Shown: positions 1-64,000 of the stretch, in pieces
Position numbering within the stretch: position 1 is the stretch's first letter
Layout of the letters: the number at the start of each line of letters is the position of its first letter
Source: Lentisphaerales bacterium
GTDB taxonomy: Bacteria > Verrucomicrobiota > Kiritimatiellia > SPBP01
Length of the DNA stretch: 64,000 nucleotides
Assembly (NCBI GenBank): GCA_032123355.1
Contig: JAQBFM010000100.1
Span: 3,944-67,943, forward strand
Reading direction: 5' to 3'
Notes under the pieces: model-generated
The model's input: only the letters and a program-made list of their open reading frames with translations
Told to the model about the DNA's origin: nothing
The model's database searches: none
Program-made: the position numbers and the translations under genes

Positions 1-470
1 GTGAGCTGGCCTCCCGCCATCGCAACATGCAGCGCTCCCTGCCGTTTGTTCTGGATCTGCTCACCCTGTCCGTCGAGGCCGGCCTGGATTTCATGTCGGC
101 TCTTCAGCGGATTATCGACAGGCGTCGACTTGATCCACTCGGCGAAGAGTTGATACGCGTACTGCGCGAAATTCAACTAGGAAAGACTCGACGGCACGCG
201 CTACGAGACATGGCGGCGCGTGCGGATCAACCCGACCTGCGATCGGTCACAAGGGCACTCGTTCAGGCCGATGAAATGGGCGTGAGCATAGGCGCTATCC
301 TCCGGATCCAGGCAGATCAACTGCGGGTCCGTCGTTTCCACAGAGCGGAAAAACTTGCGCACGAGGCACCCGTCAAGATGTTGTTCCCGTTGATAGTGTG
401 CATCTTCCCGGCTGTCTTCATAGTCCTTCTGGCTCCTTTCTTTCTGGAGATCGCGCATCGATGGATGTAA
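1..470 (+). CDS. Type II secretion / Tad pilus platform protein, T2SS-F domain (GspF/TadC/PilC-like), C-terminal part; 5' end lies outside the window
   Basis: Frame is open from nt 1 (ELASRHRNMQRS...). Conserved T2SSF-domain helix-loop pattern and a C-terminal hydrophobic helix (LFPLIVCIFPAVFIVLLAPFFL). Confidence 0.6.
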   Translation, partial: ELASRHRNMQRSLPFVLDLLTLSVEAGLDFMSALQRIIDRRRLDPLGEELIRVLREIQLGKTRRHALRDMAARADQPDLRSVTRALVQADEMGVSIGAILRIQADQLRVRRFHRAEKLAHEAPVKMLFPLIVCIFPAVFIVLLAPFFLEIAHRWM

Positions 471-518
471 TATCAGCACCACTGACAAAGTGATCGGTTG
501 AACTTGTGATGGCATAAA

Positions 519-1886
519 ATGACTGAGAACGCGTACCTCATAGTTGAAGGCGGGCCCTGCCGCGGACAGGAACTGCGGATCAAGGCCGGCGACGGCGCGC
601 GTGTCGGACGGTCGTCCAAGAATGACTTCTGCCTCGACGATCCCGGCGCTTCCAGATTCCACTGCCGTATCTTCTTCAAGGAAGGCGACGGGCTGCGCGT
701 CGCCGACCTGGGCAGCGCCAACCAGACCCTTCTCAACAACAAGCCCGTGCGGGAGCAGCGAATCCGCGCCGGGGACCGCATTACGATCGGGGAGACTGTG
801 CTCAAGGTAGTATCCGACGGCACCGGGGTCGGAGCGCCCCCTGCCCCATCCACTCCCCCGCCCCCGTCCCCGACTTCTGCTCCCGTCCCCCTGCCCTCCG
901 CGTCGGCCGCAGGCCCGCTGGTCGACCTGGGGCTTCAGCCCAAGAGAACCGCCTCCTCGCACGGGCCCAGATTCCTCCGACGTTACCTGCTGCTCGTGGG
1001 TTCGCTTGTCACGATCTTCGCCCTCGTAGTGTGGATTCCACGACTCTCAAGAATGTTCACTGAGCCGGACCCCGCGACAACGGACCCCGTCACCCCCGCT
1101 CACATTGAAGAGAAACTCGCCGTTCGCTACGAAAAGGTTGACGGCTCCTCTTCGAACGTTTTCCGCTACTTTCTGCTGATCCGGGACGATCAGGCAATGC
1201 TTGAATTGGACGATCTTGGCAATGCTCGCCATTTCAAATCACCCCTTACCGCGGTCGACAACGCCTCGGAAGTCCTCGGCAAACTGGCGGATGCGCTCCG
1301 GCAAACTGGCTTCTTCGATCTTGAGTCCGAATATCGAGGTCGTGCGAGGGACGTCTACGATCTTCGTGATGTGAGCATCTCCCTGGGATCGCAGACACAC
1401 CGTGTCAAGCTCTTGAACACGCTCCCCCCCTCACAGCTTCAAGCCGTTATGGCCACGCTTGAGGATTTCGGCCTCACCGAGTTCGGACAGGGATCCTGGG
1501 CATTGTCGCGAGAAGAACTCGTTCAGAAGGCATACGAAGCTATTATTGAAGGTCAGAAGCTGCATGAAGAGCGGAACATCCGCTACGAGAATCTCTTCCT
1601 TGCCATTCGCAAGCTGAAGGAATGCAGGATTTACCTGGATAGCATCGATCCCAAGCCGGATTTCTATGCGGACGCGGTTACGCTCCAGGAGGATTCCGAA
1701 ACCAGACTGCAGCAGGCGTATGATGATCTGCGGTTCAGCGCGGAACGCGCGACTCGTATGCGAGACTGGCAGGAAGCGGCGAAGGTGCTGCAGGTTATCT
1801 GTGCCACCATTCCTGACAGAACCGATGATCGTTACAAGTACGCGGAACAACGACTCATAACCGTACAAAGGCGTCTTGAAAGATGA
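519..1886 (+). CDS. FHA-domain membrane protein: N-terminal FHA, Pro-rich linker, one TM helix, ~260-aa extracytoplasmic domain of unknown function
   Basis: FHA motifs (GR..., SRFH, ...GSANQT) at residues ~20-95. Linker PPAPSTPPPPSPTSAPVPLP. TM helix YLLLVGSLVTIFALVVWIP. Confidence 0.75.
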   Translation: MTENAYLIVEGGPCRGQELRIKAGDGARVGRSSKNDFCLDDPGASRFHCRIFFKEGDGLRVADLGSANQTLLNNKPVREQRIRAGDRITIGETVLKVVSDGTGVGAPPAPSTPPPPSPTSAPVPLPSASAAGPLVDLGLQPKRTASSHGPRFLRRYLLLVGSLVTIFALVVWIPRLSRMFTEPDPATTDPVTPAHIEEKLAVRYEKVDGSSSNVFRYFLLIRDDQAMLELDDLGNARHFKSPLTAVDNASEVLGKLADALRQTGFFDLESEYRGRARDVYDLRDVSISLGSQTHRVKLLNTLPPSQLQAVMATLEDFGLTEFGQGSWALSREELVQKAYEAIIEGQKLHEERNIRYENLFLAIRKLKECRIYLDSIDPKPDFYADAVTLQEDSETRLQQAYDDLRFSAERATRMRDWQEAAKVLQVICATIPDRTDDRYKYAEQRLITVQRRLER

Positions 1887-3250
1887 CAACACGACTTCAT
1901 AGAAGGCGCCCCGGCGCGCTCGCGATGATCGGCTGCTGCCTGGCTTTGTCTTGCATTGCTGGCGCCGCAGAAGCTGCTGTCTGCTTAATGGAAGTCGTTT
2001 CGCAACCGGAAGGTGCGGAGATATTTGTGGACAATGAGTCGCGCGGCATTGCTCCAGTAACAGTCAGCGTTGGTCCCGGCAAACACCTGCTTGCGGCGGA
2101 AAAGGACGGTTACGTAGAGACGCGCAAAACAGTCGCCGTCGGAGACAATACTGAAACACTCCAGGTCACGATGCAGCTTGAACGAGTATTCGGTCTTCTG
2201 CTGATTCATTCGCAACCTTCCGGCGCAACTGTCGTGATAGACGGCGCCGATCGCGGTAAGACTCCCATGTTGTTAACGGACCTCCCCGGAGGCAGTTATC
2301 GGGTCGCATTTCAAAAGACCAGATACTTGCCCATGGAAAAGGTTATCGATATCGTCGGCCGCATTCCCCAGAAACTCAATGTCGTGCTTCGGTCGGATTC
2401 TGCAACCCTCAGAGTCACCTCGGTACCGGTGGGTGCCACGGTCTTGATCGGCGGCATCGACAGGGGGACCACTCCCTGCACGATTGACGAAGTGCCGCCC
2501 GGCAAGAACGAAATATCGCTTCGCTTGGATGGCTATAATCTTCACAAGCAACTCGTCACGCTCAGATCAGGTGAGGAGATCGATCTCAACGCGAACCTGG
2601 AGCCGAAGCCGGGCTCAATTATGATCCATTCTGTTCCTGACAAGGCGACGGTCTATGTAAACGGTGAGCGGCGTGGCAATGCGCCTTTAGCCATTGAGGA
2701 TCTGGCGCCGGGCACTTATCGCATCCGAGTGGAACTCGCGGGATACCTTCCACTGCTTCGTAACGTTGAGGTTGTGCAGGGCGCATCTGCGGCGGAGGAG
2801 TTCAGGCTGGAACGGAACTCCGGTCTTCTCGAACTCATTACCCAGCCTGCAGGCGCGCAGGTCTTTATCGACGGCACTGACATTGGAACAACAACCGTCG
2901 CAGAGGGAGAGTCCGACGCTATTTCCGAGCCTCTTATTATCGACACTCTCGAACCTGGAGCACACACGGTCCAGCTCAGTAAGAAGGGCTATGAATCTGA
3001 GACAATCATTGTTTCGATACAGAAGGATCGGACCGCGACGATCAGCCAGAAACTCAAGCGGATGTTCATCCCGGACACCATTGTGCGCACCGGTTCCGGT
3101 CCGAACGAGACCTACATAGGCGTGCTCAAGCTGACATTTGACAATGGTGATATTCAAATGGAGCTCAGGCCAGGCGTCTTTCGACTCTTCAAGAAATGGG
3201 AAGTCAAGTCGGTCGAGCCCTACGTCCTGGACAAGCCGCCGGAAGACTAA
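1883..3250 (+). CDS. PEGA-domain repeat protein with signal peptide or lipobox-like N-terminus (at least five PEGA modules)
   Basis: Repeated S/T-x-P-x-G-A-x-V/I-x-I/V-D/N-G modules (VSQPEGAEIFVDN, HSQPSGATVVIDG, TSVPVGATVLIGG, HSVPDKATVYVNG, ITQPAGAQVFIDG). Start ATG overlaps the stop of the FHA gene (ATGA). Confidence 0.8.
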   Translation: MTTRLHRRRPGALAMIGCCLALSCIAGAAEAAVCLMEVVSQPEGAEIFVDNESRGIAPVTVSVGPGKHLLAAEKDGYVETRKTVAVGDNTETLQVTMQLERVFGLLLIHSQPSGATVVIDGADRGKTPMLLTDLPGGSYRVAFQKTRYLPMEKVIDIVGRIPQKLNVVLRSDSATLRVTSVPVGATVLIGGIDRGTTPCTIDEVPPGKNEISLRLDGYNLHKQLVTLRSGEEIDLNANLEPKPGSIMIHSVPDKATVYVNGERRGNAPLAIEDLAPGTYRIRVELAGYLPLLRNVEVVQGASAAEEFRLERNSGLLELITQPAGAQVFIDGTDIGTTTVAEGESDAISEPLIIDTLEPGAHTVQLSKKGYESETIIVSIQKDRTATISQKLKRMFIPDTIVRTGSGPNETYIGVLKLTFDNGDIQMELRPGVFRLFKKWEVKSVEPYVLDKPPED

Positions 3251-3277
3251 ACTCGCCCTTCGGCCTCGCCGCAAGAC

Positions 3278-3631
3278 TCAATCCGAAGATTCAATTGCCA
3301 CCGCATCACCCACCGACAGAGAGCCGGCTGCAAGCCATCCGGACTGAACTTCGACAACACTGTGTGCCTTCGCGCCACCGAACACTATCCTTGCAGGCGT
3401 TACGTTCCGAGCAATCTTTACTATTGCCCCCGCCCGACCAATAAAGAACAGGTCCAGGTCGAACTGCATGAAGAATGTGTGCACACTGCTACATGGTGAA
3501 ATGTGCATGCCGACTCCAGCGGGAAGGGCTTTGCGACCGAGCAATCCGCGGCATCGTTCGTGAAGAGTGCGCGCACATTCCAGCGATCCGATCAGTACCA
3601 CCCCGTCGCTGGCAAGTGTTGCCATGTTCAT
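3278..3631 (-). CDS. DUF192-family protein (COG1430)
   Basis: GLLGRK...GMHI...HTFFMQFDLDLFFI...G.IVKI pattern typical of DUF192. Confidence 0.55.
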   Translation of the reverse strand: MNMATLASDGVVLIGSLECARTLHERCRGLLGRKALPAGVGMHISPCSSVHTFFMQFDLDLFFIGRAGAIVKIARNVTPARIVFGGAKAHSVVEVQSGWLAAGSLSVGDAVAIESSD

Positions 3632-3659
3632 CCCGGGAATCTTCCTGTTGCAATGTGAC

Positions 3660-4208
3660 TTAATCCAGGTGAAGAACTGCCTTCAGCGTTTTCATGGTCG
3701 CTTCCAGCGGAGCCATGCGGCCCTTTCCTTCCCGCCCGCACACAAGTTCGCCGCTCACGGCATCGACCACGGTTACGCCGCGTGCCTTCAAGGTTTCCAG
3801 ATTCGTCTGCACCGCTGGATGTCCGAGCATATTGTCATTCATCGCCGGGACAATGATCACCGGGGCCCTGGTCGCCAGCACTATGCAAGTCAACAGATCG
3901 TCCGCCAGCCCTTGAGCCATTCTCGCTATCGCACCGGCGGTGCACGGCGCAATAACAAGCGCATCCGCCCTGTCGGCCAAGGCCACGTGTTCCGGACACC
4001 ACTGCCCAGTTGGCTCGAACATATCAATCGCAACCGGGTTCCTCGAAAGCGTCTGCATCGTTAGCACCCCAATGAAGTGCGTCGCAGCCTGTGTCATTAC
4101 GACTGAGACTTCGCACCCGCAGGCTCGTATCATCCTGACAAGCTCTGCAGCCTTGTAAGCCGCTATTGAACCCGTCACGCCCAGTACAACATGTTTGCCT
4201 TTGTTCAC
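3660..4208 (-). CDS. coaC: Phosphopantothenoylcysteine decarboxylase (flavoprotein domain only, stand-alone CoaC)
   Basis: N-terminal flavoprotein fold VLGVTGSIAAYKAAELVR, PxMN motif (VPAMNDNM). 182 aa, so no CoaB (PPC synthetase) domain is fused. Confidence 0.8.
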   Translation of the reverse strand: MNKGKHVVLGVTGSIAAYKAAELVRMIRACGCEVSVVMTQAATHFIGVLTMQTLSRNPVAIDMFEPTGQWCPEHVALADRADALVIAPCTAGAIARMAQGLADDLLTCIVLATRAPVIIVPAMNDNMLGHPAVQTNLETLKARGVTVVDAVSGELVCGREGKGRMAPLEATMKTLKAVLHLD

Positions 4209-4234
4209 GATTCCCGCTCCTCGCCGCCCCCTTC

Positions 4235-4837
4235 TCAGATGCGTGCGTGTTCTTTCTGCACAATCGATTTCAGCTCCGCATAAGCAGTCTCAAGATCGTC
4301 GTTCACAATCCTGTACATATATGATCCCGCCCTGTTCATCTCATGTTCCGCGTTCTTCATACGCTCACAAATGGATTCCTGCGAGTCTTCATTTCTAAGC
4401 CGCAGTCGCGTCTCAAGGACCGCCAGGGAGGGGGGCTCAATGAATACGTCGATGTAGGCCTTCCTCAATGCCGATCCGTCAGGCAGGCCCGCGACGAAAG
4501 AACGGACCTGGTCGGCCCCCTGAACATCGATATCCATCAGGAGGTCCTTGCCCTTACGAAGTGCTTCTTCGACGGCGCCGCGCAGCGTGCCATACATGTG
4601 GCCAAACACCTCTGCATGTTCGAGGAATTCGGCGCGTTCCAGTTTCTGTTCAAATTCATCGGCATCGAGAAACACATAATCCACGCCACCAACTTCCCTT
4701 CCGCGCGGTGGACGAGTTGTGCATGAGACTGAATAGACCATACCTACGTGCTCGGCGAGAAGCCGGTCGCACAACGTTGTCTTCCCTGCGGCGGACGGTG
4801 CGGAGATAACTATAAGCAGTGGACGATGCTCACTCAA
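4235..4837 (-). CDS. gmk: Guanylate kinase
   Basis: P-loop SAPSAAGKTTL and guanylate kinase signature CTTRPPRGREVGGVDYVF. Typical ~200 aa length. Confidence 0.9.
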   Translation of the reverse strand: MSEHRPLLIVISAPSAAGKTTLCDRLLAEHVGMVYSVSCTTRPPRGREVGGVDYVFLDADEFEQKLERAEFLEHAEVFGHMYGTLRGAVEEALRKGKDLLMDIDVQGADQVRSFVAGLPDGSALRKAYIDVFIEPPSLAVLETRLRLRNEDSQESICERMKNAEHEMNRAGSYMYRIVNDDLETAYAELKSIVQKEHARI

Positions 4838-5711
4838 GATTCTGTACCTGTTCTCGAACGCGGTCCAATTCGGCCTTGAACATCACTACATTCTTGGAAA
4901 CCGCGGCACTGTTAGCCTTGGACCCGATCGTATTGACTTCCCTCAGCATTTCCTGGATCAGGAAGTCCAGAGATCGGCCCGCCTCCCGGTCTGAGGCAAG
5001 CATCTTCTCCATCTGCGCCATGTGGCTGCTCAGTCTGGTGCATTCTTCCGTGAAATCACAGCGAGCCGCAAACAATACGATCTCTCTGGCCAGTGCTTCG
5101 TCGCATCCTCGAGTTGATATTCCGGCCGCCTTCAGTTTTGCGAGCAGCACCTTGCGCTGACGTTCTTCGGCACGTGGCGCAAGAGCTTTCACCCTGTTCA
5201 GTATCGCCTTCATCCGTCCACATCTGGCCTTCAAGTCCCTGGCCAGCGCTTTCCCCTCCCTGGTTCTCATCGTGATCAGTCCCGCCAGCGCCCTGGTCAG
5301 GGCCGGCTCGATAATCGACCAGGCCGCACGCGAAGACATTGAGGGGGCATTGGTTCGCAGGACGTCCGGCATGGAGAGAAGGTCCTTTGCAGACAGATCG
5401 TCTGCAAGCCCGAGCCCTCGGGCTGTCTTTCGAAGCGTGTGCACGCATGCCGCCGCCAGTTTTCTATCGACCAGGCTGGACTCATTAGCAATGCGTTCAC
5501 CCGATACTCGCACGGTAACGGTTACCGCTCCGCGCGATACCGATCGGCTGACCGCTTTCACAACAAGCGGTTCAATGGCTGCGAACATTCCCGGCAATCC
5601 CAGCCTGACGTCGAGCTGCTTTCTGTTCAGCGAACTCGCCTCCACTTCCACGAGCAGGTTCCCGCGCTGGACGGAGCCCTTCCCAAAACCGGTCATACTC
5701 TTCGGAGTCAT
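4830..5711 (-). CDS. yicC: YicC-family stress-induced protein (DUF1732)
   Basis: N-terminal SMTGFGKG motif and YicC-like helical architecture; conserved position next to gmk. The start could be a few codons downstream, since the ORF overlaps the prfB stop. Confidence 0.75.
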   Translation of the reverse strand: MTPKSMTGFGKGSVQRGNLLVEVEASSLNRKQLDVRLGLPGMFAAIEPLVVKAVSRSVSRGAVTVTVRVSGERIANESSLVDRKLAAACVHTLRKTARGLGLADDLSAKDLLSMPDVLRTNAPSMSSRAAWSIIEPALTRALAGLITMRTREGKALARDLKARCGRMKAILNRVKALAPRAEERQRKVLLAKLKAAGISTRGCDEALAREIVLFAARCDFTEECTRLSSHMAQMEKMLASDREAGRSLDFLIQEMLREVNTIGSKANSAAVSKNVVMFKAELDRVREQVQNLE

Positions 5712-6833
5712 TATTGACGCTCCCTCCTCTGCTGTTTCAAGCGGGCCAGAACGAATCTCTTCAGATCCCCGTCCAACACTGCATCGGTATTCGACGTCTC
5801 GATTTCGGTCCTGTGATCCTTGACCATGGTGTACGGATGTAAGACGTAAGACCTGATCTGGCTTCCCCAGGCGATTTCTCCCTTCTCGCCATAGAACTTT
5901 TCAAGATTGCGACGCTGCTGATCCAGCGTCCAGTCGTAGACTCTCGCTTTCAGCATCTTCATGGCCATCGCACGGTTCTTGTGCTGGGAACGCTCAGCCT
6001 GGCACGAGACGACTATTCCCGTAGGTAGATGCGTGATCCGCACGGCCGAATCTGTCGTGTTCACATGCTGACCACCGGCCCCGCTGGATCTGTATGTGTC
6101 AACCCGAAGCTCGTCGTCCTTGATATCTACCACAATATCATCGTCAATCGCCGCCACGACATCAACTGCAGCAAACGAAGTGTGGCGTCTCTTATTGGCA
6201 TCGAACGGGCTGATTCTGACCAACCTGTGCACACCTCGCTCGGCCTTCAGATAGCCGTAAGCATGTAGCCCACTGACTTCGAAAGTGGCCCTCCTGATCC
6301 CTGCCTCATCTCCCTGCTGCACGTCCAGCATCACAACCTGGAAGCCGGCCCTCTCGCTGAACCGGCGGTACATTCTCACAAGCATTTCTGCCCAGTCGCA
6401 GGACTCTGTGCCCCCTGCCCCGGCGTGCAGAGAGACATACGCGCTGCTCCCGTCCATCTTGCCGCTGAGTAGAGCCTTCATTTCCAGCTCAACAAGCGCA
6501 GTCTCCGCACTCTCTGCGTGGGTATCGGCTTCGGCAAGTGCGGCATTCTTCTGGGCCTCGTCCTTCTCGGCCTCGGCCAGTTCCACGAGCAGTTCGATAT
6601 CATCCGCTGACTGGTTGATGGCCCGAAAAGGGCCAAGGATGGATCGTTCCAGATTCGCGCCGGCTATGACCTCTTGCGCCGCCTCCTGATTGGACCAGAA
6701 CCCAGGAGCCGCTGCCCGGCCCTCAAGTTCCGCCAGCTTCTTCTCACGGCGGTCGACGTCAAAGATAACCTCTCATTTCTTCTGTCCTGGCCCGAATCTC
6801 GGCCAGGCGCGTCTTGATTTCTTCAGCCGTCAT
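5711..6833 (-). CDS. prfB: Peptide chain release factor 2, expressed through a programmed +1 ribosomal frameshift
   Basis: The 291-aa ORF (5711..6586) carries the RF2 core (SPF, GGQ in SSGAGGQHVNTTDSAVRITH). Upstream in another frame, an ATG at 6833 encodes [24 protein letters not shown] followed by TGA. The minus-strand site AGAGGTTATCTTTGAC is the classic SD-like + CUU UGA C shift site. Confidence 0.9.
6758..6764 (-). other. prfB: prfB +1 frameshift site CTT TGA C, with SD-like AGAGG three nt upstream
   Basis: Read directly from the sequence; after the shift the frame continues into DVDRREKKLAELEGRAAAPGFW...ELAEAEKDE, which matches the RF2 ORF. Confidence 0.85.
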
Positions 6834-8520
6834 CTCTTGTTCCCTTCGGGTTTGCCTCATTGCTTCCCGGTTCCAAGCATCGAGTTCTCAACTTTATGCT
6901 TCTTCCACGGGCAGCAACAAGAACAAAACAGGCAAGAACCAAGACAGCGCACGACACGGCAAACACATCGCCGTGTTTCGTATAGAATGACGGGCTCATT
7001 CCCGGCCCCGCAGTGACCACCTCGGCGATAAAAAAGCCCTCCGTAAGAGCCCCGCCATCAGGCGCAAGCTTGTCCCGAATTCTGCCGGCAGCGTCGATCA
7101 GGCAGGTCATACCAGTGTTGGTTACCCGTATCATGGGAACCCGATTCTCTATGCACCTGAATACGCTGTTCGCCATGTGTTGACGCGAGGCTGAAGAGAC
7201 ATCGAACCATGCGTCGTTCGTCTGGTTTATCAACAGGCGGGCACCCGCGCGCACAAACTTCCTCGAAAGCGAGGAAACGACATCCTCAAAACAGATCAGC
7301 ACTGAGAAGGCAGTGTCCGGGACGCGCTGAAGACGGAAGATGGTGTCCTCCTTGCCGGGAGTGCACGACCACCCCAACGGATCGAATCTCGCAAGGCTTG
7401 GAAATATCCCGGATAGTGGAATGTACTCGCCGAACGGAAGAAGGTGCTGCTTGTTATAGATCTGGATGTCAGGGGCCTCGGGATCAAACAACATCGAACT
7501 GTTGAAGAAGTTCGTGGCATTCCCCCGAAGCCTTGCATCGATCGTGCCGACGAGGATCGGTGTCCCGTTTGTCAACAGGTCGCAGACGAATGCGAGGCAG
7601 TCTTGGTCGAGCAGGGCATACGACGGCAATGCTGTCTCCGGCCAGACAATCAGGTCCACATCGCGCTCGAACGTCATTTCCGTCAGGCCCCTGAGCTTCA
7701 AGTAGGCTTCGTCCGCCCATTCAGGCGACCATTTCTTGACCTGAGGAACGTTGGGTTGAACAAGGGCAATTCGAAGCACCTCACCAGCCAGCCTTCTCTC
7801 TGTCAGCATTCGAACGCCGGCCATCATACTCAACACCAGGATGCTCAGCGCGATCATCAACTCGGGATGTGCTCGGTATCTACGGCCAACGGCAACGCCG
7901 CGAAACTTGAGTACCGTCATGGCGAACGCGGAGTTCATAAGCGCAACAAGCATGGAAACAGCATAAACACCACCCCACTCCGCGGCCTGGCAGATCGGGA
8001 TGTTCCTGTACTGGCTGACTCCGAGTGTATTCCACGGGAACCCGGTCAGAAGCGTAGAACGGAAGTATTCGAGCCCCACCCATACGGCGGGAATTGCGAC
8101 CGTCAGCAGTACTGTTCTGCGCCAGTTGTCCGTACCCAACGAGCCGAACAACCCCGATACGAGCATGGCGAATGCAGCCGTATAGAGTGCGCAGTACAAG
8201 GCCAGAAAGAACCATGCGAGCAGTCCCAGGCACGCCGAAGGCCCGGTCCATGCCAACCTGCTGAACCACGACAGCGATACCAGCCAGAAGACTGCCCCAC
8301 CCAGGAATCCCCAGCCGAGGGCAGCCCTCGTGCCACTGCGACTGCTGATGAGAATAAGAGGGACTAGCGCGACCCAAGCGGTCTCGTGCTGTTCAAAGGG
8401 AGCGTAGGCAAGTGCAAGCAGCACTCCGCTTGACACCGCACCGGCAAGCCGCACCACAGTCGCACGCCGTACTATTGCGCTGCCCCACAGCATTTCTTGT
8501 ACTTCCTGCCGCTGCCACAA
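6823..8520 (-). CDS. lnt: Apolipoprotein N-acyltransferase
   Basis: Multi-TM N-terminal half plus a CN-hydrolase domain ([10 protein letters not shown]..., ...CFEDVV...). The ORF start overlaps secA by 49 nt; in-frame GTG codons at ~8460/8457 would remove that overlap. Confidence 0.8.
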
Positions 8521-11501
8521 GGGCAGGGGTCGTTTCTTCCGACTTTAGCGGTCTCGCGTTTCACGGGCGCCGCGACCCGGGGCATTGCCTCGGGTCCACC
8601 GCCCGGGTCACCGCCCCTCGACATCGGACCTGTGGGCGACGTCCGGCCACCAAGCATCGCAACCTCGTCATGAACAAGGGTCTTTGGCAGCGACGATACG
8701 AATTGCCTGAATGCATCAAGGCTAGTGGAAGAACGGAAGACCTTGGATGCAACTTCTTCCTTGATGTCCGCCATCAGGGTCTCAAACATCCCGAATGCTT
8801 CCCGCTTATACTCAATCAATGGATCCTGCTGACCGTACGCTCGCAACCCGACCCCTTGCCTGAGCCCGTCCATCGCCCTCAGGTAGTCCTGCCACCTACT
8901 GTCGATGGCATGCAACATAATATGCCGTTCCATCTCATTGATCGAATTTGGATTCTCGGTTCGGATTTTCAGTTCATAGGCGGATTTGACCATCCCAAAC
9001 AGCTTGTCGGCAGCGGGTTCCGGGTCTACTCCCCTGAACTCCTCCTGTCTCACGGCCACCGGGAATGTAAGCAAAACCCAGTCTGCAAAAGCTTTTGCGG
9101 CTTCCTCGCTTCGTTCGGCCAGCATTGAGGCTGTCCTGTCGTTAACTACATCCCAGATAAGATCGTACAGCTGTTCGCGCACGTTGGAATTCCGCACGAT
9201 TTCGCCCCTCATGCCATAAACAATCTTGCGCTGCTTATTCATGACATCGTCATACTCAAGTGTTCGCTTGCGGATTGCGAAATTCTGCTGCTCTACCCGT
9301 TTCTGCGCAGTCTCAATGGACCTGTTCAACCACCTGTGTTCTAGGACCTGCCCCTCCTCCAGCCCGAGCCGGTCCAGTATGCCGGCAATTCGGTCGGACC
9401 CGAACAGCCTCATCAGGTCGTCTTCCAGCGACACGTAGAATCTTGAAACGCCGGGGTCTCCCTGCCTTGCACAGCGCCCGCGCAACTGTCGGTCAATTCG
9501 TCTGGCTTCATGTCGTTCAGAACCTATCACGTACAATCCACACGGATTCTCAACGAGAATATCGCGTAGCGTCTTGCCATCTACCTTGCCGTCAAGCGGT
9601 ATGTCAGATTCGACTACCGGGCGAGCGATCTGCACGACGCCTTCACCCAGCTTTATGTCAGTGCCACGGCCCGCCATGTTCGTAGCGATTGTGACAGTTC
9701 CCTTCTCGCCCGCGCGGGCCACGATCTCGGCCTCACTGGCGTGTTGCTTCGCATTTAGAACATTGTGAGGGATCTTTGCCCGCTTCAGCATTCTGCCGAT
9801 CAACTCCGAAGTCTCCACCGATATCGTACCCACAAGAACCGGCTGACCGCGTTCGTGGCAATCGGCGATATCCTCGATAATGGCCCTGTACTTTTCCCGC
9901 TGCGTCTTGTAGATGCGGTCATCGAAGTCCAAACGCCGCACCGGACGGTTGGTCGGCATGACCACAACATCCAGCCCATACGTCTCGTGAAACTCGGATG
10001 CCTCGGTTTCGGCAGTACCAGTCATACCGGCAAGTTTATCGTACATACGGAAGTAGTTCTGAATAGTGATCGTGGCCAGCGTCTGTGTTTCCCGTTCTAT
10101 CTCAACACCTTCCTTCGCTTCGACGGCCTGATGCAACCCATCGCTCCATCTCCGGCCAGGCAGGATCCTGCCGGTAAACTCGTCAACAATGAATACGCGA
10201 TTATTCTGCACGACATACTGCACGTCCTTCTCATACATGCAATATGCCCGGATCAACTGGTCAACGTTCTGGATGCGCTCGCTCTTCGCCATGAAGTCTT
10301 CCTGGATCTTGCTACGACGTTTCAGCTTTTCATCTTCCGACAATTCCTCGTTTGCCTCGATATCGGCGGTTGCCGTGACAAGATCGGGCAGCACGTATCC
10401 CTCGGGATCGCTCGGATTCAACGCTTCACAGCCTTTCTCGGTCAAACTCGCGTCGTGCCCTTTCTCGTCTATGACAAAGTATAGCTCTTCCCGCAGGGCC
10501 CGGGCCTCGTCCTTGTGCATGTCCGTAAGCATCGTGTCTTCAATCCGTTCGAGTAGCCGCCGCGTAGCCGGTTCTTCCAGCATGTGCATGAACTGCTTGT
10601 GCTTGGGCATCCCCTGGTGCACTCGGTACAGGTAGGGCTGAGCTTCGGAGTCTTCGCCTTTCTCGAGGTGTTCCCTGGCCACCATCATGTACCGGTTCAC
10701 CAGCTCCCGCTGTTTTCGGACCAGCGCGTCCACCTTGGGACGCAGTTCCTTGTACTGGTGTGACGATTCCGCCACGGGACCGGAGATAATCAGTGGAGTC
10801 CGAGCCTCGTCGATAAGGATGCTGTCTACCTCGTCGATAATGGCATAGAAGTGGTCCCGTTGGACCTGGTCCTCGGCACGTGTTGCCATCCCGTTATCGC
10901 GCAGGTAATCGAACCCGAACTCACTGTTGGTTCCGTAGGTAATATCCATGGAATATTGCTCCCGCCGTTCAGCGGGATCCATGTCGTTCTGGATACATCC
11001 GACCGTGACACCGAGCCGTTCATACAGCAGCCCCATCCATTCGGCATCTCGACGGGCCAGGTAGTCGTTGACCGTCACAATGTGCACACCGCGGCCTGAC
11101 AGGGCATTGAGGTAGGCCGGCATCGTAGCCACAAGCGTCTTGCCTTCGCCCGTAGCCATTTCGGAAATACCGCCACGATGAAGTGCGATGCCGCCGATCA
11201 ACTGCACATCGAACGGCACCATCTCCCATTTCACCGTACGCCCACAGACCTGGTACTCCGTACCGAGCAGACGGCGGCTGCAGTTCTTCACGACTGCGAA
11301 GGCCTCGCACATGATGTCGTCGAGTGTTTCTCCTTCGGAGACCCGGCGCCTGAATTCCGCCGTCTTCTCACCAAGCTCTGCGTCCGACAAAGACTTGTAC
11401 TGCCCATCCAGTTCGTTGATTCTGTTGATGAACGATCGGACCGCCTTGACAGTTCGGGCGTTCTTGGTTCCGGCCATCTTTCTGACGAGCCATCCTATCA
11501 T
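8472..11501 (-). CDS. secA: Preprotein translocase ATPase SecA
   Basis: Walker [19 protein letters not shown]-like [20 protein letters not shown], and the C-terminal zinc-binding tail [15 protein letters not shown]. Confidence 0.95.
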
Positions 11502-11611
11502 TCACACCTCTTCGGACCGTGATGTCTCCCGCGTGGCTCGGTCCTGTTTCTTATGATGCATGGACAATTGTCGGGCTGCCGGAACATGGTCAATTGCCAA
11601 TCCGGAACACC

Positions 11612-12343
11612 CTACTTCCCGAGTGCAAGCCGTTCGGCAAGACAATCGGGAAGGCCGGCGTTAATGATCTTCCTCTGCGCCGTCTCAATATCATACTCAA
11701 TCCTGCGCAGTTCCACTTCTCTTTCCTGCATGTCGTATATTACGTACGATGCGAATGGATTGCCATCCCTCGGCTGACCCACGCTCCCGACGTTGATGAA
11801 GTATTTCTCTCCCCGCTCAATCTTCATTCTGTCCAGTTGCATCGTCTTAATGCGACTGCCATAGCGGAACGCAATTGGAACATGCGTATGACCATGGAAA
11901 CAGACCGGGGTAACCTGGTAGCTGAAATGGTTCATGGCATCCAGATCGTCAAACACATATCCCCACTGATCCGGCAGGTCCAGCGTAGCGTGAACGATCA
12001 TGAAGCCCGCAACTGCCCGCTTGTACCGGAGATTCTTGAGCCATGCCCTCTGTTGTTCGGATAGTTTCTTGCGTGTCCAGTCGATCACGGCGGCAGCAAG
12101 CGGATGAAAACTCCCCAGATCCTCATTGTGCGAGCAATAGTGATCGTGATTCCCTCGTATGCACGGACAATTGAGCCCTCGAAGTCTCTCAAGGCACTCT
12201 ATCGGATTGGCGTTGTAGCCGACGATGTCGCCAACGCAAGCGTAAGACGTCACATTCTGTGAAGCCGCATCCTGCAGCACGGCATTCAAGGCTTCCCAGT
12301 TGCCGTGTACATCGCCGACTATTGCGTAACGTTCGTGAGCCAT
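11612..12343 (-). CDS. Calcineurin-like metallophosphoesterase (YfcE/MPP superfamily)
   Basis: GDVHGN, GDIVGY, GNHD and GHTH metal-ligand motifs. Confidence 0.7.
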   Translation of the reverse strand: MAHERYAIVGDVHGNWEALNAVLQDAASQNVTSYACVGDIVGYNANPIECLERLRGLNCPCIRGNHDHYCSHNEDLGSFHPLAAAVIDWTRKKLSEQQRAWLKNLRYKRAVAGFMIVHATLDLPDQWGYVFDDLDAMNHFSYQVTPVCFHGHTHVPIAFRYGSRIKTMQLDRMKIERGEKYFINVGSVGQPRDGNPFASYVIYDMQEREVELRRIEYDIETAQRKIINAGLPDCLAERLALGK

Positions 12344-12365
12344 TGAGGGAAAGACCCGGGGGTTG

Positions 12366-13043
12366 TCATACATCCAGTAGGGACGTTGCGATGGCTAGAT
12401 CTTCGGGGACCGTTATCTTGATGTTGCGCCAGGAAGAGGGAACCAGCCTTATGCCTTTGTGAACAAGCTCGACTGCCGAGGCCTCATCGGTCACCGTAAG
12501 GCGCTTCTTATTCGCTGCTGCATACCCCTGCTCCAGGAGCTCTTTCTTGAAAGTCTGGGGAGTCTGCACGGCCCATAGGTGAGCCCTGTCGATCGTCTTG
12601 GAAACAACCATGCCCTTGGGCACTTCCTTGACAGTGTCCGTGATCTTGGCCGCAGCCACGCCTGAGCCGTATCTCTTTGCCGACTTGATTGTCTCGGAAA
12701 TCAGCTGCGGGGTTACGCAGGGTCGCGCCCCGTCATGCACGGCCACGATGGTCACCTCTTCATCCATTTCTGCAAGACCGTTACATACGGAGTCCTGTCG
12801 CCTGCTGCCACCGGGCAGAACCTTGGTAACCTTCGAGCAGCCGTATAGCTGCACCAGGCCACGCGCAGCACTCAGACGGTCCTTGCGCACAACAAGAATA
12901 ATAGTGTCAATGTCGGTGCAGTTTTCGAATGCCAGCATGGAATAGGCCAAGACAGGCTGGGTTCCGAGGGAAAGGAACGCCTTGTCGGCCTGCGGACCCA
13001 TCCGTTCGCTCTTGCCTCCTGCTACAACCAATCCTGCAATCAT
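12366..13043 (-). CDS. ispD: 2-C-methyl-D-erythritol 4-phosphate cytidylyltransferase
   Basis: IAGLVVAGGKSERMG N-terminal motif and IspD fold. The ORF extends upstream to 13172, but the conserved N-terminus starts at the internal Met (~13043). Confidence 0.85.
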   Translation of the reverse strand: MIAGLVVAGGKSERMGPQADKAFLSLGTQPVLAYSMLAFENCTDIDTIILVVRKDRLSAARGLVQLYGCSKVTKVLPGGSRRQDSVCNGLAEMDEEVTIVAVHDGARPCVTPQLISETIKSAKRYGSGVAAAKITDTVKEVPKGMVVSKTIDRAHLWAVQTPQTFKKELLEQGYAAANKKRLTVTDEASAVELVHKGIRLVPSSWRNIKITVPEDLAIATSLLDV

Positions 13044-13146
13044 ATCATTCTCCCCAAAAAGCTCGTCTAGATGCTTTGAAGTTTGGGCCAATCGTCCCCC
13101 GCAGTCAAGGCAATTGCGACAGAGCATGACGCAGATCATGAACCTG

Positions 13147-14709
13147 TCACAGGAACCTGCCGGCGCGATCACCGGTCAGGCGTCCGTCCGTGATCGTCAG
13201 GACTCCGTTCACAATCAGGTGCTCAACACCTTCGGCAAGACGATGTGGACTACCGTAGTCGGAGATATCGCGTAACCGTGACGGATCGAACACCGTGATG
13301 TCGGCCATGGCCCCCTTCTTCAAGACGCCACGATCAGTCAGGTTGAAATGATCGGCAGGCAGGGATGTCATCTTCCTGACCGCTTCCGGAAGTCCCACTG
13401 TGTTGCCATCAATTGATGCCCGGAGAAATCGGGGGAAGCTGCCATAGGCGCGTGGATGCGGATAGTCGTGACTGAGTGGCCCGTCTGGTGAACGTAACGA
13501 GGCGTCGGTGCAAAGCATTACAAAGGGCTCAGCAAGAATCCTCCACATATTCTCTTCGCTCATCCCAAAGAAGAAGGCAGAGGTCTTGAGTTCATCCAGC
13601 TCGACCAGTCGCAGAACGGCATCAACCGGGTCAACACCCATATTCTCTGCAACCTCGAGCAGCGGTGTGCCGCGATAGGCTAGGTTGTCAGGATGACTGG
13701 TAGATCCGATTGTTATCCCGGCCCAATCCTCCTCAGAGCTCCTGGCCCGCAGCAGGTCTTCCCTCAGCCTGGCACGATCACCCGAGGTCCGAAGTCGTTC
13801 AAGGGTTCTTGCCCTGCCACCCTCCTCTGCCCATGCCGGAAAGAGGACATCTAATTCCGTGCAACCGGAGATGTAAGGATACCTGTCGGCTGCAACGTCG
13901 ATCCCCGACGCGCGCGCGCGCTGAATAGTTGCCAGCGCCGTCTCGACAAGGTGCCAGTTAGTTCGACCTGCCGTCTTCAAATGCGATACCTGGACACGAC
14001 ACCCACTGTCCCGCCCTATGCATATGGTTTCCTCAATGCTTTCAATCAGATCCCTACCTTCGCTGCGCATATGACTGGTGTAGATGCCACCATGGCGGCC
14101 CGCTACCGAGGCAAGTTCGCTCAGCTCCTCGGGATGTGCGAACACACCCGGCGGATAAACAAGTCCGGTGCTGAGTCCACGCGCTCCCTGCTCAAGGCAT
14201 TCTTCCAGAATCCGCATCATCTCCCGAATTTGGGCCGGGCTGGGAGGTGTGGCATCATAGCCGACAACGCCAGCGCGAAGATTGTTGTGGCCCACCAGCA
14301 GGACTACGTTCGGAGCCGGCCGCACACGGTCAAGCAGAGCGCGGTATTCGGCAACCGATCGCCATGCACCGGGATACGTCTTGTCTGCCCAGTCGGAAGG
14401 CATTTGATAGCCCCCGATGAGGGGCGCCGCTGATGCGCCGCAATTGCCGACAACTTCGGTGGTAATGCCTTGGAATATCTTGCTGGGCGCAGAGGGCTCG
14501 ATAAGCAGATAGGTGTCGGAATGTGAATGGGTATCAACAAAGCCCGGACAGACGATCATGCCCGTGGCGTTGATTTCCCGGCGGGCAGAAACTGCTGACA
14601 GTTCGCCCAACTCGACGATCCTGTCTCCAGCCAATCCGACGTCGCCGCGGAGCTCGGAGGCGCCGGTACCGTCAACTATTCTGCCGCCTGAGATTTTCAG
14701 TTCGAGCAT
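13147..14709 (-). CDS. Amidohydrolase-superfamily N-acyl-D-amino-acid deacylase (D-aminoacylase-like)
   Basis: GFVDTHSHSD metal-binding motif, a composite beta-barrel N-terminus (KISGGRIVDGTG) and a long D-aminoacylase-type C-terminal domain. Confidence 0.75.
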   Translation of the reverse strand: MLELKISGGRIVDGTGASELRGDVGLAGDRIVELGELSAVSARREINATGMIVCPGFVDTHSHSDTYLLIEPSAPSKIFQGITTEVVGNCGASAAPLIGGYQMPSDWADKTYPGAWRSVAEYRALLDRVRPAPNVVLLVGHNNLRAGVVGYDATPPSPAQIREMMRILEECLEQGARGLSTGLVYPPGVFAHPEELSELASVAGRHGGIYTSHMRSEGRDLIESIEETICIGRDSGCRVQVSHLKTAGRTNWHLVETALATIQRARASGIDVAADRYPYISGCTELDVLFPAWAEEGGRARTLERLRTSGDRARLREDLLRARSSEEDWAGITIGSTSHPDNLAYRGTPLLEVAENMGVDPVDAVLRLVELDELKTSAFFFGMSEENMWRILAEPFVMLCTDASLRSPDGPLSHDYPHPRAYGSFPRFLRASIDGNTVGLPEAVRKMTSLPADHFNLTDRGVLKKGAMADITVFDPSRLRDISDYGSPHRLAEGVEHLIVNGVLTITDGRLTGDRAGRFL

Positions 14710-14858
14710 GGACCTGCCTGAGTCCTCAGACCTTCGCGCCTGCCCAGGGTTCATCCCGGGGATCTTCTGCTGTATTTCTTCTCGTTCCCTTTGCGCCAGT
14801 GTGACGAAGTTCCTCAGCTTGTCGAAGGCCGGCTGTCGATGCCCGTGTTAATCGGCGT

Positions 14859-15446
14859 TCAATTGTTTTCCTCGCCCTGATCATCAGCATCCGACTCTTC
14901 GTCAGGCGGAGAGTTACTCGGCCCGGATTCCGGCCCCTCAGTCGATCCGCCACCCCCAAGCAATTGCGATACTTCGCGCTGAACATGTCCCAGCTGGTCA
15001 AGTTGCAGATGGGGATCGGGCACCAGGAACACCTCGCCGGTCTTCCTGTACTCGAAAACCAGAGTGATGTTTCCCTCGTCATCTTTCTTCCTGTCCCGTT
15101 CTACGAGCATCTTCTTCCGCTCCAGCATTACGGCAAGAAGGTATATGACATTTCCGTTCGCATCGTCTTCCGTCGCAATGAGTTTTCGCAGCAGGTTTTC
15201 AGCGGTTTCCTTCTTCAAGGCTTCTTCCGGAGGTGGGGCCGGCGGACGAAACACACCTTTCCAACTCCCTTCACCGGCAGAGTCATCTACACTGTGCGCT
15301 TTCCAGCATTCGCAACAGTAGTCCCTCCGATCGAGTTCCTCCTCGCTGAAAACAAGAAGAGACTGGTATTCCTGGTCTGCCACGAACGGCCTTTCGCAGG
15401 TGCAACAGGTGCTCCCGCACGGTCTTATGTCCCAATCCTGCGCCAC
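14859..15446 (-). CDS. Cys-rich hypothetical protein with an acidic C-terminal tail, translationally coupled to rimO (probable GTG start)
   Basis: CGSTCCTCE...DYCCECW cysteine clusters; tail SNSPPDEESDADDQGEENN. A GTG at 15446 lies 6 nt after an AGGAGA Shine-Dalgarno that overlaps the rimO stop codon. The longer ATG-initiated ORF would overlap rimO by more than 60 nt. Confidence 0.5.
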   Translation of the reverse strand: MAQDWDIRPCGSTCCTCERPFVADQEYQSLLVFSEEELDRRDYCCECWKAHSVDDSAGEGSWKGVFRPPAPPPEEALKKETAENLLRKLIATEDDANGNVIYLLAVMLERKKMLVERDRKKDDEGNITLVFEYRKTGEVFLVPDPHLQLDQLGHVQREVSQLLGGGGSTEGPESGPSNSPPDEESDADDQGEENN

Positions 15447-15456
15447 TTCGCTTCTC

Positions 15457-16878
15457 CTATCCTGACACCGGCAGGTGACCAGCCCGGTCTGCACCCGTGG
15501 CCTCGGCGTCCATATCATATCCACTGACCGATGTGTACTGCACATTGACCAGGCCGCCCGGAGCCAACTGCTCCTGAACTCCGGCAACGGCGACTTGACC
15601 GTCAACATCGGGTGCCTGACGACGAGAGCGCCCACACCATATGCCCGATCCGTCCGACGCCGGACGTTCTAACAGAATTCTGTCATGCTTGCCAAGCAGC
15701 TTGACTCCTTTCCGGGCAATAATCTCCTGCTGCGCGAGCATCAGTCTTTCCCTGCGCTCAAGCGCCGTTTCCGTCGCAGGCCGATTCGGCAGCGACGCCG
15801 CGCGCGTGTTTTCCTGCTGCGAGAAAGTAAAAACACCCAGGTGGTCGAATTCTGATGCGATTACGTATCCCAGCAAGTGCTGAAAATGTGCTTCGGTCTC
15901 GCCGGGATAACCTACAAGGCATGTGGTCCTGAGTGCGATGTCCGGCACGCCCCTCCGCACGCGCGCGGGCATGGCCGCGACACCACCGTACCTGTCGTCC
16001 TCGCGCAGCATTGCCTTCAACACGGAGGGGTGGCTGTGCTGTACAGGGACGTCGAGATATCGGCACATCTGCCCCAGTTCGCCGATGGCGGAAAGCAACT
16101 CGTCGGATACGTGGCAAGGATGCCCGTATAGTAAACGAATCCAGAATTCACCACCGATCGAAGCCAACGCGCGCAACAGCACGGCGATATCGGAGCCATC
16201 GTCAAGATCGTCGCCGTACAGCGTGCTGTTCTGGGAAATCAGGTTCAACTCACGCACCCCGTTCTCCAGCAGGTTCTCCGCTTCGCGAACAATGCCGTTG
16301 ACGGGCCGGGACCTGTAAGGACCTCTTATCGCCGGTATCGCGCAGAAAGCACAGCCATGACTGCAGCCTTCAGCGATCTTCAAGTAAGCACAGGGCCCGC
16401 CCGAAAACAGGATCCTGTCCGACGGAGGCTCGAACAGCGCAGTTGATCGTGGGGAGATCCGAACGATGCCCGATTCCCCCGAAATCACCTGCTTGATGAC
16501 TGTCCCGATCTTGTCGAGTTCGTCCAGCCCGATGAACGCATCTACTTCCGGCAATTCTGCGCAGAGCCCGGCCCCGTAACGCTGCGGCAGGCAACCAGCC
16601 ACAACGACGCTCCGACACCTTCCGTCTTCCTTGAGCGCACACGCCTCGAGTATCGCGTCTATTGATTCTTCCTTCGCACTGTCGATAAATGCACAGGTAT
16701 TCACAAGCACTACGTCAGCATCCTCCGGCGATGGCGCAAGCTTCAGCCCTTCCGCCAGCAGCGTGGAAGCCATGTATTCGGAGTCAACCAGGTTCTTGGC
16801 ACATCCGAGGCTGATGAACCCAACCGTTAGACCGGTCGAGTCCGACTTTGACCTGCAGCTTTTGTCTGAATCAGGCAT
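15457..16878 (-). CDS. rimO: Ribosomal protein S12 methylthiotransferase RimO (radical SAM, MiaB family)
   Basis: MTTase N-domain (GFISLGCAKN), radical SAM CSHGCAFCAIP, C-terminal TRAM domain. Confidence 0.9.
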   Translation of the reverse strand: MPDSDKSCRSKSDSTGLTVGFISLGCAKNLVDSEYMASTLLAEGLKLAPSPEDADVVLVNTCAFIDSAKEESIDAILEACALKEDGRCRSVVVAGCLPQRYGAGLCAELPEVDAFIGLDELDKIGTVIKQVISGESGIVRISPRSTALFEPPSDRILFSGGPCAYLKIAEGCSHGCAFCAIPAIRGPYRSRPVNGIVREAENLLENGVRELNLISQNSTLYGDDLDDGSDIAVLLRALASIGGEFWIRLLYGHPCHVSDELLSAIGELGQMCRYLDVPVQHSHPSVLKAMLREDDRYGGVAAMPARVRRGVPDIALRTTCLVGYPGETEAHFQHLLGYVIASEFDHLGVFTFSQQENTRAASLPNRPATETALERRERLMLAQQEIIARKGVKLLGKHDRILLERPASDGSGIWCGRSRRQAPDVDGQVAVAGVQEQLAPGGLVNVQYTSVSGYDMDAEATGADRAGHLPVSG

Positions 16879-17014
16879 GTCTCTTCCCGCATTCCCGTTT
16901 ATGCTAGAAGTGCGTCGGACTTAGCTCCTCCTGCGTCGGAGCAAGGTCCTCGCCCTGCAAGTTAGTTTTGCTTCGCAAAAAACAGGTTTATTCAGTTCAA
17001 AACAAGGAGAAGCA

Positions 17015-17058
17015 TCGAATGGCGCTTTATGTTGCGCGCAACATAAAGCGCCATTCGA
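17015..17058. repeat. Perfect 44-bp palindrome TCGAATGGCGCTTTATGTTGCG|CGCAACATAAAGCGCCATTCGA in the rodZ-like/rimO intergenic region
   Basis: Read directly from the sequence; the reverse complement equals itself. It lies 127 nt downstream of the rodZ-like stop and ~137 nt upstream of the rimO start, in the most AT-rich stretch of the window. Confidence 0.95.
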
Positions 17059-17184
17059 GACAAGCATCTGTCCGACATATTTTCATCCAGAATGAAATGC
17101 ACAATGTGGTCTATCGGCACCCATTATCTTGCGAAGAATACCTCTGCTGAAAGCCGGACGAAGGGATGCCGGTGTCGGCCCCTG

Positions 17185-17805
17185 TTACGGAGCCCCGTCG
17201 TAGTACGCGTCCGGAGGTTCAACAATGAAACGCGAAGCATTGTCCTTTTCGAGCTTGCCGGACACCGGAGTGCGGCGGCGCGGCCCACCGTACCTGCTGA
17301 GGGCCGATACTGCGAAGACCAGAATGAATAGAATCCCGATACCAATTGACAGGACTTTCCACGGATCTTCAGAGAATGCAGCCCTGATTCTGCGTCCCAG
17401 GCCAAGTATGCGTATTCCACGAAATGGACTCAGCGCCTGCCAGTCAATCCGTGAGCGACGTCCGTCTTTCTCCGTCTCTCTTTCCCCGTCGACTGTTGAC
17501 CCGATATCGCTACACAGGGAAGGAGGTGTCCCACCGTCGACCTGTGCCACGTAATCATCTATAAGCGGATCGGGATCGAGTCCGAGGTATTCCGCATACA
17601 TCCTGATGAAACCTTTGCCGTATATGGGTGCGGCAATTCTGGAGAACTCCTCGTTCTCGAGATCCTGGATAGTCTGGATCTTTATTCGAGTTGCAGCCGC
17701 TGCCTGCGACTCGGACACCTTCTTCTTCTGCCGTGCTTCCCGGAGTGTTCTGCCAAGTGTCACTCTTTCACGCCCCTCTTGCCGACCAACGCCGGCAGGC
17801 TGCAT
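17185..17805 (-). CDS. HTH (XRE-like) membrane protein, RodZ-like architecture
   Basis: N-terminal HTH (LGRTLREARQKKKVSESQAAAATRIKIQTIQDLE), a single TM helix (ILFILVFAVSAL) and a C-terminal extracytoplasmic tail. The start ATG overlaps the ftsK stop by 1 nt. Confidence 0.5.
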   Translation of the reverse strand: MQPAGVGRQEGRERVTLGRTLREARQKKKVSESQAAAATRIKIQTIQDLENEEFSRIAAPIYGKGFIRMYAEYLGLDPDPLIDDYVAQVDGGTPPSLCSDIGSTVDGERETEKDGRRSRIDWQALSPFRGIRILGLGRRIRAAFSEDPWKVLSIGIGILFILVFAVSALSRYGGPRRRTPVSGKLEKDNASRFIVEPPDAYYDGAP

Positions 17806-20177
17806 CAGACCTCTTCGTTCTCTGACAACGGCTCGGAAGCCCCATAATCTTCGTCCTCTGAAGACTGTCCCGCATTATCACCGTCAAGATCAATCAGAAT
17901 CTCACGCGGGTCCGAGCCGCGCGGCGGCCCGACTATGCCTCGCTCTTCAAGGATATCCATCATCCGAGCGGCGCGCGTATATCCTATGCGCAGCCTTCTC
18001 TGGAGCGAAGACGTGGATGCCCTGTGGGTCTCCCTGATAATCTGGATTGCCTGCTCCAGCATACCATCGTCTTCGCCGGTATCGATGGACTTGGCCCCCT
18101 TGTGATTGAGAATCTTGTCATGAATCGTCACGTCATAGTTCGACGTACCATTGTCCCTGATAAAGTCGCACACACGTTTGATTTCGGGGTCTGTCACCAT
18201 GGCGCCCTGTGCGCGGATCAGCCGGTTGCTTCCTGCCGGGAGAAACAGCATATCACCGCGACCAAGCAGCTTGTCCGCACCGTTCGCGTCAAGGATAGTA
18301 CGGCTATCCACCCGCTGCGCCACCTGGAAAGCAATCCGCGCCGGGAAGTTCGCCTTGATGGTACCCGTAATGACGTTTACGGATGGTCGTTGCGTGGCCA
18401 GGATCATGTGAATGCCTACTGCACGGGAGAGCTGTGCAAGCCGCGCGATGCAGTTCTCTATATCGGCCTGGGCAACAAGCATGAGGTCGGCAAGTTCGTC
18501 GACACATATGACCACGTAGGGAAGGCGGGGAGGCATTTCTTCGGCGGCATCTGCGCCATCCGCCTCGAACAGCTCCTGTTGCCTCGGGATTGCCCGGCTG
18601 TTGTAACCTTCGATGTTTCGCACTCCCGCCTTTGCGAACAGCTTGTAGCGCTTTTCCATTTCGTTGATTGCCCACCTCAGGCCAATCGCCACCTTATGCG
18701 GATCGGTAATAACTGGAACAACGAGGTGCGGCAACCCGTTATAGGCCGAGAGTTCGACGATCTTCGGATCAACAAGCATGAGCCTGAGCTGGTCCGGCGT
18801 TCTCGACATTAGCAGACCCATCAGGATGGAGTTCATGCAAACCGTTTTTCCCGAACCCGTGGACCCCGCGACAAGCAGGTGCGGCATCCCAGCCAGATCG
18901 GCAATAATATCATGTCCGGCCACATCTTGCCCTAGCACAAGAGGAAGAGCCGCGGTTCCCTTTTCCCATTCCTCACCCTCGAGAATCTCGCGGAGGAATA
19001 CCTTGCTGGTCGTAGTGTTAGGCACCTCGATGCCGACAACGCCCTTGCCCGGAACCGGAGCCTGTACTCTTACGCTTGTTGCCTTGAGCGCCAACGCCAG
19101 ATTATTGCTTAGACCCGCAATTCGTTCGACACGGACCCCGGGTGCCGGCCTCAACTCATAGCGGGTTACGGCAGGGCCCTGGTCAAAGTTCGTGACTTCT
19201 ATTTCAATGCCGAATTCGGACAGCGTCTCTTTCAGAATACGGCTCGTCGTGGTGACATCGCTGCTCATGGCCCGATCCTTTGCAGGCGGCAGGTCATCGA
19301 GTAGATTCAGGCCCGGCAATTCATACTGCGGGCCCTCCTCAGATTCCGGATCGGTACGCCTGGGTGCGGGTTGAGCATTCTTCTCATCTTTCGCCGTCAC
19401 TGGTTCAGTCGGCTCCGATACCGCGGGTTCCGGTGTCGGTGGTGTCTTCACCGGTTTCTGCTTCTTCCTGCGTGCTCGCTTCTCTTCTTTCCGAACGCTC
19501 TCCTCCAAGCGTGATTGTTGCTTCTGGAGCAGGCGCTGCTCCCGCTCTATCTGTTCTTGCTTGCCTCGCCGAGACGCTACCCACTCCGAGATGCGACCGA
19601 GCAGGTACCGTGTTCCCGCAACGCTGAGAGTGTAAAGACGCCTGATCGTTCCGCCGCCGGCCAGCATGACCCCCGAAGCCGCAAGAATCAGCCATGAAAG
19701 TATTTCGGTGCCGGCTGCCCCACTTACGCGTTCCACAAAGAGGCGCCGCGCAATCAGCCGGGCCGGTATCCCACCCGCGTGCGGCATGTTCAGCCGGGCG
19801 CACACCTCCTGCAGCTGTTCCCGCCTGAGTTCCAAAAGGCTCAAGAGAGCACAGGTGAAGAGAAGAGCCCACAGCACTTTGCCAAGCAGACGCGTGTCGG
19901 GTTTCAGCAGGAGGAGCAGGCCGAATGCAGCACACCAGAACGGAACAATCGCGGACCCGCATCCCGTCAGAAGCAGCAGCCCATAGGATGCATACGCGCC
20001 CGCAGGTCCGAAACAATTGCGCGCAGGCTGATTATGCTCCGCACGCAGAGTGGGAATATCGTGCCAATCGTACGTAACGAGACTGAGCAGCAATACGAAT
20101 CCCATTACGAGGAGAATTCCACCCCATGTCTGTCGAAGACCTGTTCGCATGTTACCGTCGACACTCCCCCGTACCAT
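17805..20177 (-). CDS. ftsK: DNA translocase FtsK/SpoIIIE
   Basis: N-terminal 4-TM region, Pro/Glu-rich linker, motor domain with Walker A GSTGSGKTV, and a C-terminal gamma (winged-helix) domain. Confidence 0.9.
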   Translation of the reverse strand: MVRGSVDGNMRTGLRQTWGGILLVMGFVLLLSLVTYDWHDIPTLRAEHNQPARNCFGPAGAYASYGLLLLTGCGSAIVPFWCAAFGLLLLLKPDTRLLGKVLWALLFTCALLSLLELRREQLQEVCARLNMPHAGGIPARLIARRLFVERVSGAAGTEILSWLILAASGVMLAGGGTIRRLYTLSVAGTRYLLGRISEWVASRRGKQEQIEREQRLLQKQQSRLEESVRKEEKRARRKKQKPVKTPPTPEPAVSEPTEPVTAKDEKNAQPAPRRTDPESEEGPQYELPGLNLLDDLPPAKDRAMSSDVTTTSRILKETLSEFGIEIEVTNFDQGPAVTRYELRPAPGVRVERIAGLSNNLALALKATSVRVQAPVPGKGVVGIEVPNTTTSKVFLREILEGEEWEKGTAALPLVLGQDVAGHDIIADLAGMPHLLVAGSTGSGKTVCMNSILMGLLMSRTPDQLRLMLVDPKIVELSAYNGLPHLVVPVITDPHKVAIGLRWAINEMEKRYKLFAKAGVRNIEGYNSRAIPRQQELFEADGADAAEEMPPRLPYVVICVDELADLMLVAQADIENCIARLAQLSRAVGIHMILATQRPSVNVITGTIKANFPARIAFQVAQRVDSRTILDANGADKLLGRGDMLFLPAGSNRLIRAQGAMVTDPEIKRVCDFIRDNGTSNYDVTIHDKILNHKGAKSIDTGEDDGMLEQAIQIIRETHRASTSSLQRRLRIGYTRAARMMDILEERGIVGPPRGSDPREILIDLDGDNAGQSSEDEDYGASEPLSENEEV

Positions 20178-20179
20178 TC

Positions 20180-20800
20180 TCAGTCAAGCCCGCTTTCATC
20201 TTCGGTCACACCCGCCGCTCTCAGGCACCGTCTCAACAGGTTGCCATACTCAGCAAAATTGGAGGCCCCTCGCATCTTCGCTCCCGCAAAGACTATTCGC
20301 GCAATGCGCACCGCCTTATCATGGTTCCCTAGCTGGTAGTGAGCCTCTGCGAGCGTCCCCAGCATGTTGAGATCGCTCGGCTGCGCGAGCACGGCTTCCC
20401 TGGCATACCGAAGACCACGTTTAGGATTTCTGATACTTGGATCCGTGGACTTAATCAGTATCCACGCCAGGTTGTTCTTCACCTCTGGCTTGTCGGGAAA
20501 CTCCTTCTCCAGTTGCTCAAGACGCTCAAGTGCCTCGCGGAATTGACCTGTTTGAATCAACGCCGTTCCAAGCAGAAACTGGCTTTCCTCGTCCTTCGGC
20601 CTGAGTTCTATCGCGCGTCTGAAGATCTTCTCGGCTCGGGCCCAGTCACCCTTGCGAGTAGCGTCCTTGGCGGTCCTCAAGAGCTCAACGAAATCAGGAT
20701 CCTTGCTCTCGCCCCCCTCCGTAGCAATTTGCGCGAGCGCAACCGGCGAGATCAGGATGAGCATGCTTGCAACTGCAACAACTGGGCTACAACGATTCAC
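20180..20800 (-). CDS. Secreted TPR-repeat protein
   Basis: Signal peptide (ASMLILISPVALAQ) followed by 3-4 TPR units. Confidence 0.65.
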   Translation of the reverse strand: MNRCSPVVAVASMLILISPVALAQIATEGGESKDPDFVELLRTAKDATRKGDWARAEKIFRRAIELRPKDEESQFLLGTALIQTGQFREALERLEQLEKEFPDKPEVKNNLAWILIKSTDPSIRNPKRGLRYAREAVLAQPSDLNMLGTLAEAHYQLGNHDKAVRIARIVFAGAKMRGASNFAEYGNLLRRCLRAAGVTEDESGLD

Positions 20801-21773
20801 GAAGCACCACCTTTACCTGCGCGGGTTCTGTAGTTACCAAGACGTTGGCGTCCTTCAATACGTGAACTGTCAGGGGCAGATCATACGTTGCAGACATGTC
20901 TAATCCTATGCAGTCTACGAGTACTTTGAAATCCTCTGCCTTGATCGACTCAAGCTCCTCGGTACTGCCCGACATTACAACGTCGACGGAAACCGGGCGG
21001 ATATCAACACTCACGGGCGCGGTGGATCTCAGCAACGCACCGACGGAAACGCCAGCCCACCGGCGAACCGCCGGCTTTTTCTCAATGGTAACCCTTACCC
21101 GTACTTCCGCAGGCTCAATCTGCGCGCCCCAGTTCTCGCCCGGTGACAAAACACGCACTAGCTTGCTGAACGATTCCGATATCCCGGCTACATCCACATC
21201 TTCGGTCTTGGCAATATATCCGCCGAGCACCAATTCGTTCAGCACCTGTTTGGGCCCTCGAATTATGACATGTGGCGGATCGCACGACATGGACATCACC
21301 TGGCCAACAGCCGGCTTGCCTTTGTACGCAGCCTTACATAGGAACTGACTTTCCATTTCTTCATCCAAGCGGATTGTTACGCTGTCCGGTTTGACCCTGA
21401 TTGCCCTGACCTCGCCGGGGCTCTCAATGTGCTTAGGCTGAATCTCGATGGTCAGTTCCTTCGCAGGGGCCCTCTCCCTGGCATACACGACTGCCCTGAT
21501 CTGGCCGCTGGCCTGCGCCTGTTCCAACCGCTCTATGTCCTGCTGGGCTCCCTTGAAGGTCACCGAAACTTGTCTCTCCGACTGCCATAGAACGGCGATA
21601 CCATCTCTGGCGCGCACTTCGACAGGTACGTCATGGACCACCTTTGTGACGCCGATCACGCCCCTGATCGAGTACCAGACAATAACGGCAAGCAGAAGTG
21701 ACAGAATTTTGATCGACTTGTTCTCGACAAAGAATCTGCCGACAATGGTGTTCTTAATCGACGGCATCAGCAT
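20787..21773 (-). CDS. cdaR: YbbR-like domain protein, CdaR-type regulator of diadenylate cyclase
   Basis: N-terminal TM (ILSLLLAVIVWY) plus tandem YbbR-like beta domains; overlaps the cdaA stop and sits immediately downstream of it, as in cdaA-cdaR operons. Confidence 0.65.
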   Translation of the reverse strand: MLMPSIKNTIVGRFFVENKSIKILSLLLAVIVWYSIRGVIGVTKVVHDVPVEVRARDGIAVLWQSERQVSVTFKGAQQDIERLEQAQASGQIRAVVYARERAPAKELTIEIQPKHIESPGEVRAIRVKPDSVTIRLDEEMESQFLCKAAYKGKPAVGQVMSMSCDPPHVIIRGPKQVLNELVLGGYIAKTEDVDVAGISESFSKLVRVLSPGENWGAQIEPAEVRVRVTIEKKPAVRRWAGVSVGALLRSTAPVSVDIRPVSVDVVMSGSTEELESIKAEDFKVLVDCIGLDMSATYDLPLTVHVLKDANVLVTTEPAQVKVVLRESL

Positions 21774-22605
21774 CCTCCTGTCGCGCCATGTGCTCGGACC
21801 TGGCGATTCCTCCCGGGGTCAGATCCAGTTGCTCTCTGGCGCGATCCCAGGAACTCTTCTGTTTCCGACCTTTGGCGAGAATTCTCGTGAGGAACCTTCT
21901 CAGCCGGTCCGCATCGAGATCCTGGCTCAGTCGACCCCTGAAACCCACAGAAATCGTCCCGGTTTCCTCTGACACGACAACTACCACCGCGTCCGTCTCT
22001 TCCGTAAGACCTATGGCTGCCCTGTGCCTCATTCCGAGTGCCTTGCTCATGTCTGAGCGTTGCGTCAACGGAAACAAGCACCCCGCCGCAACGATTCTGT
22101 CGGCCCGGATTATTACGCCGCCGTCATGCAGGGGAGTATGCGGGAAGAATACGGTAGCAAGCAGGGAGGCCTCAACACGACTATCGAGCTTCGTCCCGGT
22201 TTCCTGGACCGACCTCGTGCCAATCTCCCCTTCTATGGCAATCAGCGCCCCTATCCTGCGTTCGGCAAGCAAGACTACCGCCTGCACGATCTTGTCGACA
22301 GTGTTCTTGTTTGACTCCGGAGCCACGAAAACGTGCTGCTTGCCCAACTCGGCAAGTGCTCGCCTGATCTCCGGCTGGAAGATGATCAGGAACGCGGCCG
22401 CAAGATAGACTGAAAGCCTGCGGAGTAACCAGTTGAGCACCTCCAGGTGCAGGGCCCTGGTTCCAACGAAGAGCACCAGCATGACCAGAATCAAGCCGGT
22501 CAACACCTGCGCGCTGCGCGTCCCCCTGAAAAAGAGAAATACGTAGTAAAACAGGCATGCAAGCAGGACAATCTCAAGCAAACCCATCACAGGGAACGAA
22601 TACAT
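21754..22605 (-). CDS. cdaA: Diadenylate cyclase CdaA (DisA_N/DAC domain)
   Basis: Three N-terminal TM helices followed by a DAC domain (GALIAIEGE, DGGVIIR, HRAAIGLTE, RGT-like). Confidence 0.85.
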   Translation of the reverse strand: MYSFPVMGLLEIVLLACLFYYVFLFFRGTRSAQVLTGLILVMLVLFVGTRALHLEVLNWLLRRLSVYLAAAFLIIFQPEIRRALAELGKQHVFVAPESNKNTVDKIVQAVVLLAERRIGALIAIEGEIGTRSVQETGTKLDSRVEASLLATVFFPHTPLHDGGVIIRADRIVAAGCLFPLTQRSDMSKALGMRHRAAIGLTEETDAVVVVVSEETGTISVGFRGRLSQDLDADRLRRFLTRILAKGRKQKSSWDRAREQLDLTPGGIARSEHMARQEDADAVD

Positions 22606-22707
22606 GCCCGTTCTCCCCTCAAATCACCTTACTCCCCAAGAACATTCACCCATCACACGACAGGCCGACCGCCGAATCTCACCGAACATCCAACTGTCAA
22701 TAACCCA

Positions 22708-23610
22708 CTAGTTCTCACCGGCGCCCGCGAGGGCCGTGACAACCCGTAACGCATCCACCGATTCCCTGACATCGTGGACCCTCACTATGGTCGCACCCAT
22801 TTCCACGGCGAACAACATAGCGGCAACGCTGGACACAAGTCTCTCTCCTGTTCCCCGTCCAGTCAATTTGCCCAAGAAGCTCTTCCTGGAGACGCCGACC
22901 ACAACGGGCCTGCCACACTGCCCTAATCTGCGCAACTGGCGCAACAACAGAAGATTATGTTCAACACTCTTGCCGAACCCTACGCCCGGGTCGACGGCCA
23001 GGCTTTCCTGCTCAAGCCCATCGGCAATCAACGCATCAATCCGCGAACACAGATACTCGAACACCTCTTCGACTACGTTCTCATACCGCGGGTCATTCTG
23101 CATGGTTCCGGGCAAACCCAGCATATGCATAAGGACCAGCCCGGCTCCGCTTTGCCGGGCAACACCCGCCATGCCATCATCGTGTGTTGCTGCCGATACG
23201 TCGTTGATAATATGCGCTCCCTCGGCAACGGCGCATTCGGCAACACTGGCTTTCATTGTGTCGATCGAAACAAGGAACCCGCCTCCCATATCGTTACCGT
23301 CGCGCAACGCATCACTCTCCCGGCAAAGTGCGGCAACCACGGGTTGCACTCGCCGGATTTCTTCTTCGACGGAAACCGGATCCGCGCCCGGCCTGGTCGA
23401 CTCCCCGCCCACATCAATGATATCCGCGCCTTCCTTGACCATTTCTAACCCGCGCTCTACCGCGCGCTCAATATCGAAGAACTTGTTTCCGTCGGAAAAT
23501 GAATCGGGGGTAACATTCAGGATCCCCATAACCAGCGGCCGAAGTCCGCACTCAAGCAAATGATCCCGACAACGCCACTTCACTGCAGAAGGCACTGTGC
23601 CGCCACTCAT
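22708..23610 (-). CDS. folP: Dihydropteroate synthase
   Basis: MGILNVTPDSFSDG and DVGGESTRPG pterin-binding motifs. The likely start (MSGGT...) overlaps the ftsH stop by 1 nt; the longer ORF begins at 23631. Confidence 0.85.
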   Translation of the reverse strand: MSGGTVPSAVKWRCRDHLLECGLRPLVMGILNVTPDSFSDGNKFFDIERAVERGLEMVKEGADIIDVGGESTRPGADPVSVEEEIRRVQPVVAALCRESDALRDGNDMGGGFLVSIDTMKASVAECAVAEGAHIINDVSAATHDDGMAGVARQSGAGLVLMHMLGLPGTMQNDPRYENVVEEVFEYLCSRIDALIADGLEQESLAVDPGVGFGKSVEHNLLLLRQLRRLGQCGRPVVVGVSRKSFLGKLTGRGTGERLVSSVAAMLFAVEMGATIVRVHDVRESVDALRVVTALAGAGEN

Positions 23611-25664
23611 TACTGGTCCCCGGCCGGGCAATCCTCTGCAACGGGCCCTGCAACACCGTCCCGCACAACAGAATCCTGAGCCTGTTCGGTCTGCTCTGCC
23701 TTTCCGTCCCGCTCCTTCTCCATCTTCCTCTCAGCACGTTCGGATTCAGACAGTATGCGGCCAAACTCGGTGATCTCTGCAACATCCGTTGCGTCAAGTG
23801 TCTCGCGCTCAATCAGAAACCCGGCAAGCAGTTCCATCGTCTCTCTCTTCCTGGTCAGAATATCTTTCGCTCTTTGATAGGCTTCCTTCAAAAGATCCGA
23901 GACCTCCTCGTCGATCCTCGTTGCCGTGTTTTCGCTGTAATCTTGCTTGCGGGTCACTTCCCTGCCCAGGAACATCAGTTCGTCGTTCTGGCCGAACGTC
24001 TGTGGACCGAGCGTCTCGCTCATTCCCCACGAGCACACCATCAGCCTTGCGATCCTGGTGGCCTCCTTGAGATCGCTGCTCGCACCAGACGAAATATCTC
24101 CGAAAACAATCTCCTCAGCTACCCGCCCTCCCATGCAGCTGGCAAGGATGCCCTTAAGCTTCATCTTGCCCTCGATGAAGCGGTCTTTTTCAGGCAGTTG
24201 CATGGTTGCCCCCAGGTAAGAGCTGCCGCGCGGAATTATCGTAATCTTGTGAAGCGGCTCACTTTCTTCAACGTTGAGACCGACGATTGCATGACCGGCC
24301 TCATGATGGGCGGTTATCTTCTTTTCGTTCTCGTCCAACACGCGGCTTCTCCGCTCCCTGCCCCACCGGACCTTGTCCCGCGCCTCTTCCAGGTCGGTCA
24401 TCTCGACTGCTACCTTGCCCATCTTCGCCGCCACCAAGGCTGCCTCGTTCAAAAGGGTCTCGAGATCTGCGCCGGAAAATCCCGGGGTGCCGCGTGCAAT
24501 ACCGCGGAACTCCACGTCCTCGCCAATCTTGATCTTCTTGGCATGCATCTTCAGGATGGCCTCCCGCCCATCGAGCATGGGGAGGTCTATGACAATTTGA
24601 CGGTCGAACCGGCCAGGCCTCAGCAGTGCCGGATCGAGAACATCGGGCCGGTTGGTCGCCGCGATAATGATCACGCCTTCGGAAGTCTCAAATCCGTCCA
24701 TTTCCACAAGCAACGCGTTGAGGGTCTGCTCCCGCTCGTCGTGTCCGCCCCCTATGCCGGAGAAACGGCTTCTACCAACAGCATCGATTTCGTCGATGAA
24801 TATGAGGCATGGCGCGTTCTTCTTCCCCTGCTCAAACATGTCCCTTACACGCGAAGCCCCGACTCCCACAAACATTTCCACGAAATCAGATCCGCTGATG
24901 CTGAAGAATGGCACTTCCGCCTGGCCCGCGATGGCCTTGGCCAGAAGTGTCTTTCCGGTTCCCGGTGGCCCCATGAGAAGTACTCCCTTCGGAATACGCC
25001 CTCCGAGTTTCTGGAATCGCTTCGGATCCTTGAGAAATGCGATTATCTCCTGCACTTCCTCCTTGGCTTCATCGATGCCTCCCACGTTCTCAAAGGTAAT
25101 CCTGTTCCTGTCTCGCGAAAGCAGTTTCGCCCGACTGCGGCCAAAGCCCATAACCCCGTGCCCTGCCGAGCGCATCTGTCGAATGAAGAGGAAGTATAGA
25201 ATGGCGAAAAGAAACAGCACCGGTACAATGCCCGAGAGCAGGTCCCAGATGAGCGGGCTTGGCTGAACGTTCTTATACCTGACTTCGTTCTCTCTAAGCA
25301 ATGCCTGAACTTCGTCGCCTTCGTTGATGTTAACCCGGACCTTCATGCTCTGGCCGGTCGCCGCTCCTTCAACCCCCATGATATCGCAGCGAACGTGCAT
25401 TCTCCCTGACACTTCGGAGACTATTTCACAATCGCCTACCCGCTTCTCTTTCACAAAATCAATGAAATCAGGGTGGTATGGAATGTCCTCACGGCCCTGC
25501 TTTGCCCTGGTCCAGACCTGAAATATGGTCAGTACGCCCACAAAGAGAAGTATCCATATCACGAGGCCACGCAGGGGAGAAACAGGATGGCCCTGGGCAT
25601 CCTTCTGCTTTTCGCCGCCGGACGGCGCCTGCTTGCCGTCCCTGTTCAATTCGTTGTCTGCCAT
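23610..25664 (-). CDS. ftsH: ATP-dependent zinc metalloprotease FtsH
   Basis: AAA+ Walker A GPPGTGKT and second region of homology, followed by the HEAGH zinc-protease motif. Confidence 0.95.
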
Positions 25665-25726
25665 GTGTTCCCGTCCCCACCCGCCGTTCCATCTAAACTA
25701 CTGCACTTCAATATGATTGGCAAATA

Positions 25727-27145
25727 TTATCGGATGCGCTCAACCGCCAGTTGCAGTGCCGGCACATGGTTGTCGCTTACTTCACAGCCAGAGGCAATTC
25801 GGTATCCGGGCAACCAGATGATGTCGGAGCCGCACTCAAAAAGAGGCACCAGTCCGCGTTGTTCGCCAGGCACCTTTGCGTCGACGAGGATATCCTGTAT
25901 CTTCCGAGATCCTTTGAGACCAAGCGGCCTCATTCTGTCCCCCTTCCGCCATGACCGCACGAAGACACCCTTTCGTCCAATGGCGGCCAAGCTGACGGAC
26001 GCTTTGGAAGGCAGGCTGCCGGCGCCCGCCGGTCGCTCCCTTATAATGCCCGGGCGGAGGCTGGCAACAATCCTGAGTCCGGCGTCCGTCACGATGGTCT
26101 CTCCTGGAATCTTCACCCGCAAACGCCGAAAGCGGGCGGGTGTCCCCTTCCCCCCGGACTTCAGTGAGAGAACATCATACTGCCGCACAGCGCGAAGCAA
26201 GCCAGGAACTTGAACGGCCCCGGTCGTTCGCCGGCTGTTGCAGACCAATGCATCTACCCTTTCAACGGCACTGAAATCTATGCTGTCCGGGTCCATACCC
26301 GCGCCGGCAAGCCACAGCCTTATCACCCGACGTCTCGCCGCTACGCCATGCTTTCCGAGAAGAGGAACAGAAATCGACTGCTTCTTCCGAGGACTGCGGC
26401 ATTCTTCAAGTAATGTACGGGCAATCACATCCAGCCAGGCGTCTTCCTCGCGACTTACATTCGCCGTCTTGATAAGCGCCGTCACAATACGCGGATTAAG
26501 CTTCTCTTCAAGAAACGGCAGGACGTCCCGTCTTACACGATTCCTCAAAAACGCCGGATTCCGGTTCGACTCGTCTTCGCGCCACGCGATCTCCCCGGAC
26601 TCCAGGTAGCACCTGAGTTCTGCCCTGCGGGTATCCAGCAACGGTCTTACGACGACTGTTCCCATGATTCCAATTCTGTAGCGAATACCTGTCAGCCCTC
26701 CCGGGCCCGCGCCGCGGGCAAGTTTCAGGAGAACCGTCTCAGCTTGGTCATCCGCCGTGTGCGCAGTAGCAGTCAGGTCGGCACCGACTCGTTTCGCGGT
26801 GCGCGAGAGAAATCTGTATCTTGCTTCGCGGGCAGCCATTTCAAGAGAAACACCCGAGACTCGAGCGCAGCGTGGAACATCGCTGTGTCCACAAATGCAC
26901 CGCAGTTTTAGACCGCGCGCAAGATGCTTCACAAAAGACTCATCCGTGCGGGCTGTTGCACCGCGAATACCGTGATTGAGATGGGCAAGGGTAAGACGAA
27001 TCCGAAGGGTACGTGCAAGCGCGTTAAGAATGTGCAGCAGTCCCACTGAATCTGCACCACCGGACACAGCCACCAGTACATGTTGCCCCGGCCGAATCAG
27101 TTCGTGCTGTCTGATAGTAGTTCGCACCCGGGAGATCGCATTCAT
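25727..27145 (-). CDS. tilS: tRNA(Ile)-lysidine synthetase
   Basis: PP-loop SGGADS in LVAVSGGADSVGLLHIL and a TilS C-terminal domain. Confidence 0.85.
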   Translation of the reverse strand: MNAISRVRTTIRQHELIRPGQHVLVAVSGGADSVGLLHILNALARTLRIRLTLAHLNHGIRGATARTDESFVKHLARGLKLRCICGHSDVPRCARVSGVSLEMAAREARYRFLSRTAKRVGADLTATAHTADDQAETVLLKLARGAGPGGLTGIRYRIGIMGTVVVRPLLDTRRAELRCYLESGEIAWREDESNRNPAFLRNRVRRDVLPFLEEKLNPRIVTALIKTANVSREEDAWLDVIARTLLEECRSPRKKQSISVPLLGKHGVAARRRVIRLWLAGAGMDPDSIDFSAVERVDALVCNSRRTTGAVQVPGLLRAVRQYDVLSLKSGGKGTPARFRRLRVKIPGETIVTDAGLRIVASLRPGIIRERPAGAGSLPSKASVSLAAIGRKGVFVRSWRKGDRMRPLGLKGSRKIQDILVDAKVPGEQRGLVPLFECGSDIIWLPGYRIASGCEVSDNHVPALQLAVERIR

Positions 27146-27149
27146 ACCA

Positions 27150-28454
27150 CTACGTTCCCGATGGGCTGCTGGACACGCCCTCTGCGGGCGGCGGCGTCAA
27201 TTTTGAGATATTGTCCATGTACGGCACGATCGCCGGAGGCAATTCGACCGACCCGTCGGCCTGCTGGTAGTTCTCGAGAATAGCAACCACCAGCCGGGCA
27301 AGCGCCACACCTGAGCCGTTCAAAGTATGAACGAAATCCGGCTTTCCACCGGAGGGCCGGTACCTGATTGACGCTCGCCTCGCCTGGAATGCCTCGAAGT
27401 TACTGCACGACGACACTTCCAGCCAGGCATTCCGACCGGGCGCCCATACCTCGATGTCGTAACATTTTGCTGCAGCGAAACTCATGTCCCCGGCGCACAG
27501 TAGAAGCACGCGATACGACAGACCGAGCTTCTGCAGCACAGCCTCGGCATTCTGCAGAAGTCTTTCAAGCTCGTCGTAAGACGACTCCGGTTCAACAAAC
27601 TTGACCATCTCGACTTTGTCGAACTGGTGCACGCGAAGCAGGCCCCGTGTCTCTTTGCCAGCCGCTCCTGCTTCGCGCCGGAAACAGGGCGTGTAGGCAG
27701 TGAAACACACCGGAAGCGGCTGTTCGATGATTTCTTCGCGGAAGTAGTTCGTCACCGGGACCTCGGCCGTCGGAATCAGGTAGAACCCATCCTGTGTTCG
27801 ATACATGTCGTCCGCCAGCTTGGGAAGCTGCCCGGTGCCGGTCATGGATTTCTCGTTGCACAAGAACGGCGGAGACATCTCGGTGTAGCCGTGTTCTCTT
27901 GTGTGCAGGTCCAGCATGAATCCTATGAGTGCCCTTTCAAGCCGGGCACCGAGACCCAGGTACAGGGGGAAACCTGCGCCGGTCATGCGGGTCGCCCGTG
28001 CGAAATCGAGTATCCCCAGTCGCTCGCCAATCTCAACGTGATCGGAAGGCTTGAACTGGAATTCCCGCTTCTCGCCTACTTCCCGCACTACAACGTTACT
28101 GCCGGCATCCAGGCCCGGTGGCACAGAAGAATGTGGAATATTCGGAACAAGCATGAGCAGCTCCGCGAGACTCAGCTCAACCTGCCGAATCTGCTCGTCC
28201 AGTTCCTTGATCTGATCGCCAAGCGCACGCATGTCCGCCCGGCTGGAACTCGCGTCTTCACCTTTCTTGACAAGAGCCCCGATCTCCTTTGATACCTTGT
28301 TTCTGCGGCTCTTCAGCGCCTCGACCTCAGACAGCAGACCCCGCCGGTTCTTATCAGCCTCGAGAATGGCGTCAATGTCCGCACCGATTCCGCGCGTTGC
28401 CAGAGCGTCTCTAACTTCCCCTTCACGCTCTCGAATAGTCTTGATATCCAACAT
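27150..28454 (-). CDS. serS: Seryl-tRNA synthetase
   Basis: N-terminal coiled-coil arm plus class II aaRS motifs (FRREAG..., GTGQLP). Confidence 0.95.
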   Translation of the reverse strand: MLDIKTIREREGEVRDALATRGIGADIDAILEADKNRRGLLSEVEALKSRRNKVSKEIGALVKKGEDASSSRADMRALGDQIKELDEQIRQVELSLAELLMLVPNIPHSSVPPGLDAGSNVVVREVGEKREFQFKPSDHVEIGERLGILDFARATRMTGAGFPLYLGLGARLERALIGFMLDLHTREHGYTEMSPPFLCNEKSMTGTGQLPKLADDMYRTQDGFYLIPTAEVPVTNYFREEIIEQPLPVCFTAYTPCFRREAGAAGKETRGLLRVHQFDKVEMVKFVEPESSYDELERLLQNAEAVLQKLGLSYRVLLLCAGDMSFAAAKCYDIEVWAPGRNAWLEVSSCSNFEAFQARRASIRYRPSGGKPDFVHTLNGSGVALARLVVAILENYQQADGSVELPPAIVPYMDNISKLTPPPAEGVSSSPSGT

Positions 28455-28645
28455 GGCCGTCTCCAGAATTGCGATTCGAGTGGTATACTAGCCGATGCCT
28501 CAAGATTGCAAAAGCAGAAAACCCTGATGTCGCGGCATTCCGCCACGTGATGGGCTGCAACTGGCCCCGGGCCAGCCCCGATCCTGTCTTGAGGCTGGCT
28601 CTAACAAATTCCGAGCCGGAGACGTCTACAGACACGGAGGTGCAC

Positions 28646-30094
28646 ATGCTCAAGTACGCGATTGTTGTGATTCTTGCCCTGCAGGTCGCAATGCCAGCCA
28701 TAGCCCACGAGACCGATATCGCGGCCCGTGAACGAAATAGGGCCATAGTCAATGCCGCCTACGAGGAGAAACTGCGCACGTGCGGCGATGACCCGAACAT
28801 GCTGATCCTCCCGGGACTCGTTGCAGATAGCACCGGCAAAACCGTCAGAATCACGTGCGAGGCAACCGGGATGAAGAAGACGGATCCGGCCGAATTCCTT
28901 GTCATTGCCGAGAACAGTGATCATGACTACGAGGCGTTTGCTGTGTCCCTGGCAAAGCCAAGCGACATTCACAAGGCGCTTGAGTTCATCGGAATCAAGC
29001 CAGGCTCTCCGGCCAACGCCGATAAGCTTCGTTTCTGGCCAAAGGGGGAACGCGTGATTATCACTTTCGAATGGGACATGCCCGAAAATGGTGACGCAGA
29101 TACACCCTCAGAGCGCCGGCGTGCGCGCGCCGAGTCACTCATGATGGACAAAGAAACGGGAACAACCCTGCCGGAAGACGGCTTTGTCTTCGTCGGATCG
29201 GCCTGGCTCGACGATCCCGATCATCCCGGGAAACGGTTCTACGCGGCCGACCGGCTGGGACCGAATGCAATTGTATCTCACTACAACGATCACGAAACAG
29301 TACTGGATGTACCGCGCCAGGCACCGCAGGGCCAGGTCTATGGACGTCAGGTGCCGTCTGATGCATATACTTTCACGAACGCAGGCCAGATAATTGAAGT
29401 GCTCCTTGAGCCTGAGTACAGGGACGGCCGTCAACGAGTCGCGGACATCAGGCTGAAGATCGCACCTGCACCGGGCAGGGAAGACACGGCCTCGACCATT
29501 GCAGATGTCGCCTTTGAACTCATTGAGGGTGAATCCACCGTTCTCGCCGGCGGGAATGATCTCAAAGACATGCTGGCCGTATTCGAACGCCTGGCATCGG
29601 ACGGCCGCGATCCGTTTGTAACCCTGGACCTGGACCCCCGCCTCAAGTTGAAAGTTGCCAAGGATCTCTCCCTGTTCCTGAGGTCTATTGATCGTATCGG
29701 GGGGATACGCATAGAGCCGCCGCCCGCCGGCCAATTGTATTACAAGTCATTCTCGCCTGGCGAAGCGCTTCGCGACAGGGCCAACGCTGTTGTACACCCG
29801 TGGGAACTGAGGCTGATGCAAGACAACGACAAAATCACCGGCACACTGACCTTCGTTGACGACGTCCTGAACGAGCAGACGGGAGAGGTAACTCTGCAGG
29901 TAACCGATTATCCCGCCTCGACCCTCGAGGAAATAGGCCGCGTGCTTGAAATGAAGGACAAGTTTGATCGACCCCTCGGCCTTATCGTCGCCGTCGTGTT
30001 CGCACCGGCAGACATGGAATACCGGGCACTCATGACATACGTCGGGAAAGTGTTGGAGACCCGCCCCACCGTGTGGGTATTCGCCGAAGAGTAA
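28646..30094 (+). CDS. Hypothetical secreted protein (483 aa, signal peptide, no recognisable domain)
   Basis: ATG at 28646 preceded by GGAGG at a 5-nt spacing. Signal peptide MLKYAIVVILALQVAMPAIAHE. The longer ORF from 28469 has no signal peptide or RBS. Confidence 0.6.
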   Translation: MLKYAIVVILALQVAMPAIAHETDIAARERNRAIVNAAYEEKLRTCGDDPNMLILPGLVADSTGKTVRITCEATGMKKTDPAEFLVIAENSDHDYEAFAVSLAKPSDIHKALEFIGIKPGSPANADKLRFWPKGERVIITFEWDMPENGDADTPSERRRARAESLMMDKETGTTLPEDGFVFVGSAWLDDPDHPGKRFYAADRLGPNAIVSHYNDHETVLDVPRQAPQGQVYGRQVPSDAYTFTNAGQIIEVLLEPEYRDGRQRVADIRLKIAPAPGREDTASTIADVAFELIEGESTVLAGGNDLKDMLAVFERLASDGRDPFVTLDLDPRLKLKVAKDLSLFLRSIDRIGGIRIEPPPAGQLYYKSFSPGEALRDRANAVVHPWELRLMQDNDKITGTLTFVDDVLNEQTGEVTLQVTDYPASTLEEIGRVLEMKDKFDRPLGLIVAVVFAPADMEYRALMTYVGKVLETRPTVWVFAEE

Positions 30095-30107
30095 TGCCCG
30101 GTGGGAC

Positions 30108-30443
30108 CGTGTGTGGGTGTGTGGGTTCAGGTGTTCAGCGTTCAGGTTTCAGGTGTCAGCCGTAGAGGATCGAAGCATGAATCGTCCTCGTCCTCGGAAG
30201 TTCAGGCCGGTTGTAGGACGATCGTTCAGCGTCCAGAAACGCCAGATGTCAGGTTCCATTTCCTTGTCGCAAGCTTCGTAGCGAACTTTGTCGATCAGTT
30301 ACTGCTGAACAGTTCCTGGTTATTCGTTCCTTGTTCCTGGTTGCCCACCTGTCCAATAATCTTTCTCCCACATAGGGTCTCACATACATGCAGTTCTCTG
30401 CGCCTCCGCGGGAGGTAATTCCTCTCTCACACACCCACACACG
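30108..30443. repeat. 304-bp AT-richer spacer flanked by perfect 16-bp inverted repeats CGTGTGTGGGTGTGTG (30108-30123) / CACACACCCACACACG (30428-30443); left end also carries four TTCAGG(T) near-tandem units
   Basis: Read directly from the sequence. Lies in the 366-bp gap between the secreted hypothetical gene and mutL. Confidence 0.9.
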
Positions 30444-30460
30444 TATCCCCTGGGCCGGCG

Positions 30461-32272
30461 TTACATCCTGCCAAATCTTCTTCGAAGTTCATCAAATGAA
30501 GTGAAGATAAGGGTGGGTCGTCCGTGCGGACAGGTATACGGCATGTCCGTCTGCACCAGGTCGACGACCAATCTCTCTATTTCCTCGAGGCTCATTCTGT
30601 CTCGCGCCCTTACGGATGCCTTACACGCGGCCTGGGCAACCGCTTCCTCGCGCCACATCTCGTGGCCCCTTCTCGATCCTCCCTGTTCCAGACTGGTAGA
30701 GATGTCAATCAGCAGGGAACGAGGTGACGTGCCGGAAAAGCAACCTGGCAGTGAATCCACCACGAATGAATCTCCCCCGAACTCGGCAACACCGAAGCCC
30801 ATCGCTTTTATGAGAGGCAGGTTCTTCCGTAGGCGCAAAGCATCCTCAGGGCTCAAGTCAACGGTTTCCGGCAGAAGAAGGCCCTGGCTTTCAACTTCCC
30901 CTTCGGACACCTGTGCCATGTAGCGTTCGAACATTACACGTTCATGTGCCGCGTGCGGATCCATTACAACAAAACCATCCTCGGTTTCCAGGAACACGTA
31001 GAGGCCACCCACCTGCCCCAGAACTCGACACCATGTCCACGGGGTCCCGGCATCACGGGAAGGCGGCGGCTCCGTAATCGTCTTCGAACTTTCGCTCGCC
31101 CCTGCACCGCTCATATCCTTCATGCGCGGATACCGGAATGTCCGCGAGAGCGGCAGATCATCTATCTTGAACTTCGCTTGCATCCCCGGGCCTCCGGTGG
31201 CACCGGGCTCGACCGAGGCATCGTTCCGCCGCGCATTCGCAATCGACTCCGGTCCTGCATAGCGCCCCGCCGTTCCCCCCGCTGACAGAGCTGATCGAAT
31301 GGCGCCAATAACCGCGTCACGCACCTCTGAGGATCGCCGAAAGCGCACCTCGCGCTTCGTCGGATGTACATTGACGTCAACGAGTGCCGGATCCATTGTG
31401 AGGAAGAGAAACACAGACGGATACCTGCCCCCCGGCAACAGGGAACGGTATCCTTCACTGACCGCATAGCTCAGCACGGGGCATGTTGCCGGCCTCTTGT
31501 TTACAAAGATAAATATCTCGTTTCTGTCCGCGCGATTCTCGGTTGGAATGCCGGCAAATCCCTCAATCCGAACATCGCCACTGGAAAACTCCAGTCTGCG
31601 GAAGCTCTTGAGATACCCGCTGCCGAACAATTCACCAATGCGATCCCCTAGAGAGGCATTCCCGGCAAGCCGGTAGAGTTCTCTACCGTCAATGGCCAGA
31701 CTCATGCCTATAGACGGATTGGCAATCGCCTGGACCAGGAAGACCTGCCGGATATGGTGCGATTCTGTTCGCTCGGACCGGAGAAACTTCCTCCTCGCCG
31801 GAACATTAAAGAAGACATCTCTGACCTCCACCCTGGTTCCCCTGGGGTGACCCGCATCCTTCACGTCGACCAGCTTGCCGCCTGACATCCTGATTTCCGT
31901 GCCGCCCTCTCCCTCGTCTGCGCATGTAGTCAATTTGAACCTGGAAACCGACGTGATTGCTGCAAGAGCCTCGCCGCGAAATCCCATGGAGCTCACGGTT
32001 TCTATGTCGTGCACGTCCCGGATCTTGCTGGTTGCGTGTCGTTCTATCGCCAGCAGCGCGTTATCCCCGTCCATCCCGCATCCGTTGTCCGACACCATCA
32101 CAAGTTTACGGCCTCCGGAAACCACCTCGATATCGACCTGGGTGGCATCTGCGTCGACGGAGTTCTCGATCAGTTCCTTCAACAGCGAACCGGGCCGTTC
32201 AACGACCTCACCTGCTGATATCTTGCTGGCAATCTCGTCAGAGAGAACGCGGATTTGTTGCTTACCGATCAT
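30461..32272 (-). CDS. mutL: DNA mismatch repair protein MutL
   Basis: GHKL ATPase N-terminus (ELIENSVDA, DNGCGM, GFRGEAL) and a MutL C-terminal dimerisation domain. Confidence 0.9.
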   Translation of the reverse strand: MIGKQQIRVLSDEIASKISAGEVVERPGSLLKELIENSVDADATQVDIEVVSGGRKLVMVSDNGCGMDGDNALLAIERHATSKIRDVHDIETVSSMGFRGEALAAITSVSRFKLTTCADEGEGGTEIRMSGGKLVDVKDAGHPRGTRVEVRDVFFNVPARRKFLRSERTESHHIRQVFLVQAIANPSIGMSLAIDGRELYRLAGNASLGDRIGELFGSGYLKSFRRLEFSSGDVRIEGFAGIPTENRADRNEIFIFVNKRPATCPVLSYAVSEGYRSLLPGGRYPSVFLFLTMDPALVDVNVHPTKREVRFRRSSEVRDAVIGAIRSALSAGGTAGRYAGPESIANARRNDASVEPGATGGPGMQAKFKIDDLPLSRTFRYPRMKDMSGAGASESSKTITEPPPSRDAGTPWTWCRVLGQVGGLYVFLETEDGFVVMDPHAAHERVMFERYMAQVSEGEVESQGLLLPETVDLSPEDALRLRKNLPLIKAMGFGVAEFGGDSFVVDSLPGCFSGTSPRSLLIDISTSLEQGGSRRGHEMWREEAVAQAACKASVRARDRMSLEEIERLVVDLVQTDMPYTCPHGRPTLIFTSFDELRRRFGRM

Positions 32273-32417
32273 AACGAGCCCTTAGCCTGTGCTCCGACGA
32301 TAGTTTCGACAGTGGCGCGTGTGCCGACTCCGACACATCAGCATGACGATTCTGGCAAATGACGGGTTCGAAGGCAATGTCGCCGTGGCTTCAGAAGCGA
32401 TACATGAAAGCGAGATC

Positions 32418-32855
32418 CTACGAATCCGGGACTTTACGGCCGGTTATGTGGGTCTCAACAATGTTGATAAGGTCCATGAGCTGATAAGGCTTTGGCAGAA
32501 ACGCCACCGCACCTTCGTCTAAGCATCCACTGACTTCATCGTCCATCGAATAACCCGAGGCAAGGATCACCCGCACGCCCGCGTTGATCTTCTTCATTTC
32601 ACGGAACGCAGTCATGCCGTCCATGTTGGGCATGACCATATCGCTAATCACAAGATCCACATCTTCGTGGTTGTCGCGGTAGAACTGAACGCCATCCGCC
32701 CCGTCAACACATGCGGAGACTTTGTAGCCCATCCGGTTAAGGGCTTTGACTGCAAAGCGACGGACGAGTTCGTCGTCGTCAATTAGCACGACATGCCCCT
32801 TAGTCCCGACTGATGCCGTCCCGTCAATCACGCGCGTATCTCCGTTTTCGGGCAA
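32418..32855 (-). CDS. Stand-alone response-regulator receiver (CheY-like)
   Basis: Receiver fold with DD, D (DLVISDMVMP) and K (LPKP) positions; no output domain. Confidence 0.8.
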   Translation of the reverse strand: MPENGDTRVIDGTASVGTKGHVVLIDDDELVRRFAVKALNRMGYKVSACVDGADGVQFYRDNHEDVDLVISDMVMPNMDGMTAFREMKKINAGVRVILASGYSMDDEVSGCLDEGAVAFLPKPYQLMDLINIVETHITGRKVPDS

Positions 32856-32868
32856 TGGAAACCACGTA

Positions 32869-35394
32869 TCAGACTATATACGTGGCGACGGCCTTTGACA
32901 AGTCCCCTACCCAGAAAGGTTTGGACAGGAAGTCCAGAGCCCCCTCGTGCAGGCATTCAGCAGCAGCACTTTCGGCAGAAAAGCCTGAAACTACGATAAC
33001 TCTTACGAGCGGGTTGATCTTCTTCATTTCACGAAAAACCGTCCGCCCATCAACGTTGGGCATGATCAGATCCAGGATAACCAGGTCGACCTCGCCGCTG
33101 TGCTGCCTGTAGAAATCTATCGCCTCGGCACCATCAGCGCACATGGAAACACGGTATCCCAACTTGCGCAGGGCGCGCGATGCCAGGGCCCTGATGCCCT
33201 CCTCGTCGTCCACAAGCATGACATGGCCCTTGCCGCGAATCATGCCCTCCTCCGACTTAATTGGCGACGCTGCCACCTTCTTGGCTGCCCCGACAGTAGG
33301 CAGGAACAGCGTGAACAGGGTTCCCTTTCCCGGCTCGCTTTCAACAGAAACGCTGCCGTGATGGTTCTTTACACATCCATAAACGGCGGCCAGTCCTAAC
33401 CCCGTGCCTTTCCCGGTCTGCTTTGTTGAGAAGAACGGCTCAAATATGCGCTTCATGACAGTGGCATCAATGCCCGTTCCCGTATCGGACACTTTGACCT
33501 GGAGATACTCACCCGGCGAGATGTCGTGCCCAAACTTCCTGCACATGTCCTTATCTACCATGATCATCGACGTGGCAAACGTTAATGTCCCGCCACTGGG
33601 CATTGCGTCCCTGGCATTGACCGCCAGGTTGAGCAATGCGCCGTGTAATTGCGTTGGATCGCCCATGATCATCGGTCGATCGGCTTGCAGGTCCTGCCGA
33701 ATATCTATGAGCTTGTCGATGCTGTGATGCAGCAGACTTACGACCTCGCGAATTGACTCGTGAATGTCGACGGCAACAACCTGATACTTTCCTTTTCGTG
33801 CATACGCCAGAAGTTGCTTTGTTAATTCGCTTGCCCGCTTCGTCGCCTTGACAACCTCTTCCAGCATTTCCGAAGCGTCCTCGCTCATGCCGTCTTCCAT
33901 CAAAAGCAGTTGCGCATTGCCCTGAATAGAGGTCATGATGTTATTGAAGTCGTGCGCCACGCCACCGGCAAGTTGTCCCATCGCCTCGAGCTTCTGCGAC
34001 TGCCTGATTTGCTCATCGAGCCGCTGTCTTTCCTCTTCCACCAGATGCTTCTGAGTGATATCAGAGAACATTACGATCACGCGTCCGTCACCCAGCGGAC
34101 GAGCCTGAATGTCAACATGCTTGATCTCGCCGTCAGATGCCGCGATTCTCATCGCAAACGGCTCGGAGTCGGGAAAATCTTCCTGGACCATCGTTTGCCA
34201 TTTATGCCAGATCCTGTCGCGGTACGCGGCATCCGGCAGGGCTCGCTCAACGACCGCTTCAACCGCTGCAATGTCTTCCGCGGAATACCCGCTGATCTCT
34301 GTAACTGCGCGATTAGTGTAGAGTATTTCGGTGCCCGCGCCCTGCCCTCCCAGTACCAACACGCCATGAGGGGCGTTCTTCAGCAGCGAGATCAAGCCGT
34401 TCTTCTCCGATCGAAGATTCCCCTCGTTCTGGAGCCGGCTTTCCAACTCGGATTCCAAGCCGTTGACCTGCGCCATCATCTCGGCCATTCGGGTCTTGTT
34501 GCGCGAGACAACCATCAGCAGAAGAAGGAGCATGGCAGCCAAACCGACCGCCGCAACTATAAGTAACACCAGTTTGCCGGGGTCGATGAAGTGTCTTCTG
34601 CGCGACTCAAGCCATTTGTCCTGAAGCCTTGCGAACTGACCCGAAGACATCACCTTGCTCAATCCCTCGTTCAGGCTATCAAGCAGTTCTTTGTTGCCGG
34701 TTCTCACCGCAAGACCATACTCGGCACGAAACAGCGGCTCCCCCACAGCTTCAATGCCGGGTATCCCGCTTTCAGCGACTATGTTGTTCGCCATTCGTCT
34801 GGGAAGCAGTGCGCTGTCATAGCCCTGGTGTGACAAGAGATGCAACGCATCTGTCACAGTATCGACGGGAACAATCCGGTTCTCACCATGCTTTGCCGCG
34901 AGATAGTCTTGCGCCGGCGAACCGCGCCGCACCAGGATCGACCTGCCCCTCGAGTTTTCGAGTGACCTGAATCCGGACCCGGTTCGGACAAAGAGTACAT
35001 AGTCGATGAACATGTGAGGTTTGACGAAATCAGCGTCAACCGGAATCCCCTTCACGTTGGCCAGTCCCGTCAGAATGTCTATCCGGTCCTCGGCAAGGCC
35101 TCTTCTTACTTCATCCCACGGGCCAAGTTCGATACTCACCTCCAGACCCGCTTGTCTTGCTACAGCCGTTAGAATCTCCACATTGAAACCCAGCACGCGG
35201 GAATCTTCATCAAGGTATTCATATGGCCGATACTTGTAGTCGCCGCCCGCTATCAAGACGCTGCGATGTGCCGGCCCGGCCGCTGCCGTGTGCGCAGTCG
35301 TCCCCTGTGCAAAACATATCCCGGCCGCAAATACACACAATGCGGCACAAATGTATACAACGGCTGATCCCAATCTGGCAGTGAAGGTCTTCAT
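32869..35394 (-). CDS. Hybrid sensor histidine kinase with periplasmic solute-binding (SBP_bac_3-like) sensor, TM, PAS, HisKA, HATPase and C-terminal receiver
   Basis: SBP-like N-terminus after the signal peptide, a TM helix (LVLLIVAAVGLAAMLLLLLMVV), the H-box VAHDFNNIMT, G-boxes GTGLGLAAV, and the receiver HVMLVDDEEG...DLVILDLIMP. Confidence 0.85.
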   Translation of the reverse strand: MKTFTARLGSAVVYICAALCVFAAGICFAQGTTAHTAAAGPAHRSVLIAGGDYKYRPYEYLDEDSRVLGFNVEILTAVARQAGLEVSIELGPWDEVRRGLAEDRIDILTGLANVKGIPVDADFVKPHMFIDYVLFVRTGSGFRSLENSRGRSILVRRGSPAQDYLAAKHGENRIVPVDTVTDALHLLSHQGYDSALLPRRMANNIVAESGIPGIEAVGEPLFRAEYGLAVRTGNKELLDSLNEGLSKVMSSGQFARLQDKWLESRRRHFIDPGKLVLLIVAAVGLAAMLLLLLMVVSRNKTRMAEMMAQVNGLESELESRLQNEGNLRSEKNGLISLLKNAPHGVLVLGGQGAGTEILYTNRAVTEISGYSAEDIAAVEAVVERALPDAAYRDRIWHKWQTMVQEDFPDSEPFAMRIAASDGEIKHVDIQARPLGDGRVIVMFSDITQKHLVEEERQRLDEQIRQSQKLEAMGQLAGGVAHDFNNIMTSIQGNAQLLLMEDGMSEDASEMLEEVVKATKRASELTKQLLAYARKGKYQVVAVDIHESIREVVSLLHHSIDKLIDIRQDLQADRPMIMGDPTQLHGALLNLAVNARDAMPSGGTLTFATSMIMVDKDMCRKFGHDISPGEYLQVKVSDTGTGIDATVMKRIFEPFFSTKQTGKGTGLGLAAVYGCVKNHHGSVSVESEPGKGTLFTLFLPTVGAAKKVAASPIKSEEGMIRGKGHVMLVDDEEGIRALASRALRKLGYRVSMCADGAEAIDFYRQHSGEVDLVILDLIMPNVDGRTVFREMKKINPLVRVIVVSGFSAESAAAECLHEGALDFLSKPFWVGDLSKAVATYIV

Positions 35395-35544
35395 ATGAGC
35401 ATGAGAGTAAATTCAAAACAATTTCGCAGGATTATAGTGCGGTGCAGCTTGCGGCGCAACCCGCAATCACGGGTCCGTAGCGGACAAAGAAAACGGGCGC
35501 CATGTTCATACATGACGCCCGTCAAATCAGCTCACAACGCCCTG

Positions 35545-37053
35545 CTAGAGCGCCACGTCAATCGCCAGGTCCTTCGCATCCTTTGCATCTTCTGCCTTGT
35601 TCGCGGCCTCCTCAACCCTGGCGTAAGTAGGAAGGTACCTGTAGTACACTTCCAGACACAGACAGGCCATGGTCGTGTCATAGACATCGCAGGCTTGATG
35701 CGTTGTTCCGCTTGCCCAGTGACCGTCATCAGCCTGGTTCTCAATGAGCATCGGCAGCATCGCCTTGTTCCATTTGGTCCACATGGCACCGCCGTGCTGG
35801 AACTTGGCCTGGGTCATGTAATACCAGCCATACGTGCCGAAGTCGTCTCCCTGCCAAGCCGGTGTCCTGTCGGCATATGCCTGCAACGACGATACCACCG
35901 CGCCGTCCTGGGCATGACCGACCAGCTGGAGGCAAAGCGCCCCGGCACCCGTCAATGTCGGCCTGTTGCCCACGCCGTCGTAGCCGAACCCGCCACCAGC
36001 CTGAGCAAAGCTCTTGACGCCAGCAACGCTCTTCTCAATGGATTCCTCGAGCCCATCGATATAAATACCTGCCAGCTTGGCCGCCTTGAGGGCCTGCACC
36101 TGCCAGCTCGTGACCGACATATCCCGGCGCCCTGCATCGTTGTAATCGTAGTTCCAAGCGCCGCCGGCCTGCTGGCCACCGGTGATAACCTTGACTGCTT
36201 TGATGACCGGGTCCTTGAGCATGACCATCTTGGTCATACCATAGGACTCCGCAAGCGCATACGTTGCAATAGCATGGCCGTAGACGTAGTGATCGCCCGC
36301 TTCCTTGAATCGGCCATCTTCGCCCTGGGCATACAGGAGGTATCTGATCGCGTTCTCAACCGTCCGCCCGAATTCGGGTGATGCCGGCGTTTCACCGTGT
36401 GCCATGTAGCACAACAGTGCCAGCCCACACATCGCCGTTTTTGACGGTCCGGCCCACGACCCATCCTCCAACTGATTTGCCTTCAGCCATCGCAGGGCCT
36501 TCAACACCGCAGTAAGACTGCCTCCTCCGCCGTGCTTGCCGACCGCGGCCGCTCGACCACCGCCTGTACGTGCACCATAAAGACCCCTGAGGACCATCGG
36601 GCTCGTAATGATGTCCACCGCCTGGGCAACCAGGTCATCCGTTGATTCATCACCAAACGACGGGGCCTCGTTAACAATGGTCGTCACATCGGCATCCTGA
36701 AGCTGATGGCTCGGGTCCATCGATACCACCTCTTCGACCGGCTCGGGCTCGGGAAGATCGTCCTCAATGATCTCTTCGAGTTCCTCGGTCTCGGGGTCAA
36801 CCATCACCACGTCCAACGTCGGCGGCGCAAGATTGCGGCTAATGCCAACAAAGAGCAGCAGCAGCAGGAGTACGGCTACGCACACGGCAGTTGATACGCT
36901 GGACGAACTGAAGAACCTCTGCATTTCGAACACGGCCCATTTATATTCGCCGGAATCTTTCGGAGCTTTCAGCCCCGCAAATACCTTCCGCCATTTCTCA
37001 CGCCACGACTCTTCTCCGATCTCGATCTGTTGCATCTGATAATCTTCCAGCAT
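35545..37053 (-). CDS. Membrane-anchored prenyltransferase/squalene-oxidase-repeat (alpha/alpha-toroid) protein, copy 1
   Basis: Start MLEDYQ... preceded by AAGGAGGA. ~60-aa cytoplasmic head (EESWREKWRKVFAGLKAP), TM helix (AVCVAVLLLLLLFVGI), acidic Pro/Glu linker, then QxxDGxW repeats (QLEDGSWAG, QGEDGRFKE, QQAGGAWNY, QADDGHWAS). No CGEQ thioester motif. Confidence 0.7.
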   Translation of the reverse strand: MLEDYQMQQIEIGEESWREKWRKVFAGLKAPKDSGEYKWAVFEMQRFFSSSSVSTAVCVAVLLLLLLFVGISRNLAPPTLDVVMVDPETEELEEIIEDDLPEPEPVEEVVSMDPSHQLQDADVTTIVNEAPSFGDESTDDLVAQAVDIITSPMVLRGLYGARTGGGRAAAVGKHGGGGSLTAVLKALRWLKANQLEDGSWAGPSKTAMCGLALLCYMAHGETPASPEFGRTVENAIRYLLYAQGEDGRFKEAGDHYVYGHAIATYALAESYGMTKMVMLKDPVIKAVKVITGGQQAGGAWNYDYNDAGRRDMSVTSWQVQALKAAKLAGIYIDGLEESIEKSVAGVKSFAQAGGGFGYDGVGNRPTLTGAGALCLQLVGHAQDGAVVSSLQAYADRTPAWQGDDFGTYGWYYMTQAKFQHGGAMWTKWNKAMLPMLIENQADDGHWASGTTHQACDVYDTTMACLCLEVYYRYLPTYARVEEAANKAEDAKDAKDLAIDVAL

Positions 37054-37373
37054 GATCCCTTCCTCCTTGTTGGCACACACCTAACCTGATAATCGACGTT
37101 CTATACCTTAAACGCTACGCACGCGACATTTCTTAGCTACCCGGCAAATATCTTCACATGTGGGGTTGCGGCCATAGTGCCTTACCATCCCAACGCCAAC
37201 GAAACGAACGACCTAAGTGGCTCTACCAACACGCATTGTGGCTATCCGCCGGACAGGACCGCCTTCACCTGGGCCGATTCGGCCACCAGCGGACGCATCA
37301 GAAAGAAAGGCCGCCGATGATGCGCAATCAGCTGACGGTGAGAGGATCTGATCGCCGCATAAAAACGGCCTGA

Positions 37374-37820
37374 TTACGAGCTGCCACGGGCAGGCGGCAG
37401 CGTGACAACCGAAAGGTTGACCAGGCCCACTTTGGCGCAGAGATCGAGAACCGCAACAAGGCTGTAGTGACTGGAGGCCTCCGCACATTGGATGAGAATT
37501 GTCTGCCTCGAACTCCGGCTCGCTATCTTTCTCAGGTTTTGCTCCATGACATCCAGCCGCGTCCGCATCTGGTTCAGCATGAACCTGTGATTCTTCAGGA
37601 CCGTAATGCGAACCATGTCTTCTATCTGCTCCTCTGGACGCGCATTGGGGTCCGGCGCGGGACGAAACACATCAAGGTGACCGATCACGTCTATCGGCCT
37701 GAGCGTAACAATGAAGAAGATGAGGAGCTGAAACACTACATCGATCATAGGCGTCATTGGCATCTCCGCCTCTTGATCACCGGTCTTTTCTCGGATCTTT
37801 CTCTTTCGTTTCCTTGCCAT
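37374..37820 (-). CDS. exbD: Biopolymer transport protein ExbD/TolR
   Basis: MTPMIDVVFQLLIFFIVT N-terminal TM signature; ~148 aa. Confidence 0.85.
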   Translation of the reverse strand: MARKRKRKIREKTGDQEAEMPMTPMIDVVFQLLIFFIVTLRPIDVIGHLDVFRPAPDPNARPEEQIEDMVRITVLKNHRFMLNQMRTRLDVMEQNLRKIASRSSRQTILIQCAEASSHYSLVAVLDLCAKVGLVNLSVVTLPPARGSS

Positions 37821-37833
37821 GGATCGACTCCCG

Positions 37834-38277
37834 CTACCTGCCGCCGCCGCGATTCTCGGTGGCTGCGTGTTTCATTGCAGCAAACTTGATTCTGTATAAA
37901 CCGACGCGCGCGCACGCATCCATCGCGCGCCTGATATACTTGTGAGTAGCGTGCACATCACCCCGGATAAGGATTGGTATGTTCGCGCCGGCTCGTCTGA
38001 CAGTATTCTTGAGCACCATGTTCAGCCCTCTCAGATCATAGGGCGCACTGCCAATATAGTACCTGCCGCGACGATCGACCTGGACCGTTATTTGCCTGGG
38101 ATCCTTCCTCGGTTCCTCGCGCGAATAGGGAGCTACCGGAAGTGTAATAGCCTCCAGAATGGATTCCTGATCCAGGTTGACCGTAACAATGAAGAATATG
38201 ATGAGCTGGAACACGACGTCGATCATCGGCGTCATGTTGATTTCCGCTTCGTACTGTTTCTTGCGCTTCCTGGCCAT
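37834..38277 (-). CDS. exbD: Biopolymer transport protein ExbD/TolR (second copy)
   Basis: NMTPMIDVVFQLIIFFIVT signature; ~147 aa. Confidence 0.85.
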   Translation of the reverse strand: MARKRKKQYEAEINMTPMIDVVFQLIIFFIVTVNLDQESILEAITLPVAPYSREEPRKDPRQITVQVDRRGRYYIGSAPYDLRGLNMVLKNTVRRAGANIPILIRGDVHATHKYIRRAMDACARVGLYRIKFAAMKHAATENRGGGR

Positions 38278-38313
38278 ACCGTCGCTCCCGTGTCTTACCT
38301 GAGTCGCGTACGA

Positions 38314-39093
38314 CTATTCTTCAATGACCTCAACGTTTCTCAGATCCTTGATCAACTCCAGCGTAATGGCTTCCATTCTCAGGATGATTCTGTTCGCCTT
38401 GTTTCGGAATACGTAGAAAGCCGCTACCGCCGGGACGGCAATGGACAGGCCCGCCGCCGTGGTATAGAGCGCCTGCGAAATGCTGGCGGCCAGCACGCTG
38501 ATTACGGCTGCACCCATTTCGGCCAGGTTTGCGAACGCCATGATCATGCCCTGGACCGTGCCGAGCAGACCAAGCATGGGAGCCAGACTGCCTACGACCG
38601 AGAGATATGCGATTCTCTGCATCAATGTCTCGCTCTCGAGGTCAGCCGAGACACCAACCGCTTCCTGAATGGTCTCAAACCCTTCCTCAACATGACTGAA
38701 ACCGGCGGTCAGAATGTTCGCCATGGGACCCGGATCATCTTCACAACTGCTCAGTGCCTTGAGGATGTCGCCCTGCTCCATCGCCTCCGTCACCCGGTCG
38801 ACAAGGCCCTGCGGCATAATCTTGGTGGGCCGCACGGTGATTGAGCAATCGACAATGAACCATACGCATGCAAACAAGGAGCCGAATATGGCTATCCAAA
38901 GGATAACGCCAAGGAATCCGCTGCCTACGACGACCTGCCAGAATCCAACGCTGCTGCCGCTAGAAGGTCCTTCAGTTTCTTCGATTATAGGAGCCGACGC
39001 ATCGAGCTCAGGGCCCTGCGCCGATGCACTGTAAACACCCATTACTATCCCGGCAACAAGGAGTACCGACACCAGAAGAAGCCTCTTTCTCAT
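38314..39093 (-). CDS. exbB: MotA/TolQ/ExbB proton-channel protein
   Basis: Signal/TM N-terminus, three TM helices and the conserved C-terminal TolQ/ExbB block (LYTTAAGLSIAVPAVAAFYVFRN). Confidence 0.85.
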   Translation of the reverse strand: MRKRLLLVSVLLVAGIVMGVYSASAQGPELDASAPIIEETEGPSSGSSVGFWQVVVGSGFLGVILWIAIFGSLFACVWFIVDCSITVRPTKIMPQGLVDRVTEAMEQGDILKALSSCEDDPGPMANILTAGFSHVEEGFETIQEAVGVSADLESETLMQRIAYLSVVGSLAPMLGLLGTVQGMIMAFANLAEMGAAVISVLAASISQALYTTAAGLSIAVPAVAAFYVFRNKANRIILRMEAITLELIKDLRNVEVIEE

Positions 39094-39156
39094 TCGTCAA
39101 CCTTCCCCTTTCTTCTCTTCTATTATTACTTGGTAATCAGTCTGACTCAGACAACT

Positions 39157-39969
39157 TTATCCACTACGACTCTGCTTAGAATACAAACTTCCAGGGAACT
39201 CGTCCACCAGTCTTTGTCTAAATTTGTCGGCACGAGGATCCGACATCGATTTCAGCGTCTGCCACGCCTTGAACAGGGCCTCCGCCTGAACACCTCTCAC
39301 ATCCTTGAACAGGATAATGACCCGAAAATAGCCATCGATAAGGGCGTCCGTCTTCTTCCCCTCGTCAACGTACAGGTCGCCACGAACAATGTGGGCCGTC
39401 GCAGCTACCGGCCGACTGCCGTTCTCAATTGCATCGGTCAATGCTTTCTTAAGTCTCGCCGACTGCCGGTTCTCAAGCAGGGCCTTCCAGAAAAAGCCCT
39501 GCAGCGCATCGGGCACCGTGGAGGTGACCCTCTCGTAGTCGTCGCAGACCTTCATAATACCGGCGGTATTGTTGTCCTTGAGATAAGTCGGGAACACCAG
39601 GAGATACGCCTGGACGTCCCATACGAGCATCTTGTACTGGAACGCAATATTCTCCATGCCCCTTGTCGCTTCAGGGCTTGGCGATCCGCCCCTGAATTCC
39701 CGGGCATACTTGTCAAAATCCGACGGCTTCGGAATCCTTAGGCCCTCGATGTCCTTCCGAGCGATTGGAACAGGAGTATTGCCTATCATGACGTAGTACT
39801 GGTCTGACGCGCCACGATATGTGATCTTTTCACATTTCTTCCACGGCTCCCCGAATTTCTTGTAGGCATATTCGTTCCTCTGCGCCCAGGCGGAAACCGC
39901 AACGGTCAACGCCGCGATAACGAGGATGCCGCATGTAATCCGACTACTCATGCGTCTACTGGTTTTCAT
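39157..39969 (-). CDS. Hypothetical secreted protein (signal peptide), first gene of the exbB-exbD-exbD array
   Basis: Signal peptide ILVIAALTVAVSAWAQ; no recognisable domain. The exbB start follows 63 nt after its stop. Confidence 0.55.
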   Translation of the reverse strand: MKTSRRMSSRITCGILVIAALTVAVSAWAQRNEYAYKKFGEPWKKCEKITYRGASDQYYVMIGNTPVPIARKDIEGLRIPKPSDFDKYAREFRGGSPSPEATRGMENIAFQYKMLVWDVQAYLLVFPTYLKDNNTAGIMKVCDDYERVTSTVPDALQGFFWKALLENRQSARLKKALTDAIENGSRPVAATAHIVRGDLYVDEGKKTDALIDGYFRVIILFKDVRGVQAEALFKAWQTLKSMSDPRADKFRQRLVDEFPGSLYSKQSRSG

Positions 39970-40045
39970 GTGTATTTTCTCCCACCGCTCAATCCATGCC
40001 GGAATCCCCGGCCGGTCTTCTCAGTCTCCATTAAAGCAAGAAAGC

Positions 40046-43000
40046 CTATTCCTGCTCCTGATCATCGCCGTCCACCGCGACTTCATCGGTAGCCCGGGGC
40101 TCAGGTGATGCGCCACCATTCTTTCTGGCCTCTTCGATCCAAGCATTGGCTCTGTCTACATGCTTGCCGGCCGGGAACAGCTCCTTATACCGTTCTGCAT
40201 ACTCCATCACATCTGACCATCGACGAGCATCTATCTCTATGACCATCAGCTCTGGAAAAGCTTCTTCGACATATTGCTTCACTCCGGGCTTGGACACATC
40301 GGTCAGCACGAACAGACGGAACAGTGCCGCGTTGAGATCCTCACGGGCACGCTCGAGACCTTCCATGTCGTTATACGTCTCCGCCCCCTTGATCTTCAGT
40401 TTGTAGACTTTTACCGACTCCCACGCTATCTTGGCTTTCAACTCGTCCGCCTTGTCTTTCATGGGCGAATTGATGTCACGAGTGAACTTGTTCACCTTGT
40501 TGAGAGTCTTGATCGCCTCATTGAACAGATCGAAGCGGGCGCCTTTATCCTCCGTCTTTGCTCCGACTTCGGCATACGCATGGGCCAGCATGAAACATGC
40601 TTCGAGCGTATAGCCGCTCAAGGGGTACTTTTCGAGCAGCACCTTGAAGCTCTCGATCACGTCCGAGTACTTCTCGTCTGCGTAGTAGATCTTGCCCATG
40701 GCGAACAGGGAGTTCTCTATCACGCTCCGATCGGCAACGGGATCGGACGCCAGCTGGAGCGCCTGGGCATACAACTTTGCGGCAAGCTCGTTCTGTTTGT
40801 GCTCAAGCATCATGCCGGCAACATGAACAAACTGCCTGGCAGAGTATGCGTCGGGGTGGTCGAGCATGCCCATCACGGACTTCTTGGCCTCAGTAGCCAT
40901 GCCCATCTCCATCAGCGCCTCGATGCGGAGGAAATGCATGCTGCGGGCCTCTTCGCTGTCGGGGTATTGGCGACCGAGCGCTTCGAACGTCTTCGTGGCT
41001 CCTTTACTGTCTTCCAGGACCATTTCCAGGATGCCTTTTCTCAGGAGCGCGCCGGGCGACATCTTTGACTGCGGGTATTTCTCGACAAACTCGCCGAAGA
41101 ACTTGATGGCAGCAAGCTGGAAGTTCTTGACCACCCGTTCCGGCTCCTTGACCTGCGAACACGCGGCAGCCATGTTGAACAGCGTGGCTTCGAGAAGATC
41201 CTTGTTGCGCAGGATAACGGCGGGCTCCTCCTTCTTGGCATCGTCCTGTGAGCGGATCCAGTCGGCAACACGCCTGTATATTCTGACGGCCTCAGTCGGT
41301 TTGCCGGCCTTGGCAAGTGAATCCGCGATCCTGTATTCCGCGTATGCACGGGAGTAACCGGGCGGCGAAACCTTGACGAACTCACTGAGGGTCGCCAGTT
41401 CCTTTTCCCGTTCGTTCTTCTTGCCCCAGATATAGGCTATTCCGCTCAGGGCGGCGTCGTAGCCTTTGTGTTCCGGCTTCACCAACATGAAATACCCCAG
41501 CGCCTTGTCGAGGTCTCCCTGCTCGCGTATCCGGTTGGCACGGATGAGAACAACCGTGATCCATTTCGGATGGTTCGTAAAACTGTTTATGTAGTCCTCA
41601 TAAAGCTGGGCGCTCGCAGGCGCATCGCCGGCATCATCCCTGGCCTTTGCCAGAGACAGAATCGTGTTGCCCGCCGCCTCGGCGTAGCGGCGATTCTTCC
41701 GATACCGTTCAATGATGAAACCCGAAACGCTCCGGGCAAAGTCTTCTTCGCCCTGTTCAGCATAGCATTGGGCCAGGTCACCCATTATCTGGATGGCGCC
41801 TTCCGAGAAGTTGGCAAAAACTGACAGTATATCCTCGTACCGCGTCACCGCCGATTCATAGTCCCGCGCAAGCATAAGCGTTCTTGCCTCGCGCACCTGG
41901 ACCAGCATCGCGTCTTGGAGGCGCAGATCCTGGGGAACCCTGTAGATGATGTCGTGTCGGTCAAAGTAGTTGAAGATATCCTGCGCCTTGCGCCCGGCCT
42001 GGGGTGCCCACATCGTCGTCGGAAACCGCACAAACACATTGTAAAGATGCTGGGCCGCCTCCTGGAGCATCAGCATACCGTCTTTTTCCTGGCCCTTCTC
42101 GACCAGTTCCATGCCCGCTTCCATCTGTATGCTGCCGAGCAGGTACCGGCACTCGGCCATCGGAGTCAGCCTCATCATCTCCGGATCATTGAGTTTTTCG
42201 AGCTGCTGGTGAATCTGGGTCAGGATGGGGAGATAGTCGCGAATGATCTCCATGGCTTTCTCCGGCCCCTCCTCCAACAAGGCTATCTGCGCAATCACGA
42301 CCACAGTCTTGCCGAACCAGATGCCCTGATCCTTCCACTGAACCTTCTCGGCATATTCCTTGGCCTTCAGTATGAACTCACCCCTTTTCCCGCCCTCTGA
42401 GCCCATAGCGAGTTTCATGGCAAGTTGGGCCATCTCCGCCCATATCTGGAGCTCTTCGTCTGGGGTCGGCGCCGCCCTGAGCGCGTAACCGTAGGCGACT
42501 AAGGACTTCTCGTCTTCCATCATGAAGCGAAGCATCTGTGAATACTTGTAGGCGACAGACTTGTAGAATGCTTCCTGATCGTCCCCCGGACTGGTATATC
42601 TTCCGAAGAAATCGTCGTAAAGCTTCTGGCATTCCTTGTGCCGGCCAACCGCGTAGAAGGCATCCGCAGCATCCAGAGCAGATTGCCAGCTCTCAAAGGA
42701 ACTCAGCGACATTTCGCCGAGTACGGCCTTGGCCTCGTCATACTTCTTCTGATAGATCAGGCTCTTGATTTCCAGGCCTATTACGCGTTCCCGCCCACCT
42801 GGAATCCTTGCGATCTTGTCCGTTACCTGCTTGGCGTAGTCGGGGAAGCCGAGACGAATAAGGCCCGAAACATAGTCGTGCTCTTCCTGTATCCGCTGTT
42901 CGGGAGTCTTCTGGGCAAAACACAACCCCGCTGCCTGCAACGTCAGTAACAGGCAAGCGCCTAATCTCACAGCAGAACGTGGCAGTGGCAGAAAACACCT

Positions 43001-43078
43001 TGGTAGCATGTTCAACTGTTTATCCGAAAGCCCGTGTATGGTCAACATAAAAACTCCCGGTGCGTTCCTGCGTGGCAA
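40046..43078 (-). CDS. Large secreted TPR-repeat protein (~990 aa)
   Basis: Signal peptide (MLPRCFLPLPRSAVRLGACLLLTLQAAGLCFAQ; start probably the internal Met at ~43009), then TPR-like helical repeats throughout and an acidic C-terminus. Confidence 0.65.
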   Translation of the reverse strand: MPRRNAPGVFMLTIHGLSDKQLNMLPRCFLPLPRSAVRLGACLLLTLQAAGLCFAQKTPEQRIQEEHDYVSGLIRLGFPDYAKQVTDKIARIPGGRERVIGLEIKSLIYQKKYDEAKAVLGEMSLSSFESWQSALDAADAFYAVGRHKECQKLYDDFFGRYTSPGDDQEAFYKSVAYKYSQMLRFMMEDEKSLVAYGYALRAAPTPDEELQIWAEMAQLAMKLAMGSEGGKRGEFILKAKEYAEKVQWKDQGIWFGKTVVVIAQIALLEEGPEKAMEIIRDYLPILTQIHQQLEKLNDPEMMRLTPMAECRYLLGSIQMEAGMELVEKGQEKDGMLMLQEAAQHLYNVFVRFPTTMWAPQAGRKAQDIFNYFDRHDIIYRVPQDLRLQDAMLVQVREARTLMLARDYESAVTRYEDILSVFANFSEGAIQIMGDLAQCYAEQGEEDFARSVSGFIIERYRKNRRYAEAAGNTILSLAKARDDAGDAPASAQLYEDYINSFTNHPKWITVVLIRANRIREQGDLDKALGYFMLVKPEHKGYDAALSGIAYIWGKKNEREKELATLSEFVKVSPPGYSRAYAEYRIADSLAKAGKPTEAVRIYRRVADWIRSQDDAKKEEPAVILRNKDLLEATLFNMAAACSQVKEPERVVKNFQLAAIKFFGEFVEKYPQSKMSPGALLRKGILEMVLEDSKGATKTFEALGRQYPDSEEARSMHFLRIEALMEMGMATEAKKSVMGMLDHPDAYSARQFVHVAGMMLEHKQNELAAKLYAQALQLASDPVADRSVIENSLFAMGKIYYADEKYSDVIESFKVLLEKYPLSGYTLEACFMLAHAYAEVGAKTEDKGARFDLFNEAIKTLNKVNKFTRDINSPMKDKADELKAKIAWESVKVYKLKIKGAETYNDMEGLERAREDLNAALFRLFVLTDVSKPGVKQYVEEAFPELMVIEIDARRWSDVMEYAERYKELFPAGKHVDRANAWIEEARKNGGASPEPRATDEVAVDGDDQEQE

Positions 43079-43221
43079 GTTGAAGATTGATCCGATCCCT
43101 GTTCTTACTACGTTTTCCGGGCTGAACTTCTTTGGGAGCTACGCTGATCGATGTTGTTTGGCATCAAAATACGAGTGTGCTAAGATCACCATGGTTGACA
43201 ATGATGATCGGGCCGACTCAC

Positions 43222-43587
43222 ATGAATGCAATGAATCACTGCAGGTCCCAACGCCGAGCAGGCGGATTCACTCTTGTCGAAATAATGATCGTGGTCGGCA
43301 GCATCGGGCTCCTGTCAATGATGGCCGTGCCGGCCTTCATTCGCGCGCGTGACGAAAGCAAGGTGTCGCGTTTCATCAACGACATGCGCGTGGCTACCGA
43401 AGCCTTCCATCTCTACAACCTGGAGAACGGCGACTATCCGCCCGATGCTATGCACGGAGAAATGCCGGTGGGTATGGCGGGCTATCTGGCCAAGATGGAT
43501 GTGAATGGCGATTCCAGCATTAGCATACCCGGTCTCCGCTCCGCAGCCAGCCATGAGGCAATTGAAGCTCCCAGAGATCGGCCGTAA
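43222..43587 (+). CDS. Prepilin-type N-terminal cleavage/methylation domain protein (minor pseudopilin/T2SS GspG-like), 121 aa
   Basis: Leader MNAMNHCRSQRRAG, then the class III signal GFTLVEIMIVVGSIGLLSMMAVPAF with a Glu at +5. Confidence 0.65.
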   Translation: MNAMNHCRSQRRAGGFTLVEIMIVVGSIGLLSMMAVPAFIRARDESKVSRFINDMRVATEAFHLYNLENGDYPPDAMHGEMPVGMAGYLAKMDVNGDSSISIPGLRSAASHEAIEAPRDRP

Positions 43588-43715
43588 ACAACTGATAATG
43601 CCAACAATTTGACGAATTGTTTGCGGGACATGACCAAGAGGTCGCGACGAGAGGGCCTCGGCAATTGTTGGATTCCAGACCTCCTGACATAGGGGCATGA
43701 CATTTTGTCCGCTTT

Positions 43716-44543
43716 TCACCGTTTTCTGACCTCGGCAACGTCGTAGCGCAGGATCAGATTGGTGCCAGGAAACGTGGTCGCCGTCGCGTTCAGTTCACCG
43801 CAGAGCGTTGCGAGCACACGGGTGCGGTGCCGTGAACTCAGCGGTGCGACCAGAACCCGTAGTTCCGTCTCGCTCACCTCAATATCCGCCGCAGATGCGA
43901 GCGCCGACTGGACAAGCGTACGGCCCTCGTCCTCTGCGCGCTTGTAGTGTGGCGTGACCAGTCGAAAGAGGTCGCTCTCCACTTGATAGGCGACCATCTT
44001 CAGCAGACTGGTGAGGTGCATGCTCTCGGTAGCGAGTTTAACCACTGGCCCGGCAACAACCTGCCCGGCGGGGAACGGCTGCGCGTCGGAGTTCCAGTGT
44101 TTTGCAGCGCTTCACCGCTGCTCGGGCCTGCCGAAGCTGTCTGTTCAGCATGTTCCACTTTGGATTGGGAACTTCGCGCGCGGGATCGTCAGGTTCCGTC
44201 TCGTACTCGACAAGTGCATCTGCGCCACGTTCGTGGTGCGCAGCCCGAAAAACGCCGGACCGATGCTGCCGTAGACTTCATGGGCAGAGTCGATGACGTC
44301 ACTGGCAACTAACACGGGAATAGCCAGGAGCACTCCGGCGCCAGGAATCGACGTCCCCGGACGAAAGAGCTGAGCCGCGTCATCAAGTAAACCCAGGTAT
44401 GCCATGAGTCGGTCGAACCGGCGGTCCGACGGATCGCGGTCCATCGAGGCGATCAGCAGCAGGTCGGATAATGGAAAAACGGACAGTTTTGGGTCCGAGC
44501 CCTCGAAGCAGCGGGTGGGGCTTGTCACGGGAACTTCAAACAA
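43716..44543 (-). pseudogene. Frame-broken gene remnant(s); the N-terminal piece has an IDSxxxxYGS motif reminiscent of the first catalytic-D region of DDE transposases (identification tentative)
   Basis: Two same-strand ORFs in different frames (44543..44145 and 44045..43716), with competing short ORFs on the other strand. No RBS or start context, unlike the tightly packed genes elsewhere. Confidence 0.3.
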
Positions 44544-44786
44544 CCGTTTGGACCAATATCCACGGCCTGTGCGTGATAATGGAGGTGGAAACTGTCAGAG
44601 CGAAAAAGACGCCCTATGTCAGGAGGTCTGGAGTCAGGAAGGGCTGGCATGCACGTAATGAGGTCGCGGGTATCGTGCCGACGAAACTTACACCAGATGT
44701 TTCTGCGAACCAATGGGTTGAGCCATCTATTGCTGGCCCGTCCGGCTCACACGAAGACCGCATTCCCGCGGTTTCCTGACTCTCGA

Positions 44787-45644
44787 TCAGTACGCGCGAC
44801 GGCCATCCGGGTTCAGTATTGTTGCCGTAACGGTCATATCAGTGCTCCGCGGATTGCCCGCGCTGTCATAACCCACCAGGAACTTCTGGTAGAACTCACT
44901 GTCCCTTGCCAGACCGCCGATGTGAACGGTTGCACCATCCGCTACTGTCACGTGGGTTGATACACTCACGAACTGCAATCGCGTGGTTCCATTCTTCACG
45001 CGCACAACCATCTCGGGCGTCAGGGTCAGCGAAATCAGACGGCCGTTCCCGATAATCTTCGGCTCTACACGAAGCCACGAACCCGTCGCCCGAACAATTT
45101 CCTCCCTGTCGAAATCGCCCTGTCGAAAACCATAGTCTTTCAGCCAATCAAAGAACGGCACCTCGTGACCGATAACGAGACTTGCTTGCTTGCCATCCGC
45201 AACTACGACCGACTGCCCCGCCGCTGAACCGGAACTGGAGGAAAGATCATTCTTCACCTGCGGCCTGACCTTTATGCGATAGCCGGTGCCGTCCTGTTTG
45301 ACAATAACGCCACCAGTTCCGGTGATCGAGGCGCCGGAACTCTTCTGAGAGCCGACCCCTGTGACAGAGAAATCAATACGTATGTTGTGCGGTGGCGGAT
45401 CGATTTCTGCCAGCAGTGCAGCAACTCGTGTATGTGTTTCGGGGGTAGCGACAACCAGTATCTTCCCGCCCCCCCCTCCTTCTATCACGTTGCCGTATTC
45501 TGCCAGAACCGCAGTGACTGCCTTGAGAAGATCTTGCGTCTTCTCCTGGTTCAATGGGTAGGCTTTGAACGTCTGCGCCTGCTGGGCAAAGGCGGGCAGT
45601 GCCCACATCGCTAGAACTACTATCACTGCAACGGATCGTTTCAT
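44787..45644 (-). CDS. Secreted protein with weak secretin-N/STN-like N-terminal domain and Gly/Ser-rich linkers
   Basis: Signal peptide MKRSVAVIVVLAMWALPAFAQ; KILVVATPETHTRVAALLAEID resembles secretin N-domains. Contains a GGGGGK run and SSSSGSAAG. Confidence 0.35.
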   Translation of the reverse strand: MKRSVAVIVVLAMWALPAFAQQAQTFKAYPLNQEKTQDLLKAVTAVLAEYGNVIEGGGGGKILVVATPETHTRVAALLAEIDPPPHNIRIDFSVTGVGSQKSSGASITGTGGVIVKQDGTGYRIKVRPQVKNDLSSSSGSAAGQSVVVADGKQASLVIGHEVPFFDWLKDYGFRQGDFDREEIVRATGSWLRVEPKIIGNGRLISLTLTPEMVVRVKNGTTRLQFVSVSTHVTVADGATVHIGGLARDSEFYQKFLVGYDSAGNPRSTDMTVTATILNPDGRRAY

Positions 45645-45784
45645 GTATCCCTGTTGATACAAGTGTAGTCGGATCGGCATTCCTTTGCACTAAGAATCCC
45701 GACATGAGATGCGTTCTTATAGATGCAACACGCAAACACGGGAAGCGGCTGGCCGCCGTCCTGCAAAAAGAAAAGGAGGCGGCT

Positions 45785-47302
45785 ATGATAATAGGTAACC
45801 TGACGAGTCTGGTAACTTCTGAGGAGTCATGGTGTGCGAAGTTTCGGCGAATTCTTAGAGGTCTTCGCGCGCCTCGGGGTTCCGGTGACCACAAGTATGC
45901 CGTGACCGCCGTGCAGCGTATTATCGGTCCTTCATCGGCATCAACGTTCACATGTGCGATCGTGCTTCTGCTGCTGATTCTCTTCGTCGGAATTCACAGG
46001 GAAGTTCTGCCGCCAAGCATAGCGCCGGTAATCCTGCGTCAGGAAGTTCCACCGGAGCTCGATCGACCCGAACCACAAAAGATTGAAACAACACTGCCGG
46101 ATAATCACTTAGAGTATCTGACGGTAGATCTACCCTCCCAGTCCATCGCGGAGAACGCGGATGTTACAGACGTACCTGACGCAATGGCACGCGAGGCTGC
46201 GTTTGGCGAGACCTTTGATCAGGCGCTCGCATCATCAGACAGCGTGGCTATCCTTCAGAATCTGCGACGTGGTTCACGGACATCCAGAACCATCGGCCAG
46301 GCAGCGCACAAGGAGGGGTCTTCCGAAAGCCTGCCGGCAGTGCTTGCGGCCTTGCGCTGGCTGAAGGCAAACCAGTTGGAAGACGGGGCGTGGGCTGGGC
46401 CTTCAAAGACCGGAATGTGTGGGCTGGCTCTTTTGTGCTACATGGCACATGGCGAAACACCGGCATCTCCTGAATTCGGACGGACTGTTGAGAACGCGAT
46501 CCGGTACCTCCTATATGCTCAGGGCGAAGATGGCAGGTTCAAGGAAGCGGGCGATCACTATGTCTATGGACATGCGATTGCAGCGTATGCACTCGCGGAG
46601 TCTTACGGCATGACGAAGATGGTCATGCTCAAAGATCCGGTCGCAAAGGCGATCAAGGTGATCATCGACGGCCAGCAGGCGGGCGGCGCATGGAACTACG
46701 ACTATAGCAAAGCAGACCGAAGGGATATGTCGGTCACGGGCTGGCAGGTGCAGGCACTCAAGGCGGCCAAGCTGGCAGGTGCCTATATGGATGGGCTTGA
46801 GGAAGCCATCGAGAGAAGTGTTGCAGGCGTTAAGAGCTTTGCGCAGGCAGGCGGCGGGTTCGGCTATGACGATGTTGGAAACAGGCCGACGCTGACGGGT
46901 GCCGGCGCACTTTGCCTCCAGCTGGTGGGTCACGCGCAGGACGGAGCAGTGGTGTCCTCGCTGCAGGCATATTCCGACAAATTGCCGGCATGGGAGGCAG
47001 ATGACTTCGGGACATATGGCTGGTACTACATGACGCAGGCCAAGTTCCAGCACGGCGGCGTCATGTGGGATGAATGGAACAAGAACATGTTGCCGATGCT
47101 CATCGAGAATCAGGCTGATGACGGTCATTGGGCCAGCGGCACAACGCATCAAGCATGCGATGTCTATGACACGACCCTTGCCTGTCTGTGCCTGGAAGTC
47201 TACTACAGGCATCTGCCGACATACTGGAGAGTCGCAGAACTACAGGCGCAATTCGAAGCTGTGAAGGACGGCAAGGATATCGCGATAGAAGCGGCACTGT
47301 AA
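45785..47302 (+). CDS. Membrane-anchored prenyltransferase/squalene-oxidase-repeat (alpha/alpha-toroid) protein, copy 2 (inverted paralog of 35545..37053)
   Basis: Start MIIGNL... preceded by AAGGAGG. Same layout as copy 1 (EESWCAKFRRILRGLRAP head, TM CAIVLLLLILFVGI, linker, QxxDGxW repeats). ~90% aa identity to copy 1 over ~340 C-terminal residues and ~85% nt identity in the compared stretch. Confidence 0.7.
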   Translation: MIIGNLTSLVTSEESWCAKFRRILRGLRAPRGSGDHKYAVTAVQRIIGPSSASTFTCAIVLLLLILFVGIHREVLPPSIAPVILRQEVPPELDRPEPQKIETTLPDNHLEYLTVDLPSQSIAENADVTDVPDAMAREAAFGETFDQALASSDSVAILQNLRRGSRTSRTIGQAAHKEGSSESLPAVLAALRWLKANQLEDGAWAGPSKTGMCGLALLCYMAHGETPASPEFGRTVENAIRYLLYAQGEDGRFKEAGDHYVYGHAIAAYALAESYGMTKMVMLKDPVAKAIKVIIDGQQAGGAWNYDYSKADRRDMSVTGWQVQALKAAKLAGAYMDGLEEAIERSVAGVKSFAQAGGGFGYDDVGNRPTLTGAGALCLQLVGHAQDGAVVSSLQAYSDKLPAWEADDFGTYGWYYMTQAKFQHGGVMWDEWNKNMLPMLIENQADDGHWASGTTHQACDVYDTTLACLCLEVYYRHLPTYWRVAELQAQFEAVKDGKDIAIEAAL

Positions 47303-47337
47303 CCCGCAAGTTTCATGAGTGCAGCCGATTCCAGGCA

Positions 47338-47378
47338 AGGTGGGCCGAGCCGGGACGGCGCGGGCCACCTGTTTCAGT
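47338..47378 (+). terminator. Candidate intrinsic terminator downstream of toroid-protein copy 2
   Basis: Stem AGGTGGGCC ... GGGCCACCT (8/9 bp pairing, 15-nt loop) followed by TGTTTCAGTG, 35 nt after the stop. The U-tract is weak. Confidence 0.3.
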
Positions 47379-47470
47379 GCGAGCCACCTGCTATAATACT
47401 CGCGCAATAAGCGGGCCCACGGGAACGCCAAGGCTCAGCGGCGCCACTCCGTCCGCTGAGGCCATCTGCA

Positions 47471-48499
47471 TTACTCGACAACAACGATCCGATAAAAGCG
47501 GGCCGTTACAGAGCCGACAACACTGGTGTGGCAATTAGACGGTGGGGTGCCGGAGTTGGTGGGCGACGCGATCACCCACGCTGCGTCGTCAAGGTCATCA
47601 GTTGTCTCTATGGCGTATCTCTGTCCGATACTGCTCCGCCACGTGAACGATACTGCGCCAGCCTCGGACTGGAACGAGCGGATTGTCGGGATCGCATCAA
47701 GTTCATGCAGAATTTCAACGAAGGCACGGCAAATAGCGCGATGCCCTGCAGTCACCGGATGAATATCAAGGTCGAGCAGTGGCGTTCGGACGTAGTCAGG
47801 CACGAGGTGATCTGCATCGCCAATCTCAGCGCCATAGCAGTAGTGCATGAAGTCCTCATAGATGCTCAGGTAAAAACACTGATTTGAAGACGCAACGTTG
47901 TGGATAATTTCGTTGCCATCAACTGTCGCTGCCGACATCCGGAAGTAGTTTGAATAGGCGGGGGGCAGATTCGTGCTGAGATTGTCAAAAAGATCATAGT
48001 AGCCCAGGATGACGATATCCGGCACCGGCGTGTTGTCCCGCAGCAATTGCACAATCTGCGCAAGATTTGTTCTGTATTCCGTCCTCTCCGCCTCGGACAG
48101 GACCCCGTCTTCGCCATAGAAGAGGAAGTCGTTGCCTCCTATCATGACGGCAACCAGGTCGGGTTGATGCGACCGGACAGCTTCCATATATGGATAGCCG
48201 CCCGTGTCGACCCATTCTGAGGCCTTCGACCCCGACACGGCGCTGTTGTGGAGCACAATGCCCGGCCACAGGTTGGTGATGCCTGCTTCGGGCGGAACTG
48301 TGCTGGTGCCCTGCTGCCCGAAGAGCATATGCACCCAGCCATACGGCTGGAAGACGGGATAATAGTCGGGGTTAACTCCGGCTGAGACACTGTCGCCAAC
48401 AACGTCGAATACAAGATAGTCCCTCGCAAGAGCCGGCAGCGAGGCAATGGTCAGTGCCAGGACCAACCAGCAGCATAACTTGTGATGCACGTGCCTCAT
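47471..48499 (-). CDS. Secreted SGNH/GDSL-family hydrolase with an extra C-terminal domain
   Basis: Signal peptide LVLALTIASLPALA, GDSVSAG (block I), GGNDF (block III), DADH (block V). Confidence 0.7.
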   Translation of the reverse strand: MRHVHHKLCCWLVLALTIASLPALARDYLVFDVVGDSVSAGVNPDYYPVFQPYGWVHMLFGQQGTSTVPPEAGITNLWPGIVLHNSAVSGSKASEWVDTGGYPYMEAVRSHQPDLVAVMIGGNDFLFYGEDGVLSEAERTEYRTNLAQIVQLLRDNTPVPDIVILGYYDLFDNLSTNLPPAYSNYFRMSAATVDGNEIIHNVASSNQCFYLSIYEDFMHYCYGAEIGDADHLVPDYVRTPLLDLDIHPVTAGHRAICRAFVEILHELDAIPTIRSFQSEAGAVSFTWRSSIGQRYAIETTDDLDDAAWVIASPTNSGTPPSNCHTSVVGSVTARFYRIVVVE

Positions 48500-48579
48500 A
48501 TGCAGGTAGAACCCCGGCGCCACTGTGTATTTGGTGCCACCGGGGTCAAGAGGAAACCCTCGGACGTGTAGCCCATTAT

Positions 48580-50133
48580 TTATAGCAGCACCTTCCCGGT
48601 CAAACAAGTTGAACTGGCGACAACCAGAGGATCGACGGAATGCGGCTGCGCAAGCAGTTCGTTGATCGCTGCCGCTGCGGTCCGGCCCTGCCCCATCGCC
48701 AGAATGACCGTGGCGGCGCCGAGTACGATATCGCCGCCGGCATATACCCGATCCAGCGATGTGCTGCCGTTCTCGTCCGCAATAATGTTGCCCCACTTAT
48801 TGGTGTCCAGGTCGGGCGTGGTCTGCTTCAGCAGCGGGTTGCTCTCGTTCCCGATAGCGACAATGACGGCATCAACGTCGATGACAAATTCGCTTCCGGC
48901 TATCACCACGGGCCTGCGCCGTCCCGAATCGTCTGGCTCTCCGAGTTCATACTTAAGGCATTCCATGCCGATTACCTGATGGGCATCGTTGCCGAGTATC
49001 CGTTTTGCATTCTGAAGGAGATGAAAAATAACGCCTTCTTCCTTCGCATGCTGCACTTCCTCGACCCTCGCGGGCATTTCTGCCTCGGTCCGCCGGTACA
49101 CGAGGTGTACTTCGTCGGCGCCGAGTCGCACGGCGGTCCGGGCGGAGTCCATGGCAACATTGCCGCCACCAAGAACAGCCACCTTCCTGGCATTGATAAT
49201 GGGAGTATCTGCTTTCTCTCGATCATATGCCTTCATCAAGTTAGAGCGGGTGAGAAACTCATTGGCCGACAGAACTCCTGCAAAATCTTCGCCCGGTATA
49301 TTCAGGAACTTCGGCAAGCCGGCTCCACTTCCGATGAAAATCGCATCGAAGCCGTCTTTGTCTATCAAGTCCTTGAGCTTCCGCGTTCTCCCGACGACAA
49401 AGTTTGTGACAAGTTCCACGCCCATCGCCTTCAATGCGTTCGCTTCTGCTTCGACAATCTTCTTAGGGAGCCTGAATTCCGGAATGCCATAAACCATAAC
49501 GCCGCCAGGTTTGTGGAACGCCTCGAATACCGTGACGGCGTGACCCTCGCGGCGTATGTCGGCCGCCGCTGTAATGCCTGCCGGCCCACTGCCGACTACG
49601 GCCACTTTCTTGCCCGTCTCCGGTTTGATGAAAGGCAGGCTGGCGGCGCCGGATTCCCGCTCGAGATCGGCAACAAACCGTTCGATGCGCCCGATGCCGA
49701 CGGCCTTATCGACATCTTTCAATGTCTTGCCGACGGTACATTCGAGCTGGCACTGCGCCTCCTGAGGACAAACTCTTCCGCACACAGAGGGCAGGAGGCT
49801 GCTGGCCTTGATTATATCAATCGACTTCTTGAAATCCCCCTCAGCCGCTGCATGGACGAAGCCGGGTATGTCGATGCGTACGGGACAACCCTTCACGCAC
49901 GGTGCGTTGCGACATTGAATGCAACGCAATGCTTCAACCTGGGCCTGCTCGGCCGAGAAGCCCAGCGCCACCTCGTTCATGTTACTGCGCCGCTGGACAG
50001 CGTCCTGTGCCGGCATGTCCTGCGAGGGTATTGCAAGCCGGTCCTTCGGCTTAAGCGGATCCTTTCTGTTCAGCAGATCCGCAAGGATCTTGCCCGCTTC
50101 ATCGCGAAGTTGATCGCGCGTCTTGTGGCTCAT
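48580..50133 (-). CDS. GltD-family NAD(P)H-dependent oxidoreductase (glutamate synthase small-chain-like / NfnB/SudA-like) with N-terminal Fe-S binding region
   Basis: Cys clusters (CIQCRNAPCVKGCP, CGRVCPQEAQCQLEC) and two Rossmann GxGxxG motifs (VAVVGSGPAG, VAVLGGGNVAMD). Confidence 0.75.
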   Translation of the reverse strand: MSHKTRDQLRDEAGKILADLLNRKDPLKPKDRLAIPSQDMPAQDAVQRRSNMNEVALGFSAEQAQVEALRCIQCRNAPCVKGCPVRIDIPGFVHAAAEGDFKKSIDIIKASSLLPSVCGRVCPQEAQCQLECTVGKTLKDVDKAVGIGRIERFVADLERESGAASLPFIKPETGKKVAVVGSGPAGITAAADIRREGHAVTVFEAFHKPGGVMVYGIPEFRLPKKIVEAEANALKAMGVELVTNFVVGRTRKLKDLIDKDGFDAIFIGSGAGLPKFLNIPGEDFAGVLSANEFLTRSNLMKAYDREKADTPIINARKVAVLGGGNVAMDSARTAVRLGADEVHLVYRRTEAEMPARVEEVQHAKEEGVIFHLLQNAKRILGNDAHQVIGMECLKYELGEPDDSGRRRPVVIAGSEFVIDVDAVIVAIGNESNPLLKQTTPDLDTNKWGNIIADENGSTSLDRVYAGGDIVLGAATVILAMGQGRTAAAAINELLAQPHSVDPLVVASSTCLTGKVLL

Positions 50134-50140
50134 GTGGAAC

Positions 50141-50998
50141 TCACTGCCCAGCTTCTTTTCGCTGCGCTGCCATGTCAAGATGGCATTGTTCGTGTGCATC
50201 TTCTTCCTGTTTTCTATAGGCACCAAGCCGTTTCATGAAGCCATCGAAATCCACGAGGTGTCCGTCAAATTCTGGACCGTCCACACAGGTGAACATGGCC
50301 TTCCCTCCGACAGTCACTCTGCAGCCACCGCACATGCCGGTTCCATCCATCATTATCGCGTTAAGCGAGACGACGGTGTGAATCCCGTATGGCCGTGTTG
50401 TCTCGGCGCAGAACTTCATCATGATCGGCGGTCCTATGGCGACGACGAGATTGGGGGCGGTGGCTCGTTCGCACAGTTCCTTCAGTGGCTCTGTCACAAG
50501 GGCCTTCCGGCCGTAGCTGCCGTCGTCGGTGCAGACTATCAATTCATCCGAAACCGCCTTCATCCGGTCTTCCAGAATGACAAGGTCACGTTGTCGTGCC
50601 CCGAGTATCGTAACCAGGTAATTCCCGGCCCGTTTCATGCCCTGCGCTATGGGATGAAGCGGCGCCACTCCTATGCCGCCGCCTACACAGACTACGGTGC
50701 CGAACTTGGCGATATCCGTCGGTTTCCCGAGCGGCCCCACAAGGTTCTCTATGATTTCGCCTTCCTCCAAGTCAGCCAGCTTATGCGTGGTCTTGCCGAC
50801 TACCTGGAAGATGAGCGTAATCGAACCTTCGACCGAATCAGCGTCTGCTATGGTCAGAGGAATGCGTTCTCCGAAATCGGAATCAAGCTGAAGAATAACA
50901 AATTGGCCGGGCCTACGCTCCTGAGCAATAAGCGGGGCTTCGACACGAATCATGTAAACTTCTTCTGATAACTTCGCCTTGTTTATGATTCGGTTCAC
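50141..50998 (-). CDS. PyrK-like FAD/NAD(P)-binding 2Fe-2S oxidoreductase subunit (NfnA/SudB-like)
   Basis: Ferredoxin-NADP reductase-like fold (RPGQFVILQ, GGGIGVAPL) and C-terminal CGGCRV cysteine cluster. Lies immediately upstream of the GltD-like gene, as in nfnAB/sudBA. Confidence 0.7.
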   Translation of the reverse strand: MNRIINKAKLSEEVYMIRVEAPLIAQERRPGQFVILQLDSDFGERIPLTIADADSVEGSITLIFQVVGKTTHKLADLEEGEIIENLVGPLGKPTDIAKFGTVVCVGGGIGVAPLHPIAQGMKRAGNYLVTILGARQRDLVILEDRMKAVSDELIVCTDDGSYGRKALVTEPLKELCERATAPNLVVAIGPPIMMKFCAETTRPYGIHTVVSLNAIMMDGTGMCGGCRVTVGGKAMFTCVDGPEFDGHLVDFDGFMKRLGAYRKQEEDAHEQCHLDMAAQRKEAGQ

Positions 50999-51009
50999 GG
51001 CTCTTCCTG

Positions 51010-52113
51010 TCAGCTCTGTTCCTTCAAGAGCCGAACGGCGAGCTGGCGCTTCTCGTCATTGGCGAGATACAGGGTCTGAGTTGGAAACGCGAACTCGATT
51101 CCTTCCTCATTGAAGCGAGTCAAAATCTCATGGTTGACCTTTTCTGTAAATTCCATGTAGGTCCAGTAATCCGGGGGATGATACCAGTAAAGCATCATGA
51201 TGTTCAGCGAGCAGTCATTGAAATCGCTGAAGAATACGCGCGGCGGGAAGTCGGGGTTCATGCCCTCGTGGTCAGCAAGAATATCTTTTATGATTTCCAC
51301 TGCTCGCCTCACTTTTTCGGGCGGCGTATCGTAGGTTATTGTAATGTTCGCGAATCGCTTTATATATGGACGCTTACCAATGTTCTGCACTGTCTTGTTG
51401 ACCATTTCGGCGTTCGGCACAGTTACCAGGTGGCCCTCAAGCGTGCGTATACGGGTGGACCTGAATCCCACGCTTTCGACCGGGCCATCATGCCCGTCAA
51501 GGACGATCCTGTCCCCGATCTCGAACGGCTTGTCCCCGAGAATGACGAGGGACCCGAAGAAGTTCCTGATCGTATCCTGCCCGGCCAGCGCGATGGCCAA
51601 TCCGCCAACGCCCAGACCGGCAATCACTGAAGTCAGCGGCTTATCGCTGAGCGACTGGACTACCTGGGCAAGGATGAGGACGACTACCGTTATGCGAATG
51701 CTCTTCCCAACCAGCGGAACGAGCATGTCGTCAACCTTGCTTTCCGTCCGTTTCGCAAACTCCGCGAGGTAGTAGTCGAGAACATCAACCAGGCGATAAA
51801 TAGCGTAACCAACCGCAACAACGCACAGAACTCGCACTGCGGTTCCGGCCATGTCTTGTGTGTTCTCTGATAGCTGAAGGAACGGCAACGCGAGCCACAC
51901 ACCGATCGCAAAGGCAAGCAGTACAACAGGCCTTGAAAGTGATGTGAGCAACTTCGACAGGGACGCCTTGTTCGCAACGATAGAATGCCTGGCAGCACGT
52001 TCCATGAAATGACGGGCCAGGCGACCGACGATAAGCGACAAAAGCACCACGCCAAAGAAGACGATTATGCGCCATGCCTCCTGGCCGGCCATCTCGTAAT
52101 GCAACAGGTCCAT
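51010..52113 (-). CDS. Mechanosensitive ion channel, MscS family
   Basis: TM helices followed by the conserved MscS beta-domain (GDRIVLDG..., VGFRSTRIRTLEGHLVTVPN). Confidence 0.8.
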   Translation of the reverse strand: MDLLHYEMAGQEAWRIIVFFGVVLLSLIVGRLARHFMERAARHSIVANKASLSKLLTSLSRPVVLLAFAIGVWLALPFLQLSENTQDMAGTAVRVLCVVAVGYAIYRLVDVLDYYLAEFAKRTESKVDDMLVPLVGKSIRITVVVLILAQVVQSLSDKPLTSVIAGLGVGGLAIALAGQDTIRNFFGSLVILGDKPFEIGDRIVLDGHDGPVESVGFRSTRIRTLEGHLVTVPNAEMVNKTVQNIGKRPYIKRFANITITYDTPPEKVRRAVEIIKDILADHEGMNPDFPPRVFFSDFNDCSLNIMMLYWYHPPDYWTYMEFTEKVNHEILTRFNEEGIEFAFPTQTLYLANDEKRQLAVRLLKEQS

Positions 52114-52127
52114 GATAAATCCCGGCA

Positions 52128-53114
52128 CTATTCGCCTCCCCTCGCTTGATTGCCGTCGGCATCGACCCATTGCGGAACGACGACGGGCACATCGCATTGC
52201 TTTACCCAATACTGTCTTCCGCCTACGGCAATCCGTCTGCCTACATACCTGGCAAACTGAAGCCTGTTGCCTGCAATGAAGCAAATGGTTTGAGCTCCCC
52301 TGCCCGGGGTAAGAAGCCGGAATCGTGACGGGCTCTGAGAAAACAAAGCACTTCCGCGCAGGATTCCATCGTATTTCACAACAGCTCCCTGGCCATCGTG
52401 GAGCACCAGGCCCATCGCTGCTATGGCTGCGGGCGCCTTAACTTCTTCAGCTTCTGCATCCGTCAAACCAACAACCTCTCGATGGCTGGCCTTCACAGGT
52501 GCCGGCGGCGAGCCAACGGTGGCACTGTCCGCTCCGTCGGGCCCATGAGTGGCCAACTTTATGCGCTTTTTCGCAGCTGGTGACTGCCGAGGCGGCGCCC
52601 CAGGCACACGGGATACGTCTGTCTCCCTCTTTTCCTGTTCCCTGTCGTCATTCTCGGCTTCCGAGAGCTTCTCGTCCGGAGCGCTCTCCACAACAGTCTT
52701 GTGGACCCAGAGAACTCTTCCTTTCGGCGGCCGGATCTTGACCCAATCCTGTTCGACAGACTCGACTTCCACCTTTTCCCCCTTCAGAAGTTGATCGACA
52801 ACAGGATAATCTATGCTTGGCCCGGACCGGGCCCTTACTCTGGCTCCCACAACAACACCGTCGCCAAGATGTTCGCGCGGCACCCATACGAAAACATCAC
52901 GGGTGGGAAGTATCTGCAACCAATTGCCTTCGGACCCCGAATTCCTGAGAATCTGGCCCTTGTGCGCGTATCCCACGGCTGAAGCCTTGAACGACGGCTC
53001 TAGCCGGAGAATGACTTTGTCCACTTTCGCTCTGACCGGGACGATTCTCGCAGCAGACACCACCTGTGCCCCCGCAAGCACCACAGCCATCGCTAGAAGC
53101 ATCCGTTTCATCAT
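52128..53114 (-). CDS. Secreted protein with two bacterial SH3 (SH3b) domains and a Glu/Lys/Pro-rich linker
   Basis: Signal peptide MMKRMLLAMAVVLAGAQVVSA; SH3b-like blocks (ARVRARSGPSIDYPVVDQLLKGEKVEVE..DWVKI and a second similar block). Confidence 0.6.
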   Translation of the reverse strand: MMKRMLLAMAVVLAGAQVVSAARIVPVRAKVDKVILRLEPSFKASAVGYAHKGQILRNSGSEGNWLQILPTRDVFVWVPREHLGDGVVVGARVRARSGPSIDYPVVDQLLKGEKVEVESVEQDWVKIRPPKGRVLWVHKTVVESAPDEKLSEAENDDREQEKRETDVSRVPGAPPRQSPAAKKRIKLATHGPDGADSATVGSPPAPVKASHREVVGLTDAEAEEVKAPAAIAAMGLVLHDGQGAVVKYDGILRGSALFSQSPSRFRLLTPGRGAQTICFIAGNRLQFARYVGRRIAVGGRQYWVKQCDVPVVVPQWVDADGNQARGGE

Positions 53115-53656
53115 TCTTCCCCGCTCTGAACGTCGATCCCGGAGTGTTTGTTCCGTCGGGCAAAACCGTTGCCGCTTTTCTCAAGTCTGCCGAAGCAGAA
53201 TCGTTCAGGAGTCAAAGAAGCGGATTGGCTGGCCATCGATTCGTTGCAAGCGACAAGGACGGTCTCGCACGCTTCATTCACGGCCGAAACCGCAATGAAA
53301 CACATACGTTCTGTCCTTACAGGGCCTGCTTTGTCTTGGGCAGACCGAGCGCCCTGTCGCCGGGCTTCCATTTGCCGCGCGCGCGGAGGACGTCTATTCG
53401 CTCGAACCGCTTCAAAACGTTGCGCTTCGTCACGATCTTGTTCGCCGACTTCAAACTGCTGTGCTGCGTCATTTCCCTGCTCCCAGTTCGTCAACCGACC
53501 GAGTTTCGGCCGAAACAAGTCCACACCTGCATTATGCACGAAAGCCGAAATTTGACTGATTACCCCCAAGAAGTCAATGGATATGTGCCGGGAGTGCATC
53601 CGAGCGGCAATCGCTATTGGGTTGCACAGCACTGGTCTGCGGTGTATGGTCCCGTC

Positions 53657-54436
53657 ATGACTGGCATTGACCTCGATAGACGCCTTGTTTTCTTCGACAT
53701 CGAAGCTACAGGGCTTAGCTCTCGATCTGATCGAATCGTTGAAATCTGCCTGCTGGAAGCGCAGGTCGACGGTTCTCGAAAGATCCATAATTTCCGAGTC
53801 AATCCGGAAATGCCGATTCCCGCGGAAGCAACGAAGATTCATGGTATTTCCGACGCGGATGTTGCCGCCTGCCCTTCATTTGAGGATATCGCGCAGACTC
53901 TATTTGACCTGCTTCATGATTGCGATCTGGCAGGATATGGTATCCTGAACTTTGACATACCACTTCTGGTCGAAGAGTTCCTGAGGGCCAGGCTTCGATT
54001 CAGTATAGATGACAGGAGAATTATCGATGTACAGCGCATATTTCACAAGAAAGAACCACGCGACCTGACAGCGGCGCTGAAATTCTACTGCAATGAAGCG
54101 CTGGAAGGGGCACACGGAGCCGAGGCCGACGCTGTCGCAACCGAACAGGTGCTTGAAGGACAGCTGAAGATGTACAACGACCTTCCCCATACGGTTGCGG
54201 AGCTTGACCAGTTCTGCAACCCGCGTGAGCCTGACTGGGTCGACAGGATGGGTCGACTTAAGTGGGACGAGGACGAGATACGGATCAATTTCGGAAAGAA
54301 GAAAGGGGAATCGCTGCGGGAACTCGTCAAAAAGGATCCCAGCTATCTGAAATGGATCATCAGGAGCGACTTCCCACGCGACATGCAGGACGTCGTGCGA
54401 GACGCGATAGATGGAATCATGCCCGCTCGTCCCTGA
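53657..54436 (+). CDS. DEDDh 3'-5' exonuclease (DnaQ/DNA pol III epsilon-like) with ~90-aa C-terminal extension
   Basis: Exo I FFDIEATGL, Exo II AGYGILNFDIPLL, Exo III HGAEADAVAT. The long ORF from 53066 has no homology-like N-terminus; the start was chosen at MTGIDL. Confidence 0.8.
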   Translation: MTGIDLDRRLVFFDIEATGLSSRSDRIVEICLLEAQVDGSRKIHNFRVNPEMPIPAEATKIHGISDADVAACPSFEDIAQTLFDLLHDCDLAGYGILNFDIPLLVEEFLRARLRFSIDDRRIIDVQRIFHKKEPRDLTAALKFYCNEALEGAHGAEADAVATEQVLEGQLKMYNDLPHTVAELDQFCNPREPDWVDRMGRLKWDEDEIRINFGKKKGESLRELVKKDPSYLKWIIRSDFPRDMQDVVRDAIDGIMPARP

Positions 54437-54537
54437 GGAGCGGACGCCTGTTTCCTGCCGGCATTCTCGCCGGCCTTGATCAAAGCCGGTTCCTCTTGCG
54501 TCCTGATTATACAGTGTTGAACTTGAGCAAGTAGCGC

Positions 54538-55059
54538 TTGCTGCCAAACAAGGAAGGAGATACTGCCGTGAAACGCGCTTTGTTTCCCCTGTCGGTTTTC
54601 ATTCTGGTTCTTGCCTCGGGTACGGCATTGGCCGATCCGCATCGGTTTGGAGGCGGTATCCGATATAACAGATCGGTTACGTCGCTCGGAGATGACTTCG
54701 ATAAGAGCGGCGTATCCCTGCTTCTTTCCTATCAATATGCCGCACCGATACTCGTAAGGTTCGAGGGCGACCTCGAGATAATCCCCTCATCAGTGACCGG
54801 AAATGGCACTGCTGTCGTTCCATGGGCCTACGCTCTCGTTGGTGGACTATTCTACGGTGGGATTGGTGCTGGAATCGCCTATGCCGACGGCGAATTCGCG
54901 AATGACCCGATTTTCGCACTGAGGATCGGACTCGACGTCGGGCTGGGCCCTGTTCACGCAGACGTAAACGCCAATTACCAATTCGTGGACTTTGATCAGC
55001 TTGGCGATCTTGACGCCAACTATGTTACGCTTGGCCTCATGGCAAGATACGAATTCTGA
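54538..55059 (+). CDS. Small outer-membrane beta-barrel protein (OmpA-like/porin-family barrel)
   Basis: Signal peptide LFPLSVFILVLASGTALA (a GTG at 54568 is an alternative start), alternating amphipathic beta-strand pattern, and a C-terminal aromatic residue (ARYEF). Confidence 0.5.
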   Translation: MLPNKEGDTAVKRALFPLSVFILVLASGTALADPHRFGGGIRYNRSVTSLGDDFDKSGVSLLLSYQYAAPILVRFEGDLEIIPSSVTGNGTAVVPWAYALVGGLFYGGIGAGIAYADGEFANDPIFALRIGLDVGLGPVHADVNANYQFVDFDQLGDLDANYVTLGLMARYEF

Positions 55060-55214
55060 GCCGTCCGGTCATGCCAGGAAGAACGAAGTGTCGTATGGCC
55101 CGTGTCCTGGCATAACGAGCCCTCCAACAGGAGTGTTCGTGGGAAGAAGAAACGTCCGGCAATGTTCGCGGATTGAAGAACCGGAAATTGCATTCATCAG
55201 CTGATGGACCCGGA

Positions 55215-56186
55215 TCATTCGTGCCGCGTCGCATTCCCAGTCATGAGCGAGTTGATCATCCGTACTACGATTCTGCCGACGAGCTGCATGCTCTCCCCGC
55301 TGATCTTGTCGAGCGTATCATGCTCAGTATGCCAGTAGTCGTTGAGTCCGGGGGTGGATCCATACTGGAAATCGATTATGTCGACAGCGGGCATCCCCGC
55401 AGCAAGAAAAGGAACATGGTCATCAAGCACGGCGCTGTTGCTGAGCCGGAAAGCGGATCTGGCCCCCTCCTCCCGGGCAGCAGAGAAGACGATGGAACAC
55501 AACGATGGTGTGCTATTGCGCGGCAATTCCACGTTCAGCCTCTTGTCACCGATCATGTCGACCACTATGACGCCCAGCACAGCGGCCGCACGTCCGTCTT
55601 CCTTCAACCGTCTTGCCAGGCGCCGGCTTCCGTGCAATCCGTCATTCTCGGAGTATTCACGCACACATTCTTCGCCGTCAAAGAAGGCGAGCATGATACT
55701 GCATTCTGGTTTCGGTCCAACACTCAGCACGCGCGCCAACTCAAGGAGTAACCCCGTGCTGGAACCTGAATCGTTGGCGCCATTGAAAGACTCGCTGATC
55801 CCTGCCTTCGTGTCGTAATGTGAGCCGAGCACAATCAGGCCAGCCGTCTTTCCCTTAATGATTCCAACCACATTCCGGTAAATACCCCGCCTGTCCCCCG
55901 GGCCATCTTCGAACTCATCAATTTCTGTTTCGATCTTCATGGATCGAAGCGCGGATGCAATGTGGTTCGCAGCCTTTTCAGCGCCGGCAGTTCCTGAAGA
56001 CCGTGGCCCAATTGCCAGTAGTTCCCGGACACGTTCAAATGCTCGGGCGCCATCCACGGAGGCCGGATCCAAGGCAACGGGGGCAGGTATAGTCTCGGCG
56101 CTGTTCGGCCGTCCGCCGCACCCGATAATCACACAAGCGAAGCAGGGAATAATCAAAACCACATACGACAACAGGGACCTTCTCAT
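55215..56186 (-). CDS. M28-family zinc aminopeptidase, probable lipoprotein
   Basis: Lipobox-like CVIIGCGG, then M28 metal-binding blocks (HYDTK, NDSGSSTG, FFDGEE, H near the C-terminus). Confidence 0.7.
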   Translation of the reverse strand: MRRSLLSYVVLIIPCFACVIIGCGGRPNSAETIPAPVALDPASVDGARAFERVRELLAIGPRSSGTAGAEKAANHIASALRSMKIETEIDEFEDGPGDRRGIYRNVVGIIKGKTAGLIVLGSHYDTKAGISESFNGANDSGSSTGLLLELARVLSVGPKPECSIMLAFFDGEECVREYSENDGLHGSRRLARRLKEDGRAAAVLGVIVVDMIGDKRLNVELPRNSTPSLCSIVFSAAREEGARSAFRLSNSAVLDDHVPFLAAGMPAVDIIDFQYGSTPGLNDYWHTEHDTLDKISGESMQLVGRIVVRMINSLMTGNATRHE

Positions 56187-57094
56187 CTTCCGGGATCGTC
56201 CTGTCCGTCCGACAAACCCAGCAAGTCAAGAATCCTGTTAAGGTCGTCTACAGAGTAGAAGTCTATTTCCATCCTGCCCCTGACCTTCTTGCCATTTGCC
56301 AGAGTGCGGCATGGCACGACTTTCACTCCGGTACCAAACCGGCTCCGCAGCATATCCGTCACATGATTGAGCTGCTGCAACGGAATATCATCTCGCCTCG
56401 GCCGTGGCTTTCTGGGTGACCTCTTGAATTTCTCGACGAGCTTCTCTAGGTTCCTCACAGAAAGATCTTCTTTGACAGTCTGAAGAGCCAGAAGCACCTG
56501 CTCTTCGGGAATCTCGATGCCTAGCAACACTTTTGCATGTCCCTCGGAAAGCCGACCTTCCCCTATAAGTGTCGTAATTTCGTCGGGCAACCCGAGTATC
56601 CTCATCCTGTTGGCCACCGAGGCCCGCGGTTTTCCCACCCTGTCGGCGATCTGCTCCTGGGTCATTCCAAATCTGTCGGCAAGCGTTTTGTATCCCCGTG
56701 CTTCTTCGAGTACATTCAGGTCTTCGCGCTGCAGGTTCTCGACCAGGGCGAGTTCCAGCGTCTCCTGGTCCGAGACATCAAGAACAATCACTGGGATCTC
56801 TGTAAGCCCCGCGGTTCGTGCGGCTCTGTATCGCCGTTCCCCGGCAACAAGCTCGTACCCCGTGCCCTTTGCGCGCACAAGTAGCGGCTGGACAACCCCC
56901 CGCTCCTTAACAGAACGGACAAGATCCTCCATTGCCTCGTCCGCAAAAGTCTGCCTGGGCTGAAGTGCGCTTCTGGATACACTGTCTATGCTGACCGCCA
57001 TGCCCATCAACCCGCCGGCTGCCGGGCTCTCGTCACTGGGCTCATCCTTGATCAAAGCGCTCAAGCCGCGCCCCAAGCCACCTCTAGCCATCAT
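56183..57094 (-). CDS. parB: Chromosome partitioning protein ParB/Spo0J
   Basis: ParB N-domain (GVVQPLLVR...YELVAGERRYRAA), HTH (GMTQEQIADRVGKPRASVANRMRILGLP) and C-terminal dimerisation region. Confidence 0.85.
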   Translation of the reverse strand: MMARGGLGRGLSALIKDEPSDESPAAGGLMGMAVSIDSVSRSALQPRQTFADEAMEDLVRSVKERGVVQPLLVRAKGTGYELVAGERRYRAARTAGLTEIPVIVLDVSDQETLELALVENLQREDLNVLEEARGYKTLADRFGMTQEQIADRVGKPRASVANRMRILGLPDEITTLIGEGRLSEGHAKVLLGIEIPEEQVLLALQTVKEDLSVRNLEKLVEKFKRSPRKPRPRRDDIPLQQLNHVTDMLRSRFGTGVKVVPCRTLANGKKVRGRMEIDFYSVDDLNRILDLLGLSDGQDDPGR

Positions 57095-57139
57095 TATGCA
57101 GTACCTCCCGGTATCGGACCGACGGTGGCCCGGCCTTCT

Positions 57140-57847
57140 TCATGCCACGTCAAGTGTTGCGTTGAGACCGGCACCATTTTCGACAACAAGATGCTTCCCA
57201 CAGACCTTGCCAAGCAGGTGACCTGTCGAACGGATCATGACGATGCCGGAGGCAACTATACTCGCTGAGAGCTTACCGGCAACATCGATATTGCGGAATC
57301 TTATCTCTGTTTCGAATGATAGGCTTGCATCGTCTCTCACAATCAAGTCCCTGGCATCAACCACTTCCGGCTTGAACCGCCCACCGGCGCGCGCTTCAAG
57401 CCGCCCGATCACCTGTGTCTTTCCCCCTTCTATGCTGCCGGCAAGAATAACGTTCCCAGCGACGATCTTTCCCCCACCGACAACGCCTTTCTCCGTTATG
57501 TGGACAGTGCCGATAGTCTTGATATTCCCAGCCCATCGCTTGTCCAGACTGTATTCAGTGGCAACCAGGGCAGACTTGCATTTCGGGCAGAATGTATCCT
57601 TCAGAAGCCCTGTAATCACAAACCCGTATCTGCATTCGTAGCACTCGACATTGTGTCGCGTCGGCTGCGTGGTATGGTCGATCCTGGTTTTCGGGGAGCG
57701 AGCTGGTTCGGGCTTGGGTTTTGAGGATGCTTCGCCCGCCTTTTGCGTCGTCGTCTTGGGGCTCTTACCAGAGGTAACGGCACGCTGCGCCGCCTTCATC
57801 GTGGTAAAACCGTCGACGATGTCGTTCTTGCTCCGCCGTTTAGCCAT
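57140..57847 (-). CDS. Bactofilin-domain protein with N-terminal Lys/Pro-rich disordered region and a CxxC...CxxC zinc ribbon
   Basis: Start MAKRRSKN...; zinc ribbon CYECRYGF...CPKCKS; beta-helical bactofilin repeats (GNVILAGSIEGG, IVASGIVMI). The longer ORF upstream overlaps the next gene. Confidence 0.55.
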   Translation of the reverse strand: MAKRRSKNDIVDGFTTMKAAQRAVTSGKSPKTTTQKAGEASSKPKPEPARSPKTRIDHTTQPTRHNVECYECRYGFVITGLLKDTFCPKCKSALVATEYSLDKRWAGNIKTIGTVHITEKGVVGGGKIVAGNVILAGSIEGGKTQVIGRLEARAGGRFKPEVVDARDLIVRDDASLSFETEIRFRNIDVAGKLSASIVASGIVMIRSTGHLLGKVCGKHLVVENGAGLNATLDVA

Positions 57848-57968
57848 CTGGCTTCCTTCCCGGGCGGTGCACAACTGCGACCGTACTACTGTTCTGCAGG
57901 ACGCTATGCACCTTTCGGTTCGCGCGACGTCCTGGAGCGACACGCGGACAGACCCCGGACTCCATAGG

Positions 57969-58418
57969 TCAGCGTCGACCCAGAAGGCCGGATCGCCCTT
58001 TCTCGGAGCCTTTGTCAGAATCCAACTCCGCTTCGGCGGAATGCTCGACTGCAGGCTCTGGCGTCGCGCGCGCCCCGGAAACACCGGACGGGTTCACTTC
58101 GGCCTTACCCACGAAACTCACGCCGTCCTCAACAGCAAGGCGCTTGGCTTTGACGTCGCCATTAATCCGGGCTGCTGCTTTCAACTCAATCCGGTCTTTC
58201 GCGACTATATTCCCCATCACTTGCCCCTGGATAGATGCGCAGTTGACCGACAGGTTGCCTTTGATGTTGGCGTTCTTGCCGACGATCACATCGCTGCTGC
58301 AGATGAGATCACCGTTGAGTTTTCCGTCAATACGAAAAGCGTTTGCAGCTTTTATTGTGCCGACAATCTCGACATCTTCCGTGATGATTGTCTGCACGGC
58401 ACCACCCTGGCTATCCAT
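57969..58418 (-). CDS. Bactofilin (canonical, ~149 aa)
   Basis: MDSQGG..TIITEDVEIVGTIKA..FRIDGKLNGDL bactofilin signature, then a Ser/Glu-rich tail. Confidence 0.75.
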   Translation of the reverse strand: MDSQGGAVQTIITEDVEIVGTIKAANAFRIDGKLNGDLICSSDVIVGKNANIKGNLSVNCASIQGQVMGNIVAKDRIELKAAARINGDVKAKRLAVEDGVSFVGKAEVNPSGVSGARATPEPAVEHSAEAELDSDKGSEKGRSGLLGRR

Positions 58419-58460
58419 TGTATACCTCCTTAGTTCGTTGCGCTTGCACTGGAATAAACA

Positions 58461-59528
58461 TTACGGATACTGGCCCGGCCTATCCAGGCCCATCGTTTCG
58501 GGAAGGCCGAACAGAAGATTCATATTCTGAAGGGCGTTGCCGGCCTGCCCCTTGACAAGATTATCGATGTACGAAACAACCCGCATTATGTTTGTCCGTG
58601 GGTCAACACTGACCACGAGACTGCAGCAATTCGTTCCCCTGACGTCGGATGAACTTGCAGCCACATCACTGCGGGACACCTTCACGAACGCGTCATCGGC
58701 ATAGCGGTTGCAGTAGAGCTCGAACAGCCGGTCTTCAGTGAGATCTTTTGTCAGCTTGCCGTAGAGCGTCGACATGATGCCACGGCAAACGGGTACAACC
58801 TGCGCCGTGAAAGTGATCTTCGTCTCAGCATTGCACAAGAGACCCAATTCGCGTTCGATCTCACAGACGTGCTGGTGACCCGACAGCCTGTAGGCATTCA
58901 TTGTCTGGTACCTTGCGGGATAGTGGAAAGCCGCGGCCGGCTTCTTGCCGGCTCCAGACACACCGGTCTTGCAGTCGCAGATCATGGTGCCGGGTTCGAG
59001 CAACGCCTGCTCAACTGCAGGTGCCAGACCCAATATGCAACTCACGGCGAAACATCCCGGATTCCCAACCAGCCGCCGATCTTGTGTGATGTCATCCCTG
59101 TGCAATTCCGCGAGGCCGTAAACACTGGTTGGAAGCAGATCGGGCGAAACGTGGTCGACGGGACGGCCGATCCTTCGGGCGTATTCAGCGTAGCTTTCCC
59201 TCGAATTGAACCGAAAATCGCCGCTGTAATCTATCACCTTAGCGCCGCTTTCAAGGATGTTCCCCGCCAGTTTCATCCCAACTCCATCCGGTGTCGCCAG
59301 AAACACCACGTCTACAGGTTCCGCTGCTACGGGATCCGAAGGATCAATGATGGGCATATCGCAATGCCCCCGAAGATGAAGATATATGTCGCTTATCGGC
59401 TTGCCAATGTCTGCCACATCAACGAGACACGCTATTTCTGCCTCGGGGTGACCCAAAAGCAGTTCCGTCATGCCGACGCCGCCGTATCCGCCGGCACCTA
59501 TTATCTTTGCCCTGATCATCTTGCGCAC
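58461..59528 (-). CDS. argC: N-acetyl-gamma-glutamyl-phosphate reductase
   Basis: Rossmann IIGAGGYGG N-terminus and catalytic Cys in GNPGCF. Confidence 0.9.
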   Translation of the reverse strand: MRKMIRAKIIGAGGYGGVGMTELLLGHPEAEIACLVDVADIGKPISDIYLHLRGHCDMPIIDPSDPVAAEPVDVVFLATPDGVGMKLAGNILESGAKVIDYSGDFRFNSRESYAEYARRIGRPVDHVSPDLLPTSVYGLAELHRDDITQDRRLVGNPGCFAVSCILGLAPAVEQALLEPGTMICDCKTGVSGAGKKPAAAFHYPARYQTMNAYRLSGHQHVCEIERELGLLCNAETKITFTAQVVPVCRGIMSTLYGKLTKDLTEDRLFELYCNRYADDAFVKVSRSDVAASSSDVRGTNCCSLVVSVDPRTNIMRVVSYIDNLVKGQAGNALQNMNLLFGLPETMGLDRPGQYP

Positions 59529-59678
59529 CTCGCAGCCTTCCCATCAACACATCCGGACTCGTTCAACAAGCATCCGGACGAAGGCGGAAATCCATCCGCC
59601 CTTCATGAATCGACACTCTAGCAGACGAGTCGGGTTTTGTGAAGGCCAAACCGCATGCGAAGAGCGGCCTGCGAAGTG

Positions 59679-60677
59679 CTACCGTGCCGCCCTGTCTAGA
59701 ATGGAGTGAGCCCTCCTCACGCGCTCCAGGTAGATGAGGATTCCCCTTGTAAGGCCTTCGGCAATCTTGTCGGCATACGAAGGGTCGAGCAGCTTGGCCT
59801 CCTGCCGGTCATTCGACAGGAACCCGCATTCGATAAGCACAGCAGGACACGGCGCATCTCGAAGCACCTGGAATCGGGCTCTCTTTATGCCGCGGTCCGC
59901 GCTGTTGGCATTGAGCATTAACCCTTTGTGCACGTAGTAGCCCAGCACTGTATTGGCGGCATCGTTTCTGTTGCCAGCATACATTCTCCGGTCAGTCCTG
60001 GAAGATGTTGTCCCGGCACAACCGCTCGCCGTCAGAACATAGGTCTCAATCCCGTTAACGGAAGGATCCCCAGCAGAATTGAGATGAATGCTCACGAACA
60101 GGTCCGCCTTGGCCTTTCGTGCGATATTTGAACGATCGGCGAGAGAAAGCGTGGTATCATCTGCCCTCGTCATCTGCACGGAGACACCGGCCGCTTCGAG
60201 CATCTTCTCGGCAGCACTGGCAATTCTCAGAACGATCTTCTTCTCCTGCGTGCCACCCTTGCTGGCCGCGCCCTCATCGCGTCCGCCATGGCCGGGATCG
60301 AGGACTACTTTGCGGAAGCCTTCGTTGCAGAGGGCGTTATCCGCCCTCAGCAGCGGATCTAGAATGCACGAGACATCTTCGGGTTGGATTGAAAACCCGT
60401 TGCGCCGTTCCTCCATCAGTTCCCCGTGCATCCATATGAGTGCGCCGTTGAAAAGAAGTTTGCGACTGCCGACCTGAAAGGTCATCGTAGCAAACTCGTT
60501 TTCGAGAGTAACGTACTTGCCACTGGCACGAGGAGCCCGGAACCCGTAAAACTCTGCGCACTCCCGAAGATGACCCCGGGGAAGTCTGACTTCGGCAGCA
60601 ACATCGGGACACGCAGAAATGGACGCCGCGGCCGCAAGCGCTGCTGTAATGATTATTCCTGTCCGGGCAAGTTTCAC
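59679..60677 (-). CDS. N-acetylmuramoyl-L-alanine amidase (Amidase_3 family, AmiC-like), secreted
   Basis: Amidase_3 core VVLDPGHGGRD...SIHLN. Probable GTG start at 60677 preceded by GGAGGGG, with signal peptide VKLARTGIIITAALAAAASISA. The ATG-initiated ORF adds 57 non-signal residues. Confidence 0.7.
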   Translation of the reverse strand: MKLARTGIIITAALAAAASISACPDVAAEVRLPRGHLRECAEFYGFRAPRASGKYVTLENEFATMTFQVGSRKLLFNGALIWMHGELMEERRNGFSIQPEDVSCILDPLLRADNALCNEGFRKVVLDPGHGGRDEGAASKGGTQEKKIVLRIASAAEKMLEAAGVSVQMTRADDTTLSLADRSNIARKAKADLFVSIHLNSAGDPSVNGIETYVLTASGCAGTTSSRTDRRMYAGNRNDAANTVLGYYVHKGLMLNANSADRGIKRARFQVLRDAPCPAVLIECGFLSNDRQEAKLLDPSYADKIAEGLTRGILIYLERVRRAHSILDRAAR

Positions 60678-60902
60678 CAGCCAACCCCTCCCCGAAGAAC
60701 CGAGACCGTACCTCGACCATTCTACATGCCGCGCGATTGCAGTTCCAAGATTCAATCGCCAGACGAAAGGGATTCTTGGCGTGCTGTATTGCGGGATTCT
60801 CCTTTTTCGATTGACATTTCGCCGCGTCAAACCGTAGGCTTCGGACACAATCTGCCAAGAATGGCCAGGTTTGCGGAATCGAACCGCCGGGAGAGACCGA
60901 AT

Positions 60903-62312
60903 ATGAGCGAGATGTCACTCGAGCAGGCACCGCAGAAGATACGGGATACATTCAATAAGGGGCTCGGGGCTCTCGAGCGGGGAAGCATAGACCTTGCCAT
61001 TGAGATGTTCTTGTCGTGTCTCGATATGGAGCCCAATCTCCTGGACGTTCGGAAGTTCCTGAGGGCTGCCGAGATAAAGAAGTTCAAGGCCTCGAAGAAA
61101 GGACTCCTCTCACATGTCCTTTCTACCATCGCCGGGTTCCCCATCTACACTAAGACCATTCTGGCAATAAGGGGGGGGAAAGGCGATCAGGCCGTGCGTA
61201 TCGGCGAAGATCTGCTCAAGAAGGACCCGCTCAACATAAAATTCATCCTGGCGTTCTGCCGCGCCGCCATCTTGGCGAAACGGCCGGAAGTCGCCATTCA
61301 AACGCTTGAAATGGCGCGCGATTCGTTTCCGAGCAATGTTCGACTCCTGGGCGAACTCGGACGGCTCTACCTGCAACTCAACAGAATCGGCGACGCGCGG
61401 GAGTGTTTTGAACTTGTTGTGAATCTCAAGCCGAACGACGGCGCGGCTCTCAAGGCACTGAAGGACTCCATGGCGCTTGAGAGCATGGCCAAAGACGGAT
61501 GGGACGAGGCGGCCGGGTCAAAGGAAGAAGGCTCTTTTCGGAAGATGCTCAAAGACACGAAGGAGGCTGGCGTTCTTGAGGCTGAGTCGAAAGCCGTCAG
61601 GACCACTAGGGATACCGAAGCACTGATTGAGGAATCACTGGCAAAAATAGAGCGCGAGCCCGACAACATCAATTACTACCGGTCGCTTGCAAACTTTTAC
61701 GCCACCCTGAAAAGGTATGATGAGGCCATAGCCACGCTCAAGAAAGCACAGGAGGTGCGAGGGGCAATGGACCCCGAGGTGGACGCTACTCTGACGACAA
61801 TAAAGCTTGATCAGTTCGACGACGAAGCGGCCCAGCTCGATGCGGCAGGTGACAGCACCGGAGCCGAAGCCAAGCGGCTGGAACGATCGAATTTCTATTT
61901 TGATAATATTCAAGACAGGGTGCACCGGTATCCAAACGACCTCCACCTGCGATATGAATTCGGGGTCGCGCTCTTTGACAATGACTATTTCACCGAGGCG
62001 ATCCAGCAGTTCCAGCTTTCGCAGCGAAATCCGCGACATCGTTCCAGATCGCTTTACTATATGGGGCTCTGCTTCAAGGCAAAGGGTCAACACGATCTCG
62101 CAATCCAGCAGCTCGCCAATGCAATGAGCGAAGTGCTCTCGATGGACGCAACGAAGAAGGATATATGCTATCAGCTCGGTATCCTTCACGAAGAGCTGAA
62201 CAAACCGGCCGAAGCGGTGGAGTACTTCAAGCAGATATACCAGGTCGATATCGTCTATAAGGACGTCGCCCAGAAGGTCGAACAGCTCTACGCAAAGATC
62301 CGCGGCGAATGA
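60903..62312 (+). CDS. TPR-like repeat protein (~469 aa)
   Basis: Start MSEMSLEQ... chosen inside the longer ORF; tandem TPR-like helical repeats throughout. Confidence 0.6.
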   Translation: MSEMSLEQAPQKIRDTFNKGLGALERGSIDLAIEMFLSCLDMEPNLLDVRKFLRAAEIKKFKASKKGLLSHVLSTIAGFPIYTKTILAIRGGKGDQAVRIGEDLLKKDPLNIKFILAFCRAAILAKRPEVAIQTLEMARDSFPSNVRLLGELGRLYLQLNRIGDARECFELVVNLKPNDGAALKALKDSMALESMAKDGWDEAAGSKEEGSFRKMLKDTKEAGVLEAESKAVRTTRDTEALIEESLAKIEREPDNINYYRSLANFYATLKRYDEAIATLKKAQEVRGAMDPEVDATLTTIKLDQFDDEAAQLDAAGDSTGAEAKRLERSNFYFDNIQDRVHRYPNDLHLRYEFGVALFDNDYFTEAIQQFQLSQRNPRHRSRSLYYMGLCFKAKGQHDLAIQQLANAMSEVLSMDATKKDICYQLGILHEELNKPAEAVEYFKQIYQVDIVYKDVAQKVEQLYAKIRGE

Positions 62313-62352
62313 TGTTCGCGGGCGCGTATCGGCGACAAGGATTCCCTCTGAC

Positions 62353-63165
62353 ATGACGATTTCCGAGAAAGACCGAACGCGTCTCGCCGGCATCCGCATC
62401 CTGTTTGCAGACATAGACGACACAATTTCCACCTCCGGAAAAATAGAGACGCAGGCTTATGCCGCCATGTGGCGTGCTCGGAACGAGGGGCTGGACGTGG
62501 TTCCAGTGACAGGCAGGCCAGCCGGATGGTGTGATCATATCGCGAGAATGTGGCCGGTGTCTGCAGTCATCGGAGAGAACGGCGGATTGTACTTTAGAAT
62601 GGTGCCTGGCGGCATGGAGAAGGTCTACATGCATGATGCGGAGACAAGAGCGGATTTCCGGGCCAGGCTTCAGAACATCCGCGAGGAGATCCTGCATTCG
62701 GTACCCGGTTCGGCAATTGCCTCGGACCAGCAGTACAGGGAATATGACCTAGCAATCGACTACTGCGAAGATGTTCCGCCACTTGCTGATGCTGACGTGG
62801 AACAGATCGTTTCGATATTCAGGAAACACGGGGCAAATGCGAAGACAAGTTCGATTCATGTGAACGGGTGGTTCGGCGATTTCGACAAGCTGACAATGGT
62901 GCGGAGATTCGCGGGAGAAGCCTACGGACTGGACCTCAACACCCAAAAGGAATCGGCAACGTTTGTGGGCGATTCACCTAACGATGAGCCATTGTTCGGA
63001 TTCTTCCCTTTGTCCTTCGGCGTTGCTAATGTTGCGCGGTTCCTTGAGAGCATGGATAACCCTCCCGCATTTGTGACGGAAGAGCGGTGCGGTGCCGGTT
63101 TTGCAGAACTCGTGAACACCGTTCTGTCAGCGCGTCAATCGCAACACAGCAACCCGGGCAGGTAG
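62353..63165 (+). CDS. HAD-superfamily (HAD-IIB/Cof-type) phosphatase
   Basis: Motif I DIDDT in ILFADIDDTIS, motif II T (VTGR), motifs III/IV K...GDSPNDEP. Confidence 0.65.
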   Translation: MTISEKDRTRLAGIRILFADIDDTISTSGKIETQAYAAMWRARNEGLDVVPVTGRPAGWCDHIARMWPVSAVIGENGGLYFRMVPGGMEKVYMHDAETRADFRARLQNIREEILHSVPGSAIASDQQYREYDLAIDYCEDVPPLADADVEQIVSIFRKHGANAKTSSIHVNGWFGDFDKLTMVRRFAGEAYGLDLNTQKESATFVGDSPNDEPLFGFFPLSFGVANVARFLESMDNPPAFVTEERCGAGFAELVNTVLSARQSQHSNPGR

Positions 63166-63195
63166 ACACTCCTTGCGCAGGTCTCGGAGGATGTA

Positions 63196-63831
63196 ATGAA
63201 CAAGAGGACATACAGTCTGCACGTGGTCACGTTCCTGACGGTCGTGCGTATTCCGCTTGTGCTGGCGTTCTTTGTGTCTGCGCTTGTCAATTCGGTCAGG
63301 CCACCCGGCGGATCGTGGCTTTTCGCAGTGGCCCTCGTGAGTCTTATCCTTTCGGCAGCAACCGACCTGGTGGATGGATGGCTTGCCCGAAAGCTCAATG
63401 TGACATCGCAATTCGGTGCGCACGCGGATCCTTTCTGCGACAAGGTCTTCTATCTCGCGGCTCTTCCCCTGCTGGTCTTCCTTGCCTCCCGGAACGGACA
63501 TACTGTCCATTCGGTTGTGCTGCTGTTTTTCACGCTGTTCTTCCTGCTGCGAGATCAATGGATAAGCTTCCTTCGCGCCATAGGCTCGCCTCACGGCATA
63601 TCCCCTGCGGCAAACTGGAGCGGCAAGGCTAGAACACTGTTGAGTTTCCCGTTGGTCTGTCTGATCTACCTTGTTGAGGAATCCGGGCTGTTTGCGGAGG
63701 TGCCGTCGTTCATCTATGTGCTTGAGACTCTCGGGTTCGCAATCAACCTGGTCTCAATCTATGTCTACACTATTCGTTTCTGGCCGGCACTTCGAAAATC
63801 GGCCGGTTTCGACGCAGCGCCACCGAACTGA
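63196..63831 (+). CDS. CDP-alcohol phosphatidyltransferase family protein
   Basis: Exact family signature D-x2-DG-x2-AR-x8-G-x3-D-x3-D in DLVDGWLARKLNVTSQFGAHADPFCD; multiple TM helices. Confidence 0.85.
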   Translation: MNKRTYSLHVVTFLTVVRIPLVLAFFVSALVNSVRPPGGSWLFAVALVSLILSAATDLVDGWLARKLNVTSQFGAHADPFCDKVFYLAALPLLVFLASRNGHTVHSVVLLFFTLFFLLRDQWISFLRAIGSPHGISPAANWSGKARTLLSFPLVCLIYLVEESGLFAEVPSFIYVLETLGFAINLVSIYVYTIRFWPALRKSAGFDAAPPN

Positions 63832-63845
63832 CGTCCGGAGCGAGG

Positions 63846-64000
63846 TCAGTCGATAGAGACCAGTCGGACGCGGGTTATTTTTGAATCGTTGAGTGGGTTG
63901 ATGTCACGAATACCTGCCGCACTTGCCTCTGAGCGTATTTCAATAAAGCCGGCCTTCTCGATCTCGGTCCGATCCAGTTTGAAGGTATAGCCCACTGTCT
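63846..64000 (-). CDS. 3' end of a minus-strand CDS of unknown function (continues beyond window end)
   Basis: Open frame ...GYTFKLDRTEIEKAGFIEIRSEASAAGIRDINPLNDSKITRVRLVSID ending in TGA at 63846-63848. Confidence 0.3.
   Translation of the reverse strand, partial: TVGYTFKLDRTEIEKAGFIEIRSEASAAGIRDINPLNDSKITRVRLVSID

Follow-up and report, generated by a model that had tools for sequence, protein, structure and literature searches.

A conserved ExbB/ExbD cassette with a membrane-anchored (alpha/alpha)6 toroid protein points to an undescribed kind of envelope force transducer

Six minus-strand genes in the 64-kb stretch of DNA analysed here (the window) encode two secreted proteins, a TolQ-like ExbB, two distinct ExbDs and a membrane-anchored protein with an (alpha/alpha)6 toroid head, and we put at roughly 65% the probability that they constitute one cassette, a PMF motor equipped with its own periplasm-spanning arm. 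The toroid protein is probably a transducer coupled to this motor and bearing a new type of head, and its sequence features point to a kind of cell-envelope force transducer that has not been described. The original prediction, an envelope system energised by ExbBD whose effector is not TonB, is supported by gene co-occurrence, an anchored topology and docking motifs.

Gene content and conservation of the cassette

The relevant genes and intergenic region of the window are as follows.

40046..43078 (-): periplasmic TPR protein, 1010 aa, with signal peptide; first gene of the conserved cassette
39157..39969 (-): secreted 270-aa protein with signal peptide; cassette-specific, weakly TPR/BamD-like
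38314..39093 (-): ExbB/TolQ-like proton-channel subunit, 259 aa (Pfam MotA_ExbB, 1.5e-28)
37834..38277 (-): ExbD/TolR-like subunit 1, 147 aa (Pfam ExbD, 1.5e-25)
37374..37820 (-): ExbD/TolR-like subunit 2, 148 aa (Pfam ExbD, 9.6e-21)
37054..37373 (-): 320-nt spacer separating the toroid gene from exbD2; AAGGAGGA lies 7 nt ahead of the ATG
35545..37053 (-): toroid-headed anchored protein, 502 aa, putative force transducer
45704..47302 (+): second toroid paralogue, 532 aa (P0004; tblastn 67.8% identity over 510 aa)

Gene content is observed directly, and the order that had been proposed (secreted protein, exbB, exbD, exbD, toroid) was recovered with all five genes in their expected places. The TPR gene and the second paralogue, like the D-box-like strand, cytoplasmic module and SHLS-bearing orthologues described below, were absent from the original prediction. 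As called, the toroid ORF spans 35545-37080 on the minus strand; its start is probably the ATG at 37053 behind AAGGAGGA, giving 502 aa, and P0001, which is 99% identical, is likewise 502 aa long. Counted from this ATG the anticipated gap of about 320 nt measures 320 nt and contains the strong RBS. The spacer holds a single weak hairpin (37332-37313) no better than chance, has no match in Rfam and folds in no unusual way (z = 0.31).

The window ExbB carries a signal peptide and an extension at its N-terminus; its best NCBIfam model is tolQ (3.3e-26, below cut-off), E. coli TolQ is the nearest of the solved chains (1.1e-14, versus 5e-10 for ExbB), and it keeps GTVxG in TM2 and TTAxGL in TM3, both common to E. 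coli TolQ. ExbD subunit 1, for which the best NCBIfam model is tolR, aligns to Serratia and E. coli ExbD over the TM Asp (TPMIDV) and the last beta-strand and is only about 34% identical to subunit 2; PDB alignments show that the TM Asp and the last strand, which binds the D-box, are kept in both ExbDs. The 1010-aa protein matches many Pfam TPR families as well as NCBIfam tol_pal_ybgF (4.2e-20) and BamD (1.6e-19), the latter two under their cut-offs, while the only Pfam match of the 270-aa protein is a weak TPR_16; PF13525 YfiO is found in P0122, an 80% identical protein.

Using similarity to the toroid protein, we gathered 77 loci from MAGs of Kiritimatiellia, Lentisphaeria and Verrucomicrobiota, and observed the order TPR / 270-aa / exbB / exbD / exbD / toroid in 44 of them, in agreement with the expectation that toroid-TM proteins and exbBD co-occur across PVC genomes. 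The order of the ExbD paralogues is unchanged in related loci, the TPR gene lies upstream in about 40, in 35 the 270-aa gene is retained with the TPR gene on one side and exbB on the other, and toroid orthologues within order-conserved cassettes are only 35-45% identical. The gap between exbD and the toroid gene has a median of about 80 nt; among 49 pairs, 16 either overlap or are separated by no more than 21 nt, with overlaps of 4 and 8 nt among them. Adjacency is retained where the toroid gene has been relocated to the front of the cassette (L019), and at one locus an exbD-toroid pair stands alone (L064). The main cassette, essentially one per genome, is embedded in housekeeping synteny (mutL, serS, tilS), so conservation of gene order may in part be inherited rather than selected.

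Anchor, docking strand and head of the toroid protein

The regions of the 502-aa protein, from N- to C-terminus, are listed below.

36910..37014 (-): cytoplasmic "type A" module, aa 14-48, EESWREKWRKVFAGLKAPKDSGEYKWAVFEMQRFF; conserved across the toroid family
36841..36909 (-): single TM helix, aa 49-71, from a hydropathy scan
36790..36825 (-): D-box/motor-box-like strand PPTLDVVMVDPE, aa 77-88, from the family consensus
36517..36789 (-): acidic Pro/Glu-rich disordered linker and conserved pre-toroid segment (SPMVLRGLYGARTGG...)
35623..36516 (-): (alpha/alpha)6 toroid domain, aa 180-477, with QW-type repeats
35548..35574 (-): extreme C-terminal strand motif KDLAIDVAL-COOH; conserved in the toroid family

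This protein occupies the TonB position with the topology originally ascribed to it: it is N-in, with a K/R-rich cytoplasmic stretch of about 48 aa, which indicates that no signal peptide is cleaved, followed by one TM helix and an acidic linker that includes PETEELEEIIEDDLPEPEPVEE. An unrelated soluble enzyme with a cleaved signal anchor was not seen, as the predicted structure is that of a protein anchored N-in whose linker is long and disordered. The type A module is predicted to be helical (10-residue block pLDDT 69-87 over aa 14-48). Its HMM matched toroid proteins exclusively in 1.3 Mb of loci; among 1.84 billion representatives it matched 87 proteins, of which the full-length matches are toroid-sized, and 13 of the 15 inspected matches of short or odd length are toroid proteins or fragments thereof.

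In keeping with a caveat raised at the outset, the window TM helix has no His and neither SHLS nor S-x3-H. This His-less helix type occurs in 149 family members, whereas S-x3-H-x6-L is present in 28 non-type-A members (some of them exbD-linked at the equivalent locus) versus 1 of 149 type A proteins, and the complete SHLS motif (S-x3-H-x6-L-x3-S) in 6 family members. On the toroid-domain tree, type A and type B (SHLS-type) anchors are mixed among proteins encoded at the same locus, which suggests that the two are interchangeable; ExbB residues that differ between type A and type B partners are inseparable from phylogeny.

The TM helix is followed, after 6-10 residues, by a strand with the family consensus V-E-V-T-[VI]-[MVI]-E-P-E (LDVVMVDPE in the window), which is conserved while the remaining linker is variable. 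A strict pattern for it was found in 88 of 200 family members versus 3 of 8525 control windows, and a loose pattern in 134 of 200 versus 6.3% of controls. Set beside the experimentally defined TonB D-box QPISVTMVTPAD (PMC10907165) and the E. coli TolA strand SSIDAVMVDSG (PDB 9k49_H), it resembles both the D-box and the TolA "motor box", a likeness that consists of a short alternating hydrophobic motif. Residues 77-166 have pLDDT below 50, and the linker varies in length in the alignment, with a conserved VKSPxIMKGxYGSR block. The C-terminal strand follows the family pattern DD[IV]x[IV][DE][IV]x[LIKR], about 29 aa beyond LEVYYRYLPT.

In the place of a TonB C-terminal domain we observed, as had been proposed, a confidently predicted (alpha/alpha)6 toroid with QxxDGxW-type repeats (QLEDGSW at residue 194, QGEDGRF at 243, QADDGHW at 440). 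Of the fold assignments originally offered, a terpene-cyclase-like toroid stood, but the LanC motifs and the CGEQ thioester are absent; a scan of the domain for these and for DxDD left the QW repeats alone, and profile similarity to squalene-hopene cyclase is confined to those repeats. The family alignment contains many invariant polar and aromatic residues. Judged by its motifs, the head does not appear to be an enzyme of known type.

Proposed mechanism and competing explanations

We infer physical coupling of the toroid protein to the motor, force transmission and an ExbD1/ExbD2 heterodimer. A TolQ-like ExbB pentamer would surround this heterodimer, and the 502-aa protein would be the arm, held at the motor by an N-terminal anchor that in the window is the cytoplasmic module plus TM helix and elsewhere a TonB/TolA-type SHLS helix. 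Just outside the membrane, both ExbD periplasmic domains would clasp the arm via the strand LDVVMVDPE; the acidic Pro/Glu linker would project it, and at its tip a terpene-cyclase-like (alpha/alpha)6 toroid without catalytic activity would bind a target. Both secreted TPR proteins probably serve as periplasmic scaffold. Our best guess for the target is a glycan or glycan-bearing envelope or outer-membrane component, with polymer uptake or handling favored over cell division.

Several findings count against this motor-coupled reading. In the window these are the 320-nt gap with its own RBS, the missing SHLS His and the second toroid copy at 45704-47302, whose type A module and TM helix are the same, whose D-box is degenerate and which has no adjacent motor. 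Across the loci, 28-33 of 86 toroid genes are orphans distant from any motor.

A tentative possibility is that the motor-coupled toroid protein is a TonB substitute that drives import of polysaccharide fragments over the outer membrane via a non-TBDT channel, the toroid being a glycan- or channel-binding head. The fold class is common to glycan-binding and -processing barrels (epimerases, GH76, GH88, AprG), a PA14-like head sits on the same type A anchor in one protein found on two independent contigs, and paralogue expansion is akin to the presence of multiple TonBs. These lineages are polysaccharide degraders, a lifestyle that would suit such import. A lead, and no more, comes from MUL1 of Akkermansia, a locus required in mucin uptake that contains mul1A and a "biopolymer transporter". 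MUL1 reportedly encodes a TPR protein together with ExbB/ExbD. The window paralogue also adjoins a small secretin-like gene, but this neighbor is not conserved, no conserved outer-membrane channel or CAZyme gene was found in or beside the cassette, which encodes no outer-membrane partner, and no sugar-binding residues were identified in the toroid.

We consider it unlikely that the motor-coupled cassette is a Tol-Pal equivalent in which the toroid stands for TolA, the TPR protein acts as CpoB/YbgF, and TolB and Pal come from elsewhere, so that the outer membrane is stabilized or constricted. The TolQ-like ExbB, the tolR model of ExbD1, the sub-threshold tol_pal_ybgF match, and the housekeeping context with essentially one main cassette per genome all fit this explanation. 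So do two entries in the supplement of a Mol Biol Evol 2025 study (PMC12204202): Kiritimatiella glycovorans has tolB-pal with no identifiable TolA, and Lentisphaerae RIFOXYA12_FULL_48_11 is written "tolQ-tolR-???", this MAG being the source of our locus L029, which has a toroid gene after exbD. However, the same supplement uses a TolA from Victivallis vadensis, indicating that TolA is present in some Lentisphaerae, and tolB and pal are absent from the window and loci. A canonical short exbB-exbD-TonB_C set also adjoins mur/mraY genes in a MAG with a toroid cassette (L047, L063), and the diverging paralogues, the anti-sigma zf-HC2 domain fused to some of them and the PA14 head look like diversification in sensing or uptake rather than one division machine.

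Least probable, and in our judgment improbable, is a reading in which the toroid protein works on its own in the periplasm, anchored to the membrane, as an enzyme or binding protein (e.g., for glycan, lipid or isoprenoid), lies next to exbD only by inherited synteny and makes no motor contact. The window gap and separate RBS, the many orphans, the housekeeping synteny, the mostly enzymatic nature of (alpha/alpha)6 toroids and the invariant polar and aromatic residues would agree with it, but a D-box-like strand conserved with constant spacing to the TM helix, an SHLS helix in same-locus orthologues, start/stop codon overlap in several genomes, the adjacency in L019 and L064, the absence of known catalytic motifs and the identical layout of a sister vWA cassette argue otherwise.

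Relation to known systems

Compared with the (alpha/alpha)6 barrels of class II terpene cyclases, prenyltransferase-beta and thioester-domain proteins, the toroid is 12-17% identical, lacks DxDD, the CGEQ thioester and the LanC Zn motifs, has family-specific invariant residues, and belongs to a periplasmic, tethered protein. With TonB it shares the location after exbD, an N-in single TM helix, a D-box-like strand past the helix, a Pro/Glu-rich linker and, in part of the family, the SHLS helix; it differs in that the window protein has neither TonB_C nor the SHLS His, and in that the cassette encodes a pair of ExbD paralogues and a pair of TPR proteins. As claimed for the 64 kb, TonB_C, TonB-dependent receptor and Plug domains are absent from the scanned ORFs, including all of at least 535 aa, and a TonB_C protein used as tblastn query had no match in the window. 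A canonical tonB does exist elsewhere, in at least one related genome with a genuine TonB_C protein (5e-15) and its own exbB-exbD motor (L047), which makes the toroid cassette an additional system and not a mere substitute for a missing TonB.

Tol-Pal is likewise approached by the ExbB nearest TolQ, by LDVVMVD, nearly the IDAVMVD of E. coli TolA, and by a TPR protein with a YbgF-like match, but TolA domain III is lacking, tolB/pal are non-adjacent, there are two TolR-like genes, and the TPR protein, about four times as big as CpoB, falls below the family cut-off. In Davey et al. (2023), Akkermansia muciniphila MUL1 includes mul1A (Amuc_0544, "mucin transport") with a "biopolymer transporter" (Amuc_0546) two genes off; this Verrucomicrobiota locus with an ExbD-type gene is likened here by description alone, as a lead.

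The closest known system is the vWA-headed cassette of Tichowtungia aerotolerans, whose effectors carry the SHLS helix and have been proposed as force transducers (PMC12204202). Both cassettes, from the same phylum-level group, open with a large TPR protein and continue with a secreted one of about 260 aa, a TolQ-like ExbB and a pair of distinct ExbD/TolR subunits. After these come one or more N-in effectors, each built of a TM helix, a motor box, a disordered linker and a globular head other than that of TonB; type B toroid proteins also share the SHLS-type helix. The motors appear paralogous rather than orthologous, with ExbB 35% and the ExbDs 26-33% identical between the systems versus 45-71% among toroid cassettes. 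The window TPR protein had no tblastn match in Tichowtungia, and the TPR-family HMM match to T_TPR938 (5.2e-35) probably arises via generic TPR repeats; the protein of about 260 aa is alone among cassette parts in having undetectable homology. The heads differ, a terpene-cyclase-like (alpha/alpha)6 toroid versus a vWA domain, and neither the window nor the 77 loci contain a vWA transducer. PMC12204202 and its supplement make no mention of toroid, prenyl or squalene-type effectors, and the paper does not describe the His-less helix with cytoplasmic module of most toroid proteins. Collectively, a vWA-headed transducer cassette was known before, and the toroid head on the same layout and the type A anchor module are new here; if our reading holds, the toroid would widen the recently proposed motor-driven force transducers to another type of head domain.

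Motor genes and start of the toroid gene

The minus-strand order of the original prediction, secreted protein-exbB-exbD-exbD-toroid, was borne out by coordinates and Pfam assignments.

Cassette features in the window:
40046-43078, minus strand: TPR protein, 1010 aa; many Pfam TPR families
39157-39969, minus strand: secreted protein, 270 aa; weak Pfam TPR_16 match only
38314-39093, minus strand: ExbB, 259 aa; Pfam MotA_ExbB, 1.5e-28
37834-38277, minus strand: ExbD1, 147 aa; Pfam ExbD, 1.5e-25
37374-37820, minus strand: ExbD2, 148 aa; Pfam ExbD, 9.6e-21
35545-37080, minus strand: toroid ORF, 511 aa; Pfam SQHop_cyclase_C, 18.9 bits (cut-off 26.1, not reached)
35548-35574, minus strand: KDLAIDVAL, window copy of the family-wide C-terminal strand motif

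The motor subunits scored above the Pfam gathering threshold (99.6 bits for MotA_ExbB, 90.1 and 74.6 bits for ExbD). Both ExbD proteins retain TPMIDV, with its transmembrane Asp, and the last beta-strand, and ExbB carries the conserved TM2/TM3 motifs GTVqG and TTAaGL. None of the window motor proteins reached the NCBIfam equivalog cut-offs for exbB, tolQ, exbD or tolR; the window ExbB was closer to TolQ than to ExbB in NCBIfam (3.3e-26 versus 1.5e-13, both under cut-off) and among solved chains (1.1e-14 for E. coli TolQ, 5e-10 for ExbB). For the 270-aa secreted protein, a word-index-limited search of a large protein database, uninformative on distribution, returned two matches. The large window ORFs are all housekeeping or TPR genes, including SecA, FtsK, FtsH, Lnt, MutL and a hybrid kinase.

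A gap of about 320 nt with its own ribosome-binding site had been claimed ahead of the toroid gene; we found 320 nt, with AAGGAGGA preceding an ATG at 37053. This ATG is likely the true start: the resulting 502-aa protein is as long as a database twin with which it shares 99% identity. The spacer matched no Rfam family and showed no significant structure, and no promoter or terminator in it was convincing.

Anchor of the toroid protein

As claimed, the window TM helix, SSSSVSTAVCVAVLLLLLLFVGI, contains no His and so lacks the TonB motif S-x3-H-x6-L-x3-S. At the same exbD-linked locus, S-x3-H-x6-L is present in 28 family members and the full motif in 6. Six to ten residues past the TM helix, most members carry a strand-like alternating motif (consensus V-E-V-T-[VI]-[MVI]-E-P-E), which in the window reads PPTLDVVMVDPE. 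The strict pattern occurred at that position in 88 of 200 members compared with 3 of 8525 control windows of equal length drawn from neighbouring proteins, and a loose pattern in 67% of members compared with 6.3% of control windows. The experimentally defined D-box of TonB, QPISVTMVTPAD, is captured by the ExbD dimer through beta-strand addition and is delimited by prolines (PMC10907165); this element, termed the "motor box", is reported to be near-universal in TolA and TonB (PMC12204202). The place equivalent to PPTLDVVMVDPE in E. coli TolA reads SSIDAVMVDSG (PDB 9k49_H). At the level of sequence, the toroid protein would thus possess the D-box/motor box of the TonB family. It also has a TonB-like Pro-rich linker, an acidic Pro/Glu-rich stretch (residues 77-166) that is disordered in an AlphaFold2 model built from a 20-sequence alignment (pLDDT < 50). 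When the N-terminal anchors were scanned against Pfam with E values of up to 10 allowed, none matched a family related to TonB or TolA.

The N-termini fall into two types. Type A, to which the window protein belongs, pairs a conserved cytoplasmic module, F-x-E-K-W ... G-L-K-x-P-x-x-S-G-E-Y-K-x-A, with a helix that lacks His. In type B the N-terminus reads W-G-P-x-G-S-x3-H-x6-L and contains the TonB/TolA SHLS motif, complete in the six cases. Type B proteins occupy the position, linked to exbD and flanked by mutL, that type A also takes, as in loci L008, L011, L035, L045, L050, L055 and L072. Because both types occur at one locus and are interleaved in a neighbour-joining tree built from the toroid domain (computed without support values), they look like alternative solutions to one task. 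The corresponding task in TonB and TolA is motor docking. ExbB columns 79, 83, 102, 144, 163 and 230 discriminate the anchor types, a signal inseparable from lineage effects.

A profile of the type A module matched only toroid proteins in 1.3 Mb of loci and gave 87 matches among 1.84 billion representatives; those inspected were toroid proteins or fragments, apart from two, a PA14-like-headed protein and one that looks chimeric. P0286, a type A anchor fused to RecT, was set aside as a probable chimeric assembly. The D-box-like strand, the two anchor types and the specificity of type A are the main evidence added to the original prediction.

Gene order, paralogues and the toroid head

The toroid family comprises more than 2500 proteins at E <= 0.001 among the candidates tested, nearly all of 500-570 aa and of the same architecture, and a scan of one genome per species recovered at least 592 toroid-encoding stretches. 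The best 77 of these loci all derive from Kiritimatiellia, Lentisphaeria/Victivallales or generic Verrucomicrobiota/PVC MAGs. When searched by tblastn with the window proteins, 44 of the 77 had the full order TPR/270-aa protein/exbB/exbD1/exbD2/toroid, in line with the proposed association of toroid-TM genes with exbBD in other PVC genomes. Orthologues in these loci share only 35-45% identity for the toroid protein and 45-71% for ExbB.

Part of this conservation may be plain inheritance of a housekeeping block, since the cassette sits among housekeeping genes, with mutL, then serS and tilS, usually downstream of the toroid gene. Inheritance alone, however, does not account well for the tight coupling of exbD2 to the toroid gene (median gap about 80 nt; 21 nt or less, or overlapping, in 16 of 49 pairs), for a locus in which the toroid gene has relocated to the front of the cassette with adjacency kept (L019), or for an isolated exbD-toroid pair between opposite-strand genes (L064).

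Pair in locus L064:
9524-11611, plus strand: exbD (135 aa) and toroid gene (549 aa), 30-nt gap, no exbB

The source genome of L064 carries the main cassette too. In L011, L017, L031, L045, L050 and L072, mutL is followed at once by a second exbB-exbD pair, of the short type, some 3 kb downstream from the toroid gene. No transducer gene comes after this pair, which occurs mainly in genomes with an SHLS-type toroid anchor. Most related loci have mutL directly after the toroid gene, unlike the window, where a response regulator and a hybrid histidine kinase with periplasmic SBP_bac_3 lie between the two (32418-35394, minus strand). The window also encodes a member of a conserved family of about 480-540 aa without a Pfam match (28469-30094, plus strand); this family, F7, occurs in 18 loci, and in many loci its gene lies between mutL and serS on the other strand.

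Orphan toroid genes make up about one third of the total and are mostly recent duplicates of the linked copy.

Second toroid gene of the window, its neighbour, and a variant-headed protein:
45704-47302, plus strand: second toroid-TM paralogue (P0004), 532 aa; 68% identical to the exbD-linked copy
44787-45680, minus strand: secretin-like outer-membrane protein, 297 aa; Pfam Secretin, 1.7e-9; divergent from the second toroid gene
L083 35-1354 and L084 59-1378, two independent contigs: PA14-like-headed protein P0281, 439 aa

The window paralogue carries the cytoplasmic module and TM helix of the linked copy, together with a degenerate D-box, SIAPVILRQE, and no motor gene adjoins it. The secretin-like gene was rejected as a cassette component, as it is not conserved beside toroid genes in other loci. 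Nearby lies an ORF (43132-43587, plus strand) that resembles a pilin and has a methylation motif at its N-terminus, and the stretch between the secretin-like gene and the TPR gene (43600-44700) contains nothing but short, broken ORFs and may be a decayed element.

Several orphans bear an N-terminal zf-HC2 anti-sigma domain (L010 1132-, with a domain match of 4.5e-7, L027 9722-, L033, L036, L060 and L065 14408-, as well as proteins P0248 and P0257), fused ahead of the module, helix and D-box-like strand of a type A anchor; such fusions may be motor-linked trans-envelope signalling proteins. In P0281 the type A anchor and linker carry a PA14-like head in place of the toroid (Pfam PA14, 2.7e-4, under cut-off). 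The orphans, the second copy and the zf-HC2 fusions fit a family of alternative heads sharing one motor, much as multiple TonBs share a motor.

In the AlphaFold2 model a confident helical toroid spans residues 175-470 or so, and the C-terminal 300 aa are predicted to adopt an (alpha/alpha)6 toroid fold where TonB would have its C-terminal domain, in keeping with the original prediction. Class II terpene cyclases of the squalene-hopene cyclase kind share this fold and its QW repeats, yet profile similarity is restricted to the QW repeat, and the weak SQHop_cyclase_C match was the only one that the 511-aa ORF gave in Pfam and NCBIfam. A terpene cyclase was rejected on the lack of D.DD or D.D[DE] in the window protein; the family has a conserved RRDMS in the region equivalent to DxDD. 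Also rejected were an alpha-2-macroglobulin/complement thioester domain (CGEQ in 0 of 206 members) and a LanC-like protein (WCxG in 3 and CHG in 0 of 206 members, neither zinc motif being present in the window protein). The invariant residues AHGET, EFG, YGWYYxTQA, WxxWN and LEVYYRYLPT are specific to the family. Because those catalytic motifs are missing, similarity is limited to the QW repeat and the invariants are family-specific, we infer that the toroid is a head for binding, not an enzyme of known type; that the whole protein is an independent anchored enzyme we regard as improbable. About 29 residues past LEVYYRYLPT, the family ends in a conserved strand, DD[IV]x[IV][DE][IV]x[LIKR]-COOH, which resembles a beta-strand-addition peptide and is a candidate partner-binding element.

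Comparison with TonB, Tol-Pal and vWA systems

Domain scans agreed with the earlier claim that the 64 kb contain no canonical TonB or TonB-dependent receptor: the window ORFs scanned yielded no TonB_C, Plug or TonB-dependent receptor domain, and tolB and pal were absent among them. The toroid protein itself gave neither TonB_C (PF03544) nor a TolA domain in Pfam and NCBIfam. The original prediction would have counted a canonical tonB elsewhere, together with independent transcription of the toroid gene, against itself; a canonical tonB does occur in a related Kiritimatiellia MAG (JAWODU, locus L047), and a toroid cassette (L063) coexists with it there.

Canonical set in locus L047:
6365-8075, minus strand: short exbB (208 aa), exbD (133 aa) and tonB (189 aa; TonB_C, 5.1e-15), beside mur/mraY-type genes

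Owing to this coexistence, the toroid system is additional and not simply a substitute for a lost TonB. For Kiritimatiella glycovorans, tolB-pal but no identifiable TolA has been noted, and the Lentisphaerae MAG that supplied our locus L029 was annotated "tolQ-tolR-???" (PMC12204202 supplement); in L029 the gene after exbD encodes a toroid protein.

A vWA-headed arm was proposed in 2025 from the genomics of PVC bacteria seemingly without TolA and TonB, among them Tichowtungia aerotolerans (Kiritimatiellota), which is reported to lack both (PMC12204202). The vWA cassette combines a gene for a TPR protein, a tolQ-like gene, two heterologous tolR-like genes and an anchored effector, and the window layout matches it gene for gene. 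In Tichowtungia (L080) the order is TPR (938 aa), secreted protein (262 aa), ExbB (247 aa), ExbD (143 aa), ExbD (146 aa) and two vWA proteins (476 and 474 aa), and two further loci, L081 and L082, hold cassettes of the same look.

Tandem cassettes in locus L081:
4862-18898, plus strand: two vWA-type cassettes, each TPR/small protein/ExbB/ExbD/ExbD/effector; effectors of 524 aa and 792 aa

The motors of the vWA and window cassettes are paralogous (35% identity for ExbB, 26-33% for the ExbDs); the effector head is a vWA domain in one and a toroid in the other. The proteins of about 260 aa have no detectable similarity, and the TPR proteins matched by HMM (5.2e-35, probably generic TPR repeats) and not by tblastn. 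Neither the window nor the 77 loci gave a vWA transducer homologue, PMC12204202 and its supplement mention no toroid, prenyl or squalene-type effector, and our literature searches turned up nothing relevant on ExbD together with a prenyltransferase, a squalene-oxidase repeat or a terpene cyclase. The Akkermansia locus MUL1, in which Amuc_0544 is mul1A and Amuc_0546 is described as a "biopolymer transporter", may be a related cassette whose phenotype concerns mucin uptake.

To our knowledge, TonB and TolA were long the sole arms known to convey proton-motive force from ExbBD/TolQR-type motors to the outer membrane. The conserved D-box-like strand, the SHLS-bearing orthologues and the published sister cassette strengthen the original prediction of an ExbBD-energised envelope system with a non-TonB effector, which is now supported computationally, and we put the probability that the toroid protein is a motor-coupled transducer at roughly 0.65. 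It is best classed as a new combination of toroid head and type A anchor, within a kind of motor-coupled arm itself proposed only in 2025. The class of fold, the variant with a PA14-like head and the expansion of paralogues make us lean towards a role in polymer uptake or sensing over Tol-like envelope maintenance.

Kiritimatiellia and Lentisphaeria are major degraders of complex polysaccharides, sulfated ones included. More tentatively, these bacteria might mount interchangeable heads (mostly toroid, occasionally PA14, some with anti-sigma fusions) on TonB/TolA-type anchors driven by a dedicated ExbB-ExbD1-ExbD2 motor, the toroid arm being the missing TonB/TolA equivalent that pulls on a glycan or outer-membrane partner and imports or senses polymers without TonB-dependent transporters. 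The cassettes would offer candidates for how Kiritimatiellia and Lentisphaeria energise outer-membrane processes and for a TolA stand-in where no TolA is found, and the two anchors at one locus, SHLS helix versus His-less helix plus module, provide a natural experiment on arm-motor docking. A second and much larger effector family with the same anchor logic and an unrelated head would make the D-box/SHLS anchor a portable coupling module; if the proposal is true, the toroid arms would join TonB/TolA and the vWA type as a third functional class among the force transducers of 5:2 motors.

What the first reader, a model, noticed from the sequence alone, without database searches (positions are those of the whole stretch)
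56183..58418. Two bactofilin genes directly upstream of parB on the same strand, with no parA in the window
The canonical arrangement is parA-parB. Here the two genes upstream of parB on the same strand are bactofilins, and no ParA/Soj-type Walker ATPase gene occurs anywhere in the 64 kb. One bactofilin is canonical (57969-58418). The other (57140-57847) is a fusion of a Lys/Pro-rich disordered head, a CxxC...CxxC zinc ribbon and a bactofilin beta-helix. In Myxococcus xanthus, bactofilin scaffolds position the ParABS machinery through the adaptor PadC. A genomic linkage of bactofilins to parB suggests a comparable scaffold-based segregation or polar-anchoring module. The zinc-ribbon bactofilin fusion is unusual. 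The downstream neighbour is an M28 peptidase, so this is not the usual oriC-proximal context.
Basis: partly seen in the sequence, partly recalled or inferred. Interest (0 to 1): 0.65.

Follow-up and report, generated by a model that had tools for sequence, protein, structure and literature searches.

The report
Bactofilin pair co-transcribed with parB
Two cytoskeletal bactofilin genes, one carrying an undescribed zinc-ribbon head, sit directly upstream of a normal chromosome-partitioning parB gene in a Lentisphaerae genome; the layout is real and inherited across a whole clade, but sister lineages pair the same bactofilins with a cell-wall gene instead, so a role in chromosome segregation is possible but unproven.

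Summary
On the minus strand lie argC, a canonical bactofilin (BacA), a zinc-ribbon bactofilin (here called BacZ), a full canonical ParB and an M28 lipoprotein peptidase. Spacers are short and no terminator was predicted between them. No ParA-type gene occurs in the 64 kb window or in the 10 kb beyond its right end.

The organism is a Lentisphaerales MAG. BacA–BacZ is an invariant gene pair found in Lentisphaerae and Kiritimatiellae. BacZ is not a one-off: the family has about 200 clusters at 50% identity, and 156 of 157 sampled members carry CxxC-x14/15-CxxC.

The gene downstream of the pair varies. It is parB in one monophyletic BacZ clade (at least 8 loci) and murC, with a 4-nt overlap, in two other clades (5 loci). 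The parB linkage therefore looks like one ancestral rearrangement. The equally conserved argC and M28 genes show that membership of this operon says little about function.

None of 8 sampled ParB contexts has parA nearby. Yet all 120 closest ParB homologues keep the ParA-binding motif, so parA is probably elsewhere rather than absent.

The closest precedent is Myxococcus BacNOP–PadC. A scaffold-for-ParB role is plausible (about 0.3). A general cell-envelope or cell-cycle scaffold is at least as likely.

The parts
58461..59528 (-). argC (N-acetyl-gamma-glutamyl-phosphate reductase). It is the first gene of the co-directional cluster, 42 nt upstream of bacA.
   Evidence: Hits Pfam Semialdhyde_dhC_1 (E 1e-46) and Semialdhyde_dh. 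It is also a conserved upstream neighbour in L007, L012, L014, L020 and L022. A promoter-like site lies at 59643-59615 on the minus strand, and no minus-strand terminator was predicted between argC and the M28 gene.
57969..58418 (-). bacA: canonical bactofilin, 149 aa. The bactofilin domain spans residues 10-106. It lacks the usual N-terminal MFSKKKK-type membrane-targeting peptide. It has a conserved C-terminal G-hydrophobic-(F/L)-G-(K/R)(K/R) tail; in the window this is GLLGRR at 57972-57989.
   Evidence: PF04519 E 8e-26, 90.6 bits against a cut-off of 27.9. Orthologues are 49-71% identical and always lie immediately upstream of bacZ in 16 loci. The membrane-targeting consensus comes from PMC12448750.
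57140..57847 (-). bacZ (name used here): zinc-ribbon bactofilin, 235 aa.
   Evidence: PF04519 E 5e-13. The AlphaFold2 model has mean pLDDT 81, with residues 60-234 mostly above 90. The best Foldseek PDB hit is the Thermus thermophilus bactofilin 6rib, probability 1.0. The family has 199 cluster representatives at E<=1e-30. A GGAAGGAAG ribosome-binding site precedes the ATG.
57776..57823 (-). BacZ residues 9-24 (DIVDGFTTMKAAQRAV): a conserved N-terminal helix motif (DG[FY]...AA.RA). It is a candidate partner-binding peptide.
   Evidence: G13, F14 and A19 are invariant in alignment A1, and G13 and A19 are nearly invariant in the 44-member A2. The model predicts a helix at residues 16-24. The low hydrophobicity gives no support for a membrane anchor.
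57674..57775 (-). BacZ residues 25-58: disordered, Lys/Pro-rich basic linker.
   Evidence: pLDDT is below 50. Across 156 family members, the whole region N-terminal of the zinc ribbon has a median net charge of +6. Some members add histone-H1-like AKKP tails with net charge up to +58.
57578..57655 (-). BacZ residues 65-90: His65 followed by a C4 zinc ribbon (CYEC-x14-CPKC). [quoted passage not shown]
   Evidence: C69, C72, C87 and C90 are invariant in 44 of 44 sequences. CxxC-x14/15-CxxC is present in 156 of 157 members. Only sub-threshold matches to generic zinc-ribbon Pfam families were found. pLDDT is 86-95 with no linker to the helix.
57146..57553 (-). BacZ residues 99-234: bactofilin beta-helix. 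At about 135 aa it is longer than the roughly 100-aa canonical domain.
   Evidence: Strand pattern and pLDDT above 90. The Pfam Bactofilin match is in two stretches. Foldseek hits 6rib, 6ria and 2n3d.
56183..57094 (-). parB: canonical chromosomal-type CTP-dependent ParB, 303 aa. It lies 45 nt downstream of bacZ, in the same frame, and is preceded by a GGGAGG ribosome-binding site.
   Evidence: Pfam ParB_N plus HTH_ParB plus weak ParB_C. TIGR00180 at 180 bits against 58; below the Noc cut-off. The best solved relative is ParB 7bnk (E 1e-56, 50% identity over 199 columns). Sequence.
57062..57076 (-). ParB residues 7-11 (LGRGL): the ParA-binding motif.
   Evidence: It matches (L|F|I)G[K|R]G(L|F|I), as defined in PMC12704722. 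The motif's role in ParA binding is described in PMC12462528. It is present in 120 of the 120 closest homologues.
56831..56842 (-). ParB residues 85-88 (GERR): CTP-binding Box II. The QPR motif (56954-56962) and ENLQRED (56720-56740) are also intact.
   Evidence: Positions. The motifs align with the solved ParB 7bnk. GERR is present in 120 of 120 homologues.
55215..56186 (-). M28-family peptidase with a lipoprotein signal peptide (lipobox IIGC, residues 20-23). Its start codon overlaps the parB stop codon (ATGA).
   Evidence: PF04389 E 1.5e-32. Overlap seen, lipobox. The parB-M28 pairing is conserved in L007, L011, L012, L014 and L019, and is interrupted by an insertion in L016 and L017.

Best explanation
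The locus is a mixed housekeeping gene cluster, argC-bacA-bacZ-parB-M28, inherited vertically within one Lentisphaerae/Kiritimatiellae clade.

The functional unit relevant to the finding is the invariant bacA-bacZ pair. The two bactofilins most likely co-polymerise (inferred) into a nucleotide-independent scaffold. BacA supplies bulk polymer, possibly with a C-terminal basic-hydrophobic tail. BacZ supplies a client- or polyanion-binding head made of a conserved helix, a basic Pro/Lys linker and a C4 zinc ribbon stacked on the end of its beta-helix.

The scaffold's primary role is most likely spatial organisation of the cell envelope or cell cycle. That is the role of most characterised bactofilins, and it fits the tight coupling of the same pair to murC in sister clades.

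The adjacency to parB arose once, after parA and parB had already been separated in this lineage. It is retained largely by descent and co-transcription. ParB itself is an ordinary CTP-dependent parS clamp that still works with a ParA encoded elsewhere.

Shown: gene identities, domain architecture, synteny pattern, monophyly of the parB-linked forms, and motif conservation. Inferred: co-polymerisation, the client-binding role of the BacZ head, and the existence of a distant parA.
For: - **Invariant pair.** bacA lies immediately upstream of bacZ in all 16 distinct loci examined.
- **Variable downstream gene.** It is parB in the window, L007, L011, L012, L018, L019, L021 and L022. It is murC, with a 4-nt overlap, in L010, L023 (a cultured isolate with a complete genome), L024 and L025, and murC about 80 nt downstream of bacZ in L009. 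It is unrelated genes in L008.
- **Single origin.** In an NJ tree all parB-linked BacZ proteins form one clade.
- **Independence within one genome.** In one MAG (JAHIZV01), bacA-bacZ-murC (L009) and a lone parB (L027) lie on different contigs.
- **Unrelated operon partners.** argC and a secreted M28 lipoprotein are conserved in the same cluster, although a shared function with ParB is implausible.
- **No ParB adaptation.** ParB orthologues from bactofilin-linked and unlinked genomes show no systematic difference.
- **Likely distant parA.** The ParA-binding motif and GERR are kept in 120 of 120 homologues. That motif co-evolves with parA (PMC12704722).
- **Split parAB is not rare.** About 23% of chromosomal parB genes lie outside parAB operons.
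- **Literature prior.** Bactofilins organise peptidoglycan enzymes in Hyphomonas (PMC10945521), Borrelia (PMC13393453), Caulobacter (PMC12448750) and the PVC bacterium Chlamydia (bioRxiv 10.1101/2020.10.19.346502).
Against: - The murC adjacency is subject to the same "conserved by descent" caveat as the parB adjacency, so it is weak positive evidence for a cell-wall role.
- The bacZ-parB spacing is very tight in several lineages: -4 nt in L011, +1 in L022, +9 in L007 and L012. The neighbourhood also survives an inversion in L014. This would fit selection for co-expression.
- Polybasic histone-H1-like tails and a zinc ribbon suggest DNA binding rather than recruitment of peptidoglycan enzymes.
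- M. xanthus shows that bactofilin scaffolds can hold ParB-parS complexes (PMC5703909).
- No experiment exists for any member of this family.
Confidence: 0.45

Rival explanations
1. Scaffold-for-ParB module. BacA/BacZ polymers would anchor or position the ParB-parS partition complex, and perhaps ParA. The basic, zinc-ribbon head of BacZ would act as a built-in adaptor, combining the roles played in M. xanthus by the BacP tail and PadC. Co-transcription with parB would set the stoichiometry.
For: - bacZ and parB are adjacent on the same strand, with spacers from -4 to +45 nt, in at least 8 loci. BacZ identity in these falls to 32% and ParB identity to 52%.
- The two genes remain neighbours after an inversion in L014.
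- The gene order, bactofilins followed by a ParB-fold protein, parallels bacNOP-padC. In addition, bacM follows parAB in M. xanthus (PMC5703909).
- BacZ carries basic disordered segments and a zinc ribbon, features compatible with DNA or partner binding.
Against: - The parB-linked BacZ proteins are monophyletic, so this is effectively one observation.
- Sister clades couple the pair to murC and keep parB elsewhere, sometimes within the same genome.
- Basic tails occur equally in murC-linked members.
- ParB shows no clade-specific adaptation.
- No BacZ-ParB fusion was seen among the 8 unusually long members checked out of the 150 listed representatives.
- In M. xanthus no direct bactofilin-ParB binding was detected.
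- No parS-like site occurs within the window or any locus.
Confidence: 0.3
2. ParA-independent segregation. The clade would have lost ParA altogether, with the bactofilin scaffold replacing ParA as the device that positions or anchors ParB-parS. ParB's other job would be SMC loading.
For: - No parA lies within 8-10 kb of parB in any of 8 sampled contexts, and none occurs in the 64 kb window or in 27 fetched loci.
- ParB-only species are known (own knowledge: Streptococcus pneumoniae and Staphylococcus aureus).
Against: - The ParA-binding motif LGRGL is invariant in the 120 closest ParB homologues. This motif is strongly enriched in ParBs that have a ParA partner and is usually absent from orphans (PMC12704722).
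- Half of the sampled ParB contexts have no bactofilin nearby either.
- Whole genomes could not be searched.
Confidence: 0.07
3. This parB is a secondary, orphan paralogue with a non-segregation role (Noc-like, regulatory, or belonging to a mobile element), while a standard parAB operon lies elsewhere in the genome.
For: - It lies outside a parAB operon and has no parS within 64 kb.
- Orphan ParB-like proteins are common.
Against: - It has the full canonical architecture with all CTP and ParA-binding motifs.
- It is 50% identical to a solved chromosomal ParB and scores below the Noc cut-off.
- Orthologues at 55-64% identity are the only ParB seen in many relatives, always in housekeeping contexts with no mobile-element genes.
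Confidence: 0.08

Closest known systems
Myxococcus xanthus BacNOP-PadC scaffold organising ParABS (PMC5703909; bioRxiv 10.1101/2020.06.17.156356)
   Same: - Several co-encoded bactofilins are followed on the same strand by a gene for a ParB-fold protein.
- One bactofilin carries a specialised basic, disordered client-binding extension. In M. xanthus this is the BacP C-terminal tail with its KKKVVVKK motif (PMC12448750).
- Bactofilin genes are genomically linked to the partition system; bacM also lies directly downstream of parAB.
   Different: - The downstream protein here is the complete canonical ParB (ParA-binding motif, HTH, dimerisation domain). It is not a PadC-type adaptor, which has a ParB/Srx domain only behind a long disordered N-terminus. 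PadC was not among the PDB sequence hits.
- The specialised bactofilin has an N-terminal C4 zinc ribbon, which no Myxococcus bactofilin is described as having.
- parA is not nearby.
- The organisms belong to the PVC group, whose cultured members are cocci (own knowledge), not rods with subpolar scaffolds.
- The function here is untested.
Bactofilin scaffolds for peptidoglycan remodelling: Caulobacter BacA/B-PbpC, Hyphomonas BacA-LmdC (PMC10945521), Borrelia (PMC13393453), Chlamydia trachomatis BacA (bioRxiv 10.1101/2020.10.19.346502)
   Same: - Paired or co-encoded bactofilins lie next to cell-wall genes. In sister clades bacZ overlaps murC; in the window an Amidase_3 gene lies about 1.3 kb upstream.
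- There is a PVC-superphylum precedent in Chlamydia.
   Different: - The characterised clients are membrane-bound synthases or hydrolases recruited by short cytoplasmic tails. MurC is a soluble cytoplasmic ligase and has not been described as a bactofilin client.
- BacA and BacZ lack the usual N-terminal MFSKKKK membrane-targeting peptide.
- The zinc ribbon and polybasic tails have no counterpart in these systems.
Chromosomal parB genes encoded outside a parAB operon ('orphan' ParBs; PMC12704722)
   Same: parB has no adjacent parA, a situation found for about 23% of chromosomal parB genes.
   Different: Typical orphans lack the ParA-binding motif and are often on mobile elements or divergent. 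This one keeps the motif, the CTP motifs and a housekeeping context, so it looks like a split parA / parB pair rather than a true orphan.

Membership tests
Bactofilin (PF04519 / DUF583) | Profile match above Pfam's curated cut-off | tested here: met
   BacA scores 90.6 bits and BacZ 49.6 bits against a cut-off of 27.9. All 44 sampled BacZ family members match.
Bactofilin (PF04519 / DUF583) | Right-handed triangular beta-helix fold | tested here: met
   The BacZ AlphaFold2 model is a beta-strand solenoid over residues 99-234 with pLDDT above 90. The best PDB match is the T. thermophilus bactofilin 6rib at probability 1.0, although with a weak E-value of 0.015 and TM-score 0.51 normalised to the target.
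Bactofilin (PF04519 / DUF583) | Nucleotide-independent polymerisation; N-terminal MFSKKKK-type membrane-targeting peptide in most members | tested here: not met
   Polymerisation cannot be tested with these tools. Neither BacA (MDSQGGAVQ...) nor BacZ (MAKRRSKNDIV...) has the consensus membrane-targeting peptide at its N-terminus (consensus from PMC12448750). This feature is common but not obligatory for the family.
Canonical chromosomal ParB (TIGR00180; ParB_N + HTH_ParB + ParB_C) | Three-domain architecture and family model above cut-off | tested here: met
   PF02195 E 1e-31, PF17762 E 2e-34, PF23552 weak. TIGR00180 at 180 bits against 58.45. 50% identical to the solved ParB 7bnk.
Canonical chromosomal ParB (TIGR00180; ParB_N + HTH_ParB + ParB_C) | CTP-binding motifs (QPR / GERRxRA / ENLQR) and N-terminal ParA-binding motif (L|F|I)G[KR]G(L|F|I) | tested here: met
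   QPR at residues 45-47, GERR at 85-88, ENLQRED at 119-125 and LGRGL at 7-11. The motif definition comes from PMC12704722.
Canonical chromosomal ParB (TIGR00180; ParB_N + HTH_ParB + ParB_C) | parS sites (TGTTNCACGTGNAACA) near the gene or origin | tested here: not met
   There were 0 matches with up to 3 mismatches in the 64 kb window. None occurred in the related loci apart from one 3-mismatch chance-level hit in L023. The rest of the genome was not searchable.
parAB operon (ParABS system) | parA (deviant Walker A ATPase) immediately upstream of parB | tested here: not met
   No KGGxGK[ST] motif in the window and no tblastn hit to Soj. There is no parA within 8-10 kb of parB in 8 related contexts. 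Whether parA exists elsewhere in the genome cannot be tested with these tools.
PadC-type bactofilin-ParA adaptor | Long disordered N-terminus plus a C-terminal ParB/Srx domain only; encoded downstream of bactofilins; binds a bactofilin tail and ParA | tested here: not met
   The gene order resembles bacNOP-padC, but the protein is a complete ParB with HTH and dimerisation domains. PadC was not among the PDB sequence hits at E<=1e-5. Binding cannot be tested.
Noc (nucleoid occlusion ParB paralogue, TIGR04285) | Score above the family's curated cut-off | tested here: not met
   221 bits against a cut-off of 315.
Curated zinc-ribbon families (Zn_ribbon_4/8/19, DZR, HypA, zf-C3HC4_3 and others) | Profile match above the curated cut-off for the BacZ head | tested here: not met
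   Only sub-threshold matches were found. The best, in any of 44 members, is zf-C3HC4_3 at E 4e-4, and all are below the gathering scores. The four Cys are invariant, so metal binding is inferred, not shown.

The most novel reading that the evidence does not exclude
BacZ would be a new kind of bactofilin with a built-in adaptor. Its basic linker and C4 zinc ribbon, stacked on the polymerisation end of the beta-helix, would bind the nucleoid or the ParB-parS complex directly. BacA/BacZ filaments would then tether the chromosome origin in coccoid PVC bacteria. In the Lentisphaerae clade this would form a dedicated bactofilin-ParB module. It would merge the roles of the Myxococcus BacP tail and PadC in one protein and operate with a ParA encoded at a distance.
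Probability: 0.25. Interest if true: 0.7.

Novelty: new variant of a known kind. Interest (0 to 1): 0.42.

Why it matters
Bactofilins are widespread, but their clients are known in only a handful of species. Myxococcus is the only case in which they organise chromosome segregation.

A second, phylogenetically distant lineage with bactofilin genes fused into the parB transcription unit would test whether scaffold-based origin anchoring is a recurrent solution.

The BacZ family itself seems undescribed: the literature searches found no paper on a zinc-ribbon bactofilin. It has about 200 clusters at 50% identity, an invariant C4 zinc ribbon, basic tails that can reach histone-H1-like length, and is always paired with a canonical bactofilin. 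It is a concrete target for bactofilin cell biology in the little-studied Lentisphaerota and Kiritimatiellota. At least one cultured isolate (B12222; its form is murC-linked) encodes it.

The work also documents that parB is systematically separated from parA in this clade while keeping the ParA-binding motif.

Tried and rejected
- **Finding parA in the same genome.** No tool could search the MAG assemblies. The single genome-collection scan and all 12 contig look-ups went to synteny. The protein search lists only the best 120 hits, so a generic Soj query would not reach this clade. The question stays open.
- **parS.** A search with up to 3 mismatches in the window and in 27 loci, and a search for palindromes shared between loci, found nothing.
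- **oriC context.** There is no DnaA-box cluster (9 near-matches against 8.6 expected), no Rfam hit, and no dnaA, gidA or rsmG among the ORFs scanned. The cumulative GC skew reaches its minimum near 60 kb but was not interpretable on its own.
- **Rosetta-stone fusion of BacZ to ParB or MurC.** Unusually long family members carry only low-complexity basic tails.
- **Assigning the zinc ribbon to a known family.** Only sub-threshold Pfam hits and weak Foldseek hits to ribosomal zinc ribbons were found.
- **Membrane-anchor reading of the BacZ N-terminal helix.** The hydrophobic-moment calculation was inconclusive.
- **Metagenome scan.** It returned only 4 short loci.
- **Literature.** Searches for ParA/ParB in Lentisphaerae or Kiritimatiellae found nothing specific.

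Full report
**1. What is in the sequence**

All genes below lie on the minus strand.

| Gene | Coordinates | Key evidence |
|---|---|---|
| argC | 58461-59528 | Pfam semialdehyde dehydrogenase domains |
| bacA, canonical bactofilin (149 aa) | 57969-58418 | PF04519 E 8e-26 |
| bacZ, second bactofilin (235 aa) | 57140-57847 | PF04519 E 5e-13 |
| parB (303 aa) | 56183-57094 | ParB_N E 1e-31, HTH_ParB E 2e-34, weak ParB_C |
| M28 peptidase | 55215-56186 | PF04389 E 1.5e-32 |

- The spacers are 42 nt (argC-bacA), 121 nt (bacA-bacZ) and 45 nt (bacZ-parB).
- The parB stop codon overlaps the M28 start codon as ATGA.
- No minus-strand terminator-like site was predicted between argC and M28, and a promoter-like site lies upstream of argC.
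- Co-transcription is therefore likely but not shown.

**2. No parA nearby**

- No deviant Walker A motif (KGGxGK[ST]) occurs in any frame of the 64 kb window.
- A tblastn search with a Soj sequence written from memory found nothing.
- The 10 kb beyond the right end of the window encodes an S8 peptidase and radical-SAM enzymes.
- The rest of the window is ordinary housekeeping: SecA, FtsK, a RodZ-like HTH_25 protein, CdaA, TilS, SerS, MutL, Lnt, RF2 and Gmk, plus an FtsH-like AAA motif seen at about 24971 in the Walker A scan.
- There is no parS within 3 mismatches, no DnaA-box cluster and no Rfam hit.

**3. The ParB is canonical**

- It passes TIGR00180 (180 bits against 58) and fails the Noc model (221 against 315).
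- Its best solved relative is a chromosomal ParB, 7bnk (E 1e-56, 50% identity over 199 columns). I believe this entry is from M. xanthus, from memory.
- It carries QPR, GERR and ENLQRED.
- At residues 7-11 it carries LGRGL, which fits the ParA-binding motif (L|F|I)G[KR]G(L|F|I) (PMC12704722; its function is described in PMC12462528).

**4. The organism and the BacZ family**

- Identical proteins occur in Lentisphaerales MAGs: GCA_032123855.1, GCA_004525935.1 and GCA_032123875.1.
- An exhaustive profile search found 199 representatives (50%-identity clusters) at E<=1e-30, almost all full-length and 230-260 aa.
- Of 157 sampled members, 156 carry CxxC-x14/15-CxxC. The four cysteines are invariant in a 44-member alignment.
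- All source names refer to Lentisphaerales or Kiritimatiellae/Kiritimatiellota, including the cultured isolates B1221 and B12222.
- The AlphaFold2 model (pLDDT 81) has three parts:
  - a disordered basic N-terminus containing one conserved helix (DGF..AA.RA);
  - a zinc ribbon at residues 64-95;
  - directly joined to it, a beta-helix at residues 99-234 with pLDDT above 90.
- The best PDB fold match is the Thermus bactofilin 6rib.
- The ribbon matches no curated zinc-ribbon family above threshold.
- The region N-terminal of the ribbon has a median net charge of +6. Some members carry histone-H1-like AKKP tails with net charge up to +58.
- BacA orthologues lack the usual N-terminal MFSKKKK membrane-targeting peptide (PMC12448750). 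They share a C-terminal G-hydrophobic-F-G-K-K tail instead.

**5. Synteny**

bacA immediately precedes bacZ in every locus recovered. The downstream gene differs.

| Arrangement | Loci |
|---|---|
| parB downstream, same strand | window, L007, L011, L012, L018, L019, L021, L022 |
| parB-M28 convergent with bacZ-bacA-argC (inversion) | L014 |
| murC downstream | L009, L010, L023, L024, L025 |
| Unrelated downstream genes | L008 |

- In the parB-linked loci the bacZ-parB spacers run from -4 to +45 nt. BacZ identity falls to 32% and ParB identity to 52%.
- The contigs shared by P0002/P0010 and by P0007/P0011 probably add to the parB-linked set.
- murC overlaps the bacZ stop by 4 nt in L010, L023, L024 and L025. 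In L009 it starts about 80 nt downstream.
- L023 comes from the complete genome of isolate B12222.
- In an NJ tree of BacZ, all parB-linked proteins, including L014, form one clade. The murC-linked proteins fall in two other clades.
- L009 (bacA-bacZ-murC) and L027 (a lone parB) come from the same MAG.

**6. ParB-centred view**

- Eight ParB contexts at 55-100% identity were examined:
  - three are bactofilin-linked;
  - one is convergent;
  - four are unlinked: three have parB followed by an M48 peptidase and one has parB followed by an unknown gene.
- None has parA within 8-10 kb.
- No genuine deviant Walker A motif appears in 27 loci totalling 395 kb.
- All 120 closest ParB homologues keep the ParA-binding motif and GERR.
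- That motif co-evolves with an adjacent parA and is usually missing from orphans. The most economical reading is that parA still exists but has moved.
- About 23% of chromosomal parB genes lie outside parAB operons, so the split alone is not remarkable.

**7. Interpretation**

- The stable, presumably functional unit is the BacA-BacZ pair.
- Its linkage to parB appears to be a single ancestral event, maintained in an operon that also carries argC and a secreted lipoprotein peptidase. The operon therefore mixes unrelated functions, and guilt by association is weak.
- The alternative coupling to murC, together with the literature, gives a higher prior to a cell-envelope or cell-cycle scaffold. 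The relevant cases are the peptidoglycan-related bactofilins of Caulobacter, Hyphomonas, Borrelia and Chlamydia.
- In favour of a ParB link are the very tight spacing, survival of the neighbourhood through an inversion, BacZ's DNA-binding-like features, and the Myxococcus precedent. There bacM follows parAB, bacNOP is followed by padC, and BacNOP-PadC positions ParB-parS and ParA (PMC5703909).
- The two readings are not mutually exclusive, because bactofilin scaffolds can be multi-purpose (same paper).

| Reading | Probability |
|---|---|
| Envelope/cell-cycle scaffold with inherited parB linkage | about 0.45 |
| Scaffold with ParB as client | about 0.30 |
| This parB is a secondary paralogue | about 0.08 |
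| ParA replaced by the scaffold | about 0.07 |

**8. Comparison and novelty**

- The proteins are members of the bactofilin and canonical ParB families.
- The ParB is not a PadC-type adaptor and not Noc.
- A zinc-ribbon bactofilin was not found in the literature searched.
- The arrangement is a new variant of a known kind, namely bactofilin linkage to a ParB-fold gene.

**9. Limits**

- Whole-genome presence of parA, parS or a second parB could not be tested.
- Co-polymerisation, zinc binding and any BacZ client are inferred.
- The NJ tree is a quick distance tree without support values.

Noticed in passing
window 55215-56186 (-); also L007, L011, L012, L014, L019: The M28 peptidase has a lipoprotein signal peptide (lipobox IIGC), and its start codon overlaps the parB stop codon. 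The parB-M28 pairing is even more widely conserved than bacZ-parB. In L016 and L017 an M48 peptidase and a polyamine ABC transporter are inserted between the two genes. There is no obvious functional reason for a ParB/secreted-peptidase operon.
   Followed up: partly
window 57972-57989 (-) and BacA orthologues in L007-L014: BacA lacks the usual N-terminal bactofilin membrane-targeting peptide. It has instead a conserved extreme C-terminal motif, G-(F/L/V/M)-F-G-K-K/R. This looks like a membrane-targeting sequence moved to the other end of the protein.
   Followed up: partly
P0275 (495 aa), P0273 (404 aa), L025 10001-11008: Some BacZ family members carry very long histone-H1-like Ala/Lys/Pro repeat tails (net charge +25 to +58). 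This suggests binding to DNA or another polyanion. The tails occur in murC-linked as well as parB-linked members.
   Followed up: partly
L010 10675-12111, L023 10810-12105, L024 10786-12084, L025 11005-12297: In Kiritimatiellia the murC gene (Mur ligase) starts 4 nt before the bacZ stop codon, which indicates translational coupling of a soluble peptidoglycan-precursor ligase to a bactofilin. Whether this is the genome's only murC was not checked.
   Followed up: no
window 17185-20177 (-): A RodZ-like HTH_25 protein lies immediately downstream of ftsK. Next to them are a TPR protein, a YbbR-domain protein and the diadenylate cyclase CdaA (20180-22605). Together these form a second cluster of cell-cycle and cell-envelope genes in the window.
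   Followed up: no
window 43100-44780: This stretch of about 1.7 kb has no ORF of 150 aa or more on either strand and no Rfam match. It was not examined further.
   Followed up: no
window 48580-50238: Two ORFs longer than 530 aa overlap almost completely on opposite strands: 48640-50238 (+) and 48580-50226 (-). The public annotation of the same contig calls the 532-aa product, which has no Pfam hit. Which strand is actually coding was not verified.
   Followed up: no
window 519-3250 (+): An FHA-domain protein (455 aa) is followed, with overlapping stop and start codons, by a protein with five PEGA domains (455 aa). A small FHA protein also lies near the parB cluster in L012.
   Followed up: no
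PMC12704722, Dataset S1 (literature, not the window): Only 2 of 31 near-complete Victivallales species (class Lentisphaeria) are listed as having a chromosomal parB, against 9 of 10 Kiritimatiellales. ParB therefore appears dispensable in part of this lineage. That makes it a natural test set for whether BacZ depends on ParB.
   Followed up: no
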